Shown here piece by piece: positions 1 to 64,000 of a stretch of 64,000 nucleotides of DNA; within the stretch, counting starts at the first letter, position 1, and each line of letters starts with the position of its first letter. Origin of the DNA: Methanobacteriota archaeon (GTDB taxonomy: Archaea; Thermoplasmatota; Poseidoniia; Poseidoniales; Thalassarchaeaceae). A program made the translations under genes and the position numbers. Below the pieces are notes generated by a model that searched no databases, had not been told where the DNA came from, and was given only the letters and a program-made list of their open reading frames with translations. Location of the stretch: positions 4,280 through 68,279 of the forward strand of contig PAOZ01000012.1 in assembly GCA_002708695.1 (NCBI GenBank), given 5' to 3'.

Positions 1-1
1 G

Positions 2-904
2 GATGTGGTGACTCCACAAGAAGCACAGATTGCCGAAGATGCAGGAGCTACTGCTGTAATGGCACTTGAACGAGTTCCTGCAGATATTCGGTCAGATGGA
101 GGAGTTGCTAGAATGAGTCATCCAGATATGATTCGCGGAATTATGGAAACTACATCAATTCCAGTTATGGCAAAAGCCAGAATTGGACACGAAGACGAAG
201 CACGAGTTTTAGAAATTCTAGGAGTCGACATGATAGATGAATCAGAAGTCCTTACTCCTGCTGATCCATTTTTCCATATTGCAAAGAAGAATTTCACTGT
301 TCCTTTTGTTTGTGGTTGTACAAATATGTCAGAGGCTGTACGAAGAATTGTAGAGGGAGCCGCTATGATTCGAACGAAAGGTGAAGCAGGTACTGGAAAT
401 GTTGTTTCTGCTGTCCAACATGCTAGACTACTTAATGCGGAAATGGAGTTCACTAGAAATAATCCGGAAATGCATTCAAAAATTGTGGATTCAGTAATTG
501 CCCCATTCAAGCGTTTAGAAGAGATTTCGGAATTTCACCAACTTGATTTAGCACTAGAGAATACTCCGTTTGGTACTATTGAAGAATTGAAACAAGAAAT
601 AGAACAAATTGTTTCACAAATTGCTTCAATAAATCGACTACCTGTTGTAACATTTTCAGCAGGAGGAATTGCTACTCCGGCAGATGCAGCATTGATGATG
701 AGACATTCGATGGATGGAGTATTTGTGGGGTCAGGTATCTTCAAGTCATCAGACCCATCAAGGACTGCGGAAGCAATAGTTTTAGCCGCCCACCACCATA
801 ATGATTCATCTAAGGTAGAGGAAGCTTGTAGAATGGCAGGAACTCCAATGCCAGGATTAGAAATTGAAACTCTGGATGTCAGAATGGACAAAAGAGGCTG
901 GTAA
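2..904 (+). CDS. pdxS: Pyridoxal 5'-phosphate synthase lyase subunit PdxS (5' end cut by window edge)
   Basis: The ORF is open to the window start. The translation [30 protein letters not shown]...[11 protein letters not shown]...[10 protein letters not shown]...[11 protein letters not shown] matches the conserved PdxS/SNZ barrel core. Confidence 0.9.
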
Positions 905-906
905 TT

Positions 907-1152
907 TCAATCCAATGGATGGTCTACACCAATTTCTCCAAGGACCCAACGTAAGGTTTTCACAACTCCTTCAAGAGCCTTGTAATTTCTAGCCGCTTCT
1001 TTCATTCCTTCTCTGTCACCATCACTCTTACATTCTTCAAACCAAGCACGCCATTCGCCAGCTCGTTCTTCAGCGAGTTCAAGCATTTCCTCTATCTCTT
1101 CCCAAGACCGATCATAGGTCCTCTCTGGCCCATCCGCTCCTGTCATGACCAT
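907..1152 (-). CDS. Small acidic helical hypothetical protein (81 aa)
   Basis: ORF only, with W/E-rich helical sequence. No family recognised. Confidence 0.4.
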   Translation of the reverse strand: MVMTGADGPERTYDRSWEEIEEMLELAEERAGEWRAWFEECKSDGDREGMKEAARNYKALEGVVKTLRWVLGEIGVDHPLD

Positions 1153-1214
1153 TGCCCATACACCGCCCTATTTATTTCAAACGCCGTTTGACAATATAAA
1201 AAAGAGACAAAATT

Positions 1215-2207
1215 CTACTTATTTACCCTAGTTCGACGAACGACTCCTGAGCGAGATCGTTTCCTTTTACTAGACGTCCTATCTGGATTTTCGCTTTGTT
1301 TCGGTCTAGAACCACCGAGTGTAATACTTCCTCCGGATAGTAAACTCTCTGCAATAGATTCTGCTAAATCCTTATTCTGATCTGGAGTGCTTCGAGATTT
1401 CCTTACTGATTCATTATGATCGGTAATCCATTTCTCCGCTTCTAATCTCTGCTCATTTAATTGGTCTCTAATTTCATTCACTTCTGATAAAAGTTCAGTA
1501 AGTTGCTGATGAACAGCATCTGCTTGTTCTCTAGCCTCCAACATTGAATGATGATGTCTATCTGCTTCTGCAGAAAGTTGATCTCTATCTTCAAACATTA
1601 TCTTGATTGAATCCCACATTTCATCGGCCAATTTCATTGCCTCTACAAATGCCTGATGGGCTGCATCTGCTTCTGCTTTCAAAGAAATAATGGACCCTTC
1701 AATATCTTCCAAATCAACAGTGATTCTGGCTTCTTCTTCGACATCTGGAAGAAGTTCCTGCCTCTTAGCTTCGAGATCCTTGAGTTTCTTTACCATCTTG
1801 TTCTCGGCTTCTAGACTAAGTGTTCCATCTGTCTCTATTCTATGGCTAATTCGCTCAATATCTCCAACGGTTTCTGCCAATTGAACAACTTTTGATTTTG
1901 CCTTATTGTGGTGCCTTCTTCCTGCCTTAGAACGCTCTATAAGAATTCGAACTTGTTCTTGAATGCCATCACGACGGGTTCTTTGAAGATTCATCTTATC
2001 TCGAACTAACTTCTGTTCAGCCATACGATCGTCAATCTCGGACTGAATTTCCTTTCTCTGAGATTGTACTGCATTCCTTTTTGAAGCAAAAGATTTTGCA
2101 GAATCACTATGTGAATTACGTGCTAACTTCAGACGTTTTAATTTAGTCTCCATCGCATGCAGCCTCTGCTGCAACTCAGGATCTGTAACGTCATCCGCGT
2201 CCGTCAT
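1215..2207 (-). CDS. Archaeal coiled-coil protein (COG1340-like) with basic C-terminal tail
   Basis: 330 aa of heptad-like K/E/R/Q-rich sequence. It has an internal 'ETDGTLSLEAENKMVKKLKDLE', a C-terminal 'LLSGGSITL' motif and then the tail SSKRKRSRSGVVRRTRVNK. Confidence 0.65.
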   Translation of the reverse strand: MTDADDVTDPELQQRLHAMETKLKRLKLARNSHSDSAKSFASKRNAVQSQRKEIQSEIDDRMAEQKLVRDKMNLQRTRRDGIQEQVRILIERSKAGRRHHNKAKSKVVQLAETVGDIERISHRIETDGTLSLEAENKMVKKLKDLEAKRQELLPDVEEEARITVDLEDIEGSIISLKAEADAAHQAFVEAMKLADEMWDSIKIMFEDRDQLSAEADRHHHSMLEAREQADAVHQQLTELLSEVNEIRDQLNEQRLEAEKWITDHNESVRKSRSTPDQNKDLAESIAESLLSGGSITLGGSRPKQSENPDRTSSKRKRSRSGVVRRTRVNK

Positions 2208-2248
2208 CGAATTTCGGACTAGGGTTGAGGTTTTGAATTAGTTGTCAA

Positions 2249-3901
2249 TCAAAATCCACCAAGGAAACCCAAAATTGGCAAAATAAGTAGCCATAATATT
2301 GCTGCGCCTCCAGTACAAATTGAAATAAATCCTGCCCACCATCTTAGTCTTCGTAACATATCATATTGGATTTGGACTGTTGCGACTTTGCCACTAAGCA
2401 AATTTCCAGACTTATCCTCTAAACGCACTGTAACTGTAGCTTCCCCAGTTTGTCTTGGCAACAATGTTTGCCAAATAAACCTAGATTCTTGGAATAAATC
2501 CCCCATGTACGATTTTACGGCAGCAGGAGAATCTGGGAGTGACATTTTTTCAATGGAACCAGGGGGCAAATGGAGACTATAATGAGTTTCAGTAGGGCTA
2601 AAGTCTGGAGTCTGGATTCTGACCACTAACTCTTTTTCATTCATAGTACCATTATGGATGAATGTAAACAAATGGGCTTCTCCGTCTTCAATCAGATTCT
2701 TGATATCTATATCAAACCATAATCCACCTGGAGGGCGCTTTCCTTCACTGATATCCATTGCATTGTGAAGTATCCTGTCATGTAACCGAAAGTAAGGAGT
2801 GACTCTATTTCTAGCATTATCGATTAATTTCTCCCAAGTCTCTCCCCAAGATTCATCGTCGTAACCCCTCATTTTCTCTATTCCTTCATGCGAAAGTATT
2901 GACTGTAAAGCAAGATTTACATCCTCTCTCCTTAATCCACAATGCTGCTCAAGGTATAAGAGGTGGAGAATTCTTTCTTGCATCTCAAGTAAACTATTTC
3001 CTTCAATTATATCTTGCGAAAGACCGCTCATAAAATCTGATAATTTAGCAGATAATAGTGGATCAACATATGTTCCTATTACATCTCGAAAAGGGAATTC
3101 TAACAAAGCAGGATGTACAGGTGGACTATAAATTCCAAGAAGACCATACGGATTTACGGAATTAAAATTCGGACGTAGTGAAAGCAAATGAGCCCCATAA
3201 CCAATCAACAAAGATGCTGTCCCAATAGTCATTAATGTTCTACCCAATGTTTCTCCAGATTCTAAGAAGTCAGAAAACAAAATAGACGCAATCAAAAATA
3301 TGATAGAGAAAAATACCAATATCGCAGTGAGAATGTGTTGCTGATGTACTGATTTTATTGTACCTATCAAAGCAGAATGCCCATGAACTGCGCGAAAATC
3401 TTGGCCATCTACTTCCCTTAGATCTGTTTCTATTCTAACGCCATTCAATGTTGACTTAATTTTTCTAATTGTAATAAATAATGCAACAAGATATGTGAAA
3501 AGAACAACAATCGACAATATGCCAATCACAATACTAAATTGAAAATCTTCATGGACAAAATTTGACCACCACATTGGAGATTGATTCCGAAACGTCCGAG
3601 ATAAAGCAATCAAGAGAACGGAAAGAACCGGCAAGATATGTAGTAATCTAAGTCCAGTAGAAAGAAATTTTTCATCGATTCCTTTCCATCTCTTTTCTTC
3701 AAGAAGTGCAGAGTCTCGTAGTTTTTCTAGTGAAGACTCTGATTCTTCGTTAGCAGTAATCAATGGTTGTAATTCTTCACTTTGGACTGAACCTTGATTC
3801 ACATTCTCAACAATTTCATTTTCCTCAATTGGAAGTTCGCCCTCAACTTCTAATTCTTCGGATTTTTCTTCGCCATCAATGTCATTGGCGCCGTCATCCA
3901 T
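2249..3901 (-). CDS. Multi-pass membrane protein with acidic N-terminus, function unknown (550 aa)
   Basis: Long ORF with an E/D-rich N-terminal region of about 70 aa, several hydrophobic helices in the middle and at the extreme C-terminus, and a soluble domain of about 250 aa between them. Confidence 0.6.
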   Translation of the reverse strand: MDDGANDIDGEEKSEELEVEGELPIEENEIVENVNQGSVQSEELQPLITANEESESSLEKLRDSALLEEKRWKGIDEKFLSTGLRLLHILPVLSVLLIALSRTFRNQSPMWWSNFVHEDFQFSIVIGILSIVVLFTYLVALFITIRKIKSTLNGVRIETDLREVDGQDFRAVHGHSALIGTIKSVHQQHILTAILVFFSIIFLIASILFSDFLESGETLGRTLMTIGTASLLIGYGAHLLSLRPNFNSVNPYGLLGIYSPPVHPALLEFPFRDVIGTYVDPLLSAKLSDFMSGLSQDIIEGNSLLEMQERILHLLYLEQHCGLRREDVNLALQSILSHEGIEKMRGYDDESWGETWEKLIDNARNRVTPYFRLHDRILHNAMDISEGKRPPGGLWFDIDIKNLIEDGEAHLFTFIHNGTMNEKELVVRIQTPDFSPTETHYSLHLPPGSIEKMSLPDSPAAVKSYMGDLFQESRFIWQTLLPRQTGEATVTVRLEDKSGNLLSGKVATVQIQYDMLRRLRWWAGFISICTGGAAILWLLILPILGFLGGF

Positions 3902-3966
3902 GATACTCTGACATTCAATCTAACCAAGAAGATTCTCGATAAATCCAAGTAAAGGTGCCTTTTTTT

Positions 3967-4632
3967 TTAGTCAATCAATCTAACCATCAATCGAATACTA
4001 TCACCCCATATGATAGAATTTTCAGAAATAATTGGCCCATTCTCCGAATTATACATCTTGGCACCAGGTATCACTCCGGCAGATTCTAAGGCAGGTATTT
4101 CATCCGGATTAGAAATTACCAATACAACCTCAAATGTTGATCCAATTGGTACATCCTCAAATGAAATAATTGGATTAGCCGAGGATTCTTGCATTTTTCT
4201 CCCGATAACTGGAATTTTTATCCCATCTTGAGTTTTCGAAGGATATCCAAGAGTACGATCAATTGCAGATTCAACAATAGAATCAATTCCATGTTCCATT
4301 CGACATGCAATTTCGGATACATCTTCTTGAATTCCCAATACGGAAGATAAAAAAATTTCAAGCAACAGTTGTCTTCTCTTTACCCTCGCTCCATGATGAA
4401 ACCCAGACGGGGTCAATCTACATCCTTTGTATGGAATATAAGTGACAAGATCTCGAATAGCGAGTCTTTGAATCATTTCGGTAACCGACGCAGAGCTTAC
4501 ACCCATTAATTCTGCCAACTGAGAGGTTCTAACTATTGCATCAGGAGAATGATCGTGCACCTCAAAAATCCTTTTGATGTACATTTCTTCAAATTCTGTA
4601 ATATTCTCCAAATTATCCCTCCAATGCTTCAA
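3967..4632 (-). CDS. Metal-dependent transcriptional regulator, DtxR/MntR/IdeR family
   Basis: Winged-helix N-terminus (TSQLAELMGVSSASVTEMIQRLAIRDLV), a dimerisation/metal-binding helix region (RRQLLLEIFL...CRMEHGI) and a C-terminal SH3/FeoA-like domain. The start overlaps the upstream gene by 20 nt. Confidence 0.8.
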   Translation of the reverse strand: MKHWRDNLENITEFEEMYIKRIFEVHDHSPDAIVRTSQLAELMGVSSASVTEMIQRLAIRDLVTYIPYKGCRLTPSGFHHGARVKRRQLLLEIFLSSVLGIQEDVSEIACRMEHGIDSIVESAIDRTLGYPSKTQDGIKIPVIGRKMQESSANPIISFEDVPIGSTFEVVLVISNPDEIPALESAGVIPGAKMYNSENGPIISENSIIWGDSIRLMVRLID

Positions 4633-6151
4633 ATTCTGACCGACAAGCAGGGCATCGTGCTGTAACAGGACGCTTAGAAAGAGGGACTTTCAAGATTTGA
4701 CCACAACTTGGGCAATCTAGTAAATCTTCCTTGCTCTTTGATATCAATGATTCTGACAACGAATCGTCACTTGAAATATCATCAACTATTTCTAAAGTTT
4801 CAGAAATCGTATCTTCATCCTGATTTTTTTCAATGTCTACGGAAAATTCAGTAGAACATGGAGGAGCACAACGAGCCCTACCTGAATAAGATTGAGGAAT
4901 TAACAAAGCACGATTACATTCTGGACAGTTTACTTCCCTCTTATCTTCTGATTTATCTTTAATTTTCGTAGTTTTTTCTACTTTCCTAGATCTCTTTGTT
5001 GAAACGGATTTATTTCTTCCATTGTTTACGGATCTAATTGCAATTGCTAATAATAAACCAATTATACTCCCGATGCCTATTATAATCCAAGGAAATTCTT
5101 CTGTTGAACTTGAAACAACATTATTGGAAATTACTGAATTATCATATTCGGAGATCAGAATATCAGAATACCATTGAGCACGGATATCTACGGGATTACC
5201 TTCAGGCCATGATCCAACAGATAAGGTCTGTAATGATTCAGAACCACTTTGAACAGAAGGAGATGTTAATTCGGCCAATACTATTCCTGAAGCAGAAGAA
5301 ATAATTCTCACACTACCAGAATTAATTGGATCAGTACCTGTATTTGATATTCGAATATCAATACTAACAGAATCACCAACTGTAGGAACACTAGGAGATA
5401 TTGAGATAATCTCAATATCTCCAGAAATTATTGGAGAAGTTACGCTAACTTCATCATATGAAAAGTCTGATGAAACCCATTCAATTGGAATTGCTCTAAT
5501 GGAAACTGAAGAAATGATTGGAGAGCCAAGAGATAAGGAGAAATGTCTGATACCTGGTGTCAATAGTGAATCAAAACTTTGTAGTAGTTGCGAATTAGAC
5601 CCTGAATGACCCATTATTTCTATAGAAACTTCTCTACTTCTTCCTTCACTCAAAATCGTTCTAAATGAAACATCAAGCCCATCTGCAGATGTCCAAACTG
5701 TTTCAACAATTTCAACATTCAAATCTTGAGGCTCATCAATGGAAATTTGTGAAGTTCCTGAAAGGTTTTCTGAAACGGAAGAATCATTGGAAAGAACTTC
5801 CCAAAATACGTCAATTAAGCCAATTCCAGAAAGAGGGAAGAGAGCAAGAACTTCTCTACTTGATCCTGGCTCGATAACCACCTCTTCTCCGAAATATGTC
5901 TGGTTGGATGAATTTAAACTCAAGAATACAGTACCACTCACCTCTCCCTCATTATGAATTAGAGTAGAAAAAGTAACTGTATCTCCTTGATGGCCTGGAA
6001 GACCAATGACTGCAACCCCTCCACTACCTGCAGTAACCATTGACCCAGAAGATGCCGAAATAGTAGTAGCAAATCCAGGCAACAATAGAAGAGCGATGAG
6101 AATACTCAATACACCCTGTCGTGCCATACCTTCCATCACATATAGGCCCAT
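4613..6151 (-). CDS. Single-pass surface protein (CARDB/Ig-like ectodomain) with a cytoplasmic tail carrying two zinc-ribbon repeats
   Basis: N-terminal signal/anchor (VLSILIALLLLPGFATTISA), beta-rich ectodomain, TM helix (WIIIGIGSIIGLLLAIAI), Lys-rich linker, then CPECNRALLIPQSYSGRARCAPPCSTEF and CPSCGQILKVPLSKRPVTARCPACRSEF. Confidence 0.65.
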   Translation of the reverse strand: MGLYVMEGMARQGVLSILIALLLLPGFATTISASSGSMVTAGSGGVAVIGLPGHQGDTVTFSTLIHNEGEVSGTVFLSLNSSNQTYFGEEVVIEPGSSREVLALFPLSGIGLIDVFWEVLSNDSSVSENLSGTSQISIDEPQDLNVEIVETVWTSADGLDVSFRTILSEGRSREVSIEIMGHSGSNSQLLQSFDSLLTPGIRHFSLSLGSPIISSVSIRAIPIEWVSSDFSYDEVSVTSPIISGDIEIISISPSVPTVGDSVSIDIRISNTGTDPINSGSVRIISSASGIVLAELTSPSVQSGSESLQTLSVGSWPEGNPVDIRAQWYSDILISEYDNSVISNNVVSSSTEEFPWIIIGIGSIIGLLLAIAIRSVNNGRNKSVSTKRSRKVEKTTKIKDKSEDKREVNCPECNRALLIPQSYSGRARCAPPCSTEFSVDIEKNQDEDTISETLEIVDDISSDDSLSESLISKSKEDLLDCPSCGQILKVPLSKRPVTARCPACRSEFEALEG

Positions 6152-6220
6152 GATAGGTATTACTATGATATCACTAACTTAGGGTTACTTTATGCAAGGT
6201 CATCGTATCGTCGTGGTAGA

Positions 6221-6664
6221 ATGCATGAGGAATACGAACTACTTCTGAATTTGACGCCTGAAGAAATGGCGACTCAGATTCTAGCAAAAAGGCGTCTTCT
6301 TGCTGATCAAATATCTATCATTATTCCAGATTTAGAAGACTCTGTAGAAAGGTTACAACAAGAGTACGAAGAAATTTTTCCGCGATACAGAGAAATCGAT
6401 AATCAAAAAGAAAGGAAGAATTCGGAAATTATATCTAATTTTAAAACAATAAGAGAAAAATTGAGAAATGAAAAAAAATCACTCGAGGCCGCAATTAGAA
6501 TCTCTAAAGAGTCTGATAGTGCAGTAGCATATTGGACAAAGCGAGTCAATGAAGGGATGGGAGAATTGGATTCAGAACATCCTGACTTGCTACGATTTTC
6601 TAAAGCGGTCCGTTCTGGGGAAAAATCACGTGCAGGGATAAAAAAGATGCAGAAAAATAAGTGA
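6221..6664 (+). CDS. Coiled-coil protein with basic tail (147 aa)
   Basis: Heptad-rich E/K/R sequence ending in RAGIKKMQKNK. It is followed 9 nt later by the next coiled-coil gene in the same frame. Confidence 0.5.
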   Translation: MHEEYELLLNLTPEEMATQILAKRRLLADQISIIIPDLEDSVERLQQEYEEIFPRYREIDNQKERKNSEIISNFKTIREKLRNEKKSLEAAIRISKESDSAVAYWTKRVNEGMGELDSEHPDLLRFSKAVRSGEKSRAGIKKMQKNK

Positions 6665-6673
6665 GGAATAGAA

Positions 6674-7660
6674 ATGACTAGACGAGGAGGAAGAAGAGAT
6701 TTTCTTTTCGATGATTTAGTTAATTTATCCCCAATTGATATAGAAAATATACATTTAAAATTGAAGAAAAATTTTGCGACAAAAGAAGCAATACGAGAAG
6801 AAAAACAAGCAGAAAGAAAACAACTCTTAGATTTTGTAAAAGAATTAAGAAATTTGTTATTGGCCCCTTCTAGAGGTCCTGAGATTTCAGAATTAATTTC
6901 GAAATTACAAATCGAACAATCCAACAAAAATGCTGCAGAGAAGTTAAGAGATGAGATTAATGAGAGAGTGCCGCCAAAACAAAATCAGATTATTAAGTCC
7001 TTAAAAGATCGACATAAACTACTTTGGACAATAAGTAATAAAATGATAGAGATTCCATCACTTGAAGAAGAAATTGAACTTTTTGAAAGTTTTTTTGAGT
7101 ATCAAGCAATGTACGAAGTAAAGATTCAAGCTACTGAGCAAGAGGAAATCTGGAGAGAGGCTTCTAAACAAATTAAGAAAATTTTTGATGCAATAAAGAA
7201 ATTTGAACTAGAAGGCATAGACGAAACAAAATTATTACAATTAAAAGAACAATTTCCAGAACAAAATATTATTGGATGGGAAACAGTAGAAATAGCCTCT
7301 AATCAAATTGCTGAATTAGAAAAATGGTCTGAAGAATGGAGAAGGGATAAAAGATCAGAACATAAAGAAATACAACGAATAGAAGCTTTTCTAAGAATTA
7401 CTGAAGAAGAAAAAAGGAAAGAATCCCTAAAAATCAAATCAGAAGAAATTCGAGAGAAAGTAGAAACTGGAGGAACGCTCAGTTTAGATGATCTTTCGGC
7501 TCTAATCTCAACTGGAGAAATAAGTAAAATCTCAGAACCTAAAATAAAAAATACAGCGAAGGATAAAACAAATAAAAAGGTGAAAAAACAAAAATCTAGT
7601 ACAAAAAGAGGTGCCTTGCGTTCAAAAAAAGAATCAAGTAAACACGGCGGAAATGATTGA
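6674..7660 (+). CDS. Archaeal coiled-coil protein (COG1340-like), Lys-rich tail
   Basis: 328 aa coiled coil with a GAGGA about 8 nt upstream of the ATG. It has the C-terminal motif 'ETGGTLSLDDLSALISTGE' followed by the tail KNTAKDKTNKKVKKQKSSTKRG. Confidence 0.65.
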   Translation: MTRRGGRRDFLFDDLVNLSPIDIENIHLKLKKNFATKEAIREEKQAERKQLLDFVKELRNLLLAPSRGPEISELISKLQIEQSNKNAAEKLRDEINERVPPKQNQIIKSLKDRHKLLWTISNKMIEIPSLEEEIELFESFFEYQAMYEVKIQATEQEEIWREASKQIKKIFDAIKKFELEGIDETKLLQLKEQFPEQNIIGWETVEIASNQIAELEKWSEEWRRDKRSEHKEIQRIEAFLRITEEEKRKESLKIKSEEIREKVETGGTLSLDDLSALISTGEISKISEPKIKNTAKDKTNKKVKKQKSSTKRGALRSKKESSKHGGND

Positions 7661-8116
7661 ATGATTAATCCAAAATGGGTCATGAAATCTCCTCCAATTA
7701 CAACTCATCTTTCAAATGAGATTGCATCTATTCTAAGAAACACCACTGGAGAACATCTTGTTGGAGAAAGAATTTCTATACTCCCACTAGCAGAAAATGG
7801 AATCATATTACTCTTAGAAAACGAAATCATCCTAGGCGCTTTGCTTTGGATGAAAATTAACCCTAAAACTGCAAGAATTTTGGGTTTTGGAATACACACT
7901 CAATTACAGGGAAATGGTCTAGGAAGTGAATGCTGGGACATTTTTCTAAAAGAAATTATTCGACAAGAGATGAATAAGATTACTCTTGAGGTAAGACAAT
8001 CAAATACTCGGGCCATTAATTTCTATAGGAAAAAGGGACTTACCCCAAAAGGATGGATAGAAGACTATTATCTACATGAAAAAGGGATTCTAATGGAATT
8101 ATCAAATCTGAATTAA
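7661..8116 (+). CDS. GNAT family N-acetyltransferase (RimI-like)
   Basis: Acetyl-CoA motif A 'QLQGNGLGSECW' and C-terminal 'AINFYRKKGLTPKGWIEDYY'. The ATG directly abuts the stop of the upstream gene. Confidence 0.75.
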   Translation: MINPKWVMKSPPITTHLSNEIASILRNTTGEHLVGERISILPLAENGIILLLENEIILGALLWMKINPKTARILGFGIHTQLQGNGLGSECWDIFLKEIIRQEMNKITLEVRQSNTRAINFYRKKGLTPKGWIEDYYLHEKGILMELSNLN

Positions 8117-8163
8117 TATTCAAAACATATCATTTATTGAATGATAAGATATACAACGTATTC

Positions 8164-8532
8164 ATGATTGACCGGTTAATGGATGATCTTGCATCAAGAG
8201 AAGAGATTTCTTGGACTTGTTTAGTTAGCGACGATGGAATACCTATTCGAATTAGGCCAGGGGTTCTTTCAACACCAGAAGCAGCAGCAGCTCTAGTTGA
8301 ACAAACTATTGCAAGAGCCGAAGAACATCTGATAGGAAATGGTTTGGAGAGAATGAGTTTAATTGGTGAAGATGGGACAATTGTATTGGTTCGAGTAGGA
8401 GAATCTCATGTTCTAATTTCATGTGGGAGAGACATTAGAGGGCATGGTACCGTCAGACATACTACCACTGAAATAGCCCAGCGAATGAAATCAATAATTG
8501 CATCAGGAACTAATCAAACAAAGGACCAATAA
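8164..8532 (+). CDS. Roadblock/LC7 (MglB-like) domain protein
   Basis: Pattern 'WTCLVSDDGIPIRI...TPEAAAALVEQTI...ERMSLIGEDGTIVLVRVGESHVLISCG' fits the Roadblock/LC7 alpha-beta-alpha fold family. The first in-frame ATG is used here; the ORF track starts at a TTG at 8137. Confidence 0.55.
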   Translation: MIDRLMDDLASREEISWTCLVSDDGIPIRIRPGVLSTPEAAAALVEQTIARAEEHLIGNGLERMSLIGEDGTIVLVRVGESHVLISCGRDIRGHGTVRHTTTEIAQRMKSIIASGTNQTKDQ

Positions 8533-9193
8533 TCTCTAATCCAGTTTGTCCAACTTGTACTGCTTGTTTTTCCATACTATGGCGAATATGTCTCATTTTT
8601 TCTACTTGAAGGGTTCGAACAATCTGACCATTTCTTAAGTCAACTCCCATTTTCAAAATAGCATCCGCAAGAAATCCTTCATTTCCTTCTAATTCTGCAT
8701 TTTGACCAGAATATCTTTCAGTAATTATGAAAGTATACAGTCCTTGTAACCGAAGGAAATCGAAAAAATCAAACATTCTTTTTCTCATTTCTTCATCTAC
8801 AGTTGTTAAACTGTATATCGCACCTAGGGAATCAAGAACAAAAACACGGAAATTGTCTCCTTCTTTCTGTTTGAAATGCTCAATCATTTTCCGAGTAAAT
8901 TTGAGATAATCCATATTTTGATTATCTTTTCGAAGTTCTGTAAAATCTGTAATTTGGAGGCTCCTTGGCAACCTAATTCCTAATGAACGGGTGCTTTTTT
9001 GTAAACTTGCAACAGTTTCTTCAACGGTGCAATATAATCCAAAACCACCTTGGTTGGCTAAATGATTTGATATCATAGTCATGCAAAAACTAGACTTCAT
9101 TGACCCTGGGGGTCCAGTAACCAGAGTAAGATACGGCGCCTCGACATCTCTTTCTAAGACTCTATTCATTCCTGCGATACCTGTGAGAAACAT
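8510..9193 (-). CDS. KaiC/RadA-like RecA-superfamily ATPase (single domain, COG0467-like) with deviant Walker A
   Basis: 'GIAGMNRVLERDV..YLTLVTGPPGSMKSSF' (P-loop), 'YCTVEET', Walker B 'VFVLDSLGAIY' and 'TFIITERY'. Convergent 23-nt overlap with the Roadblock gene. Confidence 0.7.
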   Translation of the reverse strand: MFLTGIAGMNRVLERDVEAPYLTLVTGPPGSMKSSFCMTMISNHLANQGGFGLYCTVEETVASLQKSTRSLGIRLPRSLQITDFTELRKDNQNMDYLKFTRKMIEHFKQKEGDNFRVFVLDSLGAIYSLTTVDEEMRKRMFDFFDFLRLQGLYTFIITERYSGQNAELEGNEGFLADAILKMGVDLRNGQIVRTLQVEKMRHIRHSMEKQAVQVGQTGLEIIGPLFD

Positions 9194-9335
9194 GACTCCA
9201 ACTCATTATAACGTGGAAACATGTTAGAGATAACCCTGCCGCAAATCGTCGAAGCAGTAATTCGTTTAACAAGGGTCTTGCTTATATCCCGTAAGCGATT
9301 CGGTAGAATGCTGGGCTTAATCCTTGGGTGATCAA

Positions 9336-10178
9336 ATGAAATCACTTCTCGGAGAACGAAAGTCAATTGTCGAGAAGAAAACTAATTCTTCTAAGGAAGA
9401 ACGTAATCGACAAAACGATGAAGTCAAGCGGTGGGTTGAGACTAGAAAAGGAATTCAAGATACGATACGGCAACTCATGGATGAGATGGATAGACAACAG
9501 GAAATCAGAGAATCTGAAAATAATAAAGTCAAGGAATTAAAAATTATTCGTGAACAAAAAACAAAGGATATGCAGGAAATTCGCAAAGAATTTTTTTCTC
9601 ACGTAGATAGCAAACGTATAGAGCAACGGAAAAAAACTAGAGGAATTTCAAGTATCAAAGAAGAAATGAGGAAACTTGAATTCAAACATATGACAAAAAA
9701 AATCAGTGATGAGAAATTCGAAGAACAAAGAAAAAAACTGAAGGAAGAATTGAAAGATGCCGATGGAAGCAAAATTGTTGACCTTGGTGGACCTTCTGAA
9801 CTTCGAGAAAAATTAAAAATTGCAGAATCCGAACAAGAAGCCGCACACTCAGCAGTTGATGCTGCTGCCGTAGTTGCTCAATCTGCTCACGATTTAATGC
9901 ATGAAATAAGAACAGAAGTGTCTCGATTGAAGGATGAACATTCTGATGCTCATCGTAAAGTCGAAAAATTCCGAAGAATAGCTGATAAACATCATAAAAA
10001 ATTCTTAGTGGGCATGAGATGCATACAATCAATCGATGGAATACTAAATTCGACTACAGATGATTTGGGCTCTGTGGAAGACGCAGCAAGTGTAGAAGCT
10101 CGAGATTTGATGGATTTACTTATGTCAGGAGAAACTCTTGGCCTTGAGGATTTGATGGCATTCCAAAGAAATAATTAG
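9336..10178 (+). CDS. Archaeal coiled-coil protein (COG1340-like)
   Basis: Coiled coil with the C-terminal motif 'LMSGETLGLEDLMAFQ'. The ATG at 9336 is preceded by GGGTGATC (Shine-Dalgarno-like); the ORF track begins at a TTG at 9324. Confidence 0.65.
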   Translation: MKSLLGERKSIVEKKTNSSKEERNRQNDEVKRWVETRKGIQDTIRQLMDEMDRQQEIRESENNKVKELKIIREQKTKDMQEIRKEFFSHVDSKRIEQRKKTRGISSIKEEMRKLEFKHMTKKISDEKFEEQRKKLKEELKDADGSKIVDLGGPSELREKLKIAESEQEAAHSAVDAAAVVAQSAHDLMHEIRTEVSRLKDEHSDAHRKVEKFRRIADKHHKKFLVGMRCIQSIDGILNSTTDDLGSVEDAASVEARDLMDLLMSGETLGLEDLMAFQRNN

Positions 10179-10186
10179 GTGAGTAA

Positions 10187-11344
10187 ATGATTTCTCAGGA
10201 AGATATTGGAGAAATTCTCGAAGATTACGACCAATTGAAACTAAGAATCGGGATGACTGCCAGCCATAGTGCTCTAGACATATGCGATGGAGCGATAGAG
10301 GAAGGATTCCCTACAGTTGCTTACTGTCAATCAGGTAGAGAAAAGTTGTATTCAGAATATTTTCGAACTCAACGATCTTCATCAGGGCGCGTAAAAAGAG
10401 GCATGGTAGACAAAGCAGTTACTCTAGAACGATTTGATAGTATACTAGCACCAGAATTTCAGTCAGCAATGCAAGATAGAAATATGATTTTCATTCCTAA
10501 TCGAGCATTCACCTCATACTGCGATATTGACGCAATAGAAAATAGTTTCAGGATCCCTATGTTTGGTTCTAGATCAATGCTTAGAATGGAAGAAAGAACG
10601 GAAGAATTCGACTATTATTGGCTGCTTGATAAAGCAGGACTTCCGGCACCTGAACCTATTCACAATCCAGAAGAAATTGATTGTCTAGCCATTGTCAAAC
10701 TTCATCATGCTGAGAAAAAATTAGAAAGAGGATTTTTCACATGTGCATCATACGAAGAATATTTAGAAAAGTCTTCAGAACTTCTTTCTCAAGGAGTAAT
10801 TGATCAAGAAAGTCTCTCAACTGCAAGAATCGAACGCTATGTAATAGGGCCAGTGTTCAATCTCAACTTTTTTTACAGCCCCCTAGAAGAAGAAATGCCT
10901 AAACTAGAACTTCTTGGAGTAGATTGGAGATTTGAAAGTAGTTTGGACGGCCATGTTAGATTACCGGCTCCACAACAAATGACTATGCCAGCACATCAAC
11001 AAATTCCAGAAATGACTGTTGTTGGGCATAATACTGCAACTATTCGGGAAAGTATTCTAGAACGAGCTTTCGAAATTGGAGAGAAATTTGTGAAAGCAAG
11101 TAAGGAGCACTATAATCCTGGAATAATTGGGCCATTTTGTCTTCAAACTTGCATCGATAAAGACATGAATTTTCACATTTATGATGTTGCTCCGAGAATA
11201 GGAGGAGGAACAAATGTACATGTTAATGTTGGTCACCCATACGGAAATGCATTATGGAGAAGACCAATGAGTACTGGACGAAGAATTGCACTAGAAATTC
11301 GTCGAGCAGCAGAACAAGATAGGTTGCTAGAAGTTCTTACCTAA
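10187..11344 (+). CDS. purP: 5-formaminoimidazole-4-carboxamide ribonucleotide (FAICAR) synthetase PurP
   Basis: 'ASHSALDICDGAIEEGFPTVAYCQSGREKLY', 'IPNRAFTSY', 'FGSRSMLRMEER' and 'GPFCLQTCIDKDMNFHIYDVAPRIGGGTN' are characteristic of the archaeal ATP-grasp PurP. AGGTGA precedes the ATG. Confidence 0.85.
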   Translation: MISQEDIGEILEDYDQLKLRIGMTASHSALDICDGAIEEGFPTVAYCQSGREKLYSEYFRTQRSSSGRVKRGMVDKAVTLERFDSILAPEFQSAMQDRNMIFIPNRAFTSYCDIDAIENSFRIPMFGSRSMLRMEERTEEFDYYWLLDKAGLPAPEPIHNPEEIDCLAIVKLHHAEKKLERGFFTCASYEEYLEKSSELLSQGVIDQESLSTARIERYVIGPVFNLNFFYSPLEEEMPKLELLGVDWRFESSLDGHVRLPAPQQMTMPAHQQIPEMTVVGHNTATIRESILERAFEIGEKFVKASKEHYNPGIIGPFCLQTCIDKDMNFHIYDVAPRIGGGTNVHVNVGHPYGNALWRRPMSTGRRIALEIRRAAEQDRLLEVLT

Positions 11345-12311
11345 TTGTTCCTGTAAAGGGATGGAGATTACCAGTTACTGCATTCAATATGTTGTTAGAT
11401 GAATTAGGAATTTCCATAATCCATGCAGGAACTAGAACGGTTACTGATTCTACCTCGGTAGAAGAAGGATCAAGAGACCACGTTCCATGAATCCTAACAG
11501 AGGACAAAGAATCGGGAGAAAATGTCTTCCTAGTTTCAGTGACTCGAGATATATTTTCTAAAACAATATTCTCATCCATCCAAGTCAAAGGTGGAATTAC
11601 ACGTAAATCCGGCCGATGACTAAGAAAAACAGGGTCTTGCAATATCTCAAATGTTTCAAAAATTGGTGATTCTAAAATTCCCCACCAAGCCCTTTCAGTA
11701 TTCGATTCAGGGCCACGAAGCATACCTAAAACACTCCAAATTCTAGCTTCTACAAGTACCGCTGTTGGACGAACATTATTGCCAATCGGGTTTCTCTCTA
11801 TCCATGACTCAAGATTAACCATTGGAGACATTGTACATAAATCATCTTTAATCGATTCAAACCAAGCCGATTCTAAACGAATTTCTTCGACATCTCTTGA
11901 TTCTCTTCTTTCATCAATATCATTTAGACTTGAAACGCTTGCATTTACCTCTCCAGATAAAATTGCTTCACCCAACCAATTTGATAGTTGATCTGGACCC
12001 CAAATCTCAATTTCAACTCCCAATTTCTCAGGGAGCCGAAGATTTTGACTCAACGGACGTTCAGACAATATCCAATGTTGTCCGACAATTGCATCAACTA
12101 TCCAACGATCTAACTCTACACGATCTAAAATTGTCCACCCATCGGGGGCATGCCATACATTTGTATGCAATCTTGCTGGCCCATTATTAAGACCAATAGG
12201 GGGTTCTGAAATCCTTCCCAATGGGCGAATTGAAGGAGTTCCTATTGCTAATGGATTAGATTCTAACACCGCTCCACGGTGCCTCAAGAGCCCTACAATA
12301 AGGTCATCCAT
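11337..12311 (-). CDS. Hypothetical protein (324 aa) in the position normally taken by nusA after rpl30e
   Basis: Long ORF on the same strand directly downstream of rpl30e. No KH or other recognisable motif. Confidence 0.5.
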   Translation of the reverse strand: MDDLIVGLLRHRGAVLESNPLAIGTPSIRPLGRISEPPIGLNNGPARLHTNVWHAPDGWTILDRVELDRWIVDAIVGQHWILSERPLSQNLRLPEKLGVEIEIWGPDQLSNWLGEAILSGEVNASVSSLNDIDERRESRDVEEIRLESAWFESIKDDLCTMSPMVNLESWIERNPIGNNVRPTAVLVEARIWSVLGMLRGPESNTERAWWGILESPIFETFEILQDPVFLSHRPDLRVIPPLTWMDENIVLENISRVTETRKTFSPDSLSSVRIHGTWSLDPSSTEVESVTVLVPAWIMEIPNSSNNILNAVTGNLHPFTGTIR

Positions 12312-12363
12312 TGTATGTCGAGATACAAATTAGGCCTTCAACCGATTGGTGCGTAAGAACACA

Positions 12364-12663
12364 TCATTCTACATTTGGACGTAGAGTAAGCAAATCCGAA
12401 TCACCAGCATCAACTATACATATCGAACTTATCGCAAAAGGCTTTGCACATGCTGCGCCTAACTCTCGATTTACCATCTCTACTTGATGAATAGGAACAT
12501 CAGGATGTCTAGATTTCAAATCGCTAATAAAATCAGAAGGACAATTTGCAGCTAAAATAACCATTCTAGCTTTACCTGAAACGCAGTTGGCCATTGTCTG
12601 ATTTTGTCCGAACAGTAAGGAACCACTCGAAATTGCATTCTTTAATTGTCTTGGTAAATCCAT
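12364..12663 (-). CDS. rpl30e: 50S ribosomal protein L30e
   Basis: 99 aa. 'LKNAISSGSLLFGQNQT...GKARMVILAANCP...VPIHQV..NRELGAACAKPFAISSICIVDAGDSDL' matches L30e/L7Ae-fold L30e. It sits in the canonical position after rpoA''. Confidence 0.9.
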   Translation of the reverse strand: MDLPRQLKNAISSGSLLFGQNQTMANCVSGKARMVILAANCPSDFISDLKSRHPDVPIHQVEMVNRELGAACAKPFAISSICIVDAGDSDLLTLRPNVE

Positions 12664-12709
12664 TTTATCATATCTCCATTCTCTGCTTATAGCGTCTCAT
12701 GGCCTACTC

Positions 12710-17378
<4,669 letters not shown>

Positions 17379-17382
<4 letters not shown>

Positions 17383-20300
17383 CTGCGGTCCTCCAGTTCA
17401 ATTCTCATAGCAACCCCGAGAGATTTCATCTCATCGAGAAGTAGTTTGAATGCATAGGAAGTCTGTATTGTGTGAACATCTGCACGATCCCCACATACTG
17501 GACAAACAGTGGCTTTACGATTCCAATCATAGTATGCAGCATGACCACATCCAGTATTATTACAGACCATCATGTCCCAACCATCGCTCTCATCAAGTAA
17601 TCTATCTTTAATGACCATTGAAGCACCATGCGCAATCAAACAATCACGTTCCATCTCTCCAAATCTGAGTCCACCTTGACGTGCTCTACCTTCTGTAGGT
17701 TGTCGAGTCAAAATCTGGACACGCCCACGACTTCTAGCATGTAATTTACCACTTACCATATGATGTAATTTCTGATAATAAATGACACCTGCAAATATTT
17801 CTACCGGATATTGTTCTCCGGTTTCTCCATTAATCATTATTTCACGACCAGTATGAGCAAGCCCATTTCGTACAAGAGCCTCTCTCAGAGAGTCTTCTTT
17901 CTCTCCATTAAATGCAGTTCCATCAATCTGACGTCCTTCCATAGCACCAACTTTGCCTCCAATCATTTCCAAAACATGAGCAACTGTCATTCTTGAAGGA
18001 ATTGCGTGAGGATTCATCAAAACATCTGGAACTACTCCGGAACTTGTAAATGGCATATCTTGAGGTTCAATTAATCTGCCAATAACTCCCTTCTGACCGT
18101 GCCTTGATGCAAACTTATCTCCAAGTTCAGGGATTCGGTTGGTTCGTAAAGTTAAACGAACCATCATCCCTGAATCTAAACTCTCAGTGACAAACACATT
18201 GTCCACAAATCCCTTCTCCCCATTACGAACAGTCATCGAAGATTCTCTTCTCTCAGGAGCTGCGAAGAAAGCGCCTCCAGCATTTTCTTCAAGGAAACGA
18301 GGTGGGCTTGTCTTTCCAACAAGCACCTCTCCGCTATCCAAATATTTTTCAGGAATTGGTAATCCATCTTCTTCAAGATGCTCGTATAATTCTATAGGTT
18401 TCAATCCCTTAACTTCATGGTTTGGATCGTTTCCAGGAATTTGAATTGTTTCTTCAAGACCACCAGGGAAACGACGGTTTTCAGCATTATATGTTCGAAC
18501 GAAAGTAGAACGGCCTAGAGCTCTTTGAACACTCGCCTTATTCATAATTACAGCATCCTGCATATTGTATCCATGATGTGAAAGAACTGCTACTACAAAA
18601 TTCTGACCGCCAGGTCGGCGTAAGAAATTGGTTTGATGCATCGCTCTTGTTCGAGTCATAGACTGTTGTGGATAATGCAAAATGTGTAACCGAGTGTCGG
18701 GGCGAAGTCGGTAATTAGCACTAGGTAGACCTAATGCTTGCTTAACCATTGCAGTTCCTCCTGTAACTCGCGGAGTTGAATTGTGTTCAGGATATGGGAC
18801 TAAACTAGCACAAACACCAAGAATTAATTGAGGATCAATTTCAACGTGAGTGTAACATAAAACAGTTCCAGCTTTCTTTTGCTTCTTCTTTAAACTATCA
18901 AAATCAGGCTGATAGAAATTAAGCGGTACTTCAAACTCCTCAATATCTTTATCTCCGTTTGGCATAATTATCTCTGCACGTAATTTAGCATGTGTTTGGT
19001 CTGGTTCTCCCAAGTTTACCCATTCTATTGTTGCAGGATTCAATGGCCTGTTGTGCTTTGGGCTTCGAGCAGGAAGATCATATGGTCGAGGAGCGATCAA
19101 CAAATCTTCTTCTTCTTCAGCATCAACCCATTCAACTACTCCTTCCCAAACTAGTTCCTTGAAACTCATCTCACGAGACTGTAAACGTTCAAGATGAACC
19201 TTTTGAAGATTTAATTGTCCGCCTTCTAGTACCAGTAAGGGACGCAAAATTCGTCCCTTATCCGTATTGATAAATACATCTTTGTTGATGGAATCGTGTC
19301 GAATTGAAACTTCAGGCTTGATTTTTCCACTTCTTCTTCTAGCCTTCAACCTAGCAACTAAACGATGAGCGTCCTTATGAAGGCCGAAAATATCACCATT
19401 AACATGGATTCTAGAACCTTCTGCCCAACCATCAGGAGAAGAATCTACACCAGCTTCTGATAACATTCCTTTAATCTCATCCTCAGGGACATTTTCACTA
19501 ACATCAATCATCTGTGCGGCATTCTTTACTAAACCACAATTTTGTCCTTCTGGAGTCTCATTAGGACATAATCTCCCCCAATGAGTGGGATGTAAATCTC
19601 GTGCCTCAAAGTGAGGTTGACTCCTAACTAGAGGGCTAGTAACCCTTCGCATATGGGAAAGTGCGGCTAAATATGTAGTTCGATCAAGTAATTGACTGAC
19701 TCCACTCCTGCTACTAACCCAATTACCAGTAGCAAGTGCATGCATGATTTTCGAAGTCAAAACATCAGGACGAAGGCAAGAACTAATCTTTAGGTCTCTC
19801 TTCCTATTGTGGTGTCTTTCCAATTGATATTTCAAATCTCTAGCCAATTGTTGGAGACTGACTCGGAAAAGATCCTCCATCAAATCTCCAGCAAGACGAA
19901 CTCTTTTGTTTGCATAATGGTCCTTATCGTTAGCTTCACGATCTGTAACTGCCATCTCAAGAACTTGACGAACAACACGTCCAAGGAAAACAGACTTCTT
20001 CCTTCGACTCTCTGGAGTTTCACCCAAGTGGGGAAGAAGTTCCTTGTCCAACATATTTTGGATTCTTTGCTCACGATACTCTTTCTGCTGGCCCGCTGCG
20101 AACTTTTTCTCTAACCATGCTAGAGCTTCCTCTGTTGTGTGAACTTCATATTCGTTATTATCCTTGATTTCGTTAATATTCGCTACTGTATATTTCATAG
20201 TCTCTACAGGACCAGCAATAGCTTGGAAAATCTCTGCATCATTGTCTACTCCAAGAGCACGCATTAACAACACAACAGGAACTGCAGTACTTCCCGCAGA

Positions 20301-21065
20301 TGGAATCTTAGCCATCAGCATACCGTCTCGACGTTTCTCAACATTCAATGGTTTTCTAGCTCCATCGCGTTGGGAGAAAATCTTAGCAACTTCTGTTTCA
20401 TAAGTATATTTTTTATTCTTTTCAACAGTTACTCTATTAGGGGCAAGATCTTCCATAGAAATTAGAACTCGTTCTGTCCCATTTATGATAAAATATCCAC
20501 CTGGATCTAAAGGATCTTCTCCATACTTCTCCAATAATCTGTGGTATCTGTTTCTATCTTCATCAGACGTTTCAAGATTCAATTTTCCAGATTGGCCGTC
20601 GGCGGTTCCGATATTTTTAGCGTGAAGATTACAAATCTCAGAACGAACCATAATCGGTAAATTTCCTATATGGACTTCTAACTCTTCTTGTGGAGAAGGC
20701 ATATCATCACGGAATATAGTAAAATCTAGTTTAAGTGGACTCATGTAAGTTAATTTACGAATCCTACATTGAACAGGTGTGGATTCGTGAATCGAACCGT
20801 TAGCTTCTCTAATTACTGGCTTTCCAAGTTTAATATTCTTAATTCTAACCTTGATATCCTTGTCCAAAACGTCTAGAGCAATAATCCCTCCAAGACCATC
20901 GTCCATTATTTCATCAGTTCCTACTCTTATATTTCGAACAATATTCTCCATTCGGTTCATTCTTACTTCTGAACCATCTCCCGACGGAATACAATCGTCA
21001 TATGAAGCCAACTGGTGATTTACCAAACTTCGTTGATTAAAATATGCTTCAATAATTTCCTTCAC
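17379..21065 (-). CDS. rpoB: DNA-directed RNA polymerase subunit B (unsplit)
   Basis: 'GDKFASRHGQKGV', 'PEGQNCGLVKN', 'LRFGEMERDCLIAHGA' and a C-terminal Zn ribbon 'CNNTGCGH...CPVCG'. GTG start preceded by GGAGGTG. A single 1228-aa ORF. Confidence 0.95.
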
Positions 21066-21077
21066 ACCAACACCTCC

Positions 21078-21662
21078 TCAATGAGCCTCTACAATTAGCC
21101 TGTATGCAATAGCTGAACCTGCTGAACGACTATATCGAACGACCTTTACAACACGATTAGTCAACCAACCTGCAGGAAGACCTTCAACAACGGATTCTTC
21201 CATTTCTTTCAATACTTGAACAGCAGGATCATTAATCAGAATCTTAGGAAGTCTTTCCTTAGCAATTCTTGCATTACCCTCAGCATCAATAGTCATTAAT
21301 CCCCATGGAGAAAGGACATGTTCTTCTTCATCCACTGGGACCAATTCATGATGAGGTACTAATTCATGATTAAGAATATTAAATCGGTCACCGTGACTTG
21401 GAATCTCCTCATCATCGAGTTTCTGACTAATTGTTCTCTTAACAGATCTAGACTTTCTATTTCGCGTTGGTTGCTGACGTAAAATAGACATGTAATTCTC
21501 AATAGTTGGATCTTCTACCTTTAGTCCTAGGCGTTCAGCTAATTCTTCAGAACTGAGCATTTTTAATTGGCTCAAATTTGTATCATTGGCCATCGCCGAA
21601 GCATGATCTTCGGTGACCCCAAGTTCGATTAATTTCTTCTTCGTGGAACTCTTAACCGCCAT
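21078..21662 (-). CDS. rpoH: DNA-directed RNA polymerase subunit H (Rpb5 homologue) with about 95-aa N-terminal extension
   Basis: The C-terminal region of about 95 aa, 'HELVPHHELVPVDEEEHVLSPWGL...LPKILINDPAVQVL...VVKVVRYSRSAGSAIAYRLIV', matches RpoH/Rpb5-C. It is the first gene of the rpo operon. The N-terminal 'VKSSTKKKLIELGVTEDHASAMAND' module is extra. Confidence 0.85.
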   Translation of the reverse strand: MAVKSSTKKKLIELGVTEDHASAMANDTNLSQLKMLSSEELAERLGLKVEDPTIENYMSILRQQPTRNRKSRSVKRTISQKLDDEEIPSHGDRFNILNHELVPHHELVPVDEEEHVLSPWGLMTIDAEGNARIAKERLPKILINDPAVQVLKEMEESVVEGLPAGWLTNRVVKVVRYSRSAGSAIAYRLIVEAH

Positions 21663-21713
21663 TTTTGCACACCCTAAAACCCACGAAAACCATGAGCCTG
21701 ATGCAAAGTCAGG

Positions 21714-21787
21714 CGGGCCTGAGGGGATTTGAACCCCCGGCCAACGGATTAAAAGTCCGTCGCTCTACCTGGCTAAGCTACAGGCCC
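21714..21787 (-). tRNA. tRNA-Lys (anticodon UUU)
   Basis: Reverse complement: GGGCCTG-TA-GCTT-AGCCAGGTA-GAGC-G-ACGGA-CTTTTAA-TCCGT-TGGCC-GGGGG-TTCAAAT-CCCCT-CAGGCCC-G. It folds into a full cloverleaf with a 7-bp acceptor stem, TTCAAAT T-loop and TTT anticodon. No intron, and CCA is not encoded. Confidence 0.9.
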
Positions 21788-21885
21788 ATGGCTAATGCTG
21801 GGCCTCCTGCGGACCGAGGGGGTGTTCATAAATCCCTCGGTTCCTACATCGGCCCATACACAACCATCCCTCAACACAGGTGTTC

Positions 21886-23316
21886 ATGAACCCTACCTTC
21901 AAGAATGAAATTATGGGAATTGAGCCGGAGAGAGAAATGGAAATTTCTCAAGATGTGGCTTCAAAGGTAATTTGGATTGATTCAATGGGAAAAGAAAGAG
22001 AATTTATCGTACCTCCTACTGTATATCCCCCCCGTGAAGATTCTACTATGTTACATCGTGCGCTTTCTAGAATAAAGGGAGCACCAGGGCGACTTCTTGA
22101 GATTGGAACTGGGAGTGGAGCAATTGGAATATCTATGGCAGAAATCGGATGGGAAGTATGTGGAATTGATATCAATCCACTTGCAATAGTTTCTGCAAGA
22201 GGGAATCATCAAAATAAAGGAATATTTGAAACAAAAGAAATAGATATCGAAGACATTGGAGATGATTTTGAAAAATCATGGGATGTAATAACTTGGAATA
22301 CCCCCTATTTGCATACTCCAAAGGATGAAAATGAACGGTTAGGACCATTAGAAGAAGCCGCATTATCATGGGAAGGAAAACATCCCATTAAACGACTTTT
22401 AGATCTTGCAAATATCCCTGGTATGCTAAAAAGAAAGGGATGTATTATTGCATTAATTTCCTCAAGTATAGAAACCAATCAAGAGTTGAGTGCTGCCACT
22501 GCACAAGGGTGGTCAATTAGGACATTAGAAACAAGATCAGAAGGTGGAGAAAGAACTGCAGTAATTGCTTTATGGAAAGGATGGGAATGGGCCCCAATAA
22601 GACAAAAAACAGTGGAATCAACAATGACAATTTTGGATAGCAAACATAGCACAGGAAAATGCATTATTTCTGAAGAACAAACTGCAGGATATGGAAGAAA
22701 TAATTCCTCATGGATTTCTCAAAAAGGAGACCTAACAGCTACGTGGAAAATTTGTGGACCATTACCTCCAAAATTGGACATTCAATCCATCCATATGGCT
22801 GCTTCCATAGCACTAGTAAATGCAATTAGTACATGGAAGGGAGAAGGACTAGAATTAACAAATTGGAGTCACCCTGATTCCATAGATTATGCAATAAAAT
22901 GGCCCAACGACATAATCTGTTGCTCTAGTAATTCAAAAGTAGCAGGAATATTGTTACATGCAGAATCAAAGGGAGAAGAAATTTGGATAAATTGTGGCAT
23001 AGGAATAAATTCTACAGCCAGAACTGTTGATGGGGAAATCAGACAGGGTGTTTCAGAATCAGGCCTAGAAGGTCTAGAAAAACACATACATAATCATCTT
23101 TCATCATGGTTTGAAAATCATGAAAAAGTGCCTGACGTAGATAAAAAATATCTCCATAAAAGGTGGTGGAATGCTGCTTCAAATTCAAAAATAATTGGTC
23201 AAAAAAAGAAATATAATGGAGAATATTGTGTTGTATCTAAATTATTAGATAGAGAATTAGAAATTTATACCAAAGAAGGTAAAAAACAAATTTCTGGAAT
23301 AGAAATTGATGACTAA
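21886..23316 (+). CDS. Fusion protein: Mtq2/HemK-like SAM-dependent methyltransferase (N) plus biotin--[acetyl-CoA-carboxylase] ligase BirA catalytic domain (C)
   Basis: N-half: 'VYPPREDSTML', SAM motif 'LLEIGTGSGAIGISMA..VCGIDINPLA' and 'VITWNTPYL' (NPPY variant). C-half: 'EEQTAGYGRNNSSWISQKGDL' (degenerate GRGRxGRxW loop) and 'IKWPNDIICCSSNSKVAGILLHAE...GIGINS'. The ORF track starts at a GTG at 21880. Confidence 0.75.
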   Translation: MNPTFKNEIMGIEPEREMEISQDVASKVIWIDSMGKEREFIVPPTVYPPREDSTMLHRALSRIKGAPGRLLEIGTGSGAIGISMAEIGWEVCGIDINPLAIVSARGNHQNKGIFETKEIDIEDIGDDFEKSWDVITWNTPYLHTPKDENERLGPLEEAALSWEGKHPIKRLLDLANIPGMLKRKGCIIALISSSIETNQELSAATAQGWSIRTLETRSEGGERTAVIALWKGWEWAPIRQKTVESTMTILDSKHSTGKCIISEEQTAGYGRNNSSWISQKGDLTATWKICGPLPPKLDIQSIHMAASIALVNAISTWKGEGLELTNWSHPDSIDYAIKWPNDIICCSSNSKVAGILLHAESKGEEIWINCGIGINSTARTVDGEIRQGVSESGLEGLEKHIHNHLSSWFENHEKVPDVDKKYLHKRWWNAASNSKIIGQKKKYNGEYCVVSKLLDRELEIYTKEGKKQISGIEIDD

Positions 23317-23796
23317 TTATTGACGGCGTCGCCACTCACCCCATACAAGAAGAAATAGACCCAATATGGCAGGAATTGCTTCCAATGGAAGTTGTCTTTT
23401 CACACTAATCTTAACATCAAATTCTCCAGAACCAGATACAGCAATATCTACAGGCTCATCACCTGACATCCTTGTTGATGAAATTGATTCCCAAGAATCA
23501 TTGGATTCACCAGTAAAAGTAAGGACTTCGCCACCCACAAAAGCTTCGATGAAACAAGTTGAATTAGAATCAATACATGATTCGCCACGTAGAATAGAAA
23601 TCTCAATCGCATCATCTGAACCTAAAAATCCTACATCGACACTTGTAAGATAAACGGAGGACCCATCATCTTCTAGATTCACTTCATGAGACGGTATCCA
23701 CAATGCCATAAGAACTGTCCCAATCAACAGTATTGAACCCATCAAAGACGATAGATCCCAGACTGGAATAGGTTCACTCGAACCGCCCGCACCCAT
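23317..23796 (-). CDS. Hypothetical bitopic membrane/secreted protein
   Basis: N-terminal hydrophobic helix (LMGSILLIGTVLMALWI), a D/S-rich beta domain and a C-terminal helix (AIPAILGLFLLVWGEW). The internal ATG at 23796 was chosen to avoid overlap with the Pop5 gene. Confidence 0.45.
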   Translation of the reverse strand: MGAGGSSEPIPVWDLSSLMGSILLIGTVLMALWIPSHEVNLEDDGSSVYLTSVDVGFLGSDDAIEISILRGESCIDSNSTCFIEAFVGGEVLTFTGESNDSWESISSTRMSGDEPVDIAVSGSGEFDVKISVKRQLPLEAIPAILGLFLLVWGEWRRRQ

Positions 23797-23827
23797 ATTC
23801 TGCCCGAGAGAATCAAAGGTATGAATA

Positions 23828-24136
23828 CTATCTACGAACTCTCGGCTTTGGAATCCCAAGACGATCTCTAACAAGCCTAATTTTACCTGAGGTAGTCAAG
23901 GTCTCTATTCGACTATCTAACTGGCATTTAAAGATAAAGTCACTAACTTCAGATAAGTTAATTCTCACAATTGCTCTATTTTCTTCACCTATTAATTCCA
24001 AATCATATAACTTAGCAGAACTGGTAGGGAAAATTTGTTCAATTATCGAATTCAAATCATTGCGATTGATGTCCGCGGAAATTCGAATGCCTACCCAACG
24101 CCGCTTCGGACGCTTTGCCTTAGATGGGCCTGCCAT
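23828..24136 (-). CDS. rnp2: Ribonuclease P protein component 2 (Pop5/Rpp14-like)
   Basis: 102 aa. 'KRPKRRWVGIRISAD', 'RAIVRINLSEV' and 'TLTTSGKIRLVRDRL' parallel the KKRYIxF / GIVRCxR / SGTIK signature blocks of archaeal Pop5. Confidence 0.6.
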   Translation of the reverse strand: MAGPSKAKRPKRRWVGIRISADINRNDLNSIIEQIFPTSSAKLYDLELIGEENRAIVRINLSEVSDFIFKCQLDSRIETLTTSGKIRLVRDRLGIPKPRVRR

Positions 24137-24185
24137 GACCCATTGAGGGTTGTCCGTTTATTTCAGTCCCCACTATCGGAGACTC

Positions 24186-25298
24186 ATGGAAAGTGCCAAT
24201 GGAGACTTACCTATTGAAAGTCCTTGGGACTTAGTAAAGATACTTCTTTCTCCAAAAACTCTTCCTCATGTCTTCCTATTAATTATAGGGACTGGGGGGC
24301 TTTTTGCTCTTATTTCAATAATTGATAACGACCCTGGTTTTGCAGCAATTATCTTTACTTCAGCAATGCTTTCGTACATTCTCCTAGGCATATTTGGTAA
24401 CAAACCAACAATTTTCAAATGGTTACAAACAAGTAGATACTCTACTTCACTAGGTAGAATTTTGGGGCCATTAACGCTACCAATTTCATTAATGGGGATT
24501 ATATCTAGTATTATTTTGTTAACCATTGGAGGAGATAAACAAATTAGAGATATATGGGCTATTTCTCTAGCTTCACTATTCATTTTCTGGTCAATAGGAC
24601 AAGGATTGGCTCTCAGAAGCAGTATAAGAGATATTTTTCTTAGATCTAAATCAAGTAATAATTCAGAAAAAATTGCCCCAACCAACTGGGATTTACGTCG
24701 CCTATACATTGGAACCCTCATTTTCACTGCATCTATATCTATTGTAAGAGGGGCTGTCATTCCAAATGCTTTAGGCAGTAATTCTAATCTAATTTCTTGG
24801 CTACTTTATTTCTTGGTTTGCTTCTCCATAATTTTGATGTTTCTTCAAATTGCTAAAGATAACATTATTCCATTCGACACTTCTTGGACAAAGGGAGATA
24901 AAACCAGAGTGCATCGTACCAGTCAACTAATTATTTTCCTAATTGTTTGGCATTTCTCAAGTGCATGGTCAAAACTTTCAGGTGAATCAAGTGGAGCGAT
25001 TCTAATCGAAGAAGTAGTCTTAGTTATAGTGACAGTTGTGAGCGCTGTATGGGCAATGAGCAACAAAAATAAAAGCAACATTCAGTTTATTTCTAAGGAT
25101 ACAGCAATCCTCTGGGCAATTGCTTTTGGTTTTGGTTATGCAGGTTCAATTACAGTAATTTCTGGACTTACAGAATCTGTCTTAGGAGATATATCACAAA
25201 CATTGGGGATTGGGCATGTACTAACCGCAGTTACACTACTTATCGGATTTAATGATTCAATATCTAGGACTAAATTAATCCACTCCGAAGAAGAATAA
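24186..25298 (+). CDS. Polytopic integral membrane protein, unknown function
   Basis: About 10 hydrophobic helices across the ORF. The first ATG is used; the track start at 24150 is a TTG. Confidence 0.55.
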   Translation: MESANGDLPIESPWDLVKILLSPKTLPHVFLLIIGTGGLFALISIIDNDPGFAAIIFTSAMLSYILLGIFGNKPTIFKWLQTSRYSTSLGRILGPLTLPISLMGIISSIILLTIGGDKQIRDIWAISLASLFIFWSIGQGLALRSSIRDIFLRSKSSNNSEKIAPTNWDLRRLYIGTLIFTASISIVRGAVIPNALGSNSNLISWLLYFLVCFSIILMFLQIAKDNIIPFDTSWTKGDKTRVHRTSQLIIFLIVWHFSSAWSKLSGESSGAILIEEVVLVIVTVVSAVWAMSNKNKSNIQFISKDTAILWAIAFGFGYAGSITVISGLTESVLGDISQTLGIGHVLTAVTLLIGFNDSISRTKLIHSEEE

Positions 25299-25305
25299 AA
25301 ACAAA

Positions 25306-26229
25306 TTATAATCCTGAAAGAACAGCAATTACTCTAACTTCTCCAGCCATTTCACGATCAATTGATGCTCCATAAATAACATTGCAATTTTCATGAAGGC
25401 CTTTTGTGAAAGACTCGGCAATATGATCAAAATCTCGTAAAGATACTGCGCTTCCTCCTTCAATATGCAATAAACAAGCCGCAGCATTAGCAATGTCTAT
25501 CCTTTCCAAAGGGGCATCGAAAGCAGAACGAAAAATTCGATCCGCGTCAACAGCCATTCCTTCACCAACTAAAACAGTTGATCTGCCAGCTTGTGCGAGA
25601 ATTGTTCTCAAGTCCATCAAATCGAGATTAATTACACCCATTCTGGCTTGAGTGCGAATTATTCCACCAATAAGGCTTGAAACCCAACCACCTCCATCTT
25701 CCCAAGAAATACCTCTCTTCATACTACGTTGAGCTAAAGATGAAAGTGAAATCCCTATAGTAGCATGAGAAGCAGATTCTAAACGAGGTCTGGATAGTCG
25801 TGCCCATCTCATTCGAGATACCTGATCTTCGAAAGGTAAGCCCGAAATAGTAACCACTAATGCACCTGAAGAACGTGCTTGTTCGGCAATCCAAATACTG
25901 GCTCCACCTCCTACTCCGCCACCCAAAACAGTTGAAATCAAAACTAATTCGGCTCTTTCGAACATCTTACTAAAAACATGAGCGAATTCGCTAGTCCAAG
26001 AAGCAGATAATTCAGGCATTATCCCATGATTTACTTCATTAGGACCGATATGAATTGTAGATGCATTAGGATATTCCTCAAAAGAAGAAGAATCTGAATC
26101 TACTAACAATAAATCAGCAGCATTTTCCAAATCTGAATGGGCTTTTTTTGCCCACCGGCATCCAATACCACCTACTCCTACGAGAAGTAAAGCACCATCA
26201 TGCATTTGCTCACTAATCCTCGTCATCAT
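25306..26229 (-). CDS. Divergent FtsZ/tubulin-family protein with degenerate GTP-binding motifs and no C-terminal tail
   Basis: Collinear with FtsZ over both domains: 'LLLVGVGGIGCRWAKKA' (G1), 'ELVLISTVLGGGVGGGASIWIAEQARSSGALVVTISGLPFEDQVSRMRWA' (T4 signature region plus PFxFEG), 'GVINLDLMDLRTIL' (T7 NxDxxD) and '...VRVIAVLSGL' at the end. An alternative start lies at 26205. Confidence 0.7.
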   Translation of the reverse strand: MMTRISEQMHDGALLLVGVGGIGCRWAKKAHSDLENAADLLLVDSDSSSFEEYPNASTIHIGPNEVNHGIMPELSASWTSEFAHVFSKMFERAELVLISTVLGGGVGGGASIWIAEQARSSGALVVTISGLPFEDQVSRMRWARLSRPRLESASHATIGISLSSLAQRSMKRGISWEDGGGWVSSLIGGIIRTQARMGVINLDLMDLRTILAQAGRSTVLVGEGMAVDADRIFRSAFDAPLERIDIANAAACLLHIEGGSAVSLRDFDHIAESFTKGLHENCNVIYGASIDREMAGEVRVIAVLSGL

Positions 26230-26527
26230 AGGTCAAGTAACGTTGATACCTTCGCCGTTCATCTCTGGCCCAAGCATTATCAGGTTCTAATTCCAGTACC
26301 TTTCCATAATATTCAACCGCTTTTTCAAATTCAGACAAATATCGCCCATACAAATGTCCCAAATTAGAAAGTACTGGAATACAAATTGGATCGTCTTCAA
26401 GCATCCTAACTAGTAACTCTTCAGCTTGCCCTAAATCCATAGATTCCATCAAGGATTCTGCGCTATCTAATTGTTCCAACTGAAAATCAGAAAGCCGATA
26501 TATGTTCTTCCATGCGGGGCCCGCCAT
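26213..26527 (-). CDS. Small TPR-repeat protein
   Basis: 'LGQAEELLVRMLEDDPICIPVLSNLGHLYGRYLSEFEKAVEYYGKVLELEPDNAWA' is TPR-like. Its stop overlaps or abuts the FtsZ-like start. The internal ATG at 26527 is preferred over the track start at 26656. Confidence 0.55.
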   Translation of the reverse strand: MAGPAWKNIYRLSDFQLEQLDSAESLMESMDLGQAEELLVRMLEDDPICIPVLSNLGHLYGRYLSEFEKAVEYYGKVLELEPDNAWARDERRRYQRYLTYDDED

Positions 26528-26670
26528 ACTTGCAGGACAGTAAGGACAGGGCTTGAAACATGCGGAGAATTTTGTTGAAAACGAGTAGTTTTCAAGCAAT
26601 AAATTCAATTCAATTTGCAACGAACCTGATGGTACGCTGTCCATCGAAAAAAACAATTCTTAAGCCAATG

Positions 26671-26677
26671 TTAATAT
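26671..26677 (+). promoter_or_regulatory. Candidate archaeal TATA box for the Rieske/cytochrome b operon (leaderless transcript model)
   Basis: TTAATAT is centred about 27 nt upstream of the ATG at 26701, and there is no Shine-Dalgarno motif in between. Confidence 0.3.
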
Positions 26678-26700
26678 CCTCTTTTCCGGTCGCCTACAAC

Positions 26701-27567
26701 ATGGGCATCGACAGTCCGTGGACTGGACCTATTAGACGGGTCTTTGCGCTTTGCCTGCTTCTTACGATTTTAGCAATCAGTCCCTCGTCTGTATATGCCT
26801 GGCCAGGTGGAATCGGAGGCGATCAAGATAACAAAGGAGATGTCGCTATTTCTGGATGTACATGCCATAATGTCGAAGTAAGTGAAAGTGTCACAATAAT
26901 ACTTGACAATGTTCCCACAACTTATACTTCAGGTGAAAACTATGAGATGATGATTCAAATTATTGGAGGGCCAGAATATCACTCTGGAGGGTCAGATTAT
27001 AGTGCAGGATTTTCAATGCGAGTTTCAGCTGGAACCCTAGGTGCAGGAGAAGGCTCTGAAGATTATGTGTCGGCAGCACCGGAAACATTCAATGGCCCTC
27101 CAAGTGAAGATACGCAAACTCTATCGCACACCAAAGCAGGAGGGAATTTAGAATCAAGGTCATGGAATATTATCTGGACAGCACCTGATTCAGAAAGTGG
27201 ACCAGTAATAATTTGGCTTGTAGGAAATTCAGTAAATGGCGATGGAGTCCCTGGTCCTCAAGACATGTGGAATAGACTCTCGGCAGTTATCATTGAAGGC
27301 GAAGATGATGGGAACCGGCGAACTGTCTTTTCAGGGGATGGAAATATTGAGCCTCCTGCCCCTCCCTCTTCCGGTCACACAGACCTCCACCATATGGGTG
27401 CTAAATTTAGAGCTCATTGGCTAGGACTTCTCGGTTTCCTATCTGTAATCTTAGTTCTGATCTTTTGCGGATTTTTCTTACGCTATGGATTTAGTAGACA
27501 TTATGAAGGAAGGAGTAACCTGCTGAAACTTAGAATTAAACATCTTAGAAGGGGTGATCAACTATGA
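26701..27567 (+). CDS. Secreted, C-terminally anchored Reeler-like/'WTAP' domain protein with CxCH motif
   Basis: Signal peptide (VFALCLLLTILAISPSSVYA), 'ISGCTCHN', 'GFSMRVSAGTL', 'WNIIWTAPDSESGPVIIWLVGNSVNGDG', a C-terminal TM helix (WLGLLGFLSVILVLIFCGFFL) and a basic tail. The upstream part of track ORF 26560 is discarded. Confidence 0.6.
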   Translation: MGIDSPWTGPIRRVFALCLLLTILAISPSSVYAWPGGIGGDQDNKGDVAISGCTCHNVEVSESVTIILDNVPTTYTSGENYEMMIQIIGGPEYHSGGSDYSAGFSMRVSAGTLGAGEGSEDYVSAAPETFNGPPSEDTQTLSHTKAGGNLESRSWNIIWTAPDSESGPVIIWLVGNSVNGDGVPGPQDMWNRLSAVIIEGEDDGNRRTVFSGDGNIEPPAPPSSGHTDLHHMGAKFRAHWLGLLGFLSVILVLIFCGFFLRYGFSRHYEGRSNLLKLRIKHLRRGDQL

Positions 27568-28013
27568 ATAATGACAAATTACTCACACTCCTAAGAGAAG
27601 TGAAGAGTGGTACAGTTTCAATTGATGACGCACGTATAGCTCTCGAAGGAGTATCCCTTAGCGAAGAACAATACAAATCAGCCATTGATCATGGTGTTTT
27701 CAATAAACCAAAACCGGGAACTGTTGTCCGAGCTACAATTTCACCTGCAGCAGAATCTGGACTAATGGTTTTATTCTTTGTTTGGGGATTATTTTGGACC
27801 ACATATTGGGCATTTACTCTCACATACGGTTTACTAAATGGGTGGGATCAACAACAACTGGCATTCCATCTTGGAATGACGTTGATGACTCTAATAATGA
27901 TGGGCATAATCTATCTTCGATTCGTGTTGCCTGACCTAGTAGTTGTCAAACATAGAAGAAACAAATATATCCCACCAAAAGATACTAATTCTTGGAAAAA
28001 ATATGATGCATGA
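27564..28013 (+). CDS. Small membrane protein (N-terminal SHOCT-like helix pair plus 2-3 TM helices)
   Basis: ATGA overlap with the upstream gene. 'LLTLLREVKSGTVSIDDARIALEG' is followed by hydrophobic helices. Confidence 0.55.
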   Translation: MNNDKLLTLLREVKSGTVSIDDARIALEGVSLSEEQYKSAIDHGVFNKPKPGTVVRATISPAAESGLMVLFFVWGLFWTTYWAFTLTYGLLNGWDQQQLAFHLGMTLMTLIMMGIIYLRFVLPDLVVVKHRRNKYIPPKDTNSWKKYDA

Positions 28014-28022
28014 GGAGTAAAT

Positions 28023-28880
28023 ATGAGTCGTAAATTCAAACTACGTCCTTCTCCAGGAGAAGTTGACGAGGTTACTGTTGGTGGCTCCAGAATGATTGAT
28101 AGGAGAGATTTTATTCGGCATTCATTCAATAGTGCTGCTGGAGTAATTGCAGCAGCTTCACTTGGTTCAATCGGATTCGCTGCATTACTAATGGGGACTG
28201 CTGAGACTGACGGAGGAGATTCAGCAGTTCGATTTTGGGTGCCTTCTGGTGCAGAAGATAGCGCTTGGTACGGAGATTTACACCTTGAACCAATGACAAA
28301 ATCAGTTTTTGAGGCTGAGGCTGCAAATTCATCCACGGGAATGGCGGGTGCCGCTGGAGTTTGGAGTGGGTTGCCGGTTACTGTAATCTATGTCCCTCAT
28401 GAAGAAAACGATGGTACTGCACCAGTTGAAAACAAGCCACGATTTCAATTTGGTGATGGATACGATCAAGCAGGAGCATATATTGGATATGGGGGAGAAA
28501 TGGAAGAAGATGCTACATATTCAGACCTTGCAATTCATAATAACATGGTGATAGTTTTCAGCAGATGCCCTCACTTATGTTGCATCCCAGGTTGGCAACT
28601 AGTTCCCAACGACTTTACCGCAGATACTTGGTACCCAGGGGGAACTGACTCAGGAGGAAACAAATTATTCTGCATTTGTCATTCAAGTCGATATGACCCT
28701 ACCATGATTGAGAAAAACCAGAACCGTAACCGAACAAATGGTACAATGTTCGAATACTTCGGAATTAAATTGACGGGAGGACCTGCTCCAGTAGGAATGC
28801 CTCTAATACCATTTGAAGTAAATGGAGATGTAATTGAGGCTCTTCCTACATATTTGGACTGGTATACATTTTGCGACTGA
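28023..28880 (+). CDS. Rieske [2Fe-2S] protein with twin-arginine signal
   Basis: TAT motif 'DRRDFIRHS' plus an h-region. Rieske ligand boxes 'CPHLCCIPGW' (CxH) and 'CICHSSRYD' (CxxH). Confidence 0.85.
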   Translation: MSRKFKLRPSPGEVDEVTVGGSRMIDRRDFIRHSFNSAAGVIAAASLGSIGFAALLMGTAETDGGDSAVRFWVPSGAEDSAWYGDLHLEPMTKSVFEAEAANSSTGMAGAAGVWSGLPVTVIYVPHEENDGTAPVENKPRFQFGDGYDQAGAYIGYGGEMEEDATYSDLAIHNNMVIVFSRCPHLCCIPGWQLVPNDFTADTWYPGGTDSGGNKLFCICHSSRYDPTMIEKNQNRNRTNGTMFEYFGIKLTGGPAPVGMPLIPFEVNGDVIEALPTYLDWYTFCD

Positions 28881-28891
28881 GGTGAAAAAAA

Positions 28892-29764
28892 ATGATTGAA
28901 TCAATAGTTCTCTGGATTTTCTTAGCAGTAATCCTAGTCATAGTTGCGTTCACCCTAAGAAAAGAACGCGAGGAAGTCCCTAGAAAGGAGATCTTGAGAG
29001 CAGTTCAAACCACCGCAGGACCAGGAGGAATGGGGCTTCTAGAGAAATCATTCCTTTGGGCATTTTCATGGATGGATACAAGATTCAGAATGCAAGATTA
29101 TTGGGCAATGTCAAGAGATGCATATTACAGTATGCATCGACAAATGCCTCTAACTCATGCAGAAAAATACAAACTAAGAATAATTTGGTATTGGTACCCT
29201 CTATATTGCTTAGGAGGAATTTCATTCCTAGCATTCATTATATTGGTAATCACGGGAACCATTCTTGGAATCTATTATGTTCCAGGAGGGCAAGGAGACC
29301 CTACTCCCGCATATGCTAGCATGGAATTCATCATGACTCAATTGCCATTTGGATATATTATTAGATCCATTCATCATTGGACAACTCACTTCATGGTTGC
29401 AGCAGTTTTCCTCCACATGTGCAGAGTATACTTCACAGGAGCATACCGCAATCCTCGAGAGTTAAACTGGCTAATTGGCGTGGCACTGATGTTTTTCACC
29501 ATCTTCTTTGGATATTCGGGATATCTGCTTCCTTGGGACGCTCTGGCATTTGGAGCTGCTACAATTGGAATCAATATGGCGAATGCAACACCACTAATTG
29601 GACCATGGGTTGCAACTGCAATGTTTGGAGGAAGCACCCTAACATATCAAGCAGTAACAAGAATGTATTTCATCCACGTTTTCATCCTACCAGTTCTAGT
29701 TACAACTTTGATAATCATCCATTTGTTCATTGTATGGGTCCAAGGAGTTGCTGAACCGCACTGA
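28892..29764 (+). CDS. Cytochrome b, N-terminal (b6-like) half
   Basis: 'IRSIHHWTTHFMVAAVFLHMCRVYFTGAYRNPRELNWLIGVALMFFTIFFGYSGYLLPWD' carries the bis-His heme-ligand helices and the PREL/GYxLPW signature. There are additional TM helices. Confidence 0.85.
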   Translation: MIESIVLWIFLAVILVIVAFTLRKEREEVPRKEILRAVQTTAGPGGMGLLEKSFLWAFSWMDTRFRMQDYWAMSRDAYYSMHRQMPLTHAEKYKLRIIWYWYPLYCLGGISFLAFIILVITGTILGIYYVPGGQGDPTPAYASMEFIMTQLPFGYIIRSIHHWTTHFMVAAVFLHMCRVYFTGAYRNPRELNWLIGVALMFFTIFFGYSGYLLPWDALAFGAATIGINMANATPLIGPWVATAMFGGSTLTYQAVTRMYFIHVFILPVLVTTLIIIHLFIVWVQGVAEPH

Positions 29765-29778
29765 TAGGAGGAGATTAA

Positions 29779-32604
29779 ATGGGGATTATCGAAAGATTAG
29801 GACGCGTTGCTGACACCTATGTTGGCGAACGTGATCAACTCATTGAGGCAGAGCAACAACGTCGAAGAGTGTTCACAGGTCATGCTTTCTGGCCACAAGA
29901 GGCACTTAGAGACACAATTATTGCAATGTCTATTCTAATGGTTCTAAGTTTCTACGCTTGGCTAATACCTCCACCTCTACACAGTGCAGCAGATCCATTT
30001 GCACAAGCAGGTTTCGTTTTCCCTGATTGGTATGTTCTTTTCTCATATGGATATCTTCGTTTAGGAGAATATTTACCTCAATTCGATATCCCTCTCCCTA
30101 CAGCAATTGGTAATTTTTTCGGAACTCCAATTATTTCCTGGAATGCAGGATGGTGGGGGGCAGCAATTACTGGAATTCCAGTAACTATTCTTGCTCTTCC
30201 TCCTTTCATTGGAGGTAGAGAAAAACGAGGAGTTGAAGATCCATGGTTTGCTACAGCAGGGATGGTTTATCTTGCTCATGTTTGGTTTATCTCAGTATAT
30301 TCAATCAATATCTTCCTAGAATTATATGGGAAAAATAGAACTGATTTTTGTCAGATGAATTCCCATGCTGGTTTATCCTGTGGGACGAGAGAACCATGGA
30401 TTGCTGAAGTGTTCAATAGTATACCTTGGTTGTTAACAGGAGTATTCATTTTCGCAGTTCTTTATTTTGGAATTCGTTGGTTCTTAGTCCAAACACAAGG
30501 TGCTAGAATAACCCCTAATGGCAATAGAAATGTGGCATTCGGATCACTCCTAGTAGCAGTATTACTCTGTTCTGTAACTTGGCCTGTATACGATAACGGA
30601 TTCTGGGACATGAAGGGATTCGGAGCAATGCAGGATATCGAAGAATTAGAAACTCTAAGAAGCCAACCTAGTGACACATTGGTAGCAATAGAAGAAAGTC
30701 ATCATCATGAACATATGATGGGTCTGTGCTTATCCTATAGCGATTCATCAAAATCCCCTGCTTGGAATGATGATCACTTTGATTCGGGGGCATGGGCATA
30801 CGAAGATTACTGTGTTATGCCCGCAGAAAAATTCTCTGAATGGGGGATTTTCCAACCCACGCAGAATTATCTCATCGATTTCAACGGAGCAAACAACCAC
30901 GTAGACTCAAACAATGGAAGAAATGGATTATTCAACGAATCAATACACCCAGGATCAATCGATGGTTCAGCAGTTGAACACTCATTTTCTGGTGTAATGG
31001 AGGTTCCAAATCTGGGAGTAGACACACTATTCGTGGACGTAACGTGTAATGTAAGAACTACAATTAGAGGTGCTGGAAACCATTCTATTTCTCTAGATGT
31101 CAAGGATATTAGTGGAACTACTCTCTTATCCATGGATTCCTGTGCTACTGAATCATTGAAATTGAGTAGCGGAACATCTTATTCCCTTGACTATTCAATT
31201 ATTACAACCGGATTGGATATCTCTGGAGATGTCATCACAGACGTTTCAATTACTGCATTCCAGCCATTAGTTCTAGATTCAAACGGAGTAGCAGTAGACC
31301 TTTCTGATGAAACTGAATTATTCATGTTAACTGGATCAACGATTTACAATGCAGAACTACTGTCTGATTTCACTATTGAAAACCCAACATTTGAGAAGAA
31401 TCCTAAGAGTTTGGATGCAAAATTAACCTATTCTTTGGTCATCCCATGTTTGGGCGTAGGAGCACTTGTTTTCTTCCTAATGCGAAGTATGGCAAGAGGA
31501 TATGAATATGAAATGAACAAATGCTATGGATGTGACCTCTGTGATGATGCTTGTCCTGTTAGACTATTTAATGCAGGAGATAAGCTGAATATCATTTACA
31601 ATACATGGAACAATGAGGACGATGGAGTTCCTCTTTATTCCTGTCTAACTTGCACTGCCTGTACAAACGCATGCCCTCAGTTAGTAGATTACGATTCATA
31701 TATTGACATTAGGCGAAATCTAATTGTTGGGGGCCCACCTGCGGCTGAAATCCCTCATTCAATTCTTCAAGCAGTTCTACGAGCAGAAGCAGATGACGAA
31801 GCGAATGACCAATTTGTTCCGGTTGAAGAATACCCTATTGATTCATCAGTAGGATACTATCCAGGTTGTGTCGATTATATCGATCAAGAAATGATTTTCA
31901 GTCATGTAAATGAAGGTACAATGAATCTGGGGCAAACTACTGATGCAGCATTTACTTTGTTTGAAGATGCAGAAATTAATGTAGCGTATTTAGGAAGAGA
32001 TTTCCTAAAATGTTGTGGCCATGACCAAAAATGGCAAGGAATGACTGAAGTTTTTGAAAAATTAAAAGCATATAATCAAAAGAAATTGGGACATAGTGGC
32101 ATTGAAACATTGGTTACTTCTTGTGCAGAATGCTTCAGAACATTTGCAATGGATTACGAACTAGATGATCTTAAGGTAATGCATACTACTGAGTTTTTGA
32201 TAGAATCAGGATATGACTTCGATGCAGCTGTTCCAAAAGGTACGACAGTAACATACCACGACCCATGTAGATTAGGACGACAAATGAATCTCTTTGAAGA
32301 ACCGCGTGAATTAGTAAAGCGAATAGAAGGAGTGGATCTAGTAGAGATGGAACATCATGGTGAAGATGCATTATGTTGTGGTGTTTCAAGTATGATGTCA
32401 TGTAACGAGAATTCTAGAGCCCTTCGAATTGAACGGTTTGAAGAAGTTCGAGCAACAGGTGCAGAGATTATGCTAACAACTTGTCCAAAATGCGTTTCTC
32501 ACTTCGAATGTTTGAAATTTGAAGGGGATCCAAGACATGACTTTGAAATCTTAGATGTTGTGTCCTTCTTAGCAAGGCAAATAGAAGAAAAGAAACAAAT
32601 TTAA
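29779..32604 (+). CDS. Fusion: cytochrome b C-terminal (subunit IV-like) membrane domain + large outward-facing domain + TM + HdrD/GlpC-like module (2x[4Fe-4S], 2xCCG)
   Basis: 'FVFPDWYVLFSYGYLRL' is the PEWY-type Qo loop. There are 5 predicted TM helices, a non-hydrophobic domain of about 265 aa with 'ESHHHEHMM', then a TM helix (LVIPCLGVGALVFFLM). Next come 'CYGCDLCDDACP' and 'CLTCTACTNACP', then two CCG domains ('PGC...KCCGHD...SCAEC' and 'DPCRLGR...LCCGVSS...CPKC'). Confidence 0.8.
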   Translation: MGIIERLGRVADTYVGERDQLIEAEQQRRRVFTGHAFWPQEALRDTIIAMSILMVLSFYAWLIPPPLHSAADPFAQAGFVFPDWYVLFSYGYLRLGEYLPQFDIPLPTAIGNFFGTPIISWNAGWWGAAITGIPVTILALPPFIGGREKRGVEDPWFATAGMVYLAHVWFISVYSINIFLELYGKNRTDFCQMNSHAGLSCGTREPWIAEVFNSIPWLLTGVFIFAVLYFGIRWFLVQTQGARITPNGNRNVAFGSLLVAVLLCSVTWPVYDNGFWDMKGFGAMQDIEELETLRSQPSDTLVAIEESHHHEHMMGLCLSYSDSSKSPAWNDDHFDSGAWAYEDYCVMPAEKFSEWGIFQPTQNYLIDFNGANNHVDSNNGRNGLFNESIHPGSIDGSAVEHSFSGVMEVPNLGVDTLFVDVTCNVRTTIRGAGNHSISLDVKDISGTTLLSMDSCATESLKLSSGTSYSLDYSIITTGLDISGDVITDVSITAFQPLVLDSNGVAVDLSDETELFMLTGSTIYNAELLSDFTIENPTFEKNPKSLDAKLTYSLVIPCLGVGALVFFLMRSMARGYEYEMNKCYGCDLCDDACPVRLFNAGDKLNIIYNTWNNEDDGVPLYSCLTCTACTNACPQLVDYDSYIDIRRNLIVGGPPAAEIPHSILQAVLRAEADDEANDQFVPVEEYPIDSSVGYYPGCVDYIDQEMIFSHVNEGTMNLGQTTDAAFTLFEDAEINVAYLGRDFLKCCGHDQKWQGMTEVFEKLKAYNQKKLGHSGIETLVTSCAECFRTFAMDYELDDLKVMHTTEFLIESGYDFDAAVPKGTTVTYHDPCRLGRQMNLFEEPRELVKRIEGVDLVEMEHHGEDALCCGVSSMMSCNENSRALRIERFEEVRATGAEIMLTTCPKCVSHFECLKFEGDPRHDFEILDVVSFLARQIEEKKQI

Positions 32605-32654
32605 TTTGATTAAAAAGCCCAAGATTTGACAACAAAAGGAGAACACTGAAACAC

Positions 32655-32987
32655 ATGTCGACTCGAGAGGAGGTTGCTTATCGTCGTGATGACATGCAAA
32701 AAAGAATCAGAATGGCTCTCAATGCTGCTAAAGCCGAAGAAAGATCGAATATCAAAGGTGGAGAAACAACTGTAGCATTTGTTAACGAGGGGCAGTGTAT
32801 TGGTTGTGATCAATGCACCATTGTATGTGACGATGATGCAATCGAACTATACGATAAAGCAATGGCTAGCCCATTAATACAAGTCGATATAAATCGAAAA
32901 GCGAAGGTGCTTCGTGATCCATGCACAGGGTGTAGATTATGCGTTTTAGCTTGCCCAACTGATGCAATAATAATGATTGACAGATAA
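32655..32987 (+). CDS. 2x[4Fe-4S] ferredoxin-domain protein
   Basis: 'CIGCDQCTIVCDDDAI' and 'CTGCRLCVLACPTDAI'. AGGAG lies 12 nt upstream of the ATG. Confidence 0.8.
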   Translation: MSTREEVAYRRDDMQKRIRMALNAAKAEERSNIKGGETTVAFVNEGQCIGCDQCTIVCDDDAIELYDKAMASPLIQVDINRKAKVLRDPCTGCRLCVLACPTDAIIMIDR

Positions 32988-32990
32988 TCA

Positions 32991-34211
32991 TCATACTATT
33001 CTCGAATATATCTCGGAAAAACGAGATGCATTGCCCTCATATGTATATTTCTCCAATACCCTATTTCGTCCCAAGGACCCCTTCGTTCGTAGACCTTCTT
33101 CATCGTGTATTTCTTCAAGTATCGCTGAAGACATTGATTCATAATCCCCCATTGTAAATAATCTTCCAACAGTTTGATCAACCATCTCAGGTAATGGCCC
33201 ATGATTTACTGTAACTACTGGAGTTCCAGAAGCCATAGCCTCTAGCGGGATTAACCCTTGGCCTTCATAATATGAGGGATAAACAACTAAATCTGACACA
33301 CGAAATAAGAATGCTAATTCTTCAAATGACATCCCTGATTCAATAATGACATATTCTCCGATTCCTAATTTTTTAGCTAATTTTTCTAGACGTTTCTTCA
33401 AATGTCCTCTGCCAACAATTACTAATCTAACTTCTTTGGAATTTTCAATCACTTTAGCGAATGAACGTAATAACGAAGAATACCCTTTTCTAGCTGCTAA
33501 TCGTCCAACTGCAAGCAATAATTTTCCATCTTTAGGGACGCTGTACCTTTCACGAATTAATTCAATTTCATGATTATTCTCATCAAGAGGTTTGAACATG
33601 GTAGTATCTACTCCCCAGTGAATTACTTCGCAATCCCAATCAATGGGAGGGGAATATCGGTCAATGAAATCTTGCTTTGTAGCTCTTGAATTAGCCACGC
33701 AAACAGTAGAACCAGACAATGCTGCATTTTCAAATCCTGAATAATATCCACCAGTTAGTAAAATTGCTAAATCATTGGGATTAGCCCAAACTGCGGCTTC
33801 TTTCATTTTTGACGCAATCCTAAGACCGTCTCTTTCCCCTAACCAAGAACCATGTAATGAAGATACAATAGGGGCAATTTCGTTTTTACAAATGTTGAAC
33901 TGTTTCTTTGTCCAAGAAATCATTGGACAATGGAGATGAACAACATCAACTGGGTCATCTGAATGGAGTAGACGTAATTCCTTCAATGCATACTTCCCAT
34001 AAGATGTTGTAAAGGCCATAGGAATTCTTGCCCAACGGACCATTCGAACTGTTACTCCTTCAAGGGGAGGAGGAGAGGATCCTCCTCCATTACGTGTGAT
34101 GATTGTAATCCTATGACCTAGAGAAACTAATGCTGAAGAAAGATGGAAAACTGTAGACCCCATTCCACCCCATCTTGGAGGATATTCTGCACTAAGCATA
34201 GCAATATGCAT
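32991..34211 (-). CDS. Glycosyltransferase family 4 (GT-B, retaining type)
   Basis: 'MHIAMLSAEYPPRWGGMGSTV' is a typical GT4 N-terminus, and 'PSYYEGQGLIPLEAMASGTPVV' is the EX7E motif. The track start at 34310 would lie 3 nt from a divergent ATG, so the internal ATG is preferred. Confidence 0.8.
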   Translation of the reverse strand: MHIAMLSAEYPPRWGGMGSTVFHLSSALVSLGHRITIITRNGGGSSPPPLEGVTVRMVRWARIPMAFTTSYGKYALKELRLLHSDDPVDVVHLHCPMISWTKKQFNICKNEIAPIVSSLHGSWLGERDGLRIASKMKEAAVWANPNDLAILLTGGYYSGFENAALSGSTVCVANSRATKQDFIDRYSPPIDWDCEVIHWGVDTTMFKPLDENNHEIELIRERYSVPKDGKLLLAVGRLAARKGYSSLLRSFAKVIENSKEVRLVIVGRGHLKKRLEKLAKKLGIGEYVIIESGMSFEELAFLFRVSDLVVYPSYYEGQGLIPLEAMASGTPVVTVNHGPLPEMVDQTVGRLFTMGDYESMSSAILEEIHDEEGLRTKGSLGRNRVLEKYTYEGNASRFSEIYSRIV

Positions 34212-34313
34212 GGTTCTCCCTGAACCATTGTCGTAGTATATCTGGCTTGAATCAATCGATGAGAGGTCAAATAGATACATAGTCTTCAAGTCATTGTTTC
34301 GTCTCGACATATT

Positions 34314-34598
34314 ATGGACGAAGACGAAGCCGATCCAGTTAGGTTCGGAGCAGAATTTGGCCCATATAGATCTAGTAGAACAAGTGGTGTTTCACTTTCG
34401 ACATTCAAAACACTAGTCTGGACTTCAAACATTGGAGGATTAATATTGATGGTAATTGGACTAGAATTGATGATTGTCCAACATGCATATTCTTGGGCAT
34501 TGTTATGCTTTGTTTTTGGAGTAGGAATTGCATTATTCCCCTCAAACTATGAAATAGTTGGCATGGAAGAAAATCAATCTTCTAATGATGATACATAA
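34314..34598 (+). CDS. Small two-TM hypothetical protein
   Basis: ORF with two hydrophobic helices. Its 3' end overlaps the convergent ligase gene by 25 nt. Confidence 0.3.
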   Translation: MDEDEADPVRFGAEFGPYRSSRTSGVSLSTFKTLVWTSNIGGLILMVIGLELMIVQHAYSWALLCFVFGVGIALFPSNYEIVGMEENQSSNDDT

Positions 34599-35788
34599 TC
34601 AAGATTTTCCATCCCCATCGCAATCATTGAGATATTCGCAACTAAAGTATGCAACCATCTTCTATTTATTACTTGTAGAGATGCTTCTTTGGATAAATCA
34701 TGGTCAAGAATGAATTTGGTTGAAGGCGTGTTAAGATTATCTAAAATCCCATGCTTTTCATTAGATCGGAAAAACCATGATACTACTTCACCATTCACTC
34801 CATATCCTACTGGTTCAATAACCGACTGATTAGATGTTAAAAAAGTAGGAACCGCTTCCTGAAGTAAAAAATCTTCAGCATCCTTTCCTCCTTTAGCATA
34901 GGTCAACCTGTTCATCTTTCGTTTTGATAGGTTTAGAATTTCTTCAGGGTCTTCAACACGAATAATTCCTAATCCATATGTTCCTCGATCATTCTTAATG
35001 AATAAAGAGGGTTTGGAATCAATGTTATATTGCTTATATTTTCCAGAAATAAATTCTAAACCCTCATGAATATCTCCTGCGAGTCTTTCCCTACAGAATT
35101 TATCTTCTAAACATCTACCTCGACTAATGAAACCCCAAGGGCCGATAAGCCAAGGATCAATTCCAACTAAATCTCCCAATTCATGAACTAAATCTGAAAC
35201 ATGTTCAAAATGGCGACATTTACTCCTTGAATGCCACCCCATATGACTAGGAGGAAATACATTAACACCAGAGATATTGAGGGGGCCATCACTCAAATCT
35301 GAATTAAGAAAAATAGTGTCAATATTTTCTCCATCGGCGTTCACAAAATCATCTTCGACATTTACATCAACAAAAGATAAATCACCAAATGATGTTGAAA
35401 CCGTTTGAGAATTCAATAAATCTGTACCAACCAATATCTCAATTCCAATTCCTTCAATTAAGGATTTAATGACATGAATATTATCTAGATAGCCAGAATT
35501 ACGAGTATGAGCTTCTGGCCAAAGCAGTAAACATTCAGGTTTATGTTCTAGATTTTCAAACCATCTTTTCAAACCCATAGATAATTTCTCAAGATCATTT
35601 GGATTTAGATTATTAAATCCAGCAGGAAATGCATTGGCATCGACAACAACTGTCTTCCATCCAGCATCTCGAATATCAAATGAACCATATATTGGAAGAG
35701 GGATGTTTTTTCTTTTTTGTTCCAACCATTCAAGGATTATATTTTTCTTATCAAATAATGATGCAAAAGAAGATTGAAACACGTCCAT
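34574..35788 (-). CDS. Carboxylate-amine ligase resembling the rare 'T. ferrooxidans-type' glutamate--cysteine ligase (GshA, PF08886-like)
   Basis: 404 aa. 'IYGSFDIRDAGWKTVVVDANAFPAGFNNL' resembles, from memory, the N-terminal signature of that family. The start codon overlaps the asnB-like stop (TAATG). Confidence 0.5.
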   Translation of the reverse strand: MDVFQSSFASLFDKKNIILEWLEQKRKNIPLPIYGSFDIRDAGWKTVVVDANAFPAGFNNLNPNDLEKLSMGLKRWFENLEHKPECLLLWPEAHTRNSGYLDNIHVIKSLIEGIGIEILVGTDLLNSQTVSTSFGDLSFVDVNVEDDFVNADGENIDTIFLNSDLSDGPLNISGVNVFPPSHMGWHSRSKCRHFEHVSDLVHELGDLVGIDPWLIGPWGFISRGRCLEDKFCRERLAGDIHEGLEFISGKYKQYNIDSKPSLFIKNDRGTYGLGIIRVEDPEEILNLSKRKMNRLTYAKGGKDAEDFLLQEAVPTFLTSNQSVIEPVGYGVNGEVVSWFFRSNEKHGILDNLNTPSTKFILDHDLSKEASLQVINRRWLHTLVANISMIAMGMENLDYVSSLED

Positions 35789-37674
35789 TAAAACAACTCC
35801 ATCGGCTCAACATCATCCAATAAATCCATTAGTTCGGAATTACTATTCAATGATTTAGGCTCAATTCCAAGGTGTAAGGAACGAAATAATCTGAAACCTA
35901 TTGCAATATCTGGCATGGTATTCAACAACTTAGTTAGTGAAGGGATTTCTGAATTCCATTCAATAATTTGGGGTTTCAATTCATCAATAATTGAATTTAT
36001 CAAACTAGGGGAAGTTGCAGTACCAGCAGGGAGTTTAGGGCGTGAAACAATATTTCTAGGAAGATTAGTAAGAGCGGCTGCAGAACGAAGGGCTCTTTTC
36101 TCTAAATGTCCTTTTTTATATCTCCAATCTATTGGCAATCGACTTGACAATTGAAGGTGTTGCTGAGATAAGAATGGGACTCGGACCTCTAGTCCATTGG
36201 ACATGCTATGTCTATCAACAAGCCTCAGTTGAAAGTTGGTCAATTGACCTCTTGTCATTTCAAAATCCAAAGTAGAATTCAAATCTGAATAAATCTCAGA
36301 TGTCTTGGGAGGATTATCTTTCCATGGTTGTCCAGGTCCAATAATCTCTTGATTATCAAGTAAACCAGAAGAAAGCCCACGTGCTAAAGAATGATCAATT
36401 AAATTAAATCTATCAGAAACCAATCTAGAATGAATAGATAAATTCGCATGACGCGGATATCCGGCATGAATCTCATCTGCTCCTTGACCACAAATCCCTA
36501 CCTTAACTTCCTTAGACATCTCTTCAAACAAAGGTTGGAAAAATAGAACCGTGAGGTCCAGATCTTCTCCACTCCAAGATAAATTTGGGAGTTTTTTCCA
36601 AAACACGTCTTCATCTAAAGTCCAGCAATGATGTTCTAAATCAAGTGATTTCGAAACTTCAATTGCTGCCATGAAATCGGGGTTTTCTTCATTTTCAGAA
36701 ACAGTCCAACATTTGGGAACGGGTTTTTCAGCTATTTCTGAAGCATCCTTTGCCAATGCTGCTACCATGCTAGAATCAAGACCACCAGATAATACTACAC
36801 CTACCGGAACATCTGAGTTTAATCGTTCAGCTAATCCCATTCGAAGACTATCCAATAATTCCTTAGAGGAGACACTTGGGTCCCAATGATTTTGAGGATT
36901 ATTTCTATAATCTGAAAAACTAGCAACGCCAGTTAATACCGCTCTACCTAAATTATCCAAAGACCATGTTTCAACAGTACCTGGGCGAACTTGAGAAACC
37001 CCTGAAAATAATGTAGTATCATCAATTGAATATTCAAATGCTAATCTAGCAAAAAATGCTTGAGTATCTAGTTTAGGAACATATTCAGGGTGGGCTCGGA
37101 AAGCTTTAGCCTCTGAAGCAAACAATAGAGAACCATCTTTGGATTGCCACTTCATCAATGGTTTAATTCCCAACGTATCTCTACAAAGAATCAATTCCCT
37201 ATATCTTGGATCCCATAATGCAAAACCCCACATTCCATTGAGAGTTTTTATCCAATCAATATGACGGAGTGCTTGGTTTTTCTCTGATGAAAATCTAAAC
37301 CACCCCCTCTTCTTCCCAGATGCAGGTTCAGGGACAACTGAAGGAGGGGGTATAGCATTAAAATGGGCAGCTAAAATAGCCTCTCCATCCCCATTTGTTC
37401 TCCAAGGATAAGAGATATTTTCTCTAATTAATCGTTGATTGTATATTTCGCCATTTTGTACAAGAATACATCCATGTTCACTATGAATTGGTTGTTTGGA
37501 CCCTGTTACATCTAAAATCGCCAAACGTGAATGACTAAGTGAAATATTGCCAACCTGATTTATGGAATCTGACCAGTGGCCCTTACCATCAGGACCTCGA
37601 TGAGAAAGACAAGAAATCATCGAAGGAGCAATTGAAGGGTCGTCTAACCCGAAGACCCCCGCAATCCCACACAT
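35788..37674 (-). CDS. Asparagine synthase (glutamine-hydrolysing) family amidotransferase
   Basis: Ntn start 'MCGIAGVFG', 'HRGPDG' and PP-loop 'VVLSGGLDSSMVAA'. The start was moved to the Met preceding the catalytic Cys. Confidence 0.85.
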   Translation of the reverse strand: MCGIAGVFGLDDPSIAPSMISCLSHRGPDGKGHWSDSINQVGNISLSHSRLAILDVTGSKQPIHSEHGCILVQNGEIYNQRLIRENISYPWRTNGDGEAILAAHFNAIPPPSVVPEPASGKKRGWFRFSSEKNQALRHIDWIKTLNGMWGFALWDPRYRELILCRDTLGIKPLMKWQSKDGSLLFASEAKAFRAHPEYVPKLDTQAFFARLAFEYSIDDTTLFSGVSQVRPGTVETWSLDNLGRAVLTGVASFSDYRNNPQNHWDPSVSSKELLDSLRMGLAERLNSDVPVGVVLSGGLDSSMVAALAKDASEIAEKPVPKCWTVSENEENPDFMAAIEVSKSLDLEHHCWTLDEDVFWKKLPNLSWSGEDLDLTVLFFQPLFEEMSKEVKVGICGQGADEIHAGYPRHANLSIHSRLVSDRFNLIDHSLARGLSSGLLDNQEIIGPGQPWKDNPPKTSEIYSDLNSTLDFEMTRGQLTNFQLRLVDRHSMSNGLEVRVPFLSQQHLQLSSRLPIDWRYKKGHLEKRALRSAAALTNLPRNIVSRPKLPAGTATSPSLINSIIDELKPQIIEWNSEIPSLTKLLNTMPDIAIGFRLFRSLHLGIEPKSLNSNSELMDLLDDVEPMELF

Positions 37675-37713
37675 AATGTGAAACAAACGGTATTAGATTT
37701 GAAAGTGCGGATA

Positions 37714-37854
37714 TCACCAGTAAGCAACAAATATCCAAGTAGAGACAACCATGGACAAAATGTAAACAAAAACATAAGTCGATTGAGAAATGCCATCTCC
37801 ACTGACTGCAGAGCCTTCTTTATCGGCAGATACCGCCGCGTCTTGAGTTGCCAT
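37714..37854 (-). CDS. Candidate small membrane protein (46 aa), below the ORF-track cutoff
   Basis: The ATG is preceded by GGTGGAG 5 nt upstream. Translation is MATQDAAVSADKEGSAVSGDGISQSTYVFVYILSMVVSTWIFVAYW, with one C-terminal hydrophobic helix. It sits in an otherwise empty 230-bp gap inside a same-strand gene run. Confidence 0.3.
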   Translation of the reverse strand: MATQDAAVSADKEGSAVSGDGISQSTYVFVYILSMVVSTWIFVAYW

Positions 37855-37906
37855 GGTTACTCCACCATAATCTGGATTGTAAATCTAACCCGAAATTCTT
37901 CTAATT

Positions 37907-38569
37907 TTATAGAAATGGTTCCAGCATTAAAATAAATGATAGAGGAATTAACAACATTGTTGCATTATCATCTATCCAAGTTAATCTGGGCCACTCAGAA
38001 GCAACTACCAAGCCTGCAATAAATGGGGCGATAAACAAAGGAGTACCCAAAAAATAGTGACTGAATAACCAAATTGATAACGCTCCAAAATAACCAATCA
38101 AAATCACATTTCTACTCGGAAATCTAGCACGACGTAATTCTCCCATTAATGGGTCAATTAATGTTAAACTAAGAATTAAAGGAAAACCAAAAGCGCTATT
38201 TTGAACCCCATATTCTGGAGAAATAAGTAGAACTAGACAAACTGAAAAACCACCCCAAAAGAACGCTGACACCTGTTTACTCTCATAATCGCGCTGTCCA
38301 AAAACAACAAATCCCATTCTAAGTCGCGCAATTTCAATCAGTAAAAATAGAAAACCAACAATACTGACAAATTGTTTGGGTTCTAAATCAAAAAAGAATT
38401 CGGAAATGTTAGTGCCTTTCCAATAATACAAAAATGGAATAATCATCATTCCAATATGTACAATACGACGGAATAAATGCCCACTTAAACCTCCAACTGA
38501 GGCTGGAACGTGGTCATCAGGATTAGACTCATTTTCTGAAATATCAGATACATCATTTCCTAAGGTCAT
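37907..38569 (-). CDS. Polytopic membrane protein, possibly CTP-dependent polyprenol (dolichol/phytol) kinase family
   Basis: 'FRRIVHIGMM', 'IDPLMGELRRARF' and 'IDDNATMLLIPL' loosely parallel the RKxxH / GDxxAxxxG / DDN blocks of that family. Weak. Confidence 0.35.
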   Translation of the reverse strand: MTLGNDVSDISENESNPDDHVPASVGGLSGHLFRRIVHIGMMIIPFLYYWKGTNISEFFFDLEPKQFVSIVGFLFLLIEIARLRMGFVVFGQRDYESKQVSAFFWGGFSVCLVLLISPEYGVQNSAFGFPLILSLTLIDPLMGELRRARFPSRNVILIGYFGALSIWLFSHYFLGTPLFIAPFIAGLVVASEWPRLTWIDDNATMLLIPLSFILMLEPFL

Positions 38570-38599
38570 GGACGGTTAATTGAGATGATGCTTTTTGAC

Positions 38600-39472
38600 C
38601 TATTGCCGAATTATTCTTTGAATTGCTTGTTCTATGGAAATTCGTCCTTCCGCCAAATCATCTACAGTTGAATCGAAGGAAGGGTTCGAAACTAATTCAT
38701 CCATTATAGCCGATGAAAGTCTATGCCTCCATTTCACTATCTCTACCGAAGCACGTAACTGTATATTCTCTAATGCTTCCACTAGTTCATTTATTCCTGT
38801 TCTATTTAATGCACTCACGATCAATACTGGAACATTTGAGGCCGGTCCAAGTGCTAGACCTGAACGAATATTGGCAGCAGCCTGTTCAGAACCAGGCAAA
38901 TCACCCTTATTCACCACAACCACATCAGCTAACTCTAGTAATCCGGCTTTCTCTGCTTGAACAATATCTCCTCTGTCTGGCCCATCAACAAGTAAAATCG
39001 AATCAGTCATTGAAACAATCCCAATCTCTGTTTGTCCAACTCCCACTGTCTCCACCAATATTCTATCCATTCCTGCCATTGAAAGAGCCGAAATCATGGC
39101 CTTAAGACGTAATGGCATAGAACCATGAGAATTTCTAGTTGCAACACTACGAACATAAATTCGATCATGGACACCACTTTGTTCCATCCTCATTCTATCT
39201 CCTAGAAGTGAACCACCACTGATTGGCGAACTAGGATCGATGCACAAAACTCCAATACGTTCTCCCTTATCTGCAAATATTTTGGCCAAACAATCTGTAA
39301 GGCAAGATTTTCCCACTCCAGGTGGTCCAGTAATTCCTATAGATTTAACAGAAGAAAAAGACAATACAGAATCAATACATTCTTGATCTCCTTGCTGAAT
39401 TAGAGTAAGTAATCGAGCGAGAGCTCTCCGAGAACCATTTGATGCTTCAACAATTAGTTGGGATTGATCCAT
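38600..39472 (-). CDS. meaB: Methylmalonyl-CoA mutase-associated GTPase MeaB/ArgK
   Basis: 'GITGPPGVGKS', 'CIDPSSPISGGSLLGDRMRM' and 'VVVNKGD'. The ATG at 39472 lies 4 nt after the upstream stop; the track start at 39592 would overlap by 116 nt. Confidence 0.85.
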   Translation of the reverse strand: MDQSQLIVEASNGSRRALARLLTLIQQGDQECIDSVLSFSSVKSIGITGPPGVGKSCLTDCLAKIFADKGERIGVLCIDPSSPISGGSLLGDRMRMEQSGVHDRIYVRSVATRNSHGSMPLRLKAMISALSMAGMDRILVETVGVGQTEIGIVSMTDSILLVDGPDRGDIVQAEKAGLLELADVVVVNKGDLPGSEQAAANIRSGLALGPASNVPVLIVSALNRTGINELVEALENIQLRASVEIVKWRHRLSSAIMDELVSNPSFDSTVDDLAEGRISIEQAIQRIIRQ

Positions 39473-39476
39473 TGAA

Positions 39477-39923
39477 TCATCTCCAATGCCAACCATCGGA
39501 AAAACCAACTCCAACTGGTTCGTTCGAAATTCTACGTTTTTTAACTTCATTAAGGAAATGAAGGAATTCTTCAGTGGGAGTTCCTGGTCCAAAAATTGCT
39601 CTTACTCCTGACGAAAACAAATCAGGACGATCGGCCATAGGGATTATTCCTCCACCAAAAACTACGATGTCATTCAAACCATTTTCTCTTAATAAATCAC
39701 AAACTCTAGGAAACAAAAATCCATGGGCGCCAGATAACGATGATAATCCTAGAATAGATGCATCTTCATCCTCTACAATGCGAATTATCTCTTCGGGGGT
39801 CCTACGTAATCCGGTGTAAATTACTTCATGACCTGCATCTCGAAGAGCTCTTGCAACTACTTTTGCACCCCGATCATGTCCATCAAGGCCTGGTTTGGCC
39901 ACGACTATACGGAGGGGACCCAT
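39477..39923 (-). CDS. Methylmalonyl-CoA mutase, B12-binding (small/C-terminal) subunit
   Basis: '[34 protein letters not shown]' carries the DxHxxG cobalamin motif, with 'GLSSLSGAH' and 'VVFGGGIIP'. The start is set at MGPLRIV; the longer track ORF overlaps the divergent gene. Confidence 0.85.
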
Positions 39924-40017
39924 GCCCCTCGAGTTCAGCCGTTTAACTTGAATCAACCGTCTCAAATATACTCTTTCAAGGGCATGAATTATGGGCAACT
40001 TCGTGGAATGAGAGAAC

Positions 40018-41568
40018 ATGGAGACGACAGAGGAGCGACTCCAAGACCTCAGGCGGCGCAAAGAACAAGCCGAAATCGGTGGCGGCCAAAATAGAATCGA
40101 TGCACAACATAACAAAGGAAAAATGACTGCACGGGAACGAATTGAAGCATTCTTAGACGCAGGTACATTCCAAGAGATAGATGCTCTAGTTGAACATAGA
40201 TGTACTGATTTCGGAATGGATCGAAATGTTATTCCAGGAGATGGAGTAGTTTGTGGGTATGGAACTGTTGAAGGTCGTACAGTATACTGTTATGCCCAAG
40301 ATTTTACAGTATATGGAGGAAGTCTAGGCGAAATGCATGGACTAAAAATTTGTAAATTACTGGATATGGCTCTCAAAACTGGAGCACCCGTAGTAGGCAT
40401 GAACGACAGCGGGGGTGCACGAATTCAGGAGGGTGTTGCTTCTCTTGGTTCATATGCAGAAATTTTCTTCCGAAATGTCAGGGCTAGCGGAATCATACCT
40501 CAGATTTCAGTAATTATGGGGCCATGCGCTGGAGGCGCAGTATACAGTCCAGCAATTACAGACTTTGTAGTGATGGTTGATCAAACCGCTCACATGTTTA
40601 TTACTGGCCCAGAGGTCATCAAAACAGTAACGAATGAAGAAGTTTCATTCGAAGAATTAGGTGGGGCAAACACTCATGCAACTAGATCAGGGGTCACTCA
40701 TTTCACAGCAGAATCCGATGAAGATGCCTTAGATTTAGTTAGAAATTTACTTGGGCATTTACCAAGTAATAATCTTGAAAGGACACCACAATCTCCCTCT
40801 GGAAAACCATCGATTGATTCAGAAACATTACGAAATCTAATTCCAGAAGACCCATCTAAACCATATGATGTAATTACAGCTATAGAAGGGATAGTTGACC
40901 ATGGTGCATTTTTAGAAGTCCAAGCAAATTTCGCCCAGAATATCGTTTGTGGATTTGCACGTCTAGAAGGGCAATCAATAGGCGTAGTAGCCAATCAACC
41001 AAATTTCCTAGCAGGATGTTTGGATATTGATGCATCTGTAAAAGCAGCAAGATTTGTAAGATTCTGTGACGCTTTCAACATCCCTCTAGTTACTCTTGTT
41101 GATGTTCCAGGATTTTTGCCTGGAGCAGGACAAGAATGGGGAGGAATTATTCGCCATGGTGCAAAACTTCTCTATGCATATGCTGAAGCCACTGTTCCAA
41201 AGATGACTGTGATATTAAGAAAGGCATATGGAGGCGCATACGATGTAATGTCATCAAAGCATATTCGAGGAGATTACAATATTGCTTGGCCTACGGCTCA
41301 ACTTGCTGTAATGGGAGCCGAAGGAGCAGTTCAGATAATCCATAGAAAACGAATTCAATCATCTGGAAATCCTGAACAAGAGCGAGAAAGACTAGTGGAA
41401 GATTATACTGAATCATTTGCTACACCGTACAAAGCTGCATCTCTAGGATACTTGGACGATGTAATAGACCCCGCAGAAACACGAGAACGTCTTTCTCGTG
41501 CTCTTGGTCACCTTATGGATAAAGAAGAGCCAAGGCCCTCTCGAAAACATGGTAATATCCCACTCTGA
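40018..41568 (+). CDS. Propionyl-CoA carboxylase beta chain / methylmalonyl-CoA carboxyltransferase
   Basis: '[19 protein letters not shown]', '[14 protein letters not shown]', '[13 protein letters not shown]' and '[14 protein letters not shown]' are typical of the carboxyltransferase 12S/PccB family. Confidence 0.9.
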
Positions 41569-41577
41569 GGTCATAAC

Positions 41578-41835
41578 ATGGATGAAAACACCTCATTCTC
41601 ATCCGAAATTGGTAGAATTCTAAGAGATTCTCGGGATGTCGATGTCAATCAAGTCGACAAAAAATTACAACTTGCTGTTGCATTGGCAGTAAAATTACAC
41701 ACATCAACAAATTCTGATGATAAGGTGATAGTAGGGAGATTATTGGGCCCTGCTTTCGCACAAGATCATCGTAGGATGAGATTTGGAAGAAACAATCTCA
41801 TTCAAGGAAGAAATTCTAGGAGTACTTGGAGGTGA
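41578..41835 (+). CDS. Small protein between carboxyltransferase and BCCP (possible small carboxylase/decarboxylase subunit)
   Basis: 85-aa ORF tightly packed in the operon. No motif recognised; the role is inferred from position only. Confidence 0.4.
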   Translation: MDENTSFSSEIGRILRDSRDVDVNQVDKKLQLAVALAVKLHTSTNSDDKVIVGRLLGPAFAQDHRRMRFGRNNLIQGRNSRSTWR

Positions 41836-41839
41836 ATGA

Positions 41840-42262
41840 ATGACAGAAAAGTACGAGATTGAAATAGATGGGGAAATCTTCTCAGTCGATATCGAAGAAA
41901 TTGATGGTGGGCAATTACGTGCAACCGTTTCAGGAACAGAATTTATCGTAAAACTACCTGAGGGGGTAGGACCTTCTCCAACTCCAAGAAGAAGAAGTGG
42001 AGGAAGTGGTAAAAAGGGGAAATCGGGAACTGTGTCAACCAGTATTCCAGGTAAAATAGTCACTCTGGAAGTTTCGTTAGGACAAGAAGTAATGGAAGGA
42101 CAAGTAATACTTATTCTAGAAGCAATGAAGATGCAGAATGAAGTTACTGCTCCGATATCAGGAAAAATAACTACTATCAATTGTTCTGAAGGAGACAATG
42201 TTGAAGCCAACATGGCTCTAGTGGTAATTGAACCAAATTCTGAAGGAGAGGAAAATAGTTGA
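41840..42262 (+). CDS. Biotin carboxyl carrier protein (biotinyl/lipoyl domain)
   Basis: Biotinylation motif 'LILEAMKMQNEVTAPISGKI'. GGAGGTGA precedes the ATG. Confidence 0.85.
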   Translation: MTEKYEIEIDGEIFSVDIEEIDGGQLRATVSGTEFIVKLPEGVGPSPTPRRRSGGSGKKGKSGTVSTSIPGKIVTLEVSLGQEVMEGQVILILEAMKMQNEVTAPISGKITTINCSEGDNVEANMALVVIEPNSEGEENS

Positions 42263-42306
42263 ATTCGTACAATGGTTCAAGTGATGTGAATTACAGGTGA
42301 TGATGA

Positions 42307-42537
42307 ATGCCGAACTGCGACCACCCTGGATGCACCCAAGAAGGTGAAGTAATTTCCCGTCTTTCTCCAGAAGGTTTCTTGGTAGCCACTGGAAAAAAGG
42401 CATACTCATTCAGAGAAGCATATCGACGTTTTCATTATTGTATGCACCATCATGATGAATTAATGGCGAATGTTTGGACACGAGTTAGAAAACCAGATGA
42501 CAAAGATGACGACCATCCTGCACCTACTATGGTATAA
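42307..42537 (+). CDS. Small Cys/His-containing hypothetical protein
   Basis: 76-aa ORF with 'CDHPGC' and 'YCMHHH' (possible metal site). GGTGATGA precedes the ATG. Confidence 0.35.
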   Translation: MPNCDHPGCTQEGEVISRLSPEGFLVATGKKAYSFREAYRRFHYCMHHHDELMANVWTRVRKPDDKDDDHPAPTMV

Positions 42538-42554
42538 TTAACAAAAGTCAGAGA

Positions 42555-43922
<1,368 letters not shown>

Positions 43923-44003
43923 TTATCACTCCGAGGTTTGGCCCGTAAGGGATGTTTGGTTCGAGTTGAATACAGCATTTGAATGGTTGTATTAGAGATT
44001 CTA

Positions 44004-45320
44004 TCATGAATAGATTATTCGTTCAGCAATATTGGAAACTGCGTCTTCATATCCTTGAAGAGTAATTACAGACATGGCATTTTGACTAACTTGCCTTTTC
44101 CTAAGTGCATCCGCAACAGGAGTATGCTCTCGGAACCACCGTGTTCTCCCATCTTTACCTATTATTCGAACATCTACTGCAGCCATCCGAGGTTCAGAAA
44201 GTAATAATTTGATTGATGGAACATCAATACAGACATATCCTGAATCAAGACCTGCACGACGTGCAATCTCATCTTCAACTTGAATTCGTTCTTCAGAATT
44301 AGTTGCTAGATGAATCAAGCGTTCTATTTGTTCAGGGCTCAATTCCTCCATTCTTCTAGTCAAACAATTCTTTAGTAAACGTCGATATTTCAAACGTTTA
44401 ATCATATCCTTCGAAAAGGGACCTGCTGTGTCCAAAGCATGCCAAACTTCAGCATCAACCATTCGTTGCATTTGGACGGCTTCTGGGAGTGTATCTTCAG
44501 ACCTTTCTACGGCTCTTGAAAGCATTACTTCAGTAATTCGTGTAACACGATGGAAATAGACTGCACTATACATCAAAGCTCTAGCAGTCATCATTCCTTC
44601 CAGAGCAGATAAACCGCCCTCTGAAACAGCAATATCCCCTGAATGTCTTTCCAAGCAATGTATTAAACGGTCATGATCAATTATTCCATGTTTTACACCT
44701 GTAAAGTGAGCATCGCGTAACAAATAATCCATTTGATCACAATCAACTGGGCCATGAACTAAATGTCCCATAGTATGATCCTGTGAATGAAACGCTTCGG
44801 CACCTTCGCCCCAATGAAATAAATTCCTTTCTTTACCACCTGCATCCGGACCGTGAATCAATGAAGAAACTTCTCTAGGATTAATACCATAAGACTCCAA
44901 AATCTCAGGAACAGTTCGACGTTCAGGGAAAAGTAATCTTTCTTCTTCTGAAAGAATGTCGTATTCACCAGTAATAATCCCCTCTGTTATGTGCATATGA
45001 TCTGCACCTCCTCTCTCATGGAGTATATGTTCCAAAGTATGGGAATAAGGACCATGCCCAACATCATGTAACATTGCTGCCACTTCTACAATAGTTGATT
45101 CATCTTCAGAAAGAGATAGACTTGTAGCCATTCTTCCAGCTAAATGAGAAACTCCTAAAGAATGCTCAAATCTAGTGTGATGAGCGCCTGGAAACACCAA
45201 ATGAGCAAGTCCTAATTGTTTGATGTGACTTAACTTATTGAATTCAGGAGTCGAAAGCAAATCCTCTCTAACACCGTCAATAGAAAACGACCCATGGATG
45301 GTGTCATTGATGACCCTCAT
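44004..45320 (-). CDS. HD-domain phosphohydrolase (COG1078/SAMHD1-dGTPase-like)
   Basis: 'HTRFEHSLGVSHLA', 'MLHDVGHGPYSH' and 'DCDQMDYLLRDAHFTGV'. Confidence 0.8.
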   Translation of the reverse strand: MRVINDTIHGSFSIDGVREDLLSTPEFNKLSHIKQLGLAHLVFPGAHHTRFEHSLGVSHLAGRMATSLSLSEDESTIVEVAAMLHDVGHGPYSHTLEHILHERGGADHMHITEGIITGEYDILSEEERLLFPERRTVPEILESYGINPREVSSLIHGPDAGGKERNLFHWGEGAEAFHSQDHTMGHLVHGPVDCDQMDYLLRDAHFTGVKHGIIDHDRLIHCLERHSGDIAVSEGGLSALEGMMTARALMYSAVYFHRVTRITEVMLSRAVERSEDTLPEAVQMQRMVDAEVWHALDTAGPFSKDMIKRLKYRRLLKNCLTRRMEELSPEQIERLIHLATNSEERIQVEDEIARRAGLDSGYVCIDVPSIKLLLSEPRMAAVDVRIIGKDGRTRWFREHTPVADALRKRQVSQNAMSVITLQGYEDAVSNIAERIIYS

Positions 45321-45361
45321 TGATACATGCCCAGGCAGACTTGGAAATGAACCCTACGATT

Positions 45362-48300
45362 CTACTGCTGATTCCAGCCCTGTTGACCCCAACCTTGTTG
45401 TGCGTAGGTATTCGGGTCAACGTGTTGCTGAATTTGCTGGCCTTGAGCTTGTTGATGCGCCCACCATTCTGCCTGCTGTGCAGCCCTCATCTCTTCCTCA
45501 AGACGATAGCGCCTATCTCCAATACGATCAAACAACAAGGCAGTCTGACCTGCATCAATCCTGCCTTTTTCAGATAAATCCTCTACTTCTTTCTCTACTT
45601 CGTGAATTCCTTCATATCCTTCTGCATTATCAATTGAATTTCTAAGTCGTTCGAAATTACTTCTACGACTGTTAGATGATTTCCAAACCAATACAGACAT
45701 AATTGCTCCAATCATAATAATTACGAGAATACCGATTGAAACACCGGTCTGAACCGCAGGATCAATTGTAGAGCCCTGTTGTAGTTGGTCAGGAGTATTG
45801 TCTCCATCTGCATCCAATGGAACATCATTTGCATCAAAAGGATCTGTTCCAACATTGATTTCATCAAAAGTTGTGAACCCATCATTATCATCATCAGGAT
45901 CAACCATATCTGCCCATCCATCACCATCAAAATCTGGACATCCTTTCGTAAATCGAGTTGAATTCCCAGCAACTAGTGGACAATCATCACTTTGTTCAAA
46001 ACCTTGCTGATCAGCCCATCCATCCCCATCAGTATCCGACCATAAAGATGCATCATTTGACCAACCTCCTGGGACAGTAGCATTCCCGTCGATTAAATCT
46101 GCGAAGCCATCTCCATCTGTATCTGGGCATCCAACCAATCCATTTTCAGTAGATTCACCATATTCTTCAGGACAACTATCTGGATCTGTTCCATTTGGAT
46201 TATCACCCCATCCATCGCCATCAGAATCAGCCCATTGACTTGAATCCGAGGGGTAAGAGTCTCCCGAATCTGACCAACCATCACCATCTCGATCAGGACA
46301 AGCAATTCTATCTTCAAAGGATGATCCCCATTCTGTAGGGCAATCATCGACAAGTCCAGATTCAGCAACATCAGGGATACCATCTTCATCAGAATCTGGA
46401 CATCCATTTGATGATTCACCAAAATCTACTGGGCAATCATCTCCATCATTAGAAATCCCATCTCCATCATTATCTGGACATCCTACTTGATCAATGGAAG
46501 AAGTTCCTTGACGAGTAGGGCAATCATCCGAATCAGGGAAACCAGGAGAATCACCAAATCCATCACCATCGGAATCCGAACTTTGATCAGGATTGTCTGG
46601 CATTGCATCAGAAATATCTGACCAGCCATCTCCATCGGAATCGATACAACCTATACGATCTCTAAATGAAGTTCCAGGGGTGTCTGGACAATCGTCAAAT
46701 GGGCCCATTGATTGTTCAAGTTCAACATCTTCGTACCCATCATTATCCCTATCCAAAGGACTGGGGTCAGGCAAATATGCTCCTTCCACCCACATTCCTG
46801 GCCAATGATTCATGCGAGATGAATTCCAAGAAGAAATTCTCCAATTATCTCCCATTCCATCACCATCAGTATCTTTCCATTGTGACGGTTTATTGAAGAA
46901 ATCATCGACTAAATCTGACCAACCATCACTATCTAAATCAGGACAACCAAAGGAATCTTTTGTAGAGGTGCCCCAAACATTTGGACAATCATCAGGAGCT
47001 TCTCCCTCAGTATTATCGCCATATCCATCAGAATCCAAATCTTCCCACTGAGTAGAATTCCCAATGAAAGCATCATTAGAATCCGATTGGCCATCGCCAT
47101 CATCATCCGGACAACCATACACATCCCTTGTGCTTGTCCCATATGCGACAGGACAATAATCGGGAGTAGTGGCACCATCTCGATAGACTCCAATGCCTCC
47201 AGATCTAGAAGCATTCCAAGAAGGATCTCCCCAATTATCACCAAATCCATCTCTATCAAAATCTGACCATTGTGTTGAATCAATTGGGAATCTATCAGTA
47301 CGATCCCCCACGTTATCACCATCAGAATCTATTCCATGTACTACCAAAACAAAATCATTGGAACCACTATGAGATACTGATGAACCGTCAATAGTCAGTT
47401 GAGTTGGGTAATTGAAACCAAAATAGGTTTCATTACCAAGAATTGCAGCACCATATCCTGAATCTCCAGATGTAGTACCATATCCCTTAACCCAGTTCCA
47501 AGAGCCTGTAGAAGAAATTGTAGCAGCGAATACATCATTTGAACCGGTACTGGATAAGCCATAAGGTCCGAAAACTCCTGTGCTGTAGTAATATCCAGTG
47601 ACTGCTATTTCACCAGTATCCCACTCAGTAGAAACTTCATAACAGTAATCTGTACTACTGCCTCCTCCTTTATCGTACCAATTCCAATTTCCAGTTGGTG
47701 AGATTTGAGCCACAAACATATCCCAACTATTCTGATTAGCTTGTAGCCGATTCCCAGAGAATTCAGAATAGCCATAGAACCGGCCACAAACCGTAGCATT
47801 TCCTCCAGCATCTACACTGATTCCCTCAGGATATGTCTCATACGAACTATATCCAAATTCTTCTGCCCAAGAATGAGATCCAGAGGAGGAATATTGAGCA
47901 ATAAATCCCCAATAATCATAACCTCTATTCCCATTATTCAAAGTCATACCCGAGAACTCAACATTATAGGAAAATTCTCCTGTAACATACACTCTCTCTT
48001 GACTGTCAACAGCTACAGAACGCCCTCTCTCATAGTAACTGCCACCAATCCTTTCAACCCAACGCCAATTACCTTGAGAATCAAGACTGGCAAGAAAACC
48101 ATCAGAGTAACAACTTCCACATTGAATAGAACCTGCAGATCCAAAATTCAGAGTTCCGGATGACCAATATCCTGTGATGTATACATTCCCTGACTCTGCA
48201 ATTGCTACTCCATGGGCATAATCACTACTACTTGCTCCAACCGTATTTGACCAAATCCAATTACCAGAAGTATCCAATACTGCGACAAAAATATCGTAAG

Positions 48301-48775
48301 AACCACTAGAGGAATGATAGTCACTACCAAATTGAATTGAACTATAGTAAATACCTGTTATACTGACGTTTCCACCCTTATCAACATCAATATCATAACA
48401 ATAATCAGAACTAGTAGAACCCGCTGTCTTAACCCATAACCAGTCACCAGTTACAGACAATTTTGCAACAAAAATATCAGCAGAATTACTACTTGAAGCA
48501 GGTGTGGAAAGTGTTCCTAAATTCATTGTTTGGTGATAATAACCACAAACATACACATTGCCAAAATCATCAACGTCAATACTTTGGATATTATCTGAAC
48601 CAGAACCTCCTGCATTCTCAAACCAAAGTAATTGAGATGAACTTGCTCTAGGGGAAAAATCAGAATCAATTTCATCCTCAAGCGACACAATACTATCAAA
48701 ATCGTAGGAATTAATCAAAATTGGAGTGAGAAAAAATATCACTAGAACAACACTCAAACGCCGCTTCATGGACAT
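45362..48775 (-). CDS. Large surface protein: signal peptide, beta-propeller-type (SBBP-like) repeats, thrombospondin type-3 Ca-binding repeats, TM anchor, Q/W-rich cytoplasmic tail
   Basis: 1137 aa. It has repeated 'G.SSDY..GV..D..GN.Y.TGY' units and many 'DSDGDGWSD/DTDGDGMGD/DRDGDGWSD' units. A TM helix (ILVIIMIGAIMSVLVW) is followed by a tail ending QQGWGQQGWNQQ. Confidence 0.75.
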   Translation of the reverse strand: MSMKRRLSVVLVIFFLTPILINSYDFDSIVSLEDEIDSDFSPRASSSQLLWFENAGGSGSDNIQSIDVDDFGNVYVCGYYHQTMNLGTLSTPASSSNSADIFVAKLSVTGDWLWVKTAGSTSSDYCYDIDVDKGGNVSITGIYYSSIQFGSDYHSSSGSYDIFVAVLDTSGNWIWSNTVGASSSDYAHGVAIAESGNVYITGYWSSGTLNFGSAGSIQCGSCYSDGFLASLDSQGNWRWVERIGGSYYERGRSVAVDSQERVYVTGEFSYNVEFSGMTLNNGNRGYDYWGFIAQYSSSGSHSWAEEFGYSSYETYPEGISVDAGGNATVCGRFYGYSEFSGNRLQANQNSWDMFVAQISPTGNWNWYDKGGGSSTDYCYEVSTEWDTGEIAVTGYYYSTGVFGPYGLSSTGSNDVFAATISSTGSWNWVKGYGTTSGDSGYGAAILGNETYFGFNYPTQLTIDGSSVSHSGSNDFVLVVHGIDSDGDNVGDRTDRFPIDSTQWSDFDRDGFGDNWGDPSWNASRSGGIGVYRDGATTPDYCPVAYGTSTRDVYGCPDDDGDGQSDSNDAFIGNSTQWEDLDSDGYGDNTEGEAPDDCPNVWGTSTKDSFGCPDLDSDGWSDLVDDFFNKPSQWKDTDGDGMGDNWRISSWNSSRMNHWPGMWVEGAYLPDPSPLDRDNDGYEDVELEQSMGPFDDCPDTPGTSFRDRIGCIDSDGDGWSDISDAMPDNPDQSSDSDGDGFGDSPGFPDSDDCPTRQGTSSIDQVGCPDNDGDGISNDGDDCPVDFGESSNGCPDSDEDGIPDVAESGLVDDCPTEWGSSFEDRIACPDRDGDGWSDSGDSYPSDSSQWADSDGDGWGDNPNGTDPDSCPEEYGESTENGLVGCPDTDGDGFADLIDGNATVPGGWSNDASLWSDTDGDGWADQQGFEQSDDCPLVAGNSTRFTKGCPDFDGDGWADMVDPDDDNDGFTTFDEINVGTDPFDANDVPLDADGDNTPDQLQQGSTIDPAVQTGVSIGILVIIMIGAIMSVLVWKSSNSRRSNFERLRNSIDNAEGYEGIHEVEKEVEDLSEKGRIDAGQTALLFDRIGDRRYRLEEEMRAAQQAEWWAHQQAQGQQIQQHVDPNTYAQQGWGQQGWNQQ

Positions 48776-48823
48776 TGAGGAGAAACACAGGATTTAGGTG
48801 ATTCGGAAAAAAAAACAACAGAT

Positions 48824-49279
48824 TCAAGAGAATGGATGCCTTACTAGATACCTTTCCATACGCTCTGTAAGTCGTTCAGAGGTATTAGAACGTGCTGCAA
48901 GTAGCCTGATTTGCTCAACCATCAATGCATGTTCATCGGATTGTAAGCCAAGAACTCGACGAAGAACATCCAACATTGCCATTTCATCATCTGTAATCAC
49001 TTCATCATCTAATGCAGTAATCAACACATTCTGATACATTGCGAGATCACCTAACTTACGATTTGTATGTTCATCGACATCTAAATCGGAAAATGGTGAC
49101 ATCATATCTCCCCTAGCTATTGCAAAACAATCTTGAACACTTCCTGAATTTAACCCCATTACAGATTCAATCACTTTCAAAATTGCAGATTCATCATCGG
49201 TGACGATGTCATCTGCCAAAGCAACTTGGACTGTTCGCATCAAAATGTAGAGCCCTCGGCTCCCTCCCCTGTTATCCAT
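48824..49279 (-). CDS. Two-repeat helical protein, TerB-like
   Basis: Internal duplication 'DDIVTDDESAILKVIESVMGL' / 'DDEVITDDEMAMLDVLRRVLGL', reminiscent of TerB-type domains. Weak. Confidence 0.4.
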   Translation of the reverse strand: MDNRGGSRGLYILMRTVQVALADDIVTDDESAILKVIESVMGLNSGSVQDCFAIARGDMMSPFSDLDVDEHTNRKLGDLAMYQNVLITALDDEVITDDEMAMLDVLRRVLGLQSDEHALMVEQIRLLAARSNTSERLTERMERYLVRHPFS

Positions 49280-49320
49280 ACATCTGGGTCACATCACAAC
49301 TATATGGCCAAATCGCCTAG

Positions 49321-50139
49321 ATGAATAAAATTTTATTCAAGAACTCAATAATTATGAAAGAGAGGGTTGAAATCAAGAACTATCAACAGAGAAACGTGGG
49401 CCTCGAAAAATCTTCTTTGGTAGTGGCTGATGAAACTTCAAAGAATCTTCTAGGATTCGTGGCCCCTTGGAAAAATCCACAAGGCAGAATTCTAAGGCCT
49501 TCAGAGTTTATAGCATCTAGAAGATTTACAATAGTATATCTTGTAGTAGTTTGGGCCTATATCGTACTAATTGATGAAGCACCAGAAGGTGATTTATTTT
49601 ACAATCTGAGAATACTAAGTGAGCAAGTCGCTAGGATGGACCCAAATGAATTAACTGCTAATCCTCTTATTTTCTTACTCTCATTATTCATCTCGCCCTT
49701 TGCACATTGGGACACAGTACACGCGATGTATGTCACCGCAGGAATAATGTTCTTTTTACAATCGTTTGAAGCACATAATAATTGGAAAAGTGCCGCAAAA
49801 ATATTCATTGGAACAAGCGCATTAACATCATTACTTATGGCAATTTTTTACAATGTAGGTTTCACTATTAATCCGGATATTGAACTGTTTTCTTACGTCA
49901 TGGGTAGATCATTTAGAGGTGGGTCAATTGGAATGTTTGGGGCTTTGGGAGCACTTGCCTATCATGCTAAGAAGCCACAATTTCCCTTGATACTTGTTTT
50001 CTTATTTGAGGTTTGGAATTACAATAATTACGGCACAGATGCAGCCATTTCAATTGGTCATGCCTCTTCAACCATAATTGGTTGGATTACTTGGAGATGG
50101 TGGAATCAAAAAGGAGAGATGTATGACGAATCCGAGTGA
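49321..50139 (+). CDS. Polytopic membrane protein, possibly rhomboid-family
   Basis: About 6 TM helices. 'FAHWDTVHAMY' and 'RGGSIGMFGALGALAYH' loosely resemble the rhomboid H-x4-H-x3-N and GxSG helices. Weak. Confidence 0.4.
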   Translation: MNKILFKNSIIMKERVEIKNYQQRNVGLEKSSLVVADETSKNLLGFVAPWKNPQGRILRPSEFIASRRFTIVYLVVVWAYIVLIDEAPEGDLFYNLRILSEQVARMDPNELTANPLIFLLSLFISPFAHWDTVHAMYVTAGIMFFLQSFEAHNNWKSAAKIFIGTSALTSLLMAIFYNVGFTINPDIELFSYVMGRSFRGGSIGMFGALGALAYHAKKPQFPLILVFLFEVWNYNNYGTDAAISIGHASSTIIGWITWRWWNQKGEMYDESE

Positions 50140-50140
50140 A

Positions 50141-50190
50141 ATTATATTTGTATTACAAATGTATTGCAAATGAAATACATTATATACTGA
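50141..50190 (+). promoter_or_regulatory. AT-rich promoter/operator region upstream of the RHH regulator gene
   Basis: Perfect palindrome ATTTGTA-T-TACAAAT (50146-50160), inverted repeat ATGTATT-N8-AATACAT (50159-50180), and TATA-like ATTATATTT and TTATATAC. GGAGGT lies 9 nt before the ATG at 50223. Confidence 0.35.
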
Positions 50191-50222
50191 GGCCTCCCCC
50201 ATCAGAGCGGAGGTCGCGAACA

Positions 50223-50597
50223 ATGTCTAACATCAGCCCGATGGTCCAATGCAGAATCCCTGAAGATCATCTCCTAGCACTAGATCAAATGGTAGGATTA
50301 GATGGAATGAGGAATAGATCGGATGTAATTAGACTCGCCGTCCGCCAATTAATTGAAGCAGCTCCCTCTAGAACAGTTGGAGGAACCATTTCCATAGATT
50401 TGGGCATGGATCTCACTGATAAAATCGAAATGTTTTGCAATATCCATGGTGATTCACCAGATCAAGTAACAAGAGCAGCGTTACGCACTCATATGAAAGC
50501 ACAAATGGTGGCTTCAGACGACCTTCAAACCGTTCTAGAAGAACGGCATCAACAGCTGGCACATCGGCTAAGACAAAGAGAGGATCACACACCCTAA
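50223..50597 (+). CDS. Ribbon-helix-helix (CopG/MetJ/Arc-type) DNA-binding protein
   Basis: 'VQCRIPEDHLLALDQMVGLDGMRNRSDVIRLAVRQLIE' shows the beta-strand/helix/helix RHH pattern. The start is set at MSNISP, which has a Shine-Dalgarno motif. Confidence 0.6.
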   Translation: MSNISPMVQCRIPEDHLLALDQMVGLDGMRNRSDVIRLAVRQLIEAAPSRTVGGTISIDLGMDLTDKIEMFCNIHGDSPDQVTRAALRTHMKAQMVASDDLQTVLEERHQQLAHRLRQREDHTP

Positions 50598-50945
50598 CGG
50601 AGGGCAGATGGACATGGTAGGGGATGGGAACTCAACCAATGCAGGGGGGCGTCAAAACCCCCCTGCAACCAATGTCTTTCTTCCACTAAAGTTGAGAAGT
50701 GCTCTTAGAAATACAATGATCTCCAAAAGTACTAAATCAAATCCAGTAAGAGAATTATTTCGACAAAACTTGGACTCTGTAAGAGACAGAGCAGTTGTCG
50801 CTTCTACTATTTTCACCACACACCCCCCCGCTATGGCGGGGACCCCTTTCAACCCTAGAAATTTTGACGCACTTAGAAAAAGAGCGCAACAAATCCAAAG
50901 AAATGCATAATCACCCACACACCCGCCCCGAATTTCGGGGCAACC
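50586..50945. other. Hairpin-rich locus with GC-rich stems and a repeated CACACACCC motif; coding status unresolved (candidate structured RNA or palindromic repeat cluster)
   Basis: CACACACCC occurs at 50586, 50817 and 50916. Hairpins: GCAGGGGGG-N8-CCCCCCTGC (50641-66), nested CGACAA...CTCTGT-aagag-ACAGAG...TTGTCG (50761-800), CCCCGC-tatg-GCGGGG (50826-41) and GCCCCG-aattt-CGGGGC (50925-41). Two mutually antisense ORFs (100 and 88 aa) have unconvincing sequences. Confidence 0.4.
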
Positions 50946-51010
50946 TAATTGCTTTGGCCGTTAGGCTACTCACCGAATCTTCTTGAGGGGCCGAGTTTGA
51001 GATAGAGGAT

Positions 51011-53020
51011 GTGACTGCCCCACAATTCGAGTTCTTGGCCCATGAAACTCTACGTGAGGGGCAAGTTAGAATGATTAGAGATGGGAACGAAGTTCTCGAA
51101 AATAATGGATTTCTTTTCGCAGCGGCTCCAACTGGAATAGGAAAGACAGCAGCATCTCTTTCATCAGCATTATTTGCTGCAAAGAATCACCCCGAAGGAG
51201 AAAAGAAGTTATTGTTCCTAACTGGAAGACAAAGTCAACACCGGATAGTTGTAGATTCAGTAAGAAAAATAAATGAACGATTAGAATCTAATGAATCAAT
51301 CAAATTAGTTGACATGATTGGAAGAGAATCAATGTGTATAGAAGTAAATCGGATTACTGGAAAATGTACTTGCGAGGCTGACGTTCCAGAAGACATGAGA
51401 ACATTAGGTAGAAATAATCTACGGCATTTCATTTTAGAAGGCCCCAGACATGTAGATGAAGTGATTGAATTAGGTAGAAAAAGAGGTATCTGTTCTTGGT
51501 CAACAGCACGTTCATCTGTAAAGGATTCGGATGTAATCGTTTGCGATTACAATCATGTTTTTGTAGAAAAAATTCGAGATGCCTCACTCCCGTCTATGGG
51601 CTTAGAAATTGAAGATACTATACTAATTGTAGATGAAGCACATAACTTACCTAAACGAATACGAATGGGATTAGAAAGACGACTAACGAATCAAGTAATT
51701 CGTGATGCATACAACGAAATGGAAGAACATAGAGGACATTTAGACAAACAAATTACACAAATGATTAATTCCAACTCCAATATTGATTTTCACAATGATG
51801 ATTTGAATAATGCAAAGAAATCCGAAGCAGCACTGTCTAGAATTAGAATTAGTGTAGGAAAATATTTCTCCGATCTAAAGAGAATGTTGGGAAAACAAGA
51901 AGAAATTATGACTCATCCTTCGGAGTTGTTAGGAATAATTGAGAATTCACTCTTAGAAACAATAGATGAACCAATTAGTCTTACTAACTTTATCAGAACA
52001 TTACTAGAAGTACAAGTAGATCATGATGAAGAATTAGATGACAATCAAGATTTAGCATCCTACCGATTAGCTGAAATTTTGGAAATCCTAGATGGAAATA
52101 GAGAGGAAAAAGCGTTAGCTACGGTTTTTGACCTCTTAGGGATCAAAGAAGAGGGGAGGATCACGACTTACTTACTAGACCCAGGAGTAATATCTCAATC
52201 CGTTTTTTCAAGATGCTCGGGAGCCATTTTGATGTCTGGAACACTTTTTCCCCCTTCTATGTATGGAGAAATTTTGAGAGTCCCTAATAATCGACCAGTC
52301 AGATATGAAGAGTACTCAAGTCCATTTGAAAACGATAGGAGGCCAGTATTACTTGCAACAGATGTAACAACCAAATATGCTAATAGAAGCGAAGAAAACA
52401 CTCGCAAAATCAGAGAACACATTCACAGTGTACTCCGACAAACTCCAGGGCATGTAGCAATTTTCTTACCCTCTTACGAATTATTAGAAGACATCATTAA
52501 CGACGGATCTTGGCCTGGAAGAAGAGTAATTGTAGAAGAAAGAAATTGGACTAAATTCCAAGTTGAAAACGCTCTGAATCAACTCAAACGTTCCAGAGAC
52601 GCTGGTCAACGATGTATGCTTGTAGGAGTATATAATGCAAGATTATCAGAAGGCGTTGACTATGATTCCAACATTTTAGATGCAGTAATATGTATCGGAA
52701 TTCCCATGGCTAGGCCAACTGCATCAAATCAAGCACTACGTGATTATGTCTCAGAACGATTTGGAGAAAAAAATGCTTGGAAATATTCTGCTGCTCAACC
52801 TGCAATAAATTCAATTCTTCAAGCAATGGGTAGGCCAATAAGAAAAGCAGAAGATAGAGCAATCGTAGTGATACTAGATAGACGAGTAGGAGATAGAGGG
52901 TATCGAAGTTGTTTGCCAAGTAATCTAAAGATGTTTGAAAGTGTTGACTCAGGGTCTACAGAACGGCTTGTTACACGATTTTTTACCCGACATCCAAAAC
53001 CTGCTAGACATAGTGAGTGA
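51011..53020 (+). CDS. XPD/Rad3-family (DinG-like) 5'-3' DNA helicase with FeS-cluster domain
   Basis: Walker A 'AAAPTGIGKT', four Cys in the FeS region (MCIEV..GKCTCE...VCDYNHVF), 'VDEAHNL', and C-terminal motifs 'LMSGTL' and 'QAMGRPIR'. GTG start after GAGG. Confidence 0.85.
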   Translation: MTAPQFEFLAHETLREGQVRMIRDGNEVLENNGFLFAAAPTGIGKTAASLSSALFAAKNHPEGEKKLLFLTGRQSQHRIVVDSVRKINERLESNESIKLVDMIGRESMCIEVNRITGKCTCEADVPEDMRTLGRNNLRHFILEGPRHVDEVIELGRKRGICSWSTARSSVKDSDVIVCDYNHVFVEKIRDASLPSMGLEIEDTILIVDEAHNLPKRIRMGLERRLTNQVIRDAYNEMEEHRGHLDKQITQMINSNSNIDFHNDDLNNAKKSEAALSRIRISVGKYFSDLKRMLGKQEEIMTHPSELLGIIENSLLETIDEPISLTNFIRTLLEVQVDHDEELDDNQDLASYRLAEILEILDGNREEKALATVFDLLGIKEEGRITTYLLDPGVISQSVFSRCSGAILMSGTLFPPSMYGEILRVPNNRPVRYEEYSSPFENDRRPVLLATDVTTKYANRSEENTRKIREHIHSVLRQTPGHVAIFLPSYELLEDIINDGSWPGRRVIVEERNWTKFQVENALNQLKRSRDAGQRCMLVGVYNARLSEGVDYDSNILDAVICIGIPMARPTASNQALRDYVSERFGEKNAWKYSAAQPAINSILQAMGRPIRKAEDRAIVVILDRRVGDRGYRSCLPSNLKMFESVDSGSTERLVTRFFTRHPKPARHSE

Positions 53021-53029
53021 CTACGAGGG

Positions 53030-53512
53030 TTGATGACTATGCAGTACTTGGGCAGACCAATGTCGGACATACAATGGCACTCCATTCACGTAGAGGGGAA
53101 AGATGAAAATGAAGTAATAGAGCATAGTCTAGACTCTACTGCTGCAGAACTCCATTCACATTTTATTTCTACAACAAGTTCAGATTCTCCGGCAATAAAT
53201 CAACACGAACAATTCTTGCAATCAACAAGCGAAGTTGTCGTACGTTCTCGAGAAGCAGATGCACAAATTTTTGCCCAGAATCTAATGGGTGCTTCATTAG
53301 ATGCAATCCCCATGAATGAGGGAGTATCCATTGCAACTCAAGGAATTCCATCTCAATTTTTTGACATAAAAGTAGGAATTCATTCTGGAATCTCATACTT
53401 AAGAATCGATAGAGAAGGCTTGGACCCTGTAGTAACTGCACTCCCAATTGGAAGAGAAATTCTCACTGCAAAACATGTCAACGGAAGGTTAGAAATTCGT
53501 TTTTCAGAATAA
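53030..53512 (+). CDS. Hypothetical protein (160 aa)
   Basis: ORF 10 nt downstream of the helicase gene. No motif recognised. Confidence 0.4.
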   Translation: MMTMQYLGRPMSDIQWHSIHVEGKDENEVIEHSLDSTAAELHSHFISTTSSDSPAINQHEQFLQSTSEVVVRSREADAQIFAQNLMGASLDAIPMNEGVSIATQGIPSQFFDIKVGIHSGISYLRIDREGLDPVVTALPIGREILTAKHVNGRLEIRFSE

Positions 53513-56500
53513 TTACCGTGTAGGTATTTCGGCCATATTCTGAATTTCTGAAACAACATTTGACAGTGCTTGTTGGGCAGCTACTTTGTGAGAATCACCC
53601 ATTTCATGAGACGAATAACGTGCCTCTTCAAAGACTTGATCAAGAGCCGCCAAAGCAGATTCACGAATAGGCAAAGCCTGTCTAATGGCCATCTCAAATT
53701 CGCGAACGGTTTCGAAATCACGTCTTAAGAATCCATTCTGCATCAATACCAAACATAGATCTTCATAACAATTGAAAATTGCTTCTCTAATTTCATCGCC
53801 AGCGGCCAAAAGTTCTGCAGTATATGTGAAAATATCTTGAATCTCTTCAATAGTACTTCTCCTTCTTCTCATTTGAATAACTGCGCCCGCAGCTGCAAGT
53901 AAAATTATTACAATAATTGCAATAGAACTTGGACTTACCACCGAATTAGACTCTACTGGTTGAACATATGTCAACTCTACAACGAGGTTTAACAAATCGC
54001 CACGATCATCAGGAGCAATCAATGAAGAAGTTGTATTTAGACGGATTTCGAAATACCCCCAATGAGCCGTATCTGAGAATGTAGGAAGAGGTTCTTGACT
54101 AACAAAGGTGTACTCAAATTCACCCGATTCATCAGTTAATTTACCGAATTGAGTAATTTCTGATGTCTGATTAAACAATAAAGCAGCCATAGACACATTC
54201 GCTAATCGGGCACCATTATCCTTTGCAAATACGGTGACAATTCCACTGAATTCTCTAGAATTAAGTCCAATTTCAACGTCATTAGGAACAAAGGAAGCAG
54301 GCACCATCAAGAAGGCATCAATACCAACTTTCTCTGCCTCGTTAAAGAATCTTGAATCATCTTTAGCCATCTTTAGAGAAAATTCAAGGTCGCCTTGCAT
54401 CGGCTCACTGCCAACCAATGAAATTGTGAATTGACCAGTAGCATTGTCCCAAGAAACAACTGCATCCGATTCAACCGCGCCAGCCCAAATCAACGAAAGA
54501 TCTGACCCTGTAACTGTGTTTCCTGTTCCACCTATTTCCACAATTCTACCGGTAATAACAATTGGATGAGACGAATTAGAACGAATATTATAATCTGAAA
54601 CACCAAGTATCTCAATGATGACATCTGACCAAGTATATGCTGTAACATTATCTTCTGCTCCAATAAATTGTTCATTTCCATCATAGGAAACTCGGATTGT
54701 ATGGAGTCCGCGTTCATAAGAAACTAATACTGGAATCTGAGTAGAAAATGCACCACTAGAATCAGTGGTTACAGTAGTAAGAATGACTCCATCTATCTCT
54801 ATTGTAATAATTGCACCTTCAATAGGAATGCGAGGACTCGTATCCCCATCAACTAAAATTCCTGAAAGGTTCCAAGTCTCTCCTCTTGTTGCTACACCGC
54901 CTTCATCAACAACAAGGTTTGTTATCTCTGCATTGTGTTTAATGACGATACTGGTGTTAGATTGTCCGCCTAAATAGAATCCTTGAGGCTCAGAATATGC
55001 CACAATTTCGTGTACTCCAATAGAGAACGCTGGCCCAACAATCCAATCTAATGTCCAAGACCCATCAACATCGGTTGTCGCTGAACCGATAATACTAGTA
55101 TCTACACGAACGGTAACAATATGGCCGGCGACCCAATTATCAGGAATGTTATCTCTAACTGTTCCGGAAATAGTCACAGTATCACCAACCGCCGCAGTAT
55201 CAATCGCATCAACTGTAACCACTATTGGAGCATATACGTCAAAAGTTGTCGTAGCATTAGATGGGAGATACAACGGAGCTCCAGCAAATCGAACCTCAAC
55301 ATTTTGAGTGCCTAAAGGCATGTCACTAGGGACAGGGTACAATATCGAAACAACTCCTTCAGAATCAGAAGTTACGTTGGTTAAGAATTGACCATTCATC
55401 CATACGCTAAGTGTCATATCAGATATAGGCCGCTCTACAATATCAACAAGAACGCCTGTTAAATCAAGTAGTTCTTCACGAGTAACATCTGCTCCCCCTC
55501 CAAACAAACGAATTTCAGTTGGAACTGAAACTTCGAATCCTAATGTATTGTTTGATTGAAGATAATACTCAGGATTGAGAGAATCACCCTGCCCCATAGG
55601 ATCTACCCACAGGAAACCTCCAAGGAAGAATGCTGTTGCATTGTGAGGACCAGGAGTAGTTTCCAAAGGCAAGGTGTAAGATATTGACCATTGTCCAGTA
55701 ATTGGATCTGACTGAACAATGGTGCCCGCACCAGTATCTACTCCATCAATTGCGAGGTGGATAAGGCCACCCACTACATCACCGGTTTCGTTCAATAAAG
55801 AATTACCATTCTCATCGAGTAATGTACCATTTACAATGATTGTTTGTCCGGCAATCAAATCACCTTCAACCGAATCAACGGACAAAACAGTAGGTGCAAG
55901 GATAACGACTCGAGTAAATGTTGAATCGCCAAGAACACCTGTAGAACCAGGTATTCCATCATGTGTAGCATTTATCGTTAATGGACCTACATCCCAAATA
56001 CCTGGAACACTAAAGTTACCTATTGCAATACCATTTTGATCAGTGAATATTTCAAATGATGTTAATCCATCAATTGAGATATTTATTGATGCATTTTCAA
56101 CGGGAGCACCTGCATTATCAAGAAGTGATAAGGCAACAGTGATATTGTCACCTCTAACTGTTCTTCGATCAGGGTCTAAATCAAGAGGATCGCTGAAGTC
56201 TAGAACAGTATAACCTCGACTATCGAATACCGTTCCATTAGTTGAACCTAGGAAATAATTCACTCCAGGAGTATATGTCACATTTATTGCATGTTGGCCT
56301 CTAGGGAAATCTTGATCTAAACTAATGCTAGCTGTCCAATTGCCATCATATACAGTTCCATTAACAAATGTAAAGGAATCAGTAAATCCATCAATTGTAA
56401 ATCCTAATACTGGAAGAAGATAATTTCCATTACGATCTACAATTCCTGAACCATTCTCTGACGTAAGTGTACCTGAAACATTGAATGTATCTCCTGCAAC

Positions 56501-59500
56501 AGGATTATCCAATATAGGGTCCACAACCAAAATTGTAATTGTTCTAACTGTAACAGTACTGAAAGTACGATTAGTTCCTAACAATGTGAAATTTCCAGTA
56601 TAATCTAATTGAATATCAATCATCCCCAGTGGATGAGTGCTAGGGATAGTGAAATTGAATCGTACTACACCAGTTTCGTTTGTGATTTCATCCGAAAGAA
56701 CAGTTTCATGGAAGGTTCCTGAGATTGTCTGATTAGATAGAAGTCTATCTTGGTCTGACTCTTCAACTAAAGTGGCCCCAAAGTCAATATTATCTCCACG
56801 ATTAACAATGACAGGGATTAATGGAGAAATCTGAGTAAATCCTGTAACACCCTTAACCAATACTTGTTGAGAAATATTACTTGGAAGATAGAATGGATTC
56901 GTATCTTCTAGGACTTGAATCAATAACGTCTTGTTTCCACTTGTAATGCCATCAAGAAGGGGATCTGTAGGAACTGTAATGTTGAAACTACCATTGACGG
57001 CAGTAGTATACGACGAAATTAAAATCTCTGAAGGATCTCCTTCAAAGAATACAGATACATCTATCGGACCACTGAAATTTCTATTTGGGTCATTAAAGTC
57101 TTCAACAGAACCAGCAACAATAAACGTGGAACCAGCAGTAATGAAAGAAGATGGAACAACTGAATCAATAACAACCGAAGTAGGAACTAATACAGTGATA
57201 TTTAGATCAGTAAAATTACCTATCCATCTAGCTGAACCTGTTGACAACGGATCAGTAATATCATCTGGCATTAGAATCCTTACATCATAATATCCAGGGG
57301 CAGTACCTACTGGAATCGTTGGAGTGAAACGAGCAACTCCATCTTGATTGCCACTAGTTGCAGAAGAAAGAGTCTGATTGTTCGGTCCATCCCAATCCCA
57401 AATCATCTGAACTGCAGCGCCAGTAATATTAGATCCATCAGCAATATCAATTACAGATACATTCACTTCTAATATGTCTCCAGCAACTACGGAAGATGGA
57501 GGATCAATAGCAGTCAAAACAGATTCAGATTCTACGCCAATGAGAATACTTGCGCCTTCTTCAACCGAATAATATGCTCCACCTATAGGTGCGTTAGTAT
57601 TGAAATCAGCAGAGACAATTAGATCATAAACTCCAGCCCCTACAAAAGTAGGCATTACAAAGCTAACATTGTATTGGCCAGTGGTCGTATTTACCCATCC
57701 AGACCCTAAATCAACAATTTCAGGAGCAGGGGGTTCACCCATTGGTCCTGAAGGGCCAGTACCTGGTAACTCCATAGTCAAAATAATGGATGAATTGTTA
57801 TTCAAAATCAATGGAGAACCAGTCAAGTTAGAATCTCGTAATTCACCTATAACATAATTTGAATCTCCGATATGAGTCCAACTTTGTCCTAATATTGCTG
57901 AAACAGTTCCTAAACCACTAATTCTAATTGTGGTATTATTTGAAGAAGCATCATACCAAGTTGAACCCGAATAATTAACCCATAAAGGATAATCTCCTGC
58001 AGGGACAATAGGAGAAGTATACTCAAAGGTAAAACTACCATCTTCAGGATCAATAGTAGTATTTACCAAAACACCGTTTATTTCGGTCTGATAAGTACCA
58101 TTGAATGGTTGCTCAGTACCGCCAGTATGGTCATACATACCGATGTTGATTAATTCCATTTGATCTCTTTGAATAGGGTCGAATAAGAAATCAAACGTTA
58201 CGAAACTCTTGAGACCGAAACCTGGGGGCATGAATACTTGATCATCAGCTTCCAATGTTGAAGAATCAAATGTGAATCTAACATCAATAAAACCAGGAGG
58301 CAAAGGCAACATAGATGGATCCATAAACCATGAGATTGAGAAATTACCAGGGTTTCCACTCCATGTTGTGGAATTCAAAACCCAAGATGTAATATCAGTA
58401 TAAGGTGCACCTGAACCATTTACACGCATCTGTAGATAGAGAGTCCCTTCCATTGGCACAGGGTTAAGACCGCGACTAAGTACAGTCCCATTCATGAAAA
58501 TTAAATCATTAATTTCCAGAAGCGAATTATTAGACGATGGCCCTTCAAGAATTATATCCAGATTAGGAGCAGGAGTGATATTCATTGTTAAATTCTGAGA
58601 TAAAGGACGTAGATGATATAGTGGCGACGAACCATTCTGCAAATCTTCCTCATGCCAACCAGGGAATTCAATTGTTGCATTGTTAAGTCCTTGGGATTCG
58701 TTCTCATCTAAGAAGACAACAATTTCAAAGAAACCAGTAGGTCCGATGGAAGTAGTATAACTCTGCGCACCAAATAAAGAAGAAGTAAAATTAAACCAAA
58801 CAAAACTAAAGCCATCAGGATTAGAATCCCCATCTAAATCCCAATCATCTAACAAAGTAACATCTGTTTGAGGGATATTTTCAATCTGCAATCTACCAGA
58901 CAAAGTAGTATTCGAACCTGCTCCGAATACTGGCTCATTTACTGGAAGAGGATCTTCAATAGTTATATTCACATCATCTGTTACATTGACGATATAATTG
59001 TCAAATAGGCCATTAGAACCAACATATCCACTAGGAACTGTTTCAACTACTAATGCCCCAAATCCTGGAGGAATATATTCTGAAGGATTTCCCTTCAAAG
59101 AAAAGGTCCCATTTGCTGCTGTAATGGCAGAACCGATTAGGCGTGATGGTTGTGCTGCAGAGCCAGGAACTGAACCTGCCGCCGCAAGTGGGACTAAATA
59201 CAAATCAAGAACTATTCCCTCAACTGCTGTTTGATTGGATGAATATACTAGGGTACCATTGAGATATGTCTGTCCAGAATTACCATCTCTATCAATGAAA
59301 AATGGACCCCATTCTGCATTCAATATTTCAACATCTTCATCGGGGGGGCATGCATTGAAAGGAACCCATCCCATCTCTGCATTGCCTAAAGCAGAATTTG
59401 TTTGCATATGGACTTCTACCCACGTACCATAATTCAGACCAAGGACCTCATAACCTGTACCATGCCAATTACCGTCAACATATCCTGAAACCTTACGCGC

Positions 59501-62500
59501 GGGCAAACCTGCAAGTCTAGCCATAGTGGTTAGAACTGTAGTCCAATCATCACAAGTTCCTTCTTTAGAATCAATAAGAATAAATTGAACGAAATCAGGC
59601 CCACCTCCTTGTGGATATCCGCTACCATCATAATTTAATCGAGGAGTAAATGTTGCATTTCCATTCTCAATAAAATCTGCTAATGCTTCCATCTTTTCCC
59701 ATGCAGACAAGGCACCCGAAGATGAAATCACAGATTGAGTAATATTGTTTACCTCAGATTCAGGTAACGAATTATCTGTGAAATATGAAGGTAAATCAAG
59801 GGCATAACTGCTACCAGAATAGGCAGTACTATTGGATCTTACAGAGTCTGAAAACCAAATTTCTGGGGCATCAGCTATCAAGAAATCTAAGTTTATGTCA
59901 GTTAGAGGAACGTCATGAGTATAATTTGTATGATTCAAACCAGCCGTTGGATCTGCCCATCCATTATACTGAGTTGTACTCCAATGATGTGGAACGTTAG
60001 AACCAGGTTGCAACATAAATGGGAAAGTATATTCCCAACTAGTGGTATTGTTATGGAAATTCGTAGATGCAATCCAATTATTATCTGCGAATCCAGGTGA
60101 CATTGAATTTAGAACTACTAGAGAAGAATTGACCCCATAATCTACACCAGTATAACTATCATAAGTATAAGTCCTCCAATAATGTACTAGAGCAGGGTCA
60201 ACATTTAGAGAGGTATTGTTTGCCCAGAAAATAACCTGATTTTCAATAATATCATCAGTTGGATCAAATGGATCTTGGCCCGAACCAGCACAATTAGTTG
60301 GCCAAAAGGCAGGAGGACATTCTTGATAATCTGTCATTCCACCTCCATCTGTATCGGGGTCTAACCAATTTGTGCCAGTATTATTTTCAATCGCATCAGG
60401 AATCCCATCTCCATCAGTATCTGCTGGATTTAAGTCATCAGAAGGATTATTCTGAGGATTGGTACCATCAAGGTATTCTTGCCCATCCCAGACACCTCCA
60501 ACATCGGTATCAACAGCTTCATAATCAGTGATGAAAGTATCAGAAGAACCATTTCCGCCCATACCTGGAACATAGAATAATGGACAACCAGTATTATTCT
60601 CAAAGTAATCATTCAATGAGTCCCCGTCAGTGTCTCGATTATTATCACAAGGCTCTAATGGATCTGTTCCATTCAATATCTCATCTAAGTCATTCACTGT
60701 ATCATTATCTGAATCAACATCAAAAGGATCAGATTGAAAACCCCAAAAACCAAAATTTTCTTCCCAATCAGAAATTCCATCTTCATCATGATCATAATAA
60801 TCATCATCACACCAAGGATCATTACTACTTGGTTGTATATTTGCATCCCAACACCAAGAACCATTCTTGTGTATCACGGTAGAAGTTGTAGCTGGAGGAC
60901 TTACGCTTACCCCAATTAACCTATGCGGGGAGGATAAAACATCTGCTTGTTGGAAAGTAAATGGCACCAGAGAACCATTGGATAAATTGTAATATCCAAT
61001 TCTACCGGGAGAAGTTGGGCGCCAATCGAAGAAATCAGGGCCAAAACCAGACGCGTTTGCAATGAAGAGAACTTGATTGCTTGCATCATATGAAGAAAAT
61101 GTTGTAACGAAATCTACTGTAGAAAGACAGGGGTCAGTATTGAAACCAGTAGTTCGTTCTAATCCATCAATCACTCCTCCAAAATCTGTATCGGCAACAT
61201 TCCAACCTGTACAAGTTAGATTTTCTTCCCAATTTTCAATGCCATCATTGTCGAAATCACCTGAATCTTCGGCACGTGTCGGGTCAGTCTCATTACCTCC
61301 ATCAATAATTCCATTACCATTGATATCCTCTTCGCCATCATCAAATGGGTCATCGTCAGTATTGTTATCTCTAGGATCAGAAGCTTGAGCTGGTGACCCG
61401 TACTGTCCATTTACTTCATTACCATCCGAAATTCCATCTCCATCTGTATCTGAATCTGTAGGATCTGTGAGTAAGGTCAATGCTTCGTAACTATCATTCA
61501 AGCCATCTCCATCTGTATCTGAACGTTGAGGGTTTGTCGATGTAACACCATCAACTTCTGCTGTTAATGTTGCACATCCATTAGGGCCAATTCCTAATAC
61601 AGGATTACAGGGGGATTCCGTCTCGGTTCTCTGCTGATTAGGTGCACCAGGCATGAAATAAGGCGTACCAGAATTCTGAGTTGTCCAAGATGGATTTACG
61701 TATTCTTTCAGATTTACTAATCCATCTCCATCTGGGTCTCCTCCAGGGCCATCGGAACCTGTTCGTACGGTTGGATCTAAACCATTGGAGACTTCCCAAC
61801 CATCATTCATTCCATCATTATCAGTATCATAACCATCAGGATCTTCATCAATATCTCCATCACCATCATCGTCATCAGAGGAGCAATCTGCATCCCCATC
61901 ATTATCAGGATCAGCAGAATCTACTAGTCCATCGCGATCGTTATCCATTCCATCGGTACAAATATTCCCCATTGGATCTTCATCTGCACCATCTGAACCG
62001 GTTCCTTGATTTGCCTGCATTGCAGATTCTTCATCCCAATTTCGAGTAGGGACTGTACCATTCCACCAAACTCCATTATCAAGAACATTAGGAGTATTTG
62101 GGTTATCCCAATTAGAAGGCATTCCATATTGATACTCGTCCTTGTTGGACAAACTATCTCCATCAGGATCACCAAGTGAACCATTGACAGTAAGACTGGA
62201 AGCATCTAAGGGATTCAAACCATGAAACCATTCCCAACCATCAGGAAGTTCGTCATTGTCACTATCCCAATCTTGTGGCTGTGTATTCAATAAGAATTCC
62301 AAACCATATGTTAGGCCATCACCATCAGCATCCGAGGACGCATATGCTTCCCATGCTGCGAATTCAAGTGCAGCCAAACTAGCGAAAACCATCAGCATTG
62401 TTAACAGAACTGCCCTACACCTGTTTCGTACTCCAGTGTGGCGAAAGTGGGGGAAAGGCTCCGTCAACATACGTTCAACCATGCCGTAGGGCATCTTGTA

Positions 62501-62560
62501 GGGTCTTAAGGGAAATGGAGCGGTGTTCGTACGCAAAGGTAGTTGTAAGATATCAGTCAA
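53513..62560 (-). CDS. Giant (3015 aa) TgpA-like surface protein: N-terminal TM, Ca-binding TSP3-type repeats, transglutaminase-like core, long Ig-like repeat array, C-terminal TM and cytoplasmic DUF4129-like domain
   Basis: 'DADGDGLTYGLE', 'DPDGDGLVNLKEY', 'DTDGDGISDGNE' and similar units. Transglutaminase Cys box 'KEGTCDDWTTVLTTMARLAGLPARKVSGY' with a downstream 'TWVEVHM'. Many N-x-S/T sequons. TM helix 'IAIIVIILLAAAGAVI', then '...FETVREFEMAIRQALP...LDQVFEEARYSSHEM'. Confidence 0.85.
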   Translation of the reverse strand: MTDILQLPLRTNTAPFPLRPYKMPYGMVERMLTEPFPHFRHTGVRNRCRAVLLTMLMVFASLAALEFAAWEAYASSDADGDGLTYGLEFLLNTQPQDWDSDNDELPDGWEWFHGLNPLDASSLTVNGSLGDPDGDSLSNKDEYQYGMPSNWDNPNTPNVLDNGVWWNGTVPTRNWDEESAMQANQGTGSDGADEDPMGNICTDGMDNDRDGLVDSADPDNDGDADCSSDDDDGDGDIDEDPDGYDTDNDGMNDGWEVSNGLDPTVRTGSDGPGGDPDGDGLVNLKEYVNPSWTTQNSGTPYFMPGAPNQQRTETESPCNPVLGIGPNGCATLTAEVDGVTSTNPQRSDTDGDGLNDSYEALTLLTDPTDSDTDGDGISDGNEVNGQYGSPAQASDPRDNNTDDDPFDDGEEDINGNGIIDGGNETDPTRAEDSGDFDNDGIENWEENLTCTGWNVADTDFGGVIDGLERTTGFNTDPCLSTVDFVTTFSSYDASNQVLFIANASGFGPDFFDWRPTSPGRIGYYNLSNGSLVPFTFQQADVLSSPHRLIGVSVSPPATTSTVIHKNGSWCWDANIQPSSNDPWCDDDYYDHDEDGISDWEENFGFWGFQSDPFDVDSDNDTVNDLDEILNGTDPLEPCDNNRDTDGDSLNDYFENNTGCPLFYVPGMGGNGSSDTFITDYEAVDTDVGGVWDGQEYLDGTNPQNNPSDDLNPADTDGDGIPDAIENNTGTNWLDPDTDGGGMTDYQECPPAFWPTNCAGSGQDPFDPTDDIIENQVIFWANNTSLNVDPALVHYWRTYTYDSYTGVDYGVNSSLVVLNSMSPGFADNNWIASTNFHNNTTSWEYTFPFMLQPGSNVPHHWSTTQYNGWADPTAGLNHTNYTHDVPLTDINLDFLIADAPEIWFSDSVRSNSTAYSGSSYALDLPSYFTDNSLPESEVNNITQSVISSSGALSAWEKMEALADFIENGNATFTPRLNYDGSGYPQGGGPDFVQFILIDSKEGTCDDWTTVLTTMARLAGLPARKVSGYVDGNWHGTGYEVLGLNYGTWVEVHMQTNSALGNAEMGWVPFNACPPDEDVEILNAEWGPFFIDRDGNSGQTYLNGTLVYSSNQTAVEGIVLDLYLVPLAAAGSVPGSAAQPSRLIGSAITAANGTFSLKGNPSEYIPPGFGALVVETVPSGYVGSNGLFDNYIVNVTDDVNITIEDPLPVNEPVFGAGSNTTLSGRLQIENIPQTDVTLLDDWDLDGDSNPDGFSFVWFNFTSSLFGAQSYTTSIGPTGFFEIVVFLDENESQGLNNATIEFPGWHEEDLQNGSSPLYHLRPLSQNLTMNITPAPNLDIILEGPSSNNSLLEINDLIFMNGTVLSRGLNPVPMEGTLYLQMRVNGSGAPYTDITSWVLNSTTWSGNPGNFSISWFMDPSMLPLPPGFIDVRFTFDSSTLEADDQVFMPPGFGLKSFVTFDFLFDPIQRDQMELINIGMYDHTGGTEQPFNGTYQTEINGVLVNTTIDPEDGSFTFEYTSPIVPAGDYPLWVNYSGSTWYDASSNNTTIRISGLGTVSAILGQSWTHIGDSNYVIGELRDSNLTGSPLILNNNSSIILTMELPGTGPSGPMGEPPAPEIVDLGSGWVNTTTGQYNVSFVMPTFVGAGVYDLIVSADFNTNAPIGGAYYSVEEGASILIGVESESVLTAIDPPSSVVAGDILEVNVSVIDIADGSNITGAAVQMIWDWDGPNNQTLSSATSGNQDGVARFTPTIPVGTAPGYYDVRILMPDDITDPLSTGSARWIGNFTDLNITVLVPTSVVIDSVVPSSFITAGSTFIVAGSVEDFNDPNRNFSGPIDVSVFFEGDPSEILISSYTTAVNGSFNITVPTDPLLDGITSGNKTLLIQVLEDTNPFYLPSNISQQVLVKGVTGFTQISPLIPVIVNRGDNIDFGATLVEESDQDRLLSNQTISGTFHETVLSDEITNETGVVRFNFTIPSTHPLGMIDIQLDYTGNFTLLGTNRTFSTVTVRTITILVVDPILDNPVAGDTFNVSGTLTSENGSGIVDRNGNYLLPVLGFTIDGFTDSFTFVNGTVYDGNWTASISLDQDFPRGQHAINVTYTPGVNYFLGSTNGTVFDSRGYTVLDFSDPLDLDPDRRTVRGDNITVALSLLDNAGAPVENASINISIDGLTSFEIFTDQNGIAIGNFSVPGIWDVGPLTINATHDGIPGSTGVLGDSTFTRVVILAPTVLSVDSVEGDLIAGQTIIVNGTLLDENGNSLLNETGDVVGGLIHLAIDGVDTGAGTIVQSDPITGQWSISYTLPLETTPGPHNATAFFLGGFLWVDPMGQGDSLNPEYYLQSNNTLGFEVSVPTEIRLFGGGADVTREELLDLTGVLVDIVERPISDMTLSVWMNGQFLTNVTSDSEGVVSILYPVPSDMPLGTQNVEVRFAGAPLYLPSNATTTFDVYAPIVVTVDAIDTAAVGDTVTISGTVRDNIPDNWVAGHIVTVRVDTSIIGSATTDVDGSWTLDWIVGPAFSIGVHEIVAYSEPQGFYLGGQSNTSIVIKHNAEITNLVVDEGGVATRGETWNLSGILVDGDTSPRIPIEGAIITIEIDGVILTTVTTDSSGAFSTQIPVLVSYERGLHTIRVSYDGNEQFIGAEDNVTAYTWSDVIIEILGVSDYNIRSNSSHPIVITGRIVEIGGTGNTVTGSDLSLIWAGAVESDAVVSWDNATGQFTISLVGSEPMQGDLEFSLKMAKDDSRFFNEAEKVGIDAFLMVPASFVPNDVEIGLNSREFSGIVTVFAKDNGARLANVSMAALLFNQTSEITQFGKLTDESGEFEYTFVSQEPLPTFSDTAHWGYFEIRLNTTSSLIAPDDRGDLLNLVVELTYVQPVESNSVVSPSSIAIIVIILLAAAGAVIQMRRRRSTIEEIQDIFTYTAELLAAGDEIREAIFNCYEDLCLVLMQNGFLRRDFETVREFEMAIRQALPIRESALAALDQVFEEARYSSHEMGDSHKVAAQQALSNVVSEIQNMAEIPTR

Positions 62561-64000
62561 TTAATTCGATATCTAAATCAAACTCATCTTCTTCTGCTTC
62601 AACAATTGTAGGAGGTAAATCATCAAGATCTTCTAGTTCAAATTCATCTTCCTCATCAAATTCATCCTCAAACTCATCAACCCATCGCCTTCGATTTCTT
62701 CGATTTTGAACACCAAGTACTACAATCAATAAGGTTACAACAGCTGAAATCAAAGTGACAGGACTTGGATTCAAAACTTCATTTGTAATCCTCAGTACTA
62801 TATCTTGAATCTCGACATTCATGACCAAATTTAGTTCGGCCCTTGCATTTTCATATTCTTCTCCGCCCTCATCGGCAAATGTCTTAGGAGAAGCAGAAAC
62901 AGAAAATGACACTGATTCACCCTGTCTAGCATCTTGAGGGGCATTAATCACTACAACAAAAGAGATGTCAGAATAAGGAGGAACCATGACTAAATCTCCT
63001 CCTCCGCCACCTATTTCTGCATCCCAACCATCACAAGAAGTTGCAGAATCGGAACATTCGATATCAATTTCAACGATTAACTCTTGGTTTCCTTTATTCT
63101 TCACACGCATCTGTAATGAGCGCTCCTCATTAGGTTGAATCCCAGGATTATTTGAAACTTGAACAACTTCTAGAGAAATAGAACCAGGTCCAATTTCAAC
63201 GATAAAGGGCATATCAAAATAACGAGCATCAGAATCAGTTGAATCTTCCATTATCCTCAGATACAATGTATGTGACCCCATCTCCACCTCATCTGGAGGG
63301 TCTATTGAAAGATGAACCTCCTCACTTTGTTGTGGTGCTAATTGAAGCATTGGAACACTATCCCCAGAATTATCTGTTATTCTGAAAACCCACTGAGAAT
63401 ACATCTCATCAACATCTAGATTTCTTTGGAGATCTGCTGGGTCCATTAGTCTCCAAGGAGTACTTGTAGAACCGTCTTGCAAACTATTTGTGACAATTAA
63501 TCGCATTGACATACCATTCTGAGTGCACGCTGTTTGATTTACAGTTCCTAAAGGTGCACCGTCGCAATCGAAAATAGGTGTTGCCTGAATCCCAAATGTC
63601 CGTTGAATTGTAAACTGGACCGTGGACTTCTTTGTCGAATTACCCTCACTAGTTACTTCAAGATGAATTAATCCCAAATCAGAATCAGAACGATCATCAG
63701 AAGGTTTTACTCTAATCTGAAGAACCTGAGTAGAATGTCTTCCCAGTAACGCAGTATGGAAAGTCCCATCTCCTTCATCTTCTAAAATACGGATACCAGT
63801 ATCATTATCGAACACTTGAATGATTGATTTTGAACGTTCTAATACGTCCACCCTAAATTCATCTGTATCAAATCCATTATTCCAGATTTCCATAATGAAT
63901 GTAGTAAATACTCCATCTTCTACAAATCTAGGAATTGTAGAATCAAATGAATCTGGACGAGAACTATTGTCATATTGTACAGTCTGATTATTATCCCACA
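62553..64000 (-). CDS. Surface protein with CARDB/NEW3-like beta domains, C-terminal TM and highly acidic tail (5' end beyond window)
   Basis: The frame stays open upstream of the listed Met to the window end. It contains beta-sandwich-like repeats and a TM helix 'LISAVVTLLIVVLGV', then RRNRRRW and 'DEFEDEFDEEDEFELEDLDDL...EEDEFDLDIELID'. There is an 8-nt overlap with the giant gene. Confidence 0.65.
   Translation of the reverse strand, partial: WDNNQTVQYDNSSRPDSFDSTIPRFVEDGVFTTFIMEIWNNGFDTDEFRVDVLERSKSIIQVFDNDTGIRILEDEGDGTFHTALLGRHSTQVLQIRVKPSDDRSDSDLGLIHLEVTSEGNSTKKSTVQFTIQRTFGIQATPIFDCDGAPLGTVNQTACTQNGMSMRLIVTNSLQDGSTSTPWRLMDPADLQRNLDVDEMYSQWVFRITDNSGDSVPMLQLAPQQSEEVHLSIDPPDEVEMGSHTLYLRIMEDSTDSDARYFDMPFIVEIGPGSISLEVVQVSNNPGIQPNEERSLQMRVKNKGNQELIVEIDIECSDSATSCDGWDAEIGGGGGDLVMVPPYSDISFVVVINAPQDARQGESVSFSVSASPKTFADEGGEEYENARAELNLVMNVEIQDIVLRITNEVLNPSPVTLISAVVTLLIVVLGVQNRRNRRRWVDEFEDEFDEEDEFELEDLDDLPPTIVEAEEDEFDLDIELID

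What the first reader, a model, noticed from the sequence alone, without database searches (positions are those of the whole stretch)
26701..32987. Rieske/cytochrome b operon with a non-canonical subunit set
Six same-strand genes are packed with a 4-nt overlap and 9-50 nt gaps. In order they encode:
- a secreted Reeler-like CxCH protein;
- a small TM protein;
- a TAT-signal Rieske protein;
- the cytochrome b N-terminal half;
- the cytochrome b C-terminal half fused to an HdrD-like FeS/CCG module;
- a 2x[4Fe-4S] ferredoxin.

No CxxCH (c-type heme) motif occurs in any of the six products, and no cupredoxin signature is evident. The usual high-potential exit (cyt c1/f or a blue copper protein) is therefore missing. 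At the same time two cytoplasmic FeS proteins are added. I do not know of a characterised complex with this composition.
Basis: partly seen in the sequence, partly recalled or inferred. Interest (0 to 1): 0.85.

Follow-up and report, generated by a model that had tools for sequence, protein, structure and literature searches.

The report
Archaeal b6-type complex III with iron-sulfur wire
This is the conserved respiratory "complex III" of the abundant marine Group II archaea: a b6f-like quinol oxidase whose membrane core is fused to a cytoplasmic iron-sulfur module, and whose usual c-type cytochrome is replaced by a beta-sandwich protein carrying a shortened haem motif. It has never been studied biochemically.

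Summary
Six same-strand genes (overlap of 4 nt, then gaps of 9, 11, 14 and 50 nt) encode:
- a Reeler-fold CxCH protein with a C-terminal anchor;
- a small DUF7318 membrane protein;
- a TAT-signal Rieske protein;
- a cytochrome b6-like protein with four haem histidines and the haem-ci cysteine;
- subunit IV fused to an HdrD-like 2x[4Fe-4S] + 2xCCG module;
- a 2x[4Fe-4S] ferredoxin.

No CxxCH motif occurs in any ORF of the 64-kb window. The fusion is real. It is present in 80 Poseidoniales species genomes, and genes 1-5 keep the same order in every locus with enough sequence.

The high-potential exit is probably not missing. Gene 1 belongs to a family (NCBIfam choice-of-anchor V) whose bacterial members carry canonical CxxCH exactly where the archaeal proteins have CxCH. 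In sister clusters the same slot holds a cupredoxin with a homologous anchor, or a multihaem cytochrome c.

The closest solved relative of the FeS/CCG module is mycobacterial EtfD, which wires cytoplasmic electrons to haem b and quinone. I therefore favour electron input at the n-side, from ferredoxin or a flavoprotein to haem bH/ci and then quinone.

The hdrD-like and rnfB-like neighbours were already noted briefly in the literature. This is a new variant of a known kind.

The parts
26701..27567 (+). g1: membrane-anchored Reeler-fold (choice-of-anchor V) protein with an invariant G-C-x-C-H motif (C53, C55, H56). It is the candidate p-side electron acceptor, analogous to cytochrome f/c1.
   Evidence: - Family: NF041895 at 82.7 bits.
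- Fold: F-spondin Reeler domain, E 1e-5. A family profile hits Spondin-1 at 8.6e-7.
- Motif: GC[TLY]CH in 63 of 65 orthologs. Bacterial homologs have CxxCH or CX4CH at the same column.
- Anchor: the C-terminal anchor is homologous to that of a cupredoxin in L086, BLASTP 7e-9.
27564..28013 (+). g2: small protein with two TM helices (DUF7318-like), a conserved accessory subunit.
   Evidence: - PF24002 at 25.1 bits.
- A DUF7318 gene sits between the p-side redox protein and the Rieske gene on P0158's contig, in L086 and in L001.
- Present in 65 of the 83 loci scanned.
28023..28880 (+). g3: Rieske [2Fe-2S] protein with a twin-arginine signal/anchor and a long insertion before the cluster domain.
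   Evidence: - RR at residues 27-28.
- C182-P-H-L-C-C and C217-I-C-H220.
- The motif is conserved in 70 of 70 orthologs.
- The family profile hits bc1 Rieske subunits (8smr_C at 2.9e-7).
28892..29764 (+). g4: cytochrome b6-like subunit with an extra N-terminal TM helix. It has four haem-ligand His residues and the CxGG cysteine that binds haem ci/cn in b6f.
   Evidence: - PF00033 at 1.9e-40.
- 1VF5_A cytochrome b6 at 3e-42. The alignment pairs lYCLGG with FYCLGG and matches both His pairs, with 14 residues between the helix-D His.
- [LFW]YC[LF]GG in 75 of 78 orthologs.
29779..30594 (+). g5, residues 1-272: subunit IV / cytochrome b C-half (helices E-G, PDWY Qo motif), plus a p-side loop with two conserved Cys and two extra TM helices.
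   Evidence: - The profile of this part hits the C-half of cytochrome b (9fks_a at 6e-12) and b6f subunit IV (5e-7).
- P82-D-W-Y85 is invariant in 19 sequences.
- TM helices were assigned by hydropathy.
30592..31416 (+). g5, residues 272-546: an extracytoplasmic beta-sandwich domain specific to the lineage, with no conserved metal ligands.
   Evidence: - Absent from the distant fused relatives.
- HHHEHMM is not conserved.
- The model has pLDDT 70.8. Its best fold hits are GOLD, CBM and MAM-like domains, with no cupredoxin or cytochrome.
31417..31494 (+). g5, residues 547-572: the last TM helix (p to n), which returns the chain to the cytoplasm. It aligns with the fourth helix of the short fused relatives.
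   Evidence: Hydropathy and alignment A1.
31504..32505 (+). g5, residues 576-909: HdrD/EtfD-like cytoplasmic module with two cubane [4Fe-4S] motifs and two CCG domains.
   Evidence: - PF02754 at 2.8e-22 and Fer4_8/9/10.
- NCBIfam's best hit is TfrB, 108 bits, below its cutoff.
- The best solved relative is 9OJN_A (mycobacterial EtfD) at 3.5e-24 (PMC13083937).
- All 8 cubane-cluster Cys and 9 of the 10 CCG Cys are invariant. C746 is V or T in two distant relatives.
32655..32987 (+). g6: 2x[4Fe-4S] ferredoxin (the 'RnfB-like' protein of the literature) with a 40-aa N-terminal extension.
   Evidence: - Fer4_21 at 3e-13.
- TIGR01944 rnfB at 48.7 bits, under the cutoff of 68.7.
- Present near the cluster in 79 of 83 loci, but on the opposite strand in Poseidoniaceae.
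- Its best match in L086 is the polyferredoxin that follows the CCG gene.

Best explanation
**Shown.** The locus encodes the complex III of Poseidoniales (Marine Group II archaea). It is a b6f-type Rieske/cytochrome b complex.

- The core is a TAT-exported Rieske protein, a split cytochrome b with four haem histidines, the haem-ci cysteine, and a PDWY Qo motif.
- The DUF7318 protein is a conserved small subunit.
- Subunit IV is covalently fused to an HdrD/EtfD-like module on the cytoplasmic (n) side. A small ferredoxin is encoded next to it.

**Inferred, p-side.** Quinol is oxidised at Qo. One electron goes through the Rieske cluster to g1. g1 is a C-terminally anchored Reeler-fold protein descended from a CxxCH family. 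It takes the place of cytochrome f/c1, most likely with a haem held by the CxCH histidine and one or both cysteines. From g1 the electron passes on towards the haem-copper oxidase.

**Inferred, n-side.** The FeS/CCG module works like mycobacterial EtfD. It is an electron-input wire that takes electrons from the adjacent ferredoxin, or from a cytoplasmic flavoprotein such as ETF. It passes them through the CCG clusters and two cubane clusters to haem bH/ci and the quinone at the n-side site. Complex III would then double as a ferredoxin (or flavoprotein):quinone reductase. This would be a hard-wired version of the ferredoxin-to-haem-ci route proposed for cyclic flow in b6f.
For: **Identity of the parts:**

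**Conservation.**
- The full-length g5 fusion occurs in 80 Poseidoniales species genomes at 53-95% identity.
- g1-g5 keep the same order and strand in every locus with enough upstream DNA (63 loci). g6 lies nearby in 79 of 83 loci.

**Wider family.**
- The subunit IV + Fer4 + CCG fusion, or subunit IV + Fer4 with a separate CCG gene, is found in distant lineages.
- Those lineages share the gene order: [p-side redox protein]-[DUF7318]-[Rieske]-[cyt b]-[fusion]-[polyferredoxin, or FAD protein + Fer4 + MvhD].

**g1 as the exit.**
- Bacterial homologs carry CxxCH or CX4CH at the aligned column (35 of 36 sequences; the one exception is truncated).
- The same slot is a multihaem cytochrome c in L001/L002, and a cupredoxin (YCFPHKGDKM) with a homologous anchor in L086.
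- Diamond 2022 found a plastocyanin-like gene upstream of the Rieske gene in 23 of 30 Angelarchaeales loci.

**Input direction.**
- The closest solved relative of the module is EtfD (9OJN, 3.5e-24).
- In that structure the CCG clusters, cubane clusters, haem b and menaquinone form a wire from cytosolic ETF to quinone (PMC13083937).
- The host is an aerobic heterotroph that degrades proteins and fatty acids (PMC6336850).
- Diamond 2022 independently proposed ferredoxin entry at complex III.
- The haem-ci cysteine is conserved in 75 of 78 orthologs. In b6f this haem faces the n-side (established knowledge).
Against: - No cofactor, activity or subunit contact was measured or modelled. The tools fold single chains only and return no coordinates, so the distance between the first FeS cluster and haem bH/ci is unknown.
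- CxCH is not a known haem c attachment motif. The Reeler fold has no proven redox member.
- No cytochrome c maturation gene is in the window, and MGII genomes could not be scanned whole.
- Both CCG motifs in MGII keep the Hdr-type five cysteines, which in HdrB catalyse disulfide reduction. A thiol/disulfide substrate, and hence the output direction, is not excluded.
- g6 is on the opposite strand in Poseidoniaceae. The whole region is syntenic within the order, so its linkage there is weak evidence.
- L084 has SLGG in place of CLGG, so haem ci is not universal in the wider family.
- g4 has W and V where b6 has R207 and K208, near the n-side site.
Confidence: 0.5

Rival explanations
1. **Output direction.** Qo-site bifurcation sends the low-potential electron through bL, bH/ci and the FeS wire to reduce a cytoplasmic acceptor instead of quinone at Qi. 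The acceptor would be a low-molecular-weight or protein disulfide at the CCG clusters, or ferredoxin via g6. This would be a hybrid of a bc complex and HdrDE/DsrMK, like the NAD(P)-reducing Rieske/cyt b complexes proposed for anammox bacteria.
For: - Both CCG motifs keep the Hdr-type cysteine set.
- The best NCBIfam match is thiol:fumarate reductase TfrB.
- In HdrDE and DsrMK, electrons run from quinol through two b haems to an HdrD-like subunit (established knowledge).
- Distant relatives add HdrC/B/A-like and MvhD/FlpD genes directly downstream.
- A gamma-glutamylcysteine ligase gene lies 1.6 kb downstream here, and lies downstream in 45 of 83 loci.
Against: - The closest solved homolog, EtfD, runs in the input direction in an aerobe.
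- The host is an obligate aerobic heterotroph with no evident need for quinol-driven reductant.
- The electron would have to move against the membrane potential to a couple more negative than quinone.
- The gshA linkage may reflect only order-wide synteny.
Confidence: 0.2
2. **Independent module.** The FeS/CCG domain uses subunit IV only as a membrane anchor. It reduces quinone at a site of its own, as GlpC, SdhE or GlcF-type CCG proteins do, with no electron exchange with the b haems.
For: - CCG proteins often serve as membrane-proximal electron outlets of flavoprotein dehydrogenases (established knowledge).
- NCBIfam also matches LdhH, GlpC and GlcF.
- GlcD-like FAD oxidase genes lie near the cluster in L086.
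Against: - The fusion to subunit IV, or adjacency to it, is kept across very distant lineages. These also keep the Rieske, cytochrome b and DUF7318 genes.
- The first FeS motif starts about 10 residues after the last TM helix, which puts it at the n-side face of the cytochrome b core.
Confidence: 0.15
3. **g1 is not a redox subunit.** It would be a structural or cell-surface protein. The Rieske cluster would reduce a mobile cupredoxin or other carrier encoded elsewhere in the genome.
For: - The Reeler fold is known from adhesion and matrix proteins.
- CxCH is not an established cofactor motif.
- The model's confidence around the motif is only moderate, pLDDT about 67-69.
- Archaeal complex III is generally thought to use small blue copper proteins.
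Against: - C53, C55 and H56 are invariant across archaeal and bacterial members, and the bacterial ones read CxxCH.
- The slot and the anchor are shared with a cupredoxin and with a multihaem cytochrome.
- No cupredoxin occurs in the window, and none recurs in the flanks of 81 loci.
Confidence: 0.25

Closest known systems
Cytochrome b6f complex (and the Firmicute/heliobacterial b6c-type complexes)
   Same: - Cytochrome b is split into a four-helix b6 part and a subunit IV part.
- There are four haem His residues, with 14 residues between the helix-D pair.
- The CxGG cysteine for haem ci/cn is present.
- The PEWY-type Qo motif is present (PDWY, as in Bacillus).
- The Rieske protein is TAT-exported.
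- The p-side acceptor is a beta-sandwich protein with an N-terminal Cys...Cys-His motif and a C-terminal anchor, the same layout as cytochrome f.
- In Bacillus, subunit IV is also fused to its redox partner, a c-type cytochrome.
   Different: - There is no cytochrome f homolog by sequence. g1 is a Reeler-domain relative with CxCH.
- Subunit IV has extra helices and an ecto-domain, and is fused on the n-side to an FeS/CCG module.
- A ferredoxin gene accompanies the cluster.
- PetG/L/M/N were not looked for.
- DUF7318 is present instead.
Mycobacterial EtfD (Rv0338c; PDB 9OJN) and its relatives FadF and DgcB
   Same: - It is the closest solved sequence relative of the g5 cytoplasmic module (3.5e-24).
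- It has two cubane [4Fe-4S] motifs and two CCG domains fused to a haem b membrane domain.
- It works in an aerobe and wires cytosolic electrons to quinone.
   Different: - EtfD's membrane part is a five-helix mono-haem domain, not a Rieske/cyt b core.
- EtfD's first CCG site has four Cys (linear [3Fe-4S]). MGII g5 keeps the five-Cys Hdr pattern, whereas two distant relatives have the EtfD-like C[VT]G.
- The donor for g5 is unknown.
HdrDE, DsrMK and other HdrD-like/cytochrome b pairs
   Same: An HdrD-like subunit with 2x[4Fe-4S] + 2xCCG is coupled to a di-haem membrane cytochrome b that talks to the quinone or phenazine pool.
   Different: - Their cytochrome b is NarI/HdrE-type, with no Rieske protein or Q-cycle.
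- Their substrates (CoM-S-S-CoB, DsrC trisulfide) are not expected in an aerobic marine heterotroph.
Non-canonical Rieske/cyt b complexes of anammox bacteria (R/b-2, R/b-3), and the complex III loci of Angelarchaeales
   Same: - The Rieske/cyt b core is encoded with extra cytoplasmic FeS or flavoprotein subunits.
- In Angelarchaeales, hdrD-like and rnfB-like genes sit beside complex III, and ferredoxin entry has been proposed (PMC9038741).
   Different: - The anammox complexes carry NAD(P)-type flavoproteins and multihaem cytochromes.
- Angelarchaeales use a plastocyanin-like protein upstream of the Rieske gene. Poseidoniales have the CxCH Reeler protein there.
- The subunit IV fusion, DUF7318 and the CxCH/CxxCH link were not described in the papers I could search.

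Membership tests
Rieske/cytochrome b (bc1/b6f) complexes | Rieske protein with the CxH..C / CxCH cluster-binding boxes and an export signal | tested here: met
   CPHLCC...CICH and RR. Conserved in 70 of 70 orthologs. The profile hits bc1 Rieske subunits at 2.9e-7.
Rieske/cytochrome b (bc1/b6f) complexes | Cytochrome b with two His pairs for haems bL and bH | tested here: met
   The alignment to 1VF5_A cytochrome b6 pairs all four His residues. PF00033 at 1.9e-40.
Rieske/cytochrome b (bc1/b6f) complexes | PEWY-type Qo motif in the C-half / subunit IV | tested here: met
   PDWY is invariant in 19 sequences. The profile hits the cytochrome b C-half at 6e-12.
Rieske/cytochrome b (bc1/b6f) complexes | Canonical c-type cytochrome subunit (c1, f or di-haem c) with CxxCH | tested here: not met
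   No CxxCH in the six products or in any ORF of the window. g1 has CxCH.
Rieske/cytochrome b (bc1/b6f) complexes | Quinol:acceptor oxidoreductase activity with a Q-cycle | not testable with these tools
   Needs biochemistry.
b6f-type subclass | Split cytochrome b, the CxGG cysteine for haem ci/cn, and 14-residue spacing of the helix-D His pair | tested here: met
   g4 and g5 are separate genes. YCLGG aligns with FYCLGG of b6. The motif is present in 75 of 78 orthologs.
HdrD / CCG-domain FeS proteins (including EtfD) | Two CxxCxxCxxxCP motifs followed by two CCG domains (C..CCG..CxxC) | tested here: met
   Motifs at residues 582-593 and 622-633. CCG at 745 and 866, with CxxC at 782 and 902. 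PF02754 at 2.8e-22. 9OJN_A at 3.5e-24.
Heterodisulfide reductase HdrDE proper | NarI-type HdrE partner and a CoM-S-S-CoB substrate | tested here: not met
   The membrane partner is bc-type subunit IV, not HdrE. All NCBIfam Hdr, TfrB and DsrK models score far below their cutoffs. The substrate is not testable.
Rnf complex subunit RnfB | Score above the family cutoff and co-occurrence with RnfACDEG | tested here: not met
   TIGR01944 at 48.7 bits against a cutoff of 68.7. No Rnf genes were found in the window. Tully 2019 reports that RnfACDEG are absent from MGII.
Choice-of-anchor V / Reeler-domain family | Score above the NCBIfam cutoff and a Reeler beta-sandwich fold | tested here: met
   82.7 bits against a cutoff of 42. 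Foldseek top hits are F-spondin Reeler domains, TM 0.57-0.59. The profile hits Spondin-1 at 8.6e-7.
c-type cytochromes | CxxCH (or a known variant) motif with covalent haem, and a maturation system in the genome | tested here: inconclusive
   The archaeal motif is CxCH, which is not a known variant. Homologs carry CxxCH or CX4CH at the same column. No maturation genes are in the window. Whole genomes could not be scanned. A CcdA-like gene lies upstream in L085.
Cupredoxins | His...Cys-x(n)-His-x(n)-Met ligand set in a cupredoxin fold | tested here: not met
   No Pfam hit and no pattern in the six products. The g5 ecto-domain folds as a GOLD/CBM-like sandwich. HHHEHMM is not conserved.

The most novel reading that the evidence does not exclude
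The most abundant planktonic archaea run a b6-type complex III with two unprecedented features.

1. A covalently attached FeS wire, with a dedicated ferredoxin, exchanges electrons directly with haem bH/ci on the n-side. The complex would then also act as a ferredoxin/flavoprotein:quinone reductase, or run in reverse as a quinol-driven reductase. This is a natural, hard-wired form of the long-debated ferredoxin-to-haem-ci pathway of b6f.
2. Its cytochrome f/c1 equivalent is a Reeler-fold protein that binds haem through a new contracted CxCH motif. It belongs to an undescribed family of beta-sandwich c-type cytochromes that is also widespread as secreted proteins in bacteria.
Probability: 0.3. 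Interest if true: 0.9.

Novelty: new variant of a known kind. Interest (0 to 1): 0.72.

Why it matters
- **Scale.** Poseidoniales are among the most abundant archaea in the surface ocean. This is their only recognisable complex III, so it carries a large share of marine archaeal respiration, yet no protein of it has been studied.
- **Open question in bioenergetics.** The fusion of subunit IV to an EtfD/HdrD-like wire, beside a haem-ci-type cytochrome b6, offers a genetically fixed model for whether soluble reductants can feed the n-side of a Rieske/cyt b complex. This is the ferredoxin:quinone reductase problem of cyclic electron flow.
- **Evolution of bc complexes.** It resembles the 'membrane-anchored dehydrogenase' stage proposed for the origin of bc complexes (Dibrova et al.).
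- **A possible new cytochrome class.** The link between CxCH Reeler proteins and bacterial CxxCH homologs points to an unrecognised class of beta-sandwich cytochromes, and possibly to a new haem-binding motif.

Tried and rejected
1. **Metal site in the g5 ecto-domain.** I asked whether the His/Met-rich HHHEHMM stretch marks a copper or haem site, in the position where Bacillus QcrC has its cytochrome c. I rejected this. The stretch is not conserved and is deleted in Poseidoniaceae. The domain folds as a generic GOLD/CBM-like sandwich.
2. **Assembly or frameshift artefact for the g5 fusion.** Rejected.
3. **g6 as part of an Rnf complex.** Rejected: it scores below the cutoff and no partner genes are present.
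4. **A cupredoxin or cytochrome c just outside the cluster.** None is in the window, and none recurs in 81 loci.
5. **Single-sequence PDB searches.** The search with g3 found nothing. The g5 N-terminus gave only E 0.016. Family profiles were needed.
6. **Sequence homology of g1 to cytochrome f.** There is no PDB hit at E <= 1. There is only a weak fold hit at rank 35. I treat it as analogy only.
7. **Literature searches that returned nothing.**
   - Reeler + CXXCH.
   - Reeler + DOMON + heme + bacterial.
   - Marine Group II + cytochrome c maturation.
8. **Data that could not be obtained.**
   - The DNA of P0158's 167-kb contig could not be fetched.
   - Of the 269 confirmed genome loci, the 189 beyond the best 80 were not returned, so the full taxonomic range is unknown.
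Full report
**1. Observation**

The six ORFs exist as described, all on the + strand. Their coordinates are 26701-27567, 27564-28013, 28023-28880, 28892-29764, 29779-32604 and 32655-32987. The spacings are -4, 9, 11, 14 and 50 nt.

None of the six products contains CxxCH. Neither does any ORF of 60 aa or more in the whole 64-kb window.

The window is archaeal. It holds an RNA polymerase A/B/H operon, a single tRNA-Lys, and close matches to Poseidoniales MAGs. At about 40% G+C, the composition is even across the locus.

**2. What each gene is**

*g1.*
- It scores 82.7 bits on NCBIfam NF041895, 'choice-of-anchor V', against a cutoff of 42.
- It has a signal peptide and a C-terminal TM helix.
- An AlphaFold model (pLDDT 77) is a beta-sandwich. 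Its best PDB matches are the F-spondin Reeler domains, at E 1e-5 and TM 0.57-0.59.
- A family profile also hits Spondin-1 by sequence at 8.6e-7.

*g2.*
- It is a two-TM protein that scores just under the DUF7318 threshold.

*g3.*
- It has a twin-arginine motif and the Rieske boxes CPHLCC and CICH.
- Pfam misses it.
- A profile built from orthologs, including one that Pfam does recognise as Rieske, hits Rieske subunits of bc complexes at 2.9e-7.

*g4.*
- It is closest to cytochrome b6 (1VF5_A, 3e-42).
- The alignment pairs both His pairs, with the b6-type 14-residue spacing in helix D.
- It also pairs g4 'YCLGG' with b6 'FYCLGG', whose cysteine binds haem ci/cn.
- This motif is present in 75 of 78 orthologs.

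*g5, N-terminal part.*
- It carries an invariant PDWY motif.
- As a family profile it hits the C-half of cytochrome b (6e-12) and b6f subunit IV (5e-7).

*g5, C-terminal part.*
- It has two CxxCxxCxxxCP motifs and two complete CCG motifs.

*g5, middle part in Poseidoniales.*
- Between the two parts lie a p-side loop with a conserved Cys pair, two extra TM helices, a ~275-aa ecto-domain and a final TM helix. The hydropathy parity is consistent with N-in, C-in.
- The ecto-domain has no conserved metal ligands. The HHHEHMM stretch varies and is deleted in Poseidoniaceae.
- It folds as a GOLD/CBM-like sandwich.

*g6.*
- It is an eight-Cys 2x[4Fe-4S] ferredoxin.
- It scores below the RnfB cutoff.

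**3. Conservation**

Within Poseidoniales:
- The full-length fusion is found in more than 100 protein clusters at 90% identity, from many contigs.
- It is found in 80 Poseidoniales species-representative genomes, covering both Thalassarchaeaceae and Poseidoniaceae, at 53-95% identity.
- g1-g5 keep the same order and strand in all 63 loci with enough upstream DNA.
- g6 is nearby in 79 of 83 loci. In Poseidoniaceae it lies 0.3-5 kb away on the opposite strand.
- The flanks (an FtsZ-like gene, a TPR gene, gshA and an asparagine synthase gene) are also syntenic. Within-order synteny alone therefore says little about g6.

Outside Poseidoniales:
- A HMMER scan of 1.84 billion representative proteins with residues 1-575 of g5 found only 137 hits.
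- Among the full-length ones, most are subunit IV fused to Fer4 + CCG without the MGII insert (P0158, P0170, P0189, P0215, P0244, P0238), or subunit IV + Fer4 with the CCG domain as the next gene. One hit is the Bacillus-type fusion of subunit IV to a di-haem cytochrome c.
- Their neighbourhoods repeat one gene order:
  - a p-side protein;
  - a DUF7318 protein;
  - a Rieske protein;
  - cytochrome b, sometimes with Big_5 or choice-of-anchor V ecto-domains;
  - the fusion;
  - then either a polyferredoxin, an FAD protein + Fer4 + FlpD/MvhD, or HdrC-, HdrB- and HdrA-like genes + FlpD.
- The FeS addition is thus an old, conserved trait of this branch of Rieske/cyt b complexes.

**4. The p-side exit is probably present**

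The first position of these clusters is filled in three ways:
- a choice-of-anchor V protein with CxCH (Poseidoniales, L084, L085; a Reeler-annotated gene on P0158's contig);
- a multihaem cytochrome c (L001/L002);
- in L086, a protein with a plastocyanin-type loop (FYCFPHKGDKM; PF00127 at E 0.0024, below threshold).

The C-terminal anchor of the L086 protein aligns with that of g1 (RAxWxGxxG...SRHY...HxRxG; BLASTP 7e-9).

Diamond et al. 2022 report a plastocyanin-like gene upstream of the Rieske gene in 23 of 30 Angelarchaeales complex III loci.

Searching with the distant archaeal domains recovered 36 mostly bacterial homologs. Many have a Reeler Pfam hit and a type-IX secretion tail. Where the archaeal proteins read G-C-x-C-H, these read ...TGAPGEG-x-C-x-x-C-H, or CX4CH in seven cases. 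The only exception is a truncated sequence.

C53, C55 and H56 are invariant in the joint alignment. H143 is conserved in most members.

g1 therefore descends from what looks like a beta-sandwich mono-haem c family. Its layout is a signal peptide, about 20 residues, the Cys...Cys-His motif, a beta-sandwich and a C-terminal anchor. This mirrors cytochrome f, but I found no sequence homology to it, so I treat the resemblance as analogy.

Whether CxCH still binds haem, covalently or not, is open. No maturation genes are in the window. A CcdA-like gene lies upstream of the two CxCH genes in L085.

**5. The n-side module**

By sequence, its closest solved relative is 9OJN_A at 3.5e-24. This is Mycobacterium smegmatis EtfD.

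In the EtfD cryo-EM structure, two CCG-domain clusters, two cubane clusters, a haem b and menaquinone form a wire with 4-9 A gaps. The wire carries electrons from cytosolic ETF to the quinone pool in an aerobe (PMC13083937).

In g5 the first cubane motif begins about ten residues after the last TM helix, so the module must sit on the n-side face of the cytochrome b core.

Three further points favour electron input (ferredoxin or a flavoprotein, then FeS, then haem bH/ci, then quinone):
- the conserved haem-ci cysteine;
- the adjacent ferredoxin;
- the host's aerobic, protein- and lipid-degrading lifestyle (PMC6336850).

This is also what Diamond et al. suggested in one sentence for Angelarchaeales.

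The reverse direction is not excluded. In that case Qo bifurcation would drive reduction of a disulfide or ferredoxin, as in HdrDE and DsrMK or in the anammox proposals. Its support is as follows:
- MGII keeps the five-Cys Hdr pattern in both CCG sites. Two distant relatives have the EtfD-like C[VT]G in the first site.
- Relatives add HdrABC/MvhD-like genes.
- gshA is a conserved neighbour.

I could not model subunit contacts or distances with the tools at hand.

**6. Comparison with what is known, and novelty**

The core passes every sequence test for a b6f-type Rieske/cyt b complex except the canonical c-type cytochrome.

The cytoplasmic module is a member of the HdrD/EtfD CCG family, but it is not HdrDE. 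g6 is not RnfB in the strict sense.

Prior literature noted the following:
- MGII has cytochrome b and Rieske genes but no canonical bc1, and has an orphan RnfB (Tully 2019).
- hdrD-like and rnfB-like genes lie beside complex III in Angelarchaeales (Diamond 2022).

In the searchable literature I found no description of these features:
- the subunit IV fusion;
- the DUF7318 subunit;
- the haem-ci motif in this lineage;
- the CxCH/CxxCH Reeler family.

I rate this a new variant of a known kind. It is uncharacterised and sits in a globally abundant organism.

**7. Verdict**

Identity of the complex is near certain. My confidence in the proposed mechanism is about 0.5.

Noticed in passing
P0401-P0436; alignment A7: A mostly bacterial family of ~200-300-aa secreted proteins. 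Each has an N-terminal '...TGAPGEG-x-CxxCH' (or CX4CH) motif followed by a Reeler-like beta-sandwich. Many also have a type-IX secretion (Por_Secre_tail) C-terminus. It looks like an undescribed class of beta-sandwich mono-haem c-type cytochromes.
   Followed up: partly
L084:6337-7932: In this distant relative the cytochrome b gene carries its own N-terminal choice-of-anchor V domain with a CX4CH motif (GTCADLGCH). This is in addition to a separate CxCH gene. Its haem-ci motif reads SLGG, so the cysteine is lost.
   Followed up: partly
L086:5094-6083 and neighbours: The first gene of this sister cluster is a cupredoxin-like protein (FYCFPHKGDKM) with the same C-terminal anchor as g1. The CCG domain is a separate gene. 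The cluster sits beside the A-type ATP synthase operon, and two GlcD-like FAD oxidase genes lie downstream.
   Followed up: partly
L001:5092-13875; L002:4808-14955: A related Rieske/cyt b/subunit IV-HdrD cluster starts with a multihaem cytochrome c. It is followed directly by HdrC-like, HdrB-like and HdrA-like (1010 aa in L002) genes, an FlpD/MvhD-like gene and another multihaem cytochrome. It looks like a Rieske/cyt b complex joined to a flavin-based bifurcation module.
   Followed up: no
L085:311-1993 (- strand): A 560-aa protein with a CcdA/DsbD transmembrane domain ('cytochrome c biogenesis') lies about 0.6 kb upstream of the first of two tandem CxCH choice-of-anchor V genes. This is a hint that the cysteines of the motif need redox handling.
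   Followed up: partly
window 34574-35788 (- strand): A glutamate-cysteine ligase (GshA) gene lies 1.6 kb downstream of the cluster. It is found downstream in 45 of 83 related loci. That places low-molecular-weight thiol synthesis next to an Hdr-type CCG module, but it may be plain synteny.
   Followed up: no
L031-L083 (Poseidoniaceae loci), g6 ortholog: In MGIIa the ferredoxin gene is kept near the cluster but on the opposite strand, 0.3-5 kb away with intervening genes. Co-transcription with g1-g5 is therefore not conserved across the order.
   Followed up: partly
window 53513-62560 (- strand): A 3015-aa ORF with a transglutaminase core and Big_3_5, MG2 and CarboxypepD_reg domains: a giant probable surface protein. 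Next to it, at 45362-48775, is an 1137-aa protein with SBBP beta-propeller repeats.
   Followed up: no
window 38600-41568: Genes for MeaB, a B12-binding methylmalonyl-CoA mutase subunit and a carboxyl transferase (the propionyl-CoA pathway), with glutamate dehydrogenase at 42555-43919. These fit amino-acid and odd-chain fatty-acid catabolism, which would supply ETF or ferredoxin electrons.
   Followed up: no
g5 residue 746; alignment A1, P0170 and P0189: The first CCG motif reads CCG in Poseidoniales (five Cys, as in HdrB). It reads CVG or CTG in two distant fused relatives, matching the four-Cys site that binds a linear [3Fe-4S] cluster in EtfD.
   Followed up: no
window 25306-26656 (- strand): A divergent FtsZ/tubulin-family gene and a small TPR protein lie immediately upstream. 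They are syntenic with the cluster in essentially all Poseidoniales loci.
   Followed up: no

Follow-up and report, generated by a model that had tools for sequence, protein, structure and literature searches.

The window, a stretch of 64,000 nucleotides from an archaeon of Marine Group IIb, contains an operon whose genes encode, in this order, an anchor protein, a DUF7318-like protein, a Rieske protein, a split cytochrome b6, a 941-aa fusion protein, which is the final membrane subunit, and a 110-aa ferredoxin (Table 1). The archaea of Marine Group II (MGII) are among the most abundant of the surface ocean.

Table 1. Genes of the operon and segments of the fusion protein, with their positions in the window.
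Feature	Positions	Strand	Description
Anchor protein	26560..27567	+	Operon gene 1; membrane-anchored, extracytoplasmic
DUF7318-like small membrane protein, 149 aa	27564..28013	+	Pfam DUF7318 E 1.9e-05, below cut-off
Rieske iron-sulfur protein, 285 aa	28023..28880	+	NCBIfam TIGR01416 Rieske_proteo E 1e-08, aa 163-227
Split b6-type cytochrome b, 290 aa, helices A-D	28892..29764	+	PF00033 E 1.9e-40
Fusion protein, 941 aa	29779..32604	+	Single ORF, no internal stop
Fusion aa 1-184	29779..30330	+	Subunit IV / cytochrome b C-terminal core: n-side N-terminus, helix E, ef loop with PDWY, helices F and G
Fusion aa 185-545	30331..31413	+	MGII-specific insertion: outside Cys loop (C191/C201), TM 219-237 and 252-270, acidic ectodomain
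Fusion aa 546-574	31414..31500	+	Last TM helix (549-567), helix H equivalent, and juxtamembrane motif GYEYxMNKCY
Fusion aa 575-640	31501..31698	+	Ferredoxin-like domain, two CxxCxxCxxxCP; Pfam Fer4_8/9/10 E about 5e-07
Fusion aa 690-915	31846..32523	+	Two complete CCG domains; Pfam CCG E 2.8e-22, two stretches
Soluble 2x[4Fe-4S] ferredoxin, 110 aa	32655..32987	+	Pfam Fer4_21 E 3e-13; NCBIfam rnfB subfamily E 6.4e-13

The anchor protein comprises a signal/TM segment, an ectodomain that forms a beta-sandwich and bears a GCTCH motif, and a C-terminal TM anchor; it matches the NCBIfam domain choice_anch_V (E 3.8e-23). The true start of its gene is probably internal, giving a product of about 271-299 aa; its homologues have 267-299 aa, including one 299-aa protein at 100% identity. 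The top fold match of its AF2 model (pLDDT 72.5) is the reeler domain of F-spondin (E 4e-5). Other lineages have a cupredoxin or a cytochrome c with the same C-terminal anchor at this operon position, and the protein is a candidate p-side electron acceptor. ORFs homologous to the DUF7318-like gene occupy the equivalent position in nearly all of 79 related loci, and the counterpart in one of them (L053, from a 'Methanosarcinales' MAG) matches DUF7318 clearly (E 3.5e-10).

The Rieske protein carries a twin-arginine signal (RRDFIRHS) and the cluster boxes CPHLCC and CICHSS, as read from the translation. It is divergent, since it has no Pfam match and no PDB match by phmmer. Its box II, CICHSSRYD, has the Ser and Tyr typical of high-potential Rieske proteins. 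The top PDB matches of the split cytochrome b are cytochrome b6 chains (E 3e-42); its four conserved heme-ligand His are present, with the IRSIH...LH and ...H...H blocks kept, and its LYCLGGIS aligns with FYCLGGIT (Cys35) of 1vf5_A. The Cys of this CxGG motif is the heme cn-binding residue in b6f. The ferredoxin gene starts 50 nt downstream of the fusion and is also found 3' of the fusion in MGII relatives (70% identity) and in locus L079; its product is a candidate for the cytoplasmic partner of the fusion. This gene is the 'RnfB-like' gene of the MGII literature.

The ATG of the fusion lies 14 nt past the stop of the cytochrome b gene and is directly preceded by a GGAGG Shine-Dalgarno-like box. 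The first-pass annotation had described one 941-aa ORF with a PEWY-type motif, two CxxCxxCxxxCP motifs and two CCG domains, all of which were located by regular expressions and Pfam: PDWY at aa 82-85, within FPDWYVLFSYGYLRL; the Cys motifs CYGCDLCDDACP at aa 582 and CLTCTACTNACP at aa 622; C697...C745-C746-G...C782xxC785 in the first CCG domain; and C830...C866-C867-G...C902xxC905 in the second. The 5 + 1 TM helices that it counted agree with the six Kyte-Doolittle segments (46-64, 127-145, 162-180, 219-237, 252-270 and 549-567), the fifth and sixth of which are separated by a soluble region of about 278 aa (271-548). Its topology, with the N-terminus and the Fe-S module inside, is self-consistent, and conserved Cys pairs occur only in predicted outside segments.

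The N-terminal 274 aa have no Pfam match even at E<=10. A phmmer search against the PDB aligned the N-terminus with b6f subunit 4 (7r0w_J) at E 0.016; an N-terminal profile matched residues 232-353 of Rhodobacter cytochrome b at E 4e-13 and PetD at E 5e-7, and intermediate homologues do match PF00032. The proposed relationship to subunit IV and the cytochrome b C-terminus is thus borne out, because the phmmer search, the profile search and the intermediates all point to homology. By alignment, helices 1-3 and the last helix correspond to helices E, F, G and H of cytochrome b; helices 4-5 and the ectodomain have been inserted between G and H and are specific to MGII. The earlier reading of all five N-terminal helices as subunit IV therefore holds for helices 1-3 and not for helices 4-5 and the ectodomain.

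The insertion is missing from short-form fusions of 540-790 aa in the alignment, and has no Pfam match. Its acidic ectodomain of about 270 aa includes a beta-sandwich at about aa 380-495 (AF2 pLDDT >90), for which Foldseek returned only generic beta-sandwich matches (GOLD, CBM61) at E about 1e-3. Across 24 MGII sequences the pairs C191/C201 and C423/C455 do not vary, and C317 and C345 co-occur. We propose that this 360-aa insertion is an extracytoplasmic add-on, dispensable for the electron wire discussed below.

The last helix aligns with helix four of the short-form fusions and, as helix H, would bring the chain back into the cytoplasm. In the motif that follows, GYEYxLNxCY, the Y, L/M, N, C and Y are invariant. 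The ferredoxin-like domain, modelled with low AF2 confidence (pLDDT 30-50), is predicted to hold two cubane [4Fe-4S] clusters; in the alignment its motifs fall on the Cys that bind clusters D3/D4 in EtfD 9ojn_A (ligand numbering from PMC13083937). The CCG domains are predicted to hold two non-cubane Fe-S clusters of HdrB/HdrD type, and the C-terminal fold matches EtfD 9ojn (E 4.5e-14), LutA (1.2e-10) and HdrB (1e-7 to 4e-6) in Foldseek.

This pattern lies far outside what chance would give. Across 45 sequences, with identities as low as 32%, none of the 18 cluster-ligand Cys varies, the ten of the CCG domains included, and C875 and C911 are invariant too. The fusion has 454 homologues, the best 120 of which have 917-958 aa, 69-91% identity and 100% query coverage; hundreds of homologues of 917-958 aa occur in marine metagenomes, and a variant at 70% identity is found verbatim, in the same operon, in 137 data blocks. 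That a frameshift, a chimeric assembly or a mis-called ORF joined two genes is hence a negligible prospect. Split versions do exist in MGIII, but there the break falls at another place, separating Fer4 from CCG with a clean ATGA overlap, whereas full-length fusions come from hundreds of independent assemblies (NCBI, ENA, JGI, Tara, Logan) and few parts of the protein are as well conserved as the junction, helix H with GYEYxMNKCY. An assembly artefact is effectively refuted by these homologues and this junction. The covalent join of a subunit IV-like module with an HdrD-type 2x[4Fe-4S] and 2xCCG module, beside the Rieske and split cytochrome b6 genes, is genuine, as had been claimed.

The survey of homologues, a Rosetta-stone comparison over 79 GTDB loci, found both fused and split genes. 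The full fusion occurs in MGII and several Thermoplasmata, and the short forms in other Thermoplasmatota. MGIII and others have subunit IV joined to Fer4, followed by a separate adjacent CCG gene with an ATGA stop/start overlap; some loci (L008, L014, L056) have subunit IV with Fer4 and no CCG gene nearby, and Halobacteriales and Thermoplasmatales have subunit IV alone. Downstream of the arm, as we call the Fe-S module, MGIII encode a polyferredoxin or a fusion of flavodoxin with 2[4Fe-4S], and other Thermoplasmata encode HdrA-like FAD/Fe-S proteins or HdrC-HdrB-HdrA. The nearest unfused relatives of the module (47-50% identity) are HdrD-like proteins of Methanoperedens, in hdrD-hdrC-hdrB-hdrA-mvhD clusters. 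Since fused and split versions both occur among relatives, the comparison gives strong evidence that the module is functionally associated with the Rieske/cytochrome b complex. In L053, whose operon is otherwise identical, subunit IV is fused to an FrhB/FdhB module, a known F420H2/ferredoxin-oxidising input module; this fusion speaks for the input direction.

The arm co-occurs with the b6-type xLGG motif of cytochrome b, with the heme cn Cys present in MGII. All arm-bearing loci with a readable cytochrome b keep xxGG, and about 30 have C[LF]GG; 16 of the 17 complete loci with subunit IV only are without the heme cn Cys, and 13 have xLGS, in a correlation among phylogenetically non-independent loci. 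The largest MGIII clade (27 loci) keeps the arm and has Ser in place of this Cys, so a covalent heme cn is not obligatory for the arm. In the fusion, Arg44-Asp45 aligns with the Qi-site pair Lys251/Asp252 of Rhodobacter cytochrome b. The first-pass annotation had suggested that the arm serves instead of a Qi-site quinone; this replacement is unsupported, as both the Cys35 equivalent of the partner b6 and the Arg-Asp pair of Qi type are retained.

The complex shares with the b6f and Firmicute-type b6c complexes the split cytochrome b, the four His ligands, the CxGG Cys, a subunit IV that bears a PEWY-type motif and begins on the n-side, and an adjacent Rieske gene. It differs from them in that its subunit IV adds helix H and a 370-aa Fe-S module and has the bc1 Qi-type Arg-Asp pair, that the operon is without genes for cytochrome f and PetG/L/M/N and has a reeler-like beta-sandwich protein as its p-side gene, and that it is archaeal and respiratory, not photosynthetic. 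The soluble module itself, with two cubane motifs and two CCG domains, is the one found on the cytoplasmic face of the di-heme membrane cytochrome in HdrDE, DsrMK, TmcBC and HmcEF. In MGII, however, the membrane partner is a Rieske-type cytochrome b6/subunit IV and not of the NarI/HdrE/DsrM type, the link is covalent, all NCBIfam equivalog scores are far below cut-offs and there is no known disulfide substrate.

EtfD of M. smegmatis (9ojn) and EMO of Syntrophus aciditrophicus resemble the fusion in running, in one chain, from a TM domain to two cubanes and two CCG domains. They are ETF:(methyl)menaquinone oxidoreductases in which the CCG clusters are the electron entry towards quinone. Their TM domain is heme-binding; the TM part of the fusion is not, being the cytochrome b half that lacks heme, and must pair with cytochrome b6. 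In CCG domain 1 the fusion has CC, whereas a single Cys in EtfD gives a linear [3Fe-4S] cluster (ligands from PMC13083937), and invariant Glu784 replaces His583 of EtfD. In addition, no ETF genes lie near the fusion. Anammox Rieske/cytochrome b complexes reportedly have extra NAD(P) oxidoreductase and multiheme subunits (Kartal et al. 2013), cytoplasmic redox modules through which, according to the proposal, the low-potential chain communicates with soluble carriers; these complexes are bacterial and use FAD/NAD-binding and multiheme c proteins as separate subunits, in contrast to the Fer4 and CCG of MGII.

In Ca. Angelarchaeales, another order of the same phylum, Thermoplasmatota, hdrD-like and rnfB-like genes beside complex III have been noted in two sentences as 'proximal genes' (PMC9038741), with the same gene neighbourhood and the idea that reduced ferredoxin enters at complex III. 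That work has no subunit IV fusion, domain analysis, distribution or heme cn link, and the MGII form adds the 360-aa insertion. The literature search found no description of a subunit IV-Fe-S/CCG fusion or of such a covalent link, in line with the earlier remark that no CCG protein was known to be wired covalently to a Rieske/cytochrome b core.

The fusion is the subunit IV, with helices E-H, of a Marine Group IIb Rieske/cytochrome b complex of b6 type, and we propose, with a probability of about 0.5, that its Fe-S arm is an inward ferredoxin port. The arm would be a wire linking cytoplasmic one-electron carriers with the low-potential end of the complex. The ferredoxin-like domain begins 14 residues past helix H and is therefore expected at the n-side (cytoplasmic) face, where it would lie beside heme bn and the heme cn-Qi pocket, with the CCG domains distal. 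The arrangement would resemble that of EtfD, EMO and HdrDE, namely heme b, cubane, cubane, non-cubane, non-cubane and donor. No sequence feature gives the direction, and inward is the likeliest: reduced ferredoxin, the co-transcribed 110-aa 2[4Fe-4S] protein, would pass electrons through the arm to heme cn/bn, quinone would be reduced at Qi with protons taken up from the cytoplasm, and the resulting quinol would be re-oxidised at Qo. Ferredoxin-type carriers thus probably donate electrons directly to complex III via the arm. Diamond et al. (2022, PMC9038741) independently suggested that hdrD/rnfB genes close to complex III serve the entry of ferredoxin electrons, and MGII have an orphan RnfB and no Rnf complex (Tully et al., PMC6336850). 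The partner suggested by the first-pass annotation, a disulfide-type or organic substrate, is not favoured: the conserved neighbours are of ferredoxin, flavodoxin or HdrA type and include no evident enzyme for thiols/disulfides or organic substrates, which makes a protein electron carrier the likelier partner.

The reverse direction, which the first-pass annotation had named first, is unlikely. The low-potential electron, after Qo and passage from bL to bH/cn, would then leave via the arm to ferredoxin, flavodoxin or a disulfide, replacing or competing with quinone reduction at Qi, in a quinol-driven bifurcation that yields a low-potential reductant, of the kind proposed for some anammox Rieske/cytochrome b complexes. 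The architecture is direction-symmetric, the classical CCG/cytochrome b pairs HdrDE and DsrMK run from quinol to a cytoplasmic disulfide, and the HdrA-like and HdrCBA genes downstream in some relatives hint at bifurcation-type chemistry there. However, the Qi-site features are kept, the FrhB fusion of L053 is an input-type module, and ferredoxin reduction from heme bH would be strongly uphill, and hence unlikely, if the Rieske protein is, as its motif suggests, of high potential. MGII are moreover described as aerobic (photo)heterotrophs that generate, and do not need, reduced ferredoxin (PMC6336850). Docking of a flavoprotein, in the manner of EtfD/EMO or GlpC/LutA, is similarly doubtful. Electrons from ETF, or from a different dehydrogenase flavoprotein in solution, would enter directly at the CCG end, the complex would double as an ETF:quinone oxidoreductase for fatty-acid and amino-acid oxidation, and the small ferredoxin would be incidental. 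M. smegmatis EtfD is the top match to the C-terminal module by phmmer (E 3.6e-24) as by Foldseek, the CCG clusters of EtfD/EMO pass ETF electrons via two cubanes to heme b and menaquinone, and fatty-acid and protein degradation are predicted for MGII (PMC6336850). Yet genes for ETF or for acyl-CoA dehydrogenase are absent from the operon and from the annotated parts of the 64-kb window, the gene conserved beside the arm is in every case of ferredoxin, flavodoxin or HdrA type, the Methanoperedens relatives are not ETF-linked, and the full CC pair of CCG domain 1 is not shared by mycobacterial EtfD.

That same complete CC in both CCG motifs makes a thiol/disulfide active site possible, and the CCG pair could, like HdrB/HdrD, reduce or form a disulfide, in a protein or in a molecule of low molecular weight, with cytochrome b6 providing the coupling to the quinone pool. 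The motifs are invariant, as are C875 and C911, the top NCBIfam match is thiol:fumarate reductase TfrB (E 3.8e-31), and a gene for glutamate-cysteine ligase is found at a distance of 2 kb (34574-35788). We nevertheless judge this decidedly improbable: all equivalog scores are far under the cut-offs (108 vs 385 bits for TfrB, 33 vs 400 bits for DsrK), no DsrC-like gene is present in the operon, MGII are not known to synthesise CoM/CoB, the gshA adjacency is not kept in the 70%-identity relative, and the CCG clusters of EMO and EtfD are purely electron-transferring.

If the inward ferredoxin port is the correct reading, the complex is at once a respiratory ferredoxin-oxidising entry point and a quinol oxidase. 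In b6f, heme cn faces the n-side and has been proposed to receive electrons from ferredoxin during cyclic flow (reviewed in PMC7908018); the MGII complex would be the hard-wired counterpart of that proposed ferredoxin:plastoquinone route.

The fusion gene, which joins a subunit IV (SUIV) part to an Fe-S arm of two cubane-type [4Fe-4S] motifs and two CCG domains, lies in a row of six plus-strand genes (26560-32987), directly downstream of the Rieske and cytochrome b6 genes, an order that is the same in 79 related loci. The ORF is intact in translation (941 aa and a stop codon) and starts 14 nt past the cytochrome b stop codon, with a GGAGG box ahead. Regular expressions located PDWY at residues 82-85, the cubane-type motifs CYGCDLCDDACP at residue 582 and CLTCTACTNACP at residue 622, and two complete CCG motifs (C697...C745C746G...C782xxC785 and C830...C866C867G...C902xxC905), and hydropathy gave six hydrophobic segments (46-64, 127-145, 162-180, 219-237, 252-270, and 549-567). 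All the elements that the first-pass annotation had listed for this ORF were borne out by this pass.

A search with the full protein retrieved 454 homologues, and the best 120 of these 454, from NCBI, ENA, JGI, Tara, and Logan assemblies, have 917-958 aa, 100% query cover, and 69-91% identity. One variant with 70% identity occurs verbatim in 137 data blocks and has the same six-gene operon, including the 110-aa ferredoxin. Given these full-length copies across many assemblies, an artefact, in which the fusion would not be a real single gene, has a negligible probability. A scan of the operon for sigma-70 promoters and intrinsic terminators, models that are not applicable to an archaeon, gave no more matches than shuffled sequences.

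Genes and loci of the window and of related genomes (Lnnn, numbered loci from the genome scans)
Feature	Position	Strand	Details
TPR-like ORF	26213-26656	-	
Membrane-anchored extracytoplasmic protein	26560-27567	+	NCBIfam choice-of-anchor V domain, E 3.8e-23
DUF7318-like small membrane protein	27564-28013	+	
Rieske protein	28023-28880	+	TIGR01416 E 1e-08; twin-arginine signal RRDFIRHS; boxes CPHLCC, CICHSS
Split cytochrome b	28892-29764	+	PF00033 E 1.9e-40
Fusion	29779-32604	+	SUIV and Fe-S arm
Soluble 110-aa 2x[4Fe-4S] ferredoxin	32655-32987	+	rnfB subfamily E 6.4e-13
GshA	34574-35788	-	PF08886 E 2.5e-83
Tubulin/FtsZ-family protein	25306-26229	-	FtsZ_C E 3.4e-15; Tubulin E 2.8e-12
1137-aa protein	45362-48775		SBBP beta-propeller repeats
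Giant 3015-aa ORF	53513-62560	-	Transglutaminase-core, Big_3_5, MG2, CarboxypepD_reg domains
SUIV::FrhB/FdhB, 531-aa ORF	L053:5965-7560	+	PF00032, PF04422, PF04432; 'Methanosarcinales' MAG
Operon with SUIV::FrhB	L053:3650-7560		Cytochrome c - DUF7318 - Rieske - cytochrome b6 (CLGG) - SUIV::FrhB
Genes after a short-form fusion	L001:7629-12072		HdrC-like, HdrB-like, 1010-aa HdrA-like
hdrD-hdrC-hdrB-hdrA-mvhD-type neighbourhood	L080:6001-11948		
Long cytochrome b6 ORF	L002:2364-4319		Start uncurated
Long cytochrome b6 ORF	L009:2625-5846		Start uncurated

Pfam at E<=10 gave no match for the N-terminal 274 aa of the fusion, PF00032 included, so homology with SUIV was established by profile. Direct phmmer against PDB returned a single match, the b6f subunit 4 (7r0w_J, E 0.016), over helix E and the PEWY loop. 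An exhaustive search with residues 1-274 yielded 95 cluster representatives, whose distant members (30-40% identity) match PF00032, up to E 1e-12 for the short-form fusion P0181, and most of these matching members also have Fer4 and CCG domains. A 10-sequence profile of residues 10-185 aligned with residues 232-353 of Rhodobacter cytochrome b (E 4e-13) and with PetD chains (E 5e-7 to 1e-5), the alignment that the first-pass annotation had proposed as a check. At the sequence level, the N-terminal part is thus assigned to the C-terminal half of cytochrome b, or subunit IV (PF00032 family). The P, D, W, and Y of PDWY are invariant in fused, split, and unfused relatives. The Qi site, also singled out for inspection, retains Arg44-Asp45 opposite Lys251-Asp252 of Rhodobacter cytochrome b in the profile alignment, a pair that has been implicated in proton and electron transfer at this site (compare the title of PMC5001787).

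In other Thermoplasmatota, aligned short-form fusions of 540-790 aa present the basic design, with helices E, F, and G and, as the counterpart of cytochrome b helix H, a fourth helix, after which a strongly conserved juxtamembrane motif, GYEYxLNxCY, runs directly into the first cluster motif. The protein of Marine Group II (MGII), to which the window belongs, has a 360-aa insertion between helices G and H, which comprises an outside loop with the invariant Cys pair C191/C201, two extra TM helices, and an acidic ectodomain (12 K+R against 44 D+E). Within the ectodomain, AF2 confidently predicts a beta-sandwich (pLDDT >90); two further Cys pairs are located in this domain, C423/C455, which is invariant, and C317/C345, whose members co-occur. 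Pfam at E<=10 gave no match for the 280-aa middle part, and Foldseek on the whole model related the insertion to generic beta-sandwiches only (GOLD, CBM61; E about 1e-3), nothing informative. Since the insertion is made of two TM helices and an outside domain, the topology would be preserved. An N-terminus on the n-side (cytoplasmic side) is consistent with the hydropathy, with the conserved Cys pairs, which are confined to predicted outside parts, and with a weak positive-inside bias: four inside flanks hold 9 K+R, against 7 in six outside flanks. The Fe-S ligands all fall within the part predicted to be inside.

In the C-terminal part, Pfam detected CCG in two stretches (E 2.8e-22) and Fer4_8/9/10 (about 5e-07), and the best PDB sequence match was EtfD of M. 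smegmatis (9ojn_A, phmmer E 3.6e-24), an ETF:menaquinone oxidoreductase. EtfD was also the top Foldseek match (9ojn; E 4.5e-14, 27% identity, 348 columns) of the AF2 model, which has a mean pLDDT of 75, with 80-90 in the CCG domains and only 30-50 in the ferredoxin-like domain; LutA and HdrB from three Hdr structures were further best fold matches. Racemase matches, due to the Rossmann-like fold of the CCG domains, were set aside. The NCBIfam equivalogs TfrB, LdhH, GlpC, GlcF, DsrK, TmcB, and HmcF all scored far below their curated cut-offs (TfrB 108 against 385 bits, LdhH 77 against 800, GlpC 44 against 278, and DsrK 33 against 400). These matches place the module in the HdrD/CCG superfamily (PF02754 and Fer4) and identify it with none of the named enzymes. 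Databases label proteins of the fusion type 'Fe-S oxidoreductase' or 'heterodisulfide reductase subunit D'. Across 45 sequences, with identity as low as 32%, none of the 18 ligand Cys varies, nor does C875 or C911. The structural interpretation in the first-pass annotation, a subunit IV-like part joined to a cytoplasmic HdrD-type module, was right.

The fusion shares with HdrD-type CCG proteins two CxxCxxCxxxCP motifs followed by two CXnCCGXmCXXC motifs, but its partner is a Rieske-type cytochrome b6 (PF00033), not one of the NarI/HdrE/DsrM type, and its TM part is cytochrome b C-terminal-like. The fold of the soluble module is shared with EtfD and EMO, whereas the TM domain resembles SUIV, the cytochrome b half without hemes, and is not heme b-binding. 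In mycobacterial EtfD, the first CCG domain has a single Cys and binds a linear [3Fe-4S] cluster (PMC13083937); in contrast, both CC pairs are complete in the fusion, and His583 of EtfD is replaced by an invariant Glu784.

The best PDB matches of the window cytochrome b were cytochrome b6 chains (E 3e-42). The alignment starts at b6 residue 33 with LYCLGGIS opposite FYCLGGIT (1vf5_A). The protein thus retains the four His ligands and, as the CxGG Cys of helix A, the residue to which heme cn is bound in b6f; by alignment, it is assigned to the b6 type. The Rieske protein had no match in PDB by phmmer, and its assignment comes from NCBIfam and motifs. While the CxGG Cys is shared with b6f, neither cytochrome f nor PetG/L/M/N is present in the operon, where Pfam and NCBIfam found no cytochrome c/f domain; the first gene here is of the choice-of-anchor V/reeler-like type instead. 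This first gene probably encodes the acceptor on the p-side (outside), an analogue of cytochrome c1/f.

Among lineages (window, L016-L076), the first gene keeps its C-terminal TM anchor (W[IV]G[LV]I...RYGES) with the ectodomain swapped. MGII, Marine Group III (MGIII), and some Thermoplasmata have a choice-of-anchor V/reeler-like beta-sandwich with a conserved GCxCH (minimally CH), for which a single-Cys heme as cofactor is one guess; a cupredoxin whose copper site reads YWCxxPGHxxxGM is present in L058, L076, L070, and L067, and a cytochrome c takes this position in L053. In the window, the gene as mechanically listed (335 aa) overlaps the minus-strand TPR-like ORF by about 100 nt. The homologues have 267-299 aa, which points to a true start inside the listed ORF (near 26668-26700), and the overlap is probably spurious.

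One genome per GTDB species was scanned with an SUIV+Fer4 profile, and the window proteins were then searched against the ORFs of the loci. The scan supplied the taxonomy, of which the names of the cluster members had given next to none. The 79 loci found are all archaeal, bar two mis-binned-looking contigs, and share a single operon skeleton: anchor protein, DUF7318, Rieske, cytochrome b6, and SUIV onward. SUIV, Fer4, and CCG form a single ORF in MGII (L079) and in about a dozen Thermoplasmata MAGs, while in about 42 loci, mostly MGIII, CCG is encoded by its own gene (about 295 aa) after SUIV+Fer4, and the clean ATGA stop/start overlap between the two shows the gene boundary to be real. L008, L014, and L056 have SUIV+Fer4 without an adjoining CCG gene; Halobacteriales (including the cultured Halospeciosus flavus), Thermoplasmatales, and Hydrothermarchaeota have SUIV alone; and in L053 SUIV is fused to FrhB/FdhB. 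The survey of homologues that the first-pass annotation had suggested thus found both fused and split states, and this fusion/fission pattern strongly indicates that the Fe-S module works as a component of the complex.

L023 and L041, labelled Nitrosomonadaceae and Chloroflexota, carry the exact MGIII operon, with the same gene order and lengths, and are most likely mis-binned archaeal contigs rather than bacterial occurrences. In several Thermoplasmata MAGs (L002-L007, L009, L011, L012, and L015), the cytochrome b6 ORF, with uncurated start, has 600-1070 aa, with an N-terminal plastocyanin-like cupredoxin (PF00127) and Ig domain or four Big_5 Ig-like repeats, and phmmer found no separate Rieske ORF in these loci.

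Among complete SUIV-only loci with a readable helix-A motif in the adjacent cytochrome b, 16 of 17 are without the Cys, and 13 have xLGS. All arm-bearing loci with a readable cytochrome b keep xxGG, which is C[LF]GG in about 30, MGII included. The main MGIII clade (L016-L044) has SLGG (WYPFYSLGG) in 27 loci, with Ser in place of the heme cn Cys, and one further locus has YLGG; a second group labelled MGIII/MGII (L022, L024, L045-L049) keeps CLGG. By these counts, the arm goes with the b6f-type heme cn pocket, in a correlation that is not phylogenetically independent. The 27 Ser-bearing loci have nonetheless kept SUIV+Fer4 together with the separate CCG gene and a gene for a polyferredoxin or flavodoxin-ferredoxin; the covalent heme cn Cys is thus not obligatory for the arm.

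In most lineages, a redox-carrier gene is located 3' of the arm. It encodes the 110-aa ferredoxin in MGII, a 283-aa polyferredoxin or a 336-aa flavodoxin+2[4Fe-4S] protein in MGIII, and two HdrA-like FAD/Fe-S proteins in L002-L007; in L001, HdrC-, HdrB-, and HdrA-like genes follow a short-form fusion. The closest unfused relatives of the module are HdrD-like proteins of Methanoperedens (47-50% identity), in hdrD-hdrC-hdrB-hdrA-mvhD clusters (L080). Together, these relatives and the L001 neighbours hint at an HdrD associated with HdrABC as the source of the arm, and some complexes may couple to flavin-based bifurcation.

In HdrDE, EtfD, and EMO, the order of carriers is membrane heme b, two cubane clusters, two CCG clusters, and substrate or donor. 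The same linear order follows helix H in the fusion, which would put the cubane clusters at the n-side surface, and the arm may act as a wire that connects cytoplasmic carriers with the heme bn/cn-Qi region. The favoured direction would be inward: ferredoxin would be oxidised, its electrons would pass via the arm to the complex, and quinone would be reduced at Qi and re-oxidised at Qo, with energy conserved as a redox loop. Several points favour inward flow: the low potential of the partner carriers, the input-type nature of the FrhB module in L053, the retention of the Qi features, and the description of MGII as heterotrophs with an aerobic life, an orphan RnfB, and no Rnf complex (PMC6336850). 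The window Rieske box II, CICHSSRYD, points the same way: its Ser and Tyr are typical of high-potential centres, so ferredoxin reduction from heme bH would be uphill. To this n-side wire with inward ferredoxin oxidation we give a probability of about 0.5; the observations consist of the parts list and its conservation, while proximity, direction, and partner are inferred.

Electrons could instead leave the complex through the arm, but with ferredoxin reduction uphill such an exit port is improbable. We consider equally improbable the direct docking of ETF or another flavoprotein at the arm, as in EtfD, given that neither the operon nor the annotated ORFs of the 64-kb window include ETF genes. 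Somewhat less probable still is a catalytic thiol/disulfide site at the CCG clusters: the gshA gene 2 kb downstream suggests gamma-glutamylcysteine as a thiol, yet its adjacency is not conserved in the MGII relative with 70% identity. The first-pass annotation had proposed that electrons of the low-potential chain are exchanged with a cytoplasmic disulfide-type or organic substrate instead of a Qi-site quinone. The cytoplasmic link is upheld by the fusion/split pattern and the redox-carrier neighbours; the replacement of Qi is not supported, the Qi features being retained, and neither is the proposed substrate, the neighbours being redox carriers.

Extending the inward wire to the other loci, we tentatively suggest that Thermoplasmatota (MGII, MGIII, and relatives) may hold an undescribed Rieske/b6 class in which the SUIV C-terminus would serve as a modular n-side socket for exchangeable input modules, Fer4 only, Fer4+CCG, or FrhB, with reduced ferredoxin or F420H2 oxidised directly via heme cn/bn. 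Were this so, the long-debated route from ferredoxin through heme cn to quinone would have its first hard-wired case, uptake of electrons from an n-side Fe-S wire would suggest itself as the original function of heme cn, and a large share of respiratory electron input in the most abundant planktonic Euryarchaeota of the ocean would bypass complex I.

Rieske/cytochrome b complexes are regarded as closed quinol:acceptor oxidoreductases, in which the low-potential chain only recycles electrons to quinone. A four-cluster cytoplasmic arm would open this chain to soluble carriers, and it would provide a model, natural and fixed in the genome, of the disputed ferredoxin:quinone reductase activity of b6f and of heme cn function. 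Tully (2019) described MGII with cytochrome b and Rieske, no canonical bc1, an MGII-specific complex III, and an orphan RnfB (PMC6336850), and Diamond et al. (2022) noted, in Ca. Angelarchaeales, hdrD- and rnfB-like genes near complex III and suggested an entry point for reduced ferredoxin (PMC9038741); neither describes an SUIV fusion, its distribution, a heme cn link, or an FrhB variant. In the openly searchable literature, no description of an SUIV-HdrD or SUIV-FrhB fusion was found. What is new here is a Rieske/cytochrome b6 complex with a covalent HdrD-type n-side arm in a globally abundant archaeal group, which possibly explains the 'MGII-specific complex III' and the orphan RnfB of MGII genomics. 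The partners of HdrD-type CCG proteins are extended from NarI-type cytochromes to the Rieske/cytochrome b family. The fusion would surprise specialists; it makes the ferredoxin-to-heme cn question directly testable, and evolutionary and biochemical predictions that can be tested follow from the fused/split/absent series and the FrhB variant. Given the global abundance of these organisms, the flux through the enzyme in the remineralisation of surface-ocean carbon is probably sizeable.

The remaining window encodes archaeal RNA polymerase subunits and other housekeeping genes, and close homologues are named Candidatus Thalassarchaeaceae, Poseidoniales, or Thermoplasmatota, which assigns the window to an archaeon of Marine Group IIb. 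The giant 3015-aa ORF probably encodes a surface protein, and the window also holds the 1137-aa beta-propeller protein. The FtsZ-family gene is located just upstream of the operon, an adjacency kept in the relative with 70% identity (L083).

Follow-up and report, generated by a model that had tools for sequence, protein, structure and literature searches.

The window analysed here, a 64,000-nucleotide stretch of contig PAOZ01000012.1, contains an open reading frame of 3,015 codons on its minus strand (53513..62560), as a previous sequence-only reading had reported. The TTG at 62560, however, is a mechanical ORF start. Because the orthologues P0001 and P0002 (2,989 aa, 91% identical) begin with MVERML, the same sequence found at the ATG at 62482, this ATG is the likely start, and the coding sequence would span 53513..62482 (-), with 2,989 aa plus a stop codon rather than the 3,015 aa originally given. 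Its size is unusual, as had been noticed. More than 1,000 homologues are found in databases, and the 120 listed are nearly all between 2,935 and 3,017 aa long, with 42-91% identity. Among species-representative genomes, at least 287 confirmed loci carry the gene, and the best 80 of these, to which the counts of 80 given below refer, all belong to Poseidoniales (Marine Group II); counts on proteins refer to an alignment of 121 family members.

As the protein is built from modules and its domains repeat, one could suspect that the long ORF is an assembly artefact, a collapse, expansion or chimera across repeats. By contrast, neither tandem repeats nor near-identical DNA repeats were found in the gene, and its sole direct-repeat family is 55 nt long, with 60-73% identity. 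Additionally, the length of the orthologues is steady over the whole range of identities, their alignment shows few gaps, and intact ORFs have been recovered in MAGs of many studies, in two single-cell genomes and in one 1.06-Mb contig. Collapse or expansion was consequently rejected, and the probability of an artefact of any of these kinds is negligible. The gene is real, is conserved throughout the Poseidoniales lineage and occupies the same genome position throughout.

An XPD-like helicase is encoded downstream of the giant gene in 54 of 54 loci, while in 51 of the 54 loci with enough sequence the gene immediately upstream, in the same orientation, is that of a partner protein. In the window, the partner is represented by its C-terminal 481 aa (62553..64000, -), its 5′ end being beyond the window, and it stops 70 nt before the ATG of the giant gene. 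The full partner protein (~960-980 aa) carries a signal peptide and an Ig/CARDB-like ectodomain; its TM helix leads to a cytoplasmic tail that is very acidic. The sequence-only reading saw neither MoxR nor DUF58 genes in the window, and this holds: there was no Pfam match to them on 26 of the ~57 ORFs of at least 120 aa, and one phmmer query for each of the two matched none of the six-frame window ORFs. Beyond the window, they were found near the giant gene in none of the 80 loci (best 80 of at least 287) and in none of loci L001-L004.

The giant protein begins with a probable Sec signal peptide (aa 1-48; 62339..62482, -), made of a basic n-region, an h-region of ~20 aa (the hydrophobic segment being aa 24-44) and A46-x-A48 before S49. 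A basic n-region and an A-x-A ending are typical of cleaved Sec signal peptides. Across the family, position -3 is Ala in 101 and Val in 17 of 121 proteins, position -1 is Ala in 110 and Gly in 10, and an invariant D-x-D-G-D-G-L follows directly. Thus, the hydrophobic segment previously described as an N-terminal TM helix is present, but it resembles a cleavable signal peptide, and the proposal that both termini are cytoplasmic is unlikely given the basic n-region and the conserved A-x-A before the first repeat. To judge from the motif, the segment is probably cleaved; alternatively, an h-region of ~20 aa could serve as an uncleaved signal anchor. If it is cleaved, the calcium-repeat region would be a membrane-distal head and not a stalk. 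This acidic TSP3 region (aa 49-745; 60248..62338, -) includes 12 cysteines and, around aa 450-550, an insert that is beta-rich and variable. The ~700 aa of calcium-binding repeats recognised beforehand are well founded, as aa 44-745 contain 13 strict D-x-D-x-D-G motifs, where shuffled sequences would give 0.8. In TTG-start numbering, aa 582-747 are matched by the NCBIfam CglD model with E 9e-17; this match covers the repeat region only, and its 60 bits are below the family cutoff of 400. The Pfam TSP3_bac score is slightly below its cutoff. The mean top-residue frequency in this region is 0.74-0.86 at aa 50-450 and 0.69-0.77 at aa 550-750.

The next module (aa 746-1075; 59258..60247, -) comprises an N-terminal beta-sandwich and a transglutaminase-like core, which is matched by Pfam Transglut_core with E 6e-11 and 43 bits, the cutoff being 23. 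In GTCDDWTT, the codon for Cys is at 59552..59554, precisely where it had been placed. The kinship to TgpA that had been suggested was also borne out. PDB 6g49 (TgpA) is matched by sequence, with E 8e-5 for the single sequence and 1.6e-9 for the family profile, and it is also the best Foldseek match (E 9e-13, TM 0.61) of an AF2 model of the module (pLDDT 88, pTM 0.86). Both the sequence matches and the predicted fold indicate that this ecto-module is homologous to the periplasmic domain of TgpA.

The array of Ig-like beta-modules that follows (aa 1076-2853; 53924..59257, -) is the probable stalk. It has no cysteine, contains 67 of the 92 N-x-S/T sequons of the protein and is matched by the Pfam families Big_3_5, CarboxypepD_reg and MG2; a one-module HMM detects at least 13 Ig-like modules with a spacing of ~100-115 aa. 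Such modules had been anticipated, although the array is ~1,780 and not 1,900 aa long. The second TM helix that had been proposed is found at aa 2854-2871 (53870..53923, -), is followed by RRRR and forms one continuous helix in the AF2 model. The cytoplasmic helical tail (aa 2872-2989; 53516..53869, -) matches Pfam DUF4129 at 25.0 bits, with a cutoff of 24.8, in agreement with the DUF4129-like domain described before. Its invariant motifs are FLRRDFETVREFE.AIR.A and LD..FE.ARYS, and its AF2 model (pLDDT 86.6) had no significant structural match in PDB.

Taken as a whole, the domain order first read from the sequence stands: TSP3 repeats, TgpA-like transglutaminase module, Ig array, TM helix and DUF4129. 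Conservation in the family is strongest in the TSP3 repeats of the head and in the DUF4129 tail, while that of the transglutaminase core is only moderate. The richness in sequons holds as well, with 92 in the giant protein against 35 +/- 5 expected and a family mean of 86 against 34.5. D+E amounts to 14.4%, and K makes up 0.7% of the ectodomain. From these characteristics, we infer a type-I membrane glycoprotein of ~2,990 aa at the cell surface, with glycosylation suggested by the sequon excess.

The catalytic residues of the transglutaminase module are where the family departs from its relatives. Cys977 (59552..59554, -), which takes the place of the canonical nucleophile in GTCDDW, is invariant in 121 of 121 proteins and 80 of 80 loci, although this would not necessarily be needed if the domain were purely structural. 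By contrast, the canonical catalytic His position is occupied by Gly1019 (59426..59428, -), the HAWVE of TgpA being aligned with GTWVE, and this loss is general: when the family profile is compared with 6g49, the TgpA His aligns with the first residue of the consensus ttWaE, the residues found at this position across the family are T, S, A, G, D, N or K, and His is present in 0 of 121 aligned proteins and 0 of 80 loci (best 80 of at least 287). No invariant or near-invariant His was found anywhere in the ecto-module across the family. At the canonical Asp/Glu position, the family alignment places Asn1043 (59354..59356, -); here the 121 proteins have Glu in 63, Asp in 36, Asn in 10 and Gln in 9, so that ~80% of the members carry an acidic residue. 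In more distant relatives, the Cys-His pair is kept in ~110 of ~130 informative sequences (C-H-E in 51, C-H-D in 24 and C-H in another 32 whose third position did not align), and the third position, where aligned, is almost always Asp or Glu. The triad is thus not conserved in the giant family, the outcome that the sequence-only reading had itself set against its enzymatic proposal.

Two residues past the Asp position, Cys1045 (59348..59350, -) replaces a Thr that is canonical in the relatives (DPT); it is invariant in 121 of 121 proteins and specific to the family lacking the His. No cysteine other than Cys977 and Cys1045 occurs from aa 732 up to the membrane, and the ectodomain Cys count is even in 108 of 120 orthologues. 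These counts are in line with a Cys977-Cys1045 disulfide, which may therefore be suggested although they do not prove it.

Because the catalytic His is lost in every member examined, binding or scaffolding is a likelier role for the transglutaminase-like domain than catalysis. The sequence-only reading had instead favoured an active enzyme, a TgpA-like transglutaminase or cysteine protease by which surface material is remodelled or cross-linked, with DUF4129 signalling inward and the two termini both cytoplasmic. Such an enzyme would fit the TgpA-like order of ecto-module, TM helix and DUF4129, the very strong conservation of the tail and the in vitro transglutaminase activity of the TgpA periplasmic domain (PMC3507681). 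Nevertheless, the sequence evidence already disfavours this proposal, and we regard it as very improbable: besides the absent His and the variable Asp position (Asn in the window), the protein lacks the polytopic membrane domain that TgpA has at its N-terminus, its own N-terminal segment is probably cleaved, to judge from the conserved A-x-A, and the MoxR/DUF58 context is lacking, whereas P0129, a giant with a canonical triad, adjoins both genes. Additionally, Lys is the usual acyl acceptor of transglutaminases, so an ectodomain with such a low Lys content counts against self-cross-linking, although against that alone.

An activity of another kind might be compatible with the loss of the His, if Cys977 and Cys1045 were a thiol-disulfide exchange pair or Cys977 acted in a Cys/Glu dyad. 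For instance, a thiol-disulfide pair could covalently capture or release a cysteine-bearing ligand or partner. In either case, the scaffold would present the site far from the cell. The invariance of both cysteines, that of D224, W267, W282, E284, W300 and R326 (A1 numbering) around the site and the frequent acidic residue at the Asp position speak for it. However, no conserved His or other evident general base takes the place of the lost one, and we know of no papain-fold or transglutaminase-fold enzyme that works without His. Moreover, canonical relatives likewise conserve E284 and W282, which have a structural role there, and the core is under less constraint than the head or the tail. A non-canonical enzyme is consequently unlikely, albeit a less distant prospect than an active transglutaminase.

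We consider the best explanation, with a probability of about 0.6, to be a Poseidoniales envelope glycoprotein in which a pseudo-enzyme transglutaminase module has a binding or scaffold role. In this model, the Sec signal peptide would be cleaved after A-x-A, and the mature N-terminus, a highly acidic and disulfide-stapled TSP3 region, would be the membrane-distal head, with Ca2+ from seawater bound to it. The TgpA-type module would come next, with its His lost family-wide, its Asp position relaxed and its former nucleophile Cys977 locked in a disulfide with the family-specific Cys at Asp+2; it would bind or scaffold, as erythrocyte protein 4.2 (EPB42) or Rad4/XPC do, instead of cross-linking. 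About 16-17 Ig-like modules, heavily N-glycosylated and cysteine-free, would serve as the stalk, and one TM helix and the strongly conserved helical DUF4129 tail, which may hold the protein from inside, would end it in the cytoplasm. The giant protein and its co-oriented type-I membrane partner of ~970 aa, possibly in a complex, would work together, either to adhere or to scaffold the envelope, a role proposed by domain analogy.

One close parallel is TgpA (PA2873, Pseudomonas aeruginosa; PDB 6g49/6g4h; PF01841), whose periplasmic domain is matched by the entire ~330-aa ecto-module in sequence and predicted fold. Both proteins have the beta-sandwich motif YWR..T.D.Y.G and the transglutaminase core, followed by a TM helix and cytoplasmic DUF4129. 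By contrast, the giant protein, from an archaeal host, lacks the polytopic domain of TgpA, is without MoxR/DUF58 neighbours, has ~700 aa of TSP3 repeats before the module and ~1,780 aa of Ig-like modules between it and the TM helix, and combines an additional invariant Cys at Asp+2 with a lost His and a relaxed Asp position in the triad that TgpA conserves. An adhesin-sized scaffold with a transglutaminase core is not unique to this family, since P0129 (2,801 aa), P0152 (3,142 aa) and P0144 (3,030 aa) also embed one among MG/Ig-like modules. Most of these other giants retain the Cys-His-Asp/Glu signature (QAHQWAEV, ..EPT), while a few, such as P0152, carry Ser for the nucleophile Cys. P0129 has HEAT repeats, two transglutaminase cores and adjacent MoxR (AAA_3) and DUF58 genes, none of which is found in the Poseidoniales family.

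For the head, the likeness is to Myxococcus CglD and MtsD (Pfam TSP3_bac), surface adhesion proteins with similarly acidic arrays of D-x-D-x-D-G-x-x-D calcium-binding repeats. The match is confined to the repeats; the giant protein has no VWA domain, and the organism and the remaining architecture differ. In Poseidoniales, Rinke et al. described widespread “thrombospondin genes”, which may not be the present gene, and read them as evidence of adhesion (PMC6461757). Finally, inactive transglutaminase-fold domains acting as scaffolds are known in EPB42, Rad4 and FBXO21 (PMC10318531). EPB42, Rad4/XPC and FBXO21 are eukaryotic and intracellular, unlike the giant protein, with which they share neither orthology nor architecture, and EPB42 lost its Cys, whereas the giant family kept the Cys and lost the His. 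In any case, as they keep the fold, have lost catalytic residues and use the domain for binding or as a scaffold, they are the likeliest working parallel for the module of the giant protein.

The giant, the predicted surface protein studied here, is a secreted, C-terminally anchored protein whose gene occupies a single syntenic position in the Poseidoniales genomes that were examined (287 loci from species-representative genomes). Its mechanical open reading frame is uninterrupted over 3,015 codons from a TTG (53513..62560, reverse strand). As its two closest database orthologues (91% identity, 2,989 aa) begin with MVERML, the start is likely the ATG at 62482, which gives 2,989 residues; residue numbers count from that Met, and those in TTG numbering are 26 higher. 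Every element listed in an earlier, sequence-only reading was found in the protein. A sequence scan places its N-terminal hydrophobic segment at aa 24-44 and a second hydrophobic helix, directly followed by RRRR, at aa 2854-2871. Acidic repeats of the type D-x-D-x-D-G-x-x-D yield 13 strict motifs within aa 44-745, where shuffles predict 0.8 and reach 5 at most. Pfam TSP3_bac gives 23.4 bits, slightly under its cutoff of 25, and the NCBIfam model of the TSP3-repeat protein CglD matches with E 9e-17, the CglD and MtsD matches being partial. The giant has the tandem acidic repeats by which TSP3 calcium-binding repeat proteins are recognised in sequence, and Ca2+ binding is predicted. The Cys codon of the GTCDDWTT box lies at 59552-59554, where it had been placed before. 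The Ig-like array takes up about 1,780 aa (Pfam Big_3_5, CarboxypepD_reg and MG2 matches), and an HMM built from one of its modules detects at least 13 related ones, spaced about 100-115 aa apart. The weak MG2, MG4 and bMG3 matches might suggest an alpha-2-macroglobulin-like thioester protein, a reading that was rejected because the array contains no cysteine and a thioester is thus impossible there. The ectodomain carries 92 N-x-S/T sequons against 35 +/- 5 expected (a 2.5-fold excess), and the composition is very acidic (D+E 14%, K 0.7%). The C-terminus matches DUF4129 with 25.0 bits (Pfam cutoff 24.8), a match also recorded in many orthologues.

The N-terminus consists of a basic n-region, an h-region of about 20 aa and a conserved small-x-small motif, in which position -3 is occupied by A in 101 of the 121 aligned sequences and by V in 17, and position -1 by A in 110 and by G in 10; an invariant first repeat, D-x-D-G-D-G-L, follows directly. 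Such an N-terminus is typical of Sec signal peptides that signal peptidase I removes, and cleavage is accordingly a prediction from sequence. If it is cleaved, the giant would be a type-I membrane protein with the C-terminal helix as its sole anchor, the calcium-repeat region as a distal head and the Ig array as a stalk. With an uncleaved signal peptide, both ends would be anchored, as the earlier reading had pictured.

The possibility that the frame is a collapse or expansion of repeats, which the sequence-only reading had raised, can be rejected, and the ORF is real. Tandem Repeats Finder reported no tandem repeats in the locus, and the sole direct-repeat family is a 55-nt TSP3 motif whose copies, being 60-73% identical, are far too diverged for mis-assembly. 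Two single-cell genomes (3,003 and 3,006 codons) and a 1.06-Mb contig, polished to judge by its name, also carry the ORF uninterrupted. A protein search returned more than 1,000 homologues; among the 120 matches listed, all but one are 2,935-3,017 aa long, with 42-91% identity and 98-100% coverage, the exception being a 2,660-aa fosmid-derived entry, and gaps are few in the alignment of 121 sequences. When one genome per species was scanned by pattern, 287 loci were confirmed, the best 80 of which are all from Poseidoniales, Marine Group II (MGII) or Thalassarchaeaceae. A stop-to-stop ORF longer than 2,800 aa is present in 59 of these 80, and the remaining loci, with shorter ORFs, are mostly on short contigs or close to a contig end. 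In one metagenome-assembled genome (L008:7781-11440, 91% identical in the transglutaminase module), the frame is broken after 1,220 codons, within the contig; this is the sole interrupted copy among eight loci with ORF coordinates inspected, and it may be a pseudogene or the product of a frameshift or assembly error. Genes for RNA polymerase subunits, FtsZ and glutamate dehydrogenase mark the window itself as part of the archaeal core genome. Databases label the orthologues 'transglutaminase domain-containing protein' or 'hypothetical protein'. We found no open-access paper discussing them as such, and none joining 'Marine Group II' and 'transglutaminase'; the top-ranked MGII papers of a broader literature search do not mention transglutaminase, and one MGII/Poseidoniales transcription paper and one pangenome paper do not mention thrombospondin or surface protein.

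Homology of the central module to transglutaminases is clear. Pfam Transglut_core (PF01841) matches aa 955-1070 (TTG numbering) with 43.0 bits (cutoff 23, E 6.1e-11) and is annotated in all 120 homologues among the matches listed. The best solved relative by sequence is the periplasmic domain of Pseudomonas aeruginosa TgpA (6g49), with E 8e-5 for the single sequence and 1.6e-9 for the family profile. An AlphaFold2 model of aa 740-1109, made from 30 diverse orthologues, is confident (pLDDT 88.1, pTM 0.86), and Foldseek again places TgpA (6g49/6g4h) best, with E 9e-13 and a TM score of 0.61 over about 320 columns, further top matches being 3isr (a Cytophaga putative cysteine protease), animal transglutaminases (TG2) and factor XIII. 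The homology spans the entire TgpA ectodomain, including an upstream beta-sandwich with the motif 'YWR..T.D.Y.G'. It is thus by homology and predicted fold, not as an active enzyme, that the giant belongs to the transglutaminase-like superfamily.

The Cys-His-Asp triad, on which the sequence-only reading had let its active TgpA-like enzyme stand or fall, is not intact. The nucleophile position, Cys977, is invariant in the 121-sequence alignment, and the catalytic His of TgpA, in 'HAWVE', aligns with 'GTWVE' (Gly1019) in the window and with the family consensus 'ttWaE'. At this position the 121 sequences have T in 67, S in 18, A in 16, D in 8 and a few other residues, including the Gly of the window, and His in none; the Asp position is E in 63, D in 36, N in 10 and Q in 9, with Asn1043 in the window. 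In 80 genome loci, a second and independent set, Cys is present in 80/80 and the His position is T44/S12/A9/G7/N4/D3/K1, again with His in 0/80. Other histidines were considered as substitutes and rejected, as His1025 is found in only 89/121 and His1007 in 16/121; no His is invariant or near-invariant anywhere in the 370-aa module of the alignment. An exhaustive search with the module covered 1.84 billion representative proteins, and the best 148 matches were aligned. Among these, relatives outside the giant's family are essentially all canonical (C-H-E in 51, C-H-D in 24, and C-H in 32 where the last position did not align), and the loss of His is, judging from these alignments, specific to the giant's family. 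Despite the homology and the invariant cysteine, an active TgpA-like enzyme consequently seems very improbable to us, as it fails at the triad. One distant relative, P0195 (908 aa), has the opposite pattern: its nucleophile Cys is replaced by Asp and its His is kept, with Glu at the acid position and Cys at Asp+2 ('EGDDNLFA ... SHSWIEV ... GWMPVEVCP').

A second cysteine, Cys1045, is invariant in the His-less family and lies two residues past the Asp position, where canonical relatives have Thr ('DPT' against 'xAC/xPC' in the giant's family); outside this family, P0195 is the only aligned sequence with Cys there. Twelve of the 14 ectodomain cysteines of the window's giant lie in the TSP3 region, in six consecutive pairs with close spacing; Cys977 and Cys1045 are the remaining two, and the 1,780-aa Ig array has none; the ectodomain count is even in 108/120 orthologues. 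This pattern is what is expected if all extracellular cysteines are disulfide-bonded, in which case Cys977 and Cys1045 would pair, and the former nucleophile is therefore probably tied up in a disulfide, as far as cysteine patterns can tell. If Cys1045 corresponds, as we take it to, to the Thr that lines the active-site tunnel of animal transglutaminase 2, the two cysteines would lie near each other in space, which provides a lead. The same two invariant cysteines could instead carry out non-canonical chemistry, e.g., of the thiol-disulfide type, which we consider unlikely.

As read from the alignment, the strongest selection is not on the transglutaminase core, where the mean top-residue frequency is 0.64-0.68. 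It reaches 0.74-0.86 in aa 50-450 and 0.69-0.77 in aa 550-750 of the TSP3 head, 0.42-0.65 in the Ig array and 0.81 in aa 2900-2950 of the cytoplasmic tail. Invariant runs in the DUF4129 tail include FLRRDFETVREFE.AIR.A and LD..FE.ARYS, and in a model of the tail (pLDDT 86.6) the TM helix runs into a bundle of four cytoplasmic helices. A PDB profile search with the tail gave nothing significant (best E 0.27), and Foldseek with the tail model (53516-53869, reverse strand) likewise returned no significant match, only generic helical bundles and HEPN-like proteins. The best of these were the HEPN-domain structure 2hsb (E 0.05), 4nqf and HepT toxins. This lead was not adopted because the R2955-x3-H2959 of the tail differs from the R-x4-6-H motif of HEPN proteins and His2959 is not invariant (109/121); the likeness is probably a generic resemblance among four-helix bundles. 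No functional study is apparent from the titles and abstracts of the papers found to mention DUF4129, and the extreme conservation of this tail provides a handle on an uncharacterised domain.

Genomic context was compared in three orthologous contigs (+/-10 kb), one distant orthologue (+/-8 kb) and 80 loci (+/-10 kb), the four orthologous contigs being 32-91% identical in the transglutaminase module. The neighbourhood is fixed across loci. Directly upstream, on the same strand, 51 of the 54 loci that extend far enough have a gene for a membrane protein of about 960-980 aa (the partner). Its last 481 aa are encoded in the window at 62553-64000 (reverse strand), ending 70 nt before the giant's ATG; full-length orthologues are found in other genomes at L001:6985-9930, L002:6910-9810, L003:7016-9892 and L004:4967-7912. 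The partner has a signal peptide, weak Ig/CARDB/NPCBM_assoc matches, a C-terminal TM helix and an extremely acidic cytoplasmic tail, which ends in motifs such as DIELID or LEDLEDL and could, as a speculation, contact the Arg-rich DUF4129 tail. The giant is the more slowly diverging of the two (42-50% identity, against 25-44% for the partner). Downstream of the giant, a small ORF and an XPD-like helicase are convergent with it in 54/54 loci. The small ORF of the window (160 aa, 53030-53512, forward strand), itself downstream of the helicase, abuts the giant's stop codon (53513-53515) and has no family match except a weak OMP-decarboxylase-like one (E 0.008). Its orthologues are 139-158 aa long, and in five of five loci inspected 0-2 nt separate the convergent stop codons, so any transcription terminators of either gene would lie inside the coding sequence of the other. 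A few genes away, a 1,137-aa protein with SBBP beta-propeller repeats (E 8.6e-18; 45362-48775, reverse strand) may be another surface protein; it is conserved near the giant at L001:23711-27121 and L003:23089-26511 and absent at the same position in L002. The window also contains an unusual-looking respiratory pair, unconnected with the giant, of a cytochrome b-like gene (290 aa) directly followed by one for a 941-aa protein with a 4Fe-4S dicluster and two CCG (HdrD-like) domains (28892-32604, forward strand).

MoxR/DUF58 genes commonly, though not by strict definition, neighbour those of TgpA-type proteins. The sequence-only reading had mentioned this association and noted that no such genes are in the window, and indeed none was found in the 64-kb window, including by phmmer with a genuine MoxR/DUF58 pair, nor in L001-L004 or in the 80 loci (+/-10 kb). 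A distant giant relative served as positive control: P0129 (2,801 aa, canonical triad, HEAT repeats, two Transglut_core matches) does have MoxR and DUF58 neighbours. Its gene (L005:8001-16406, on a 2.35-Mb contig) lies three genes upstream of those for a MoxR-type AAA ATPase and DUF58 (18995-19987 and 19984-21315). The association therefore holds for active-type relatives such as P0129, but it is absent in the giant's family.

Taken as a whole, the reading that we prefer, at a probability of about 0.6, is that the giant is an envelope or adhesion scaffold in which the transglutaminase fold would have turned into a binding or structural module, with Cys977 held in a disulfide. It would probably work together with the upstream partner and could be held or sensed from the cell interior via DUF4129 as an inside contact. 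A bolder version, which appears quite unlikely to us, is that the giant and its partner of about 970 aa form the principal envelope or canopy of MGII archaea, that the His-less module is a new disulfide-based latch and that the invariant DUF4129 tail couples this outside structure to a cytoplasmic partner. If true, a pseudo-transglutaminase would have taken on the new task of capturing particles, prey polymers or neighbouring cells, either through reversible covalent (thiol-disulfide) bonds or with high affinity. Among the planktonic archaea of surface oceans, the uncultured Poseidoniales are the most abundant. A single syntenic, order-wide protein of about 3,000 aa is thus a concrete candidate for the principal structure by which they adhere or cover their surface, one that metaproteomics, antibodies, FISH-like labelling and cryo-ET could target. 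The database name 'transglutaminase domain-containing protein' over-states the enzymatic function of this family, which provides no basis for cross-linking or protease activity in metabolic reconstructions. The His-less, Cys-plus-Cys TgpA module, set against canonical giants with MoxR/DUF58, for which P0129 is a useful contrast, may help to explain how an envelope enzyme can turn into a pseudo-enzyme.

Among known systems, TgpA and the giant have the same order of an extracytoplasmic TgpA-type module, a TM helix and DUF4129 at the C-terminus. By contrast, the six N-terminal TM helices of TgpA (PMC3507681) have no counterpart in the giant, which has a single hydrophobic segment with A-x-A and no Pfam membrane-domain match; its transglutaminase module and its TM helix are separated by about 1,780 aa of Ig modules, and both the triad and the usual MoxR/DUF58 neighbours of TgpA are missing. 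Giant proteins with a transglutaminase core are not unique to this family, as there are many canonical-triad examples of 1,500-3,300 aa. Pfam and NCBIfam model searches gave no match of the giant to known S-layer families; its predicted signal peptide, C-terminal anchor, sequon excess and presence across Poseidoniales would be compatible, as indirect evidence, with an envelope glycoprotein. For a transglutaminase fold turned into a binding or structural module, EPB42, Rad4/XPC and FBXO21 offer precedents (PMC10318531). Finally, Rinke et al. took the wide occurrence of 'thrombospondin genes' in Poseidoniales as evidence of adhesion (PMC6461757), and these genes may well correspond to that of the giant.
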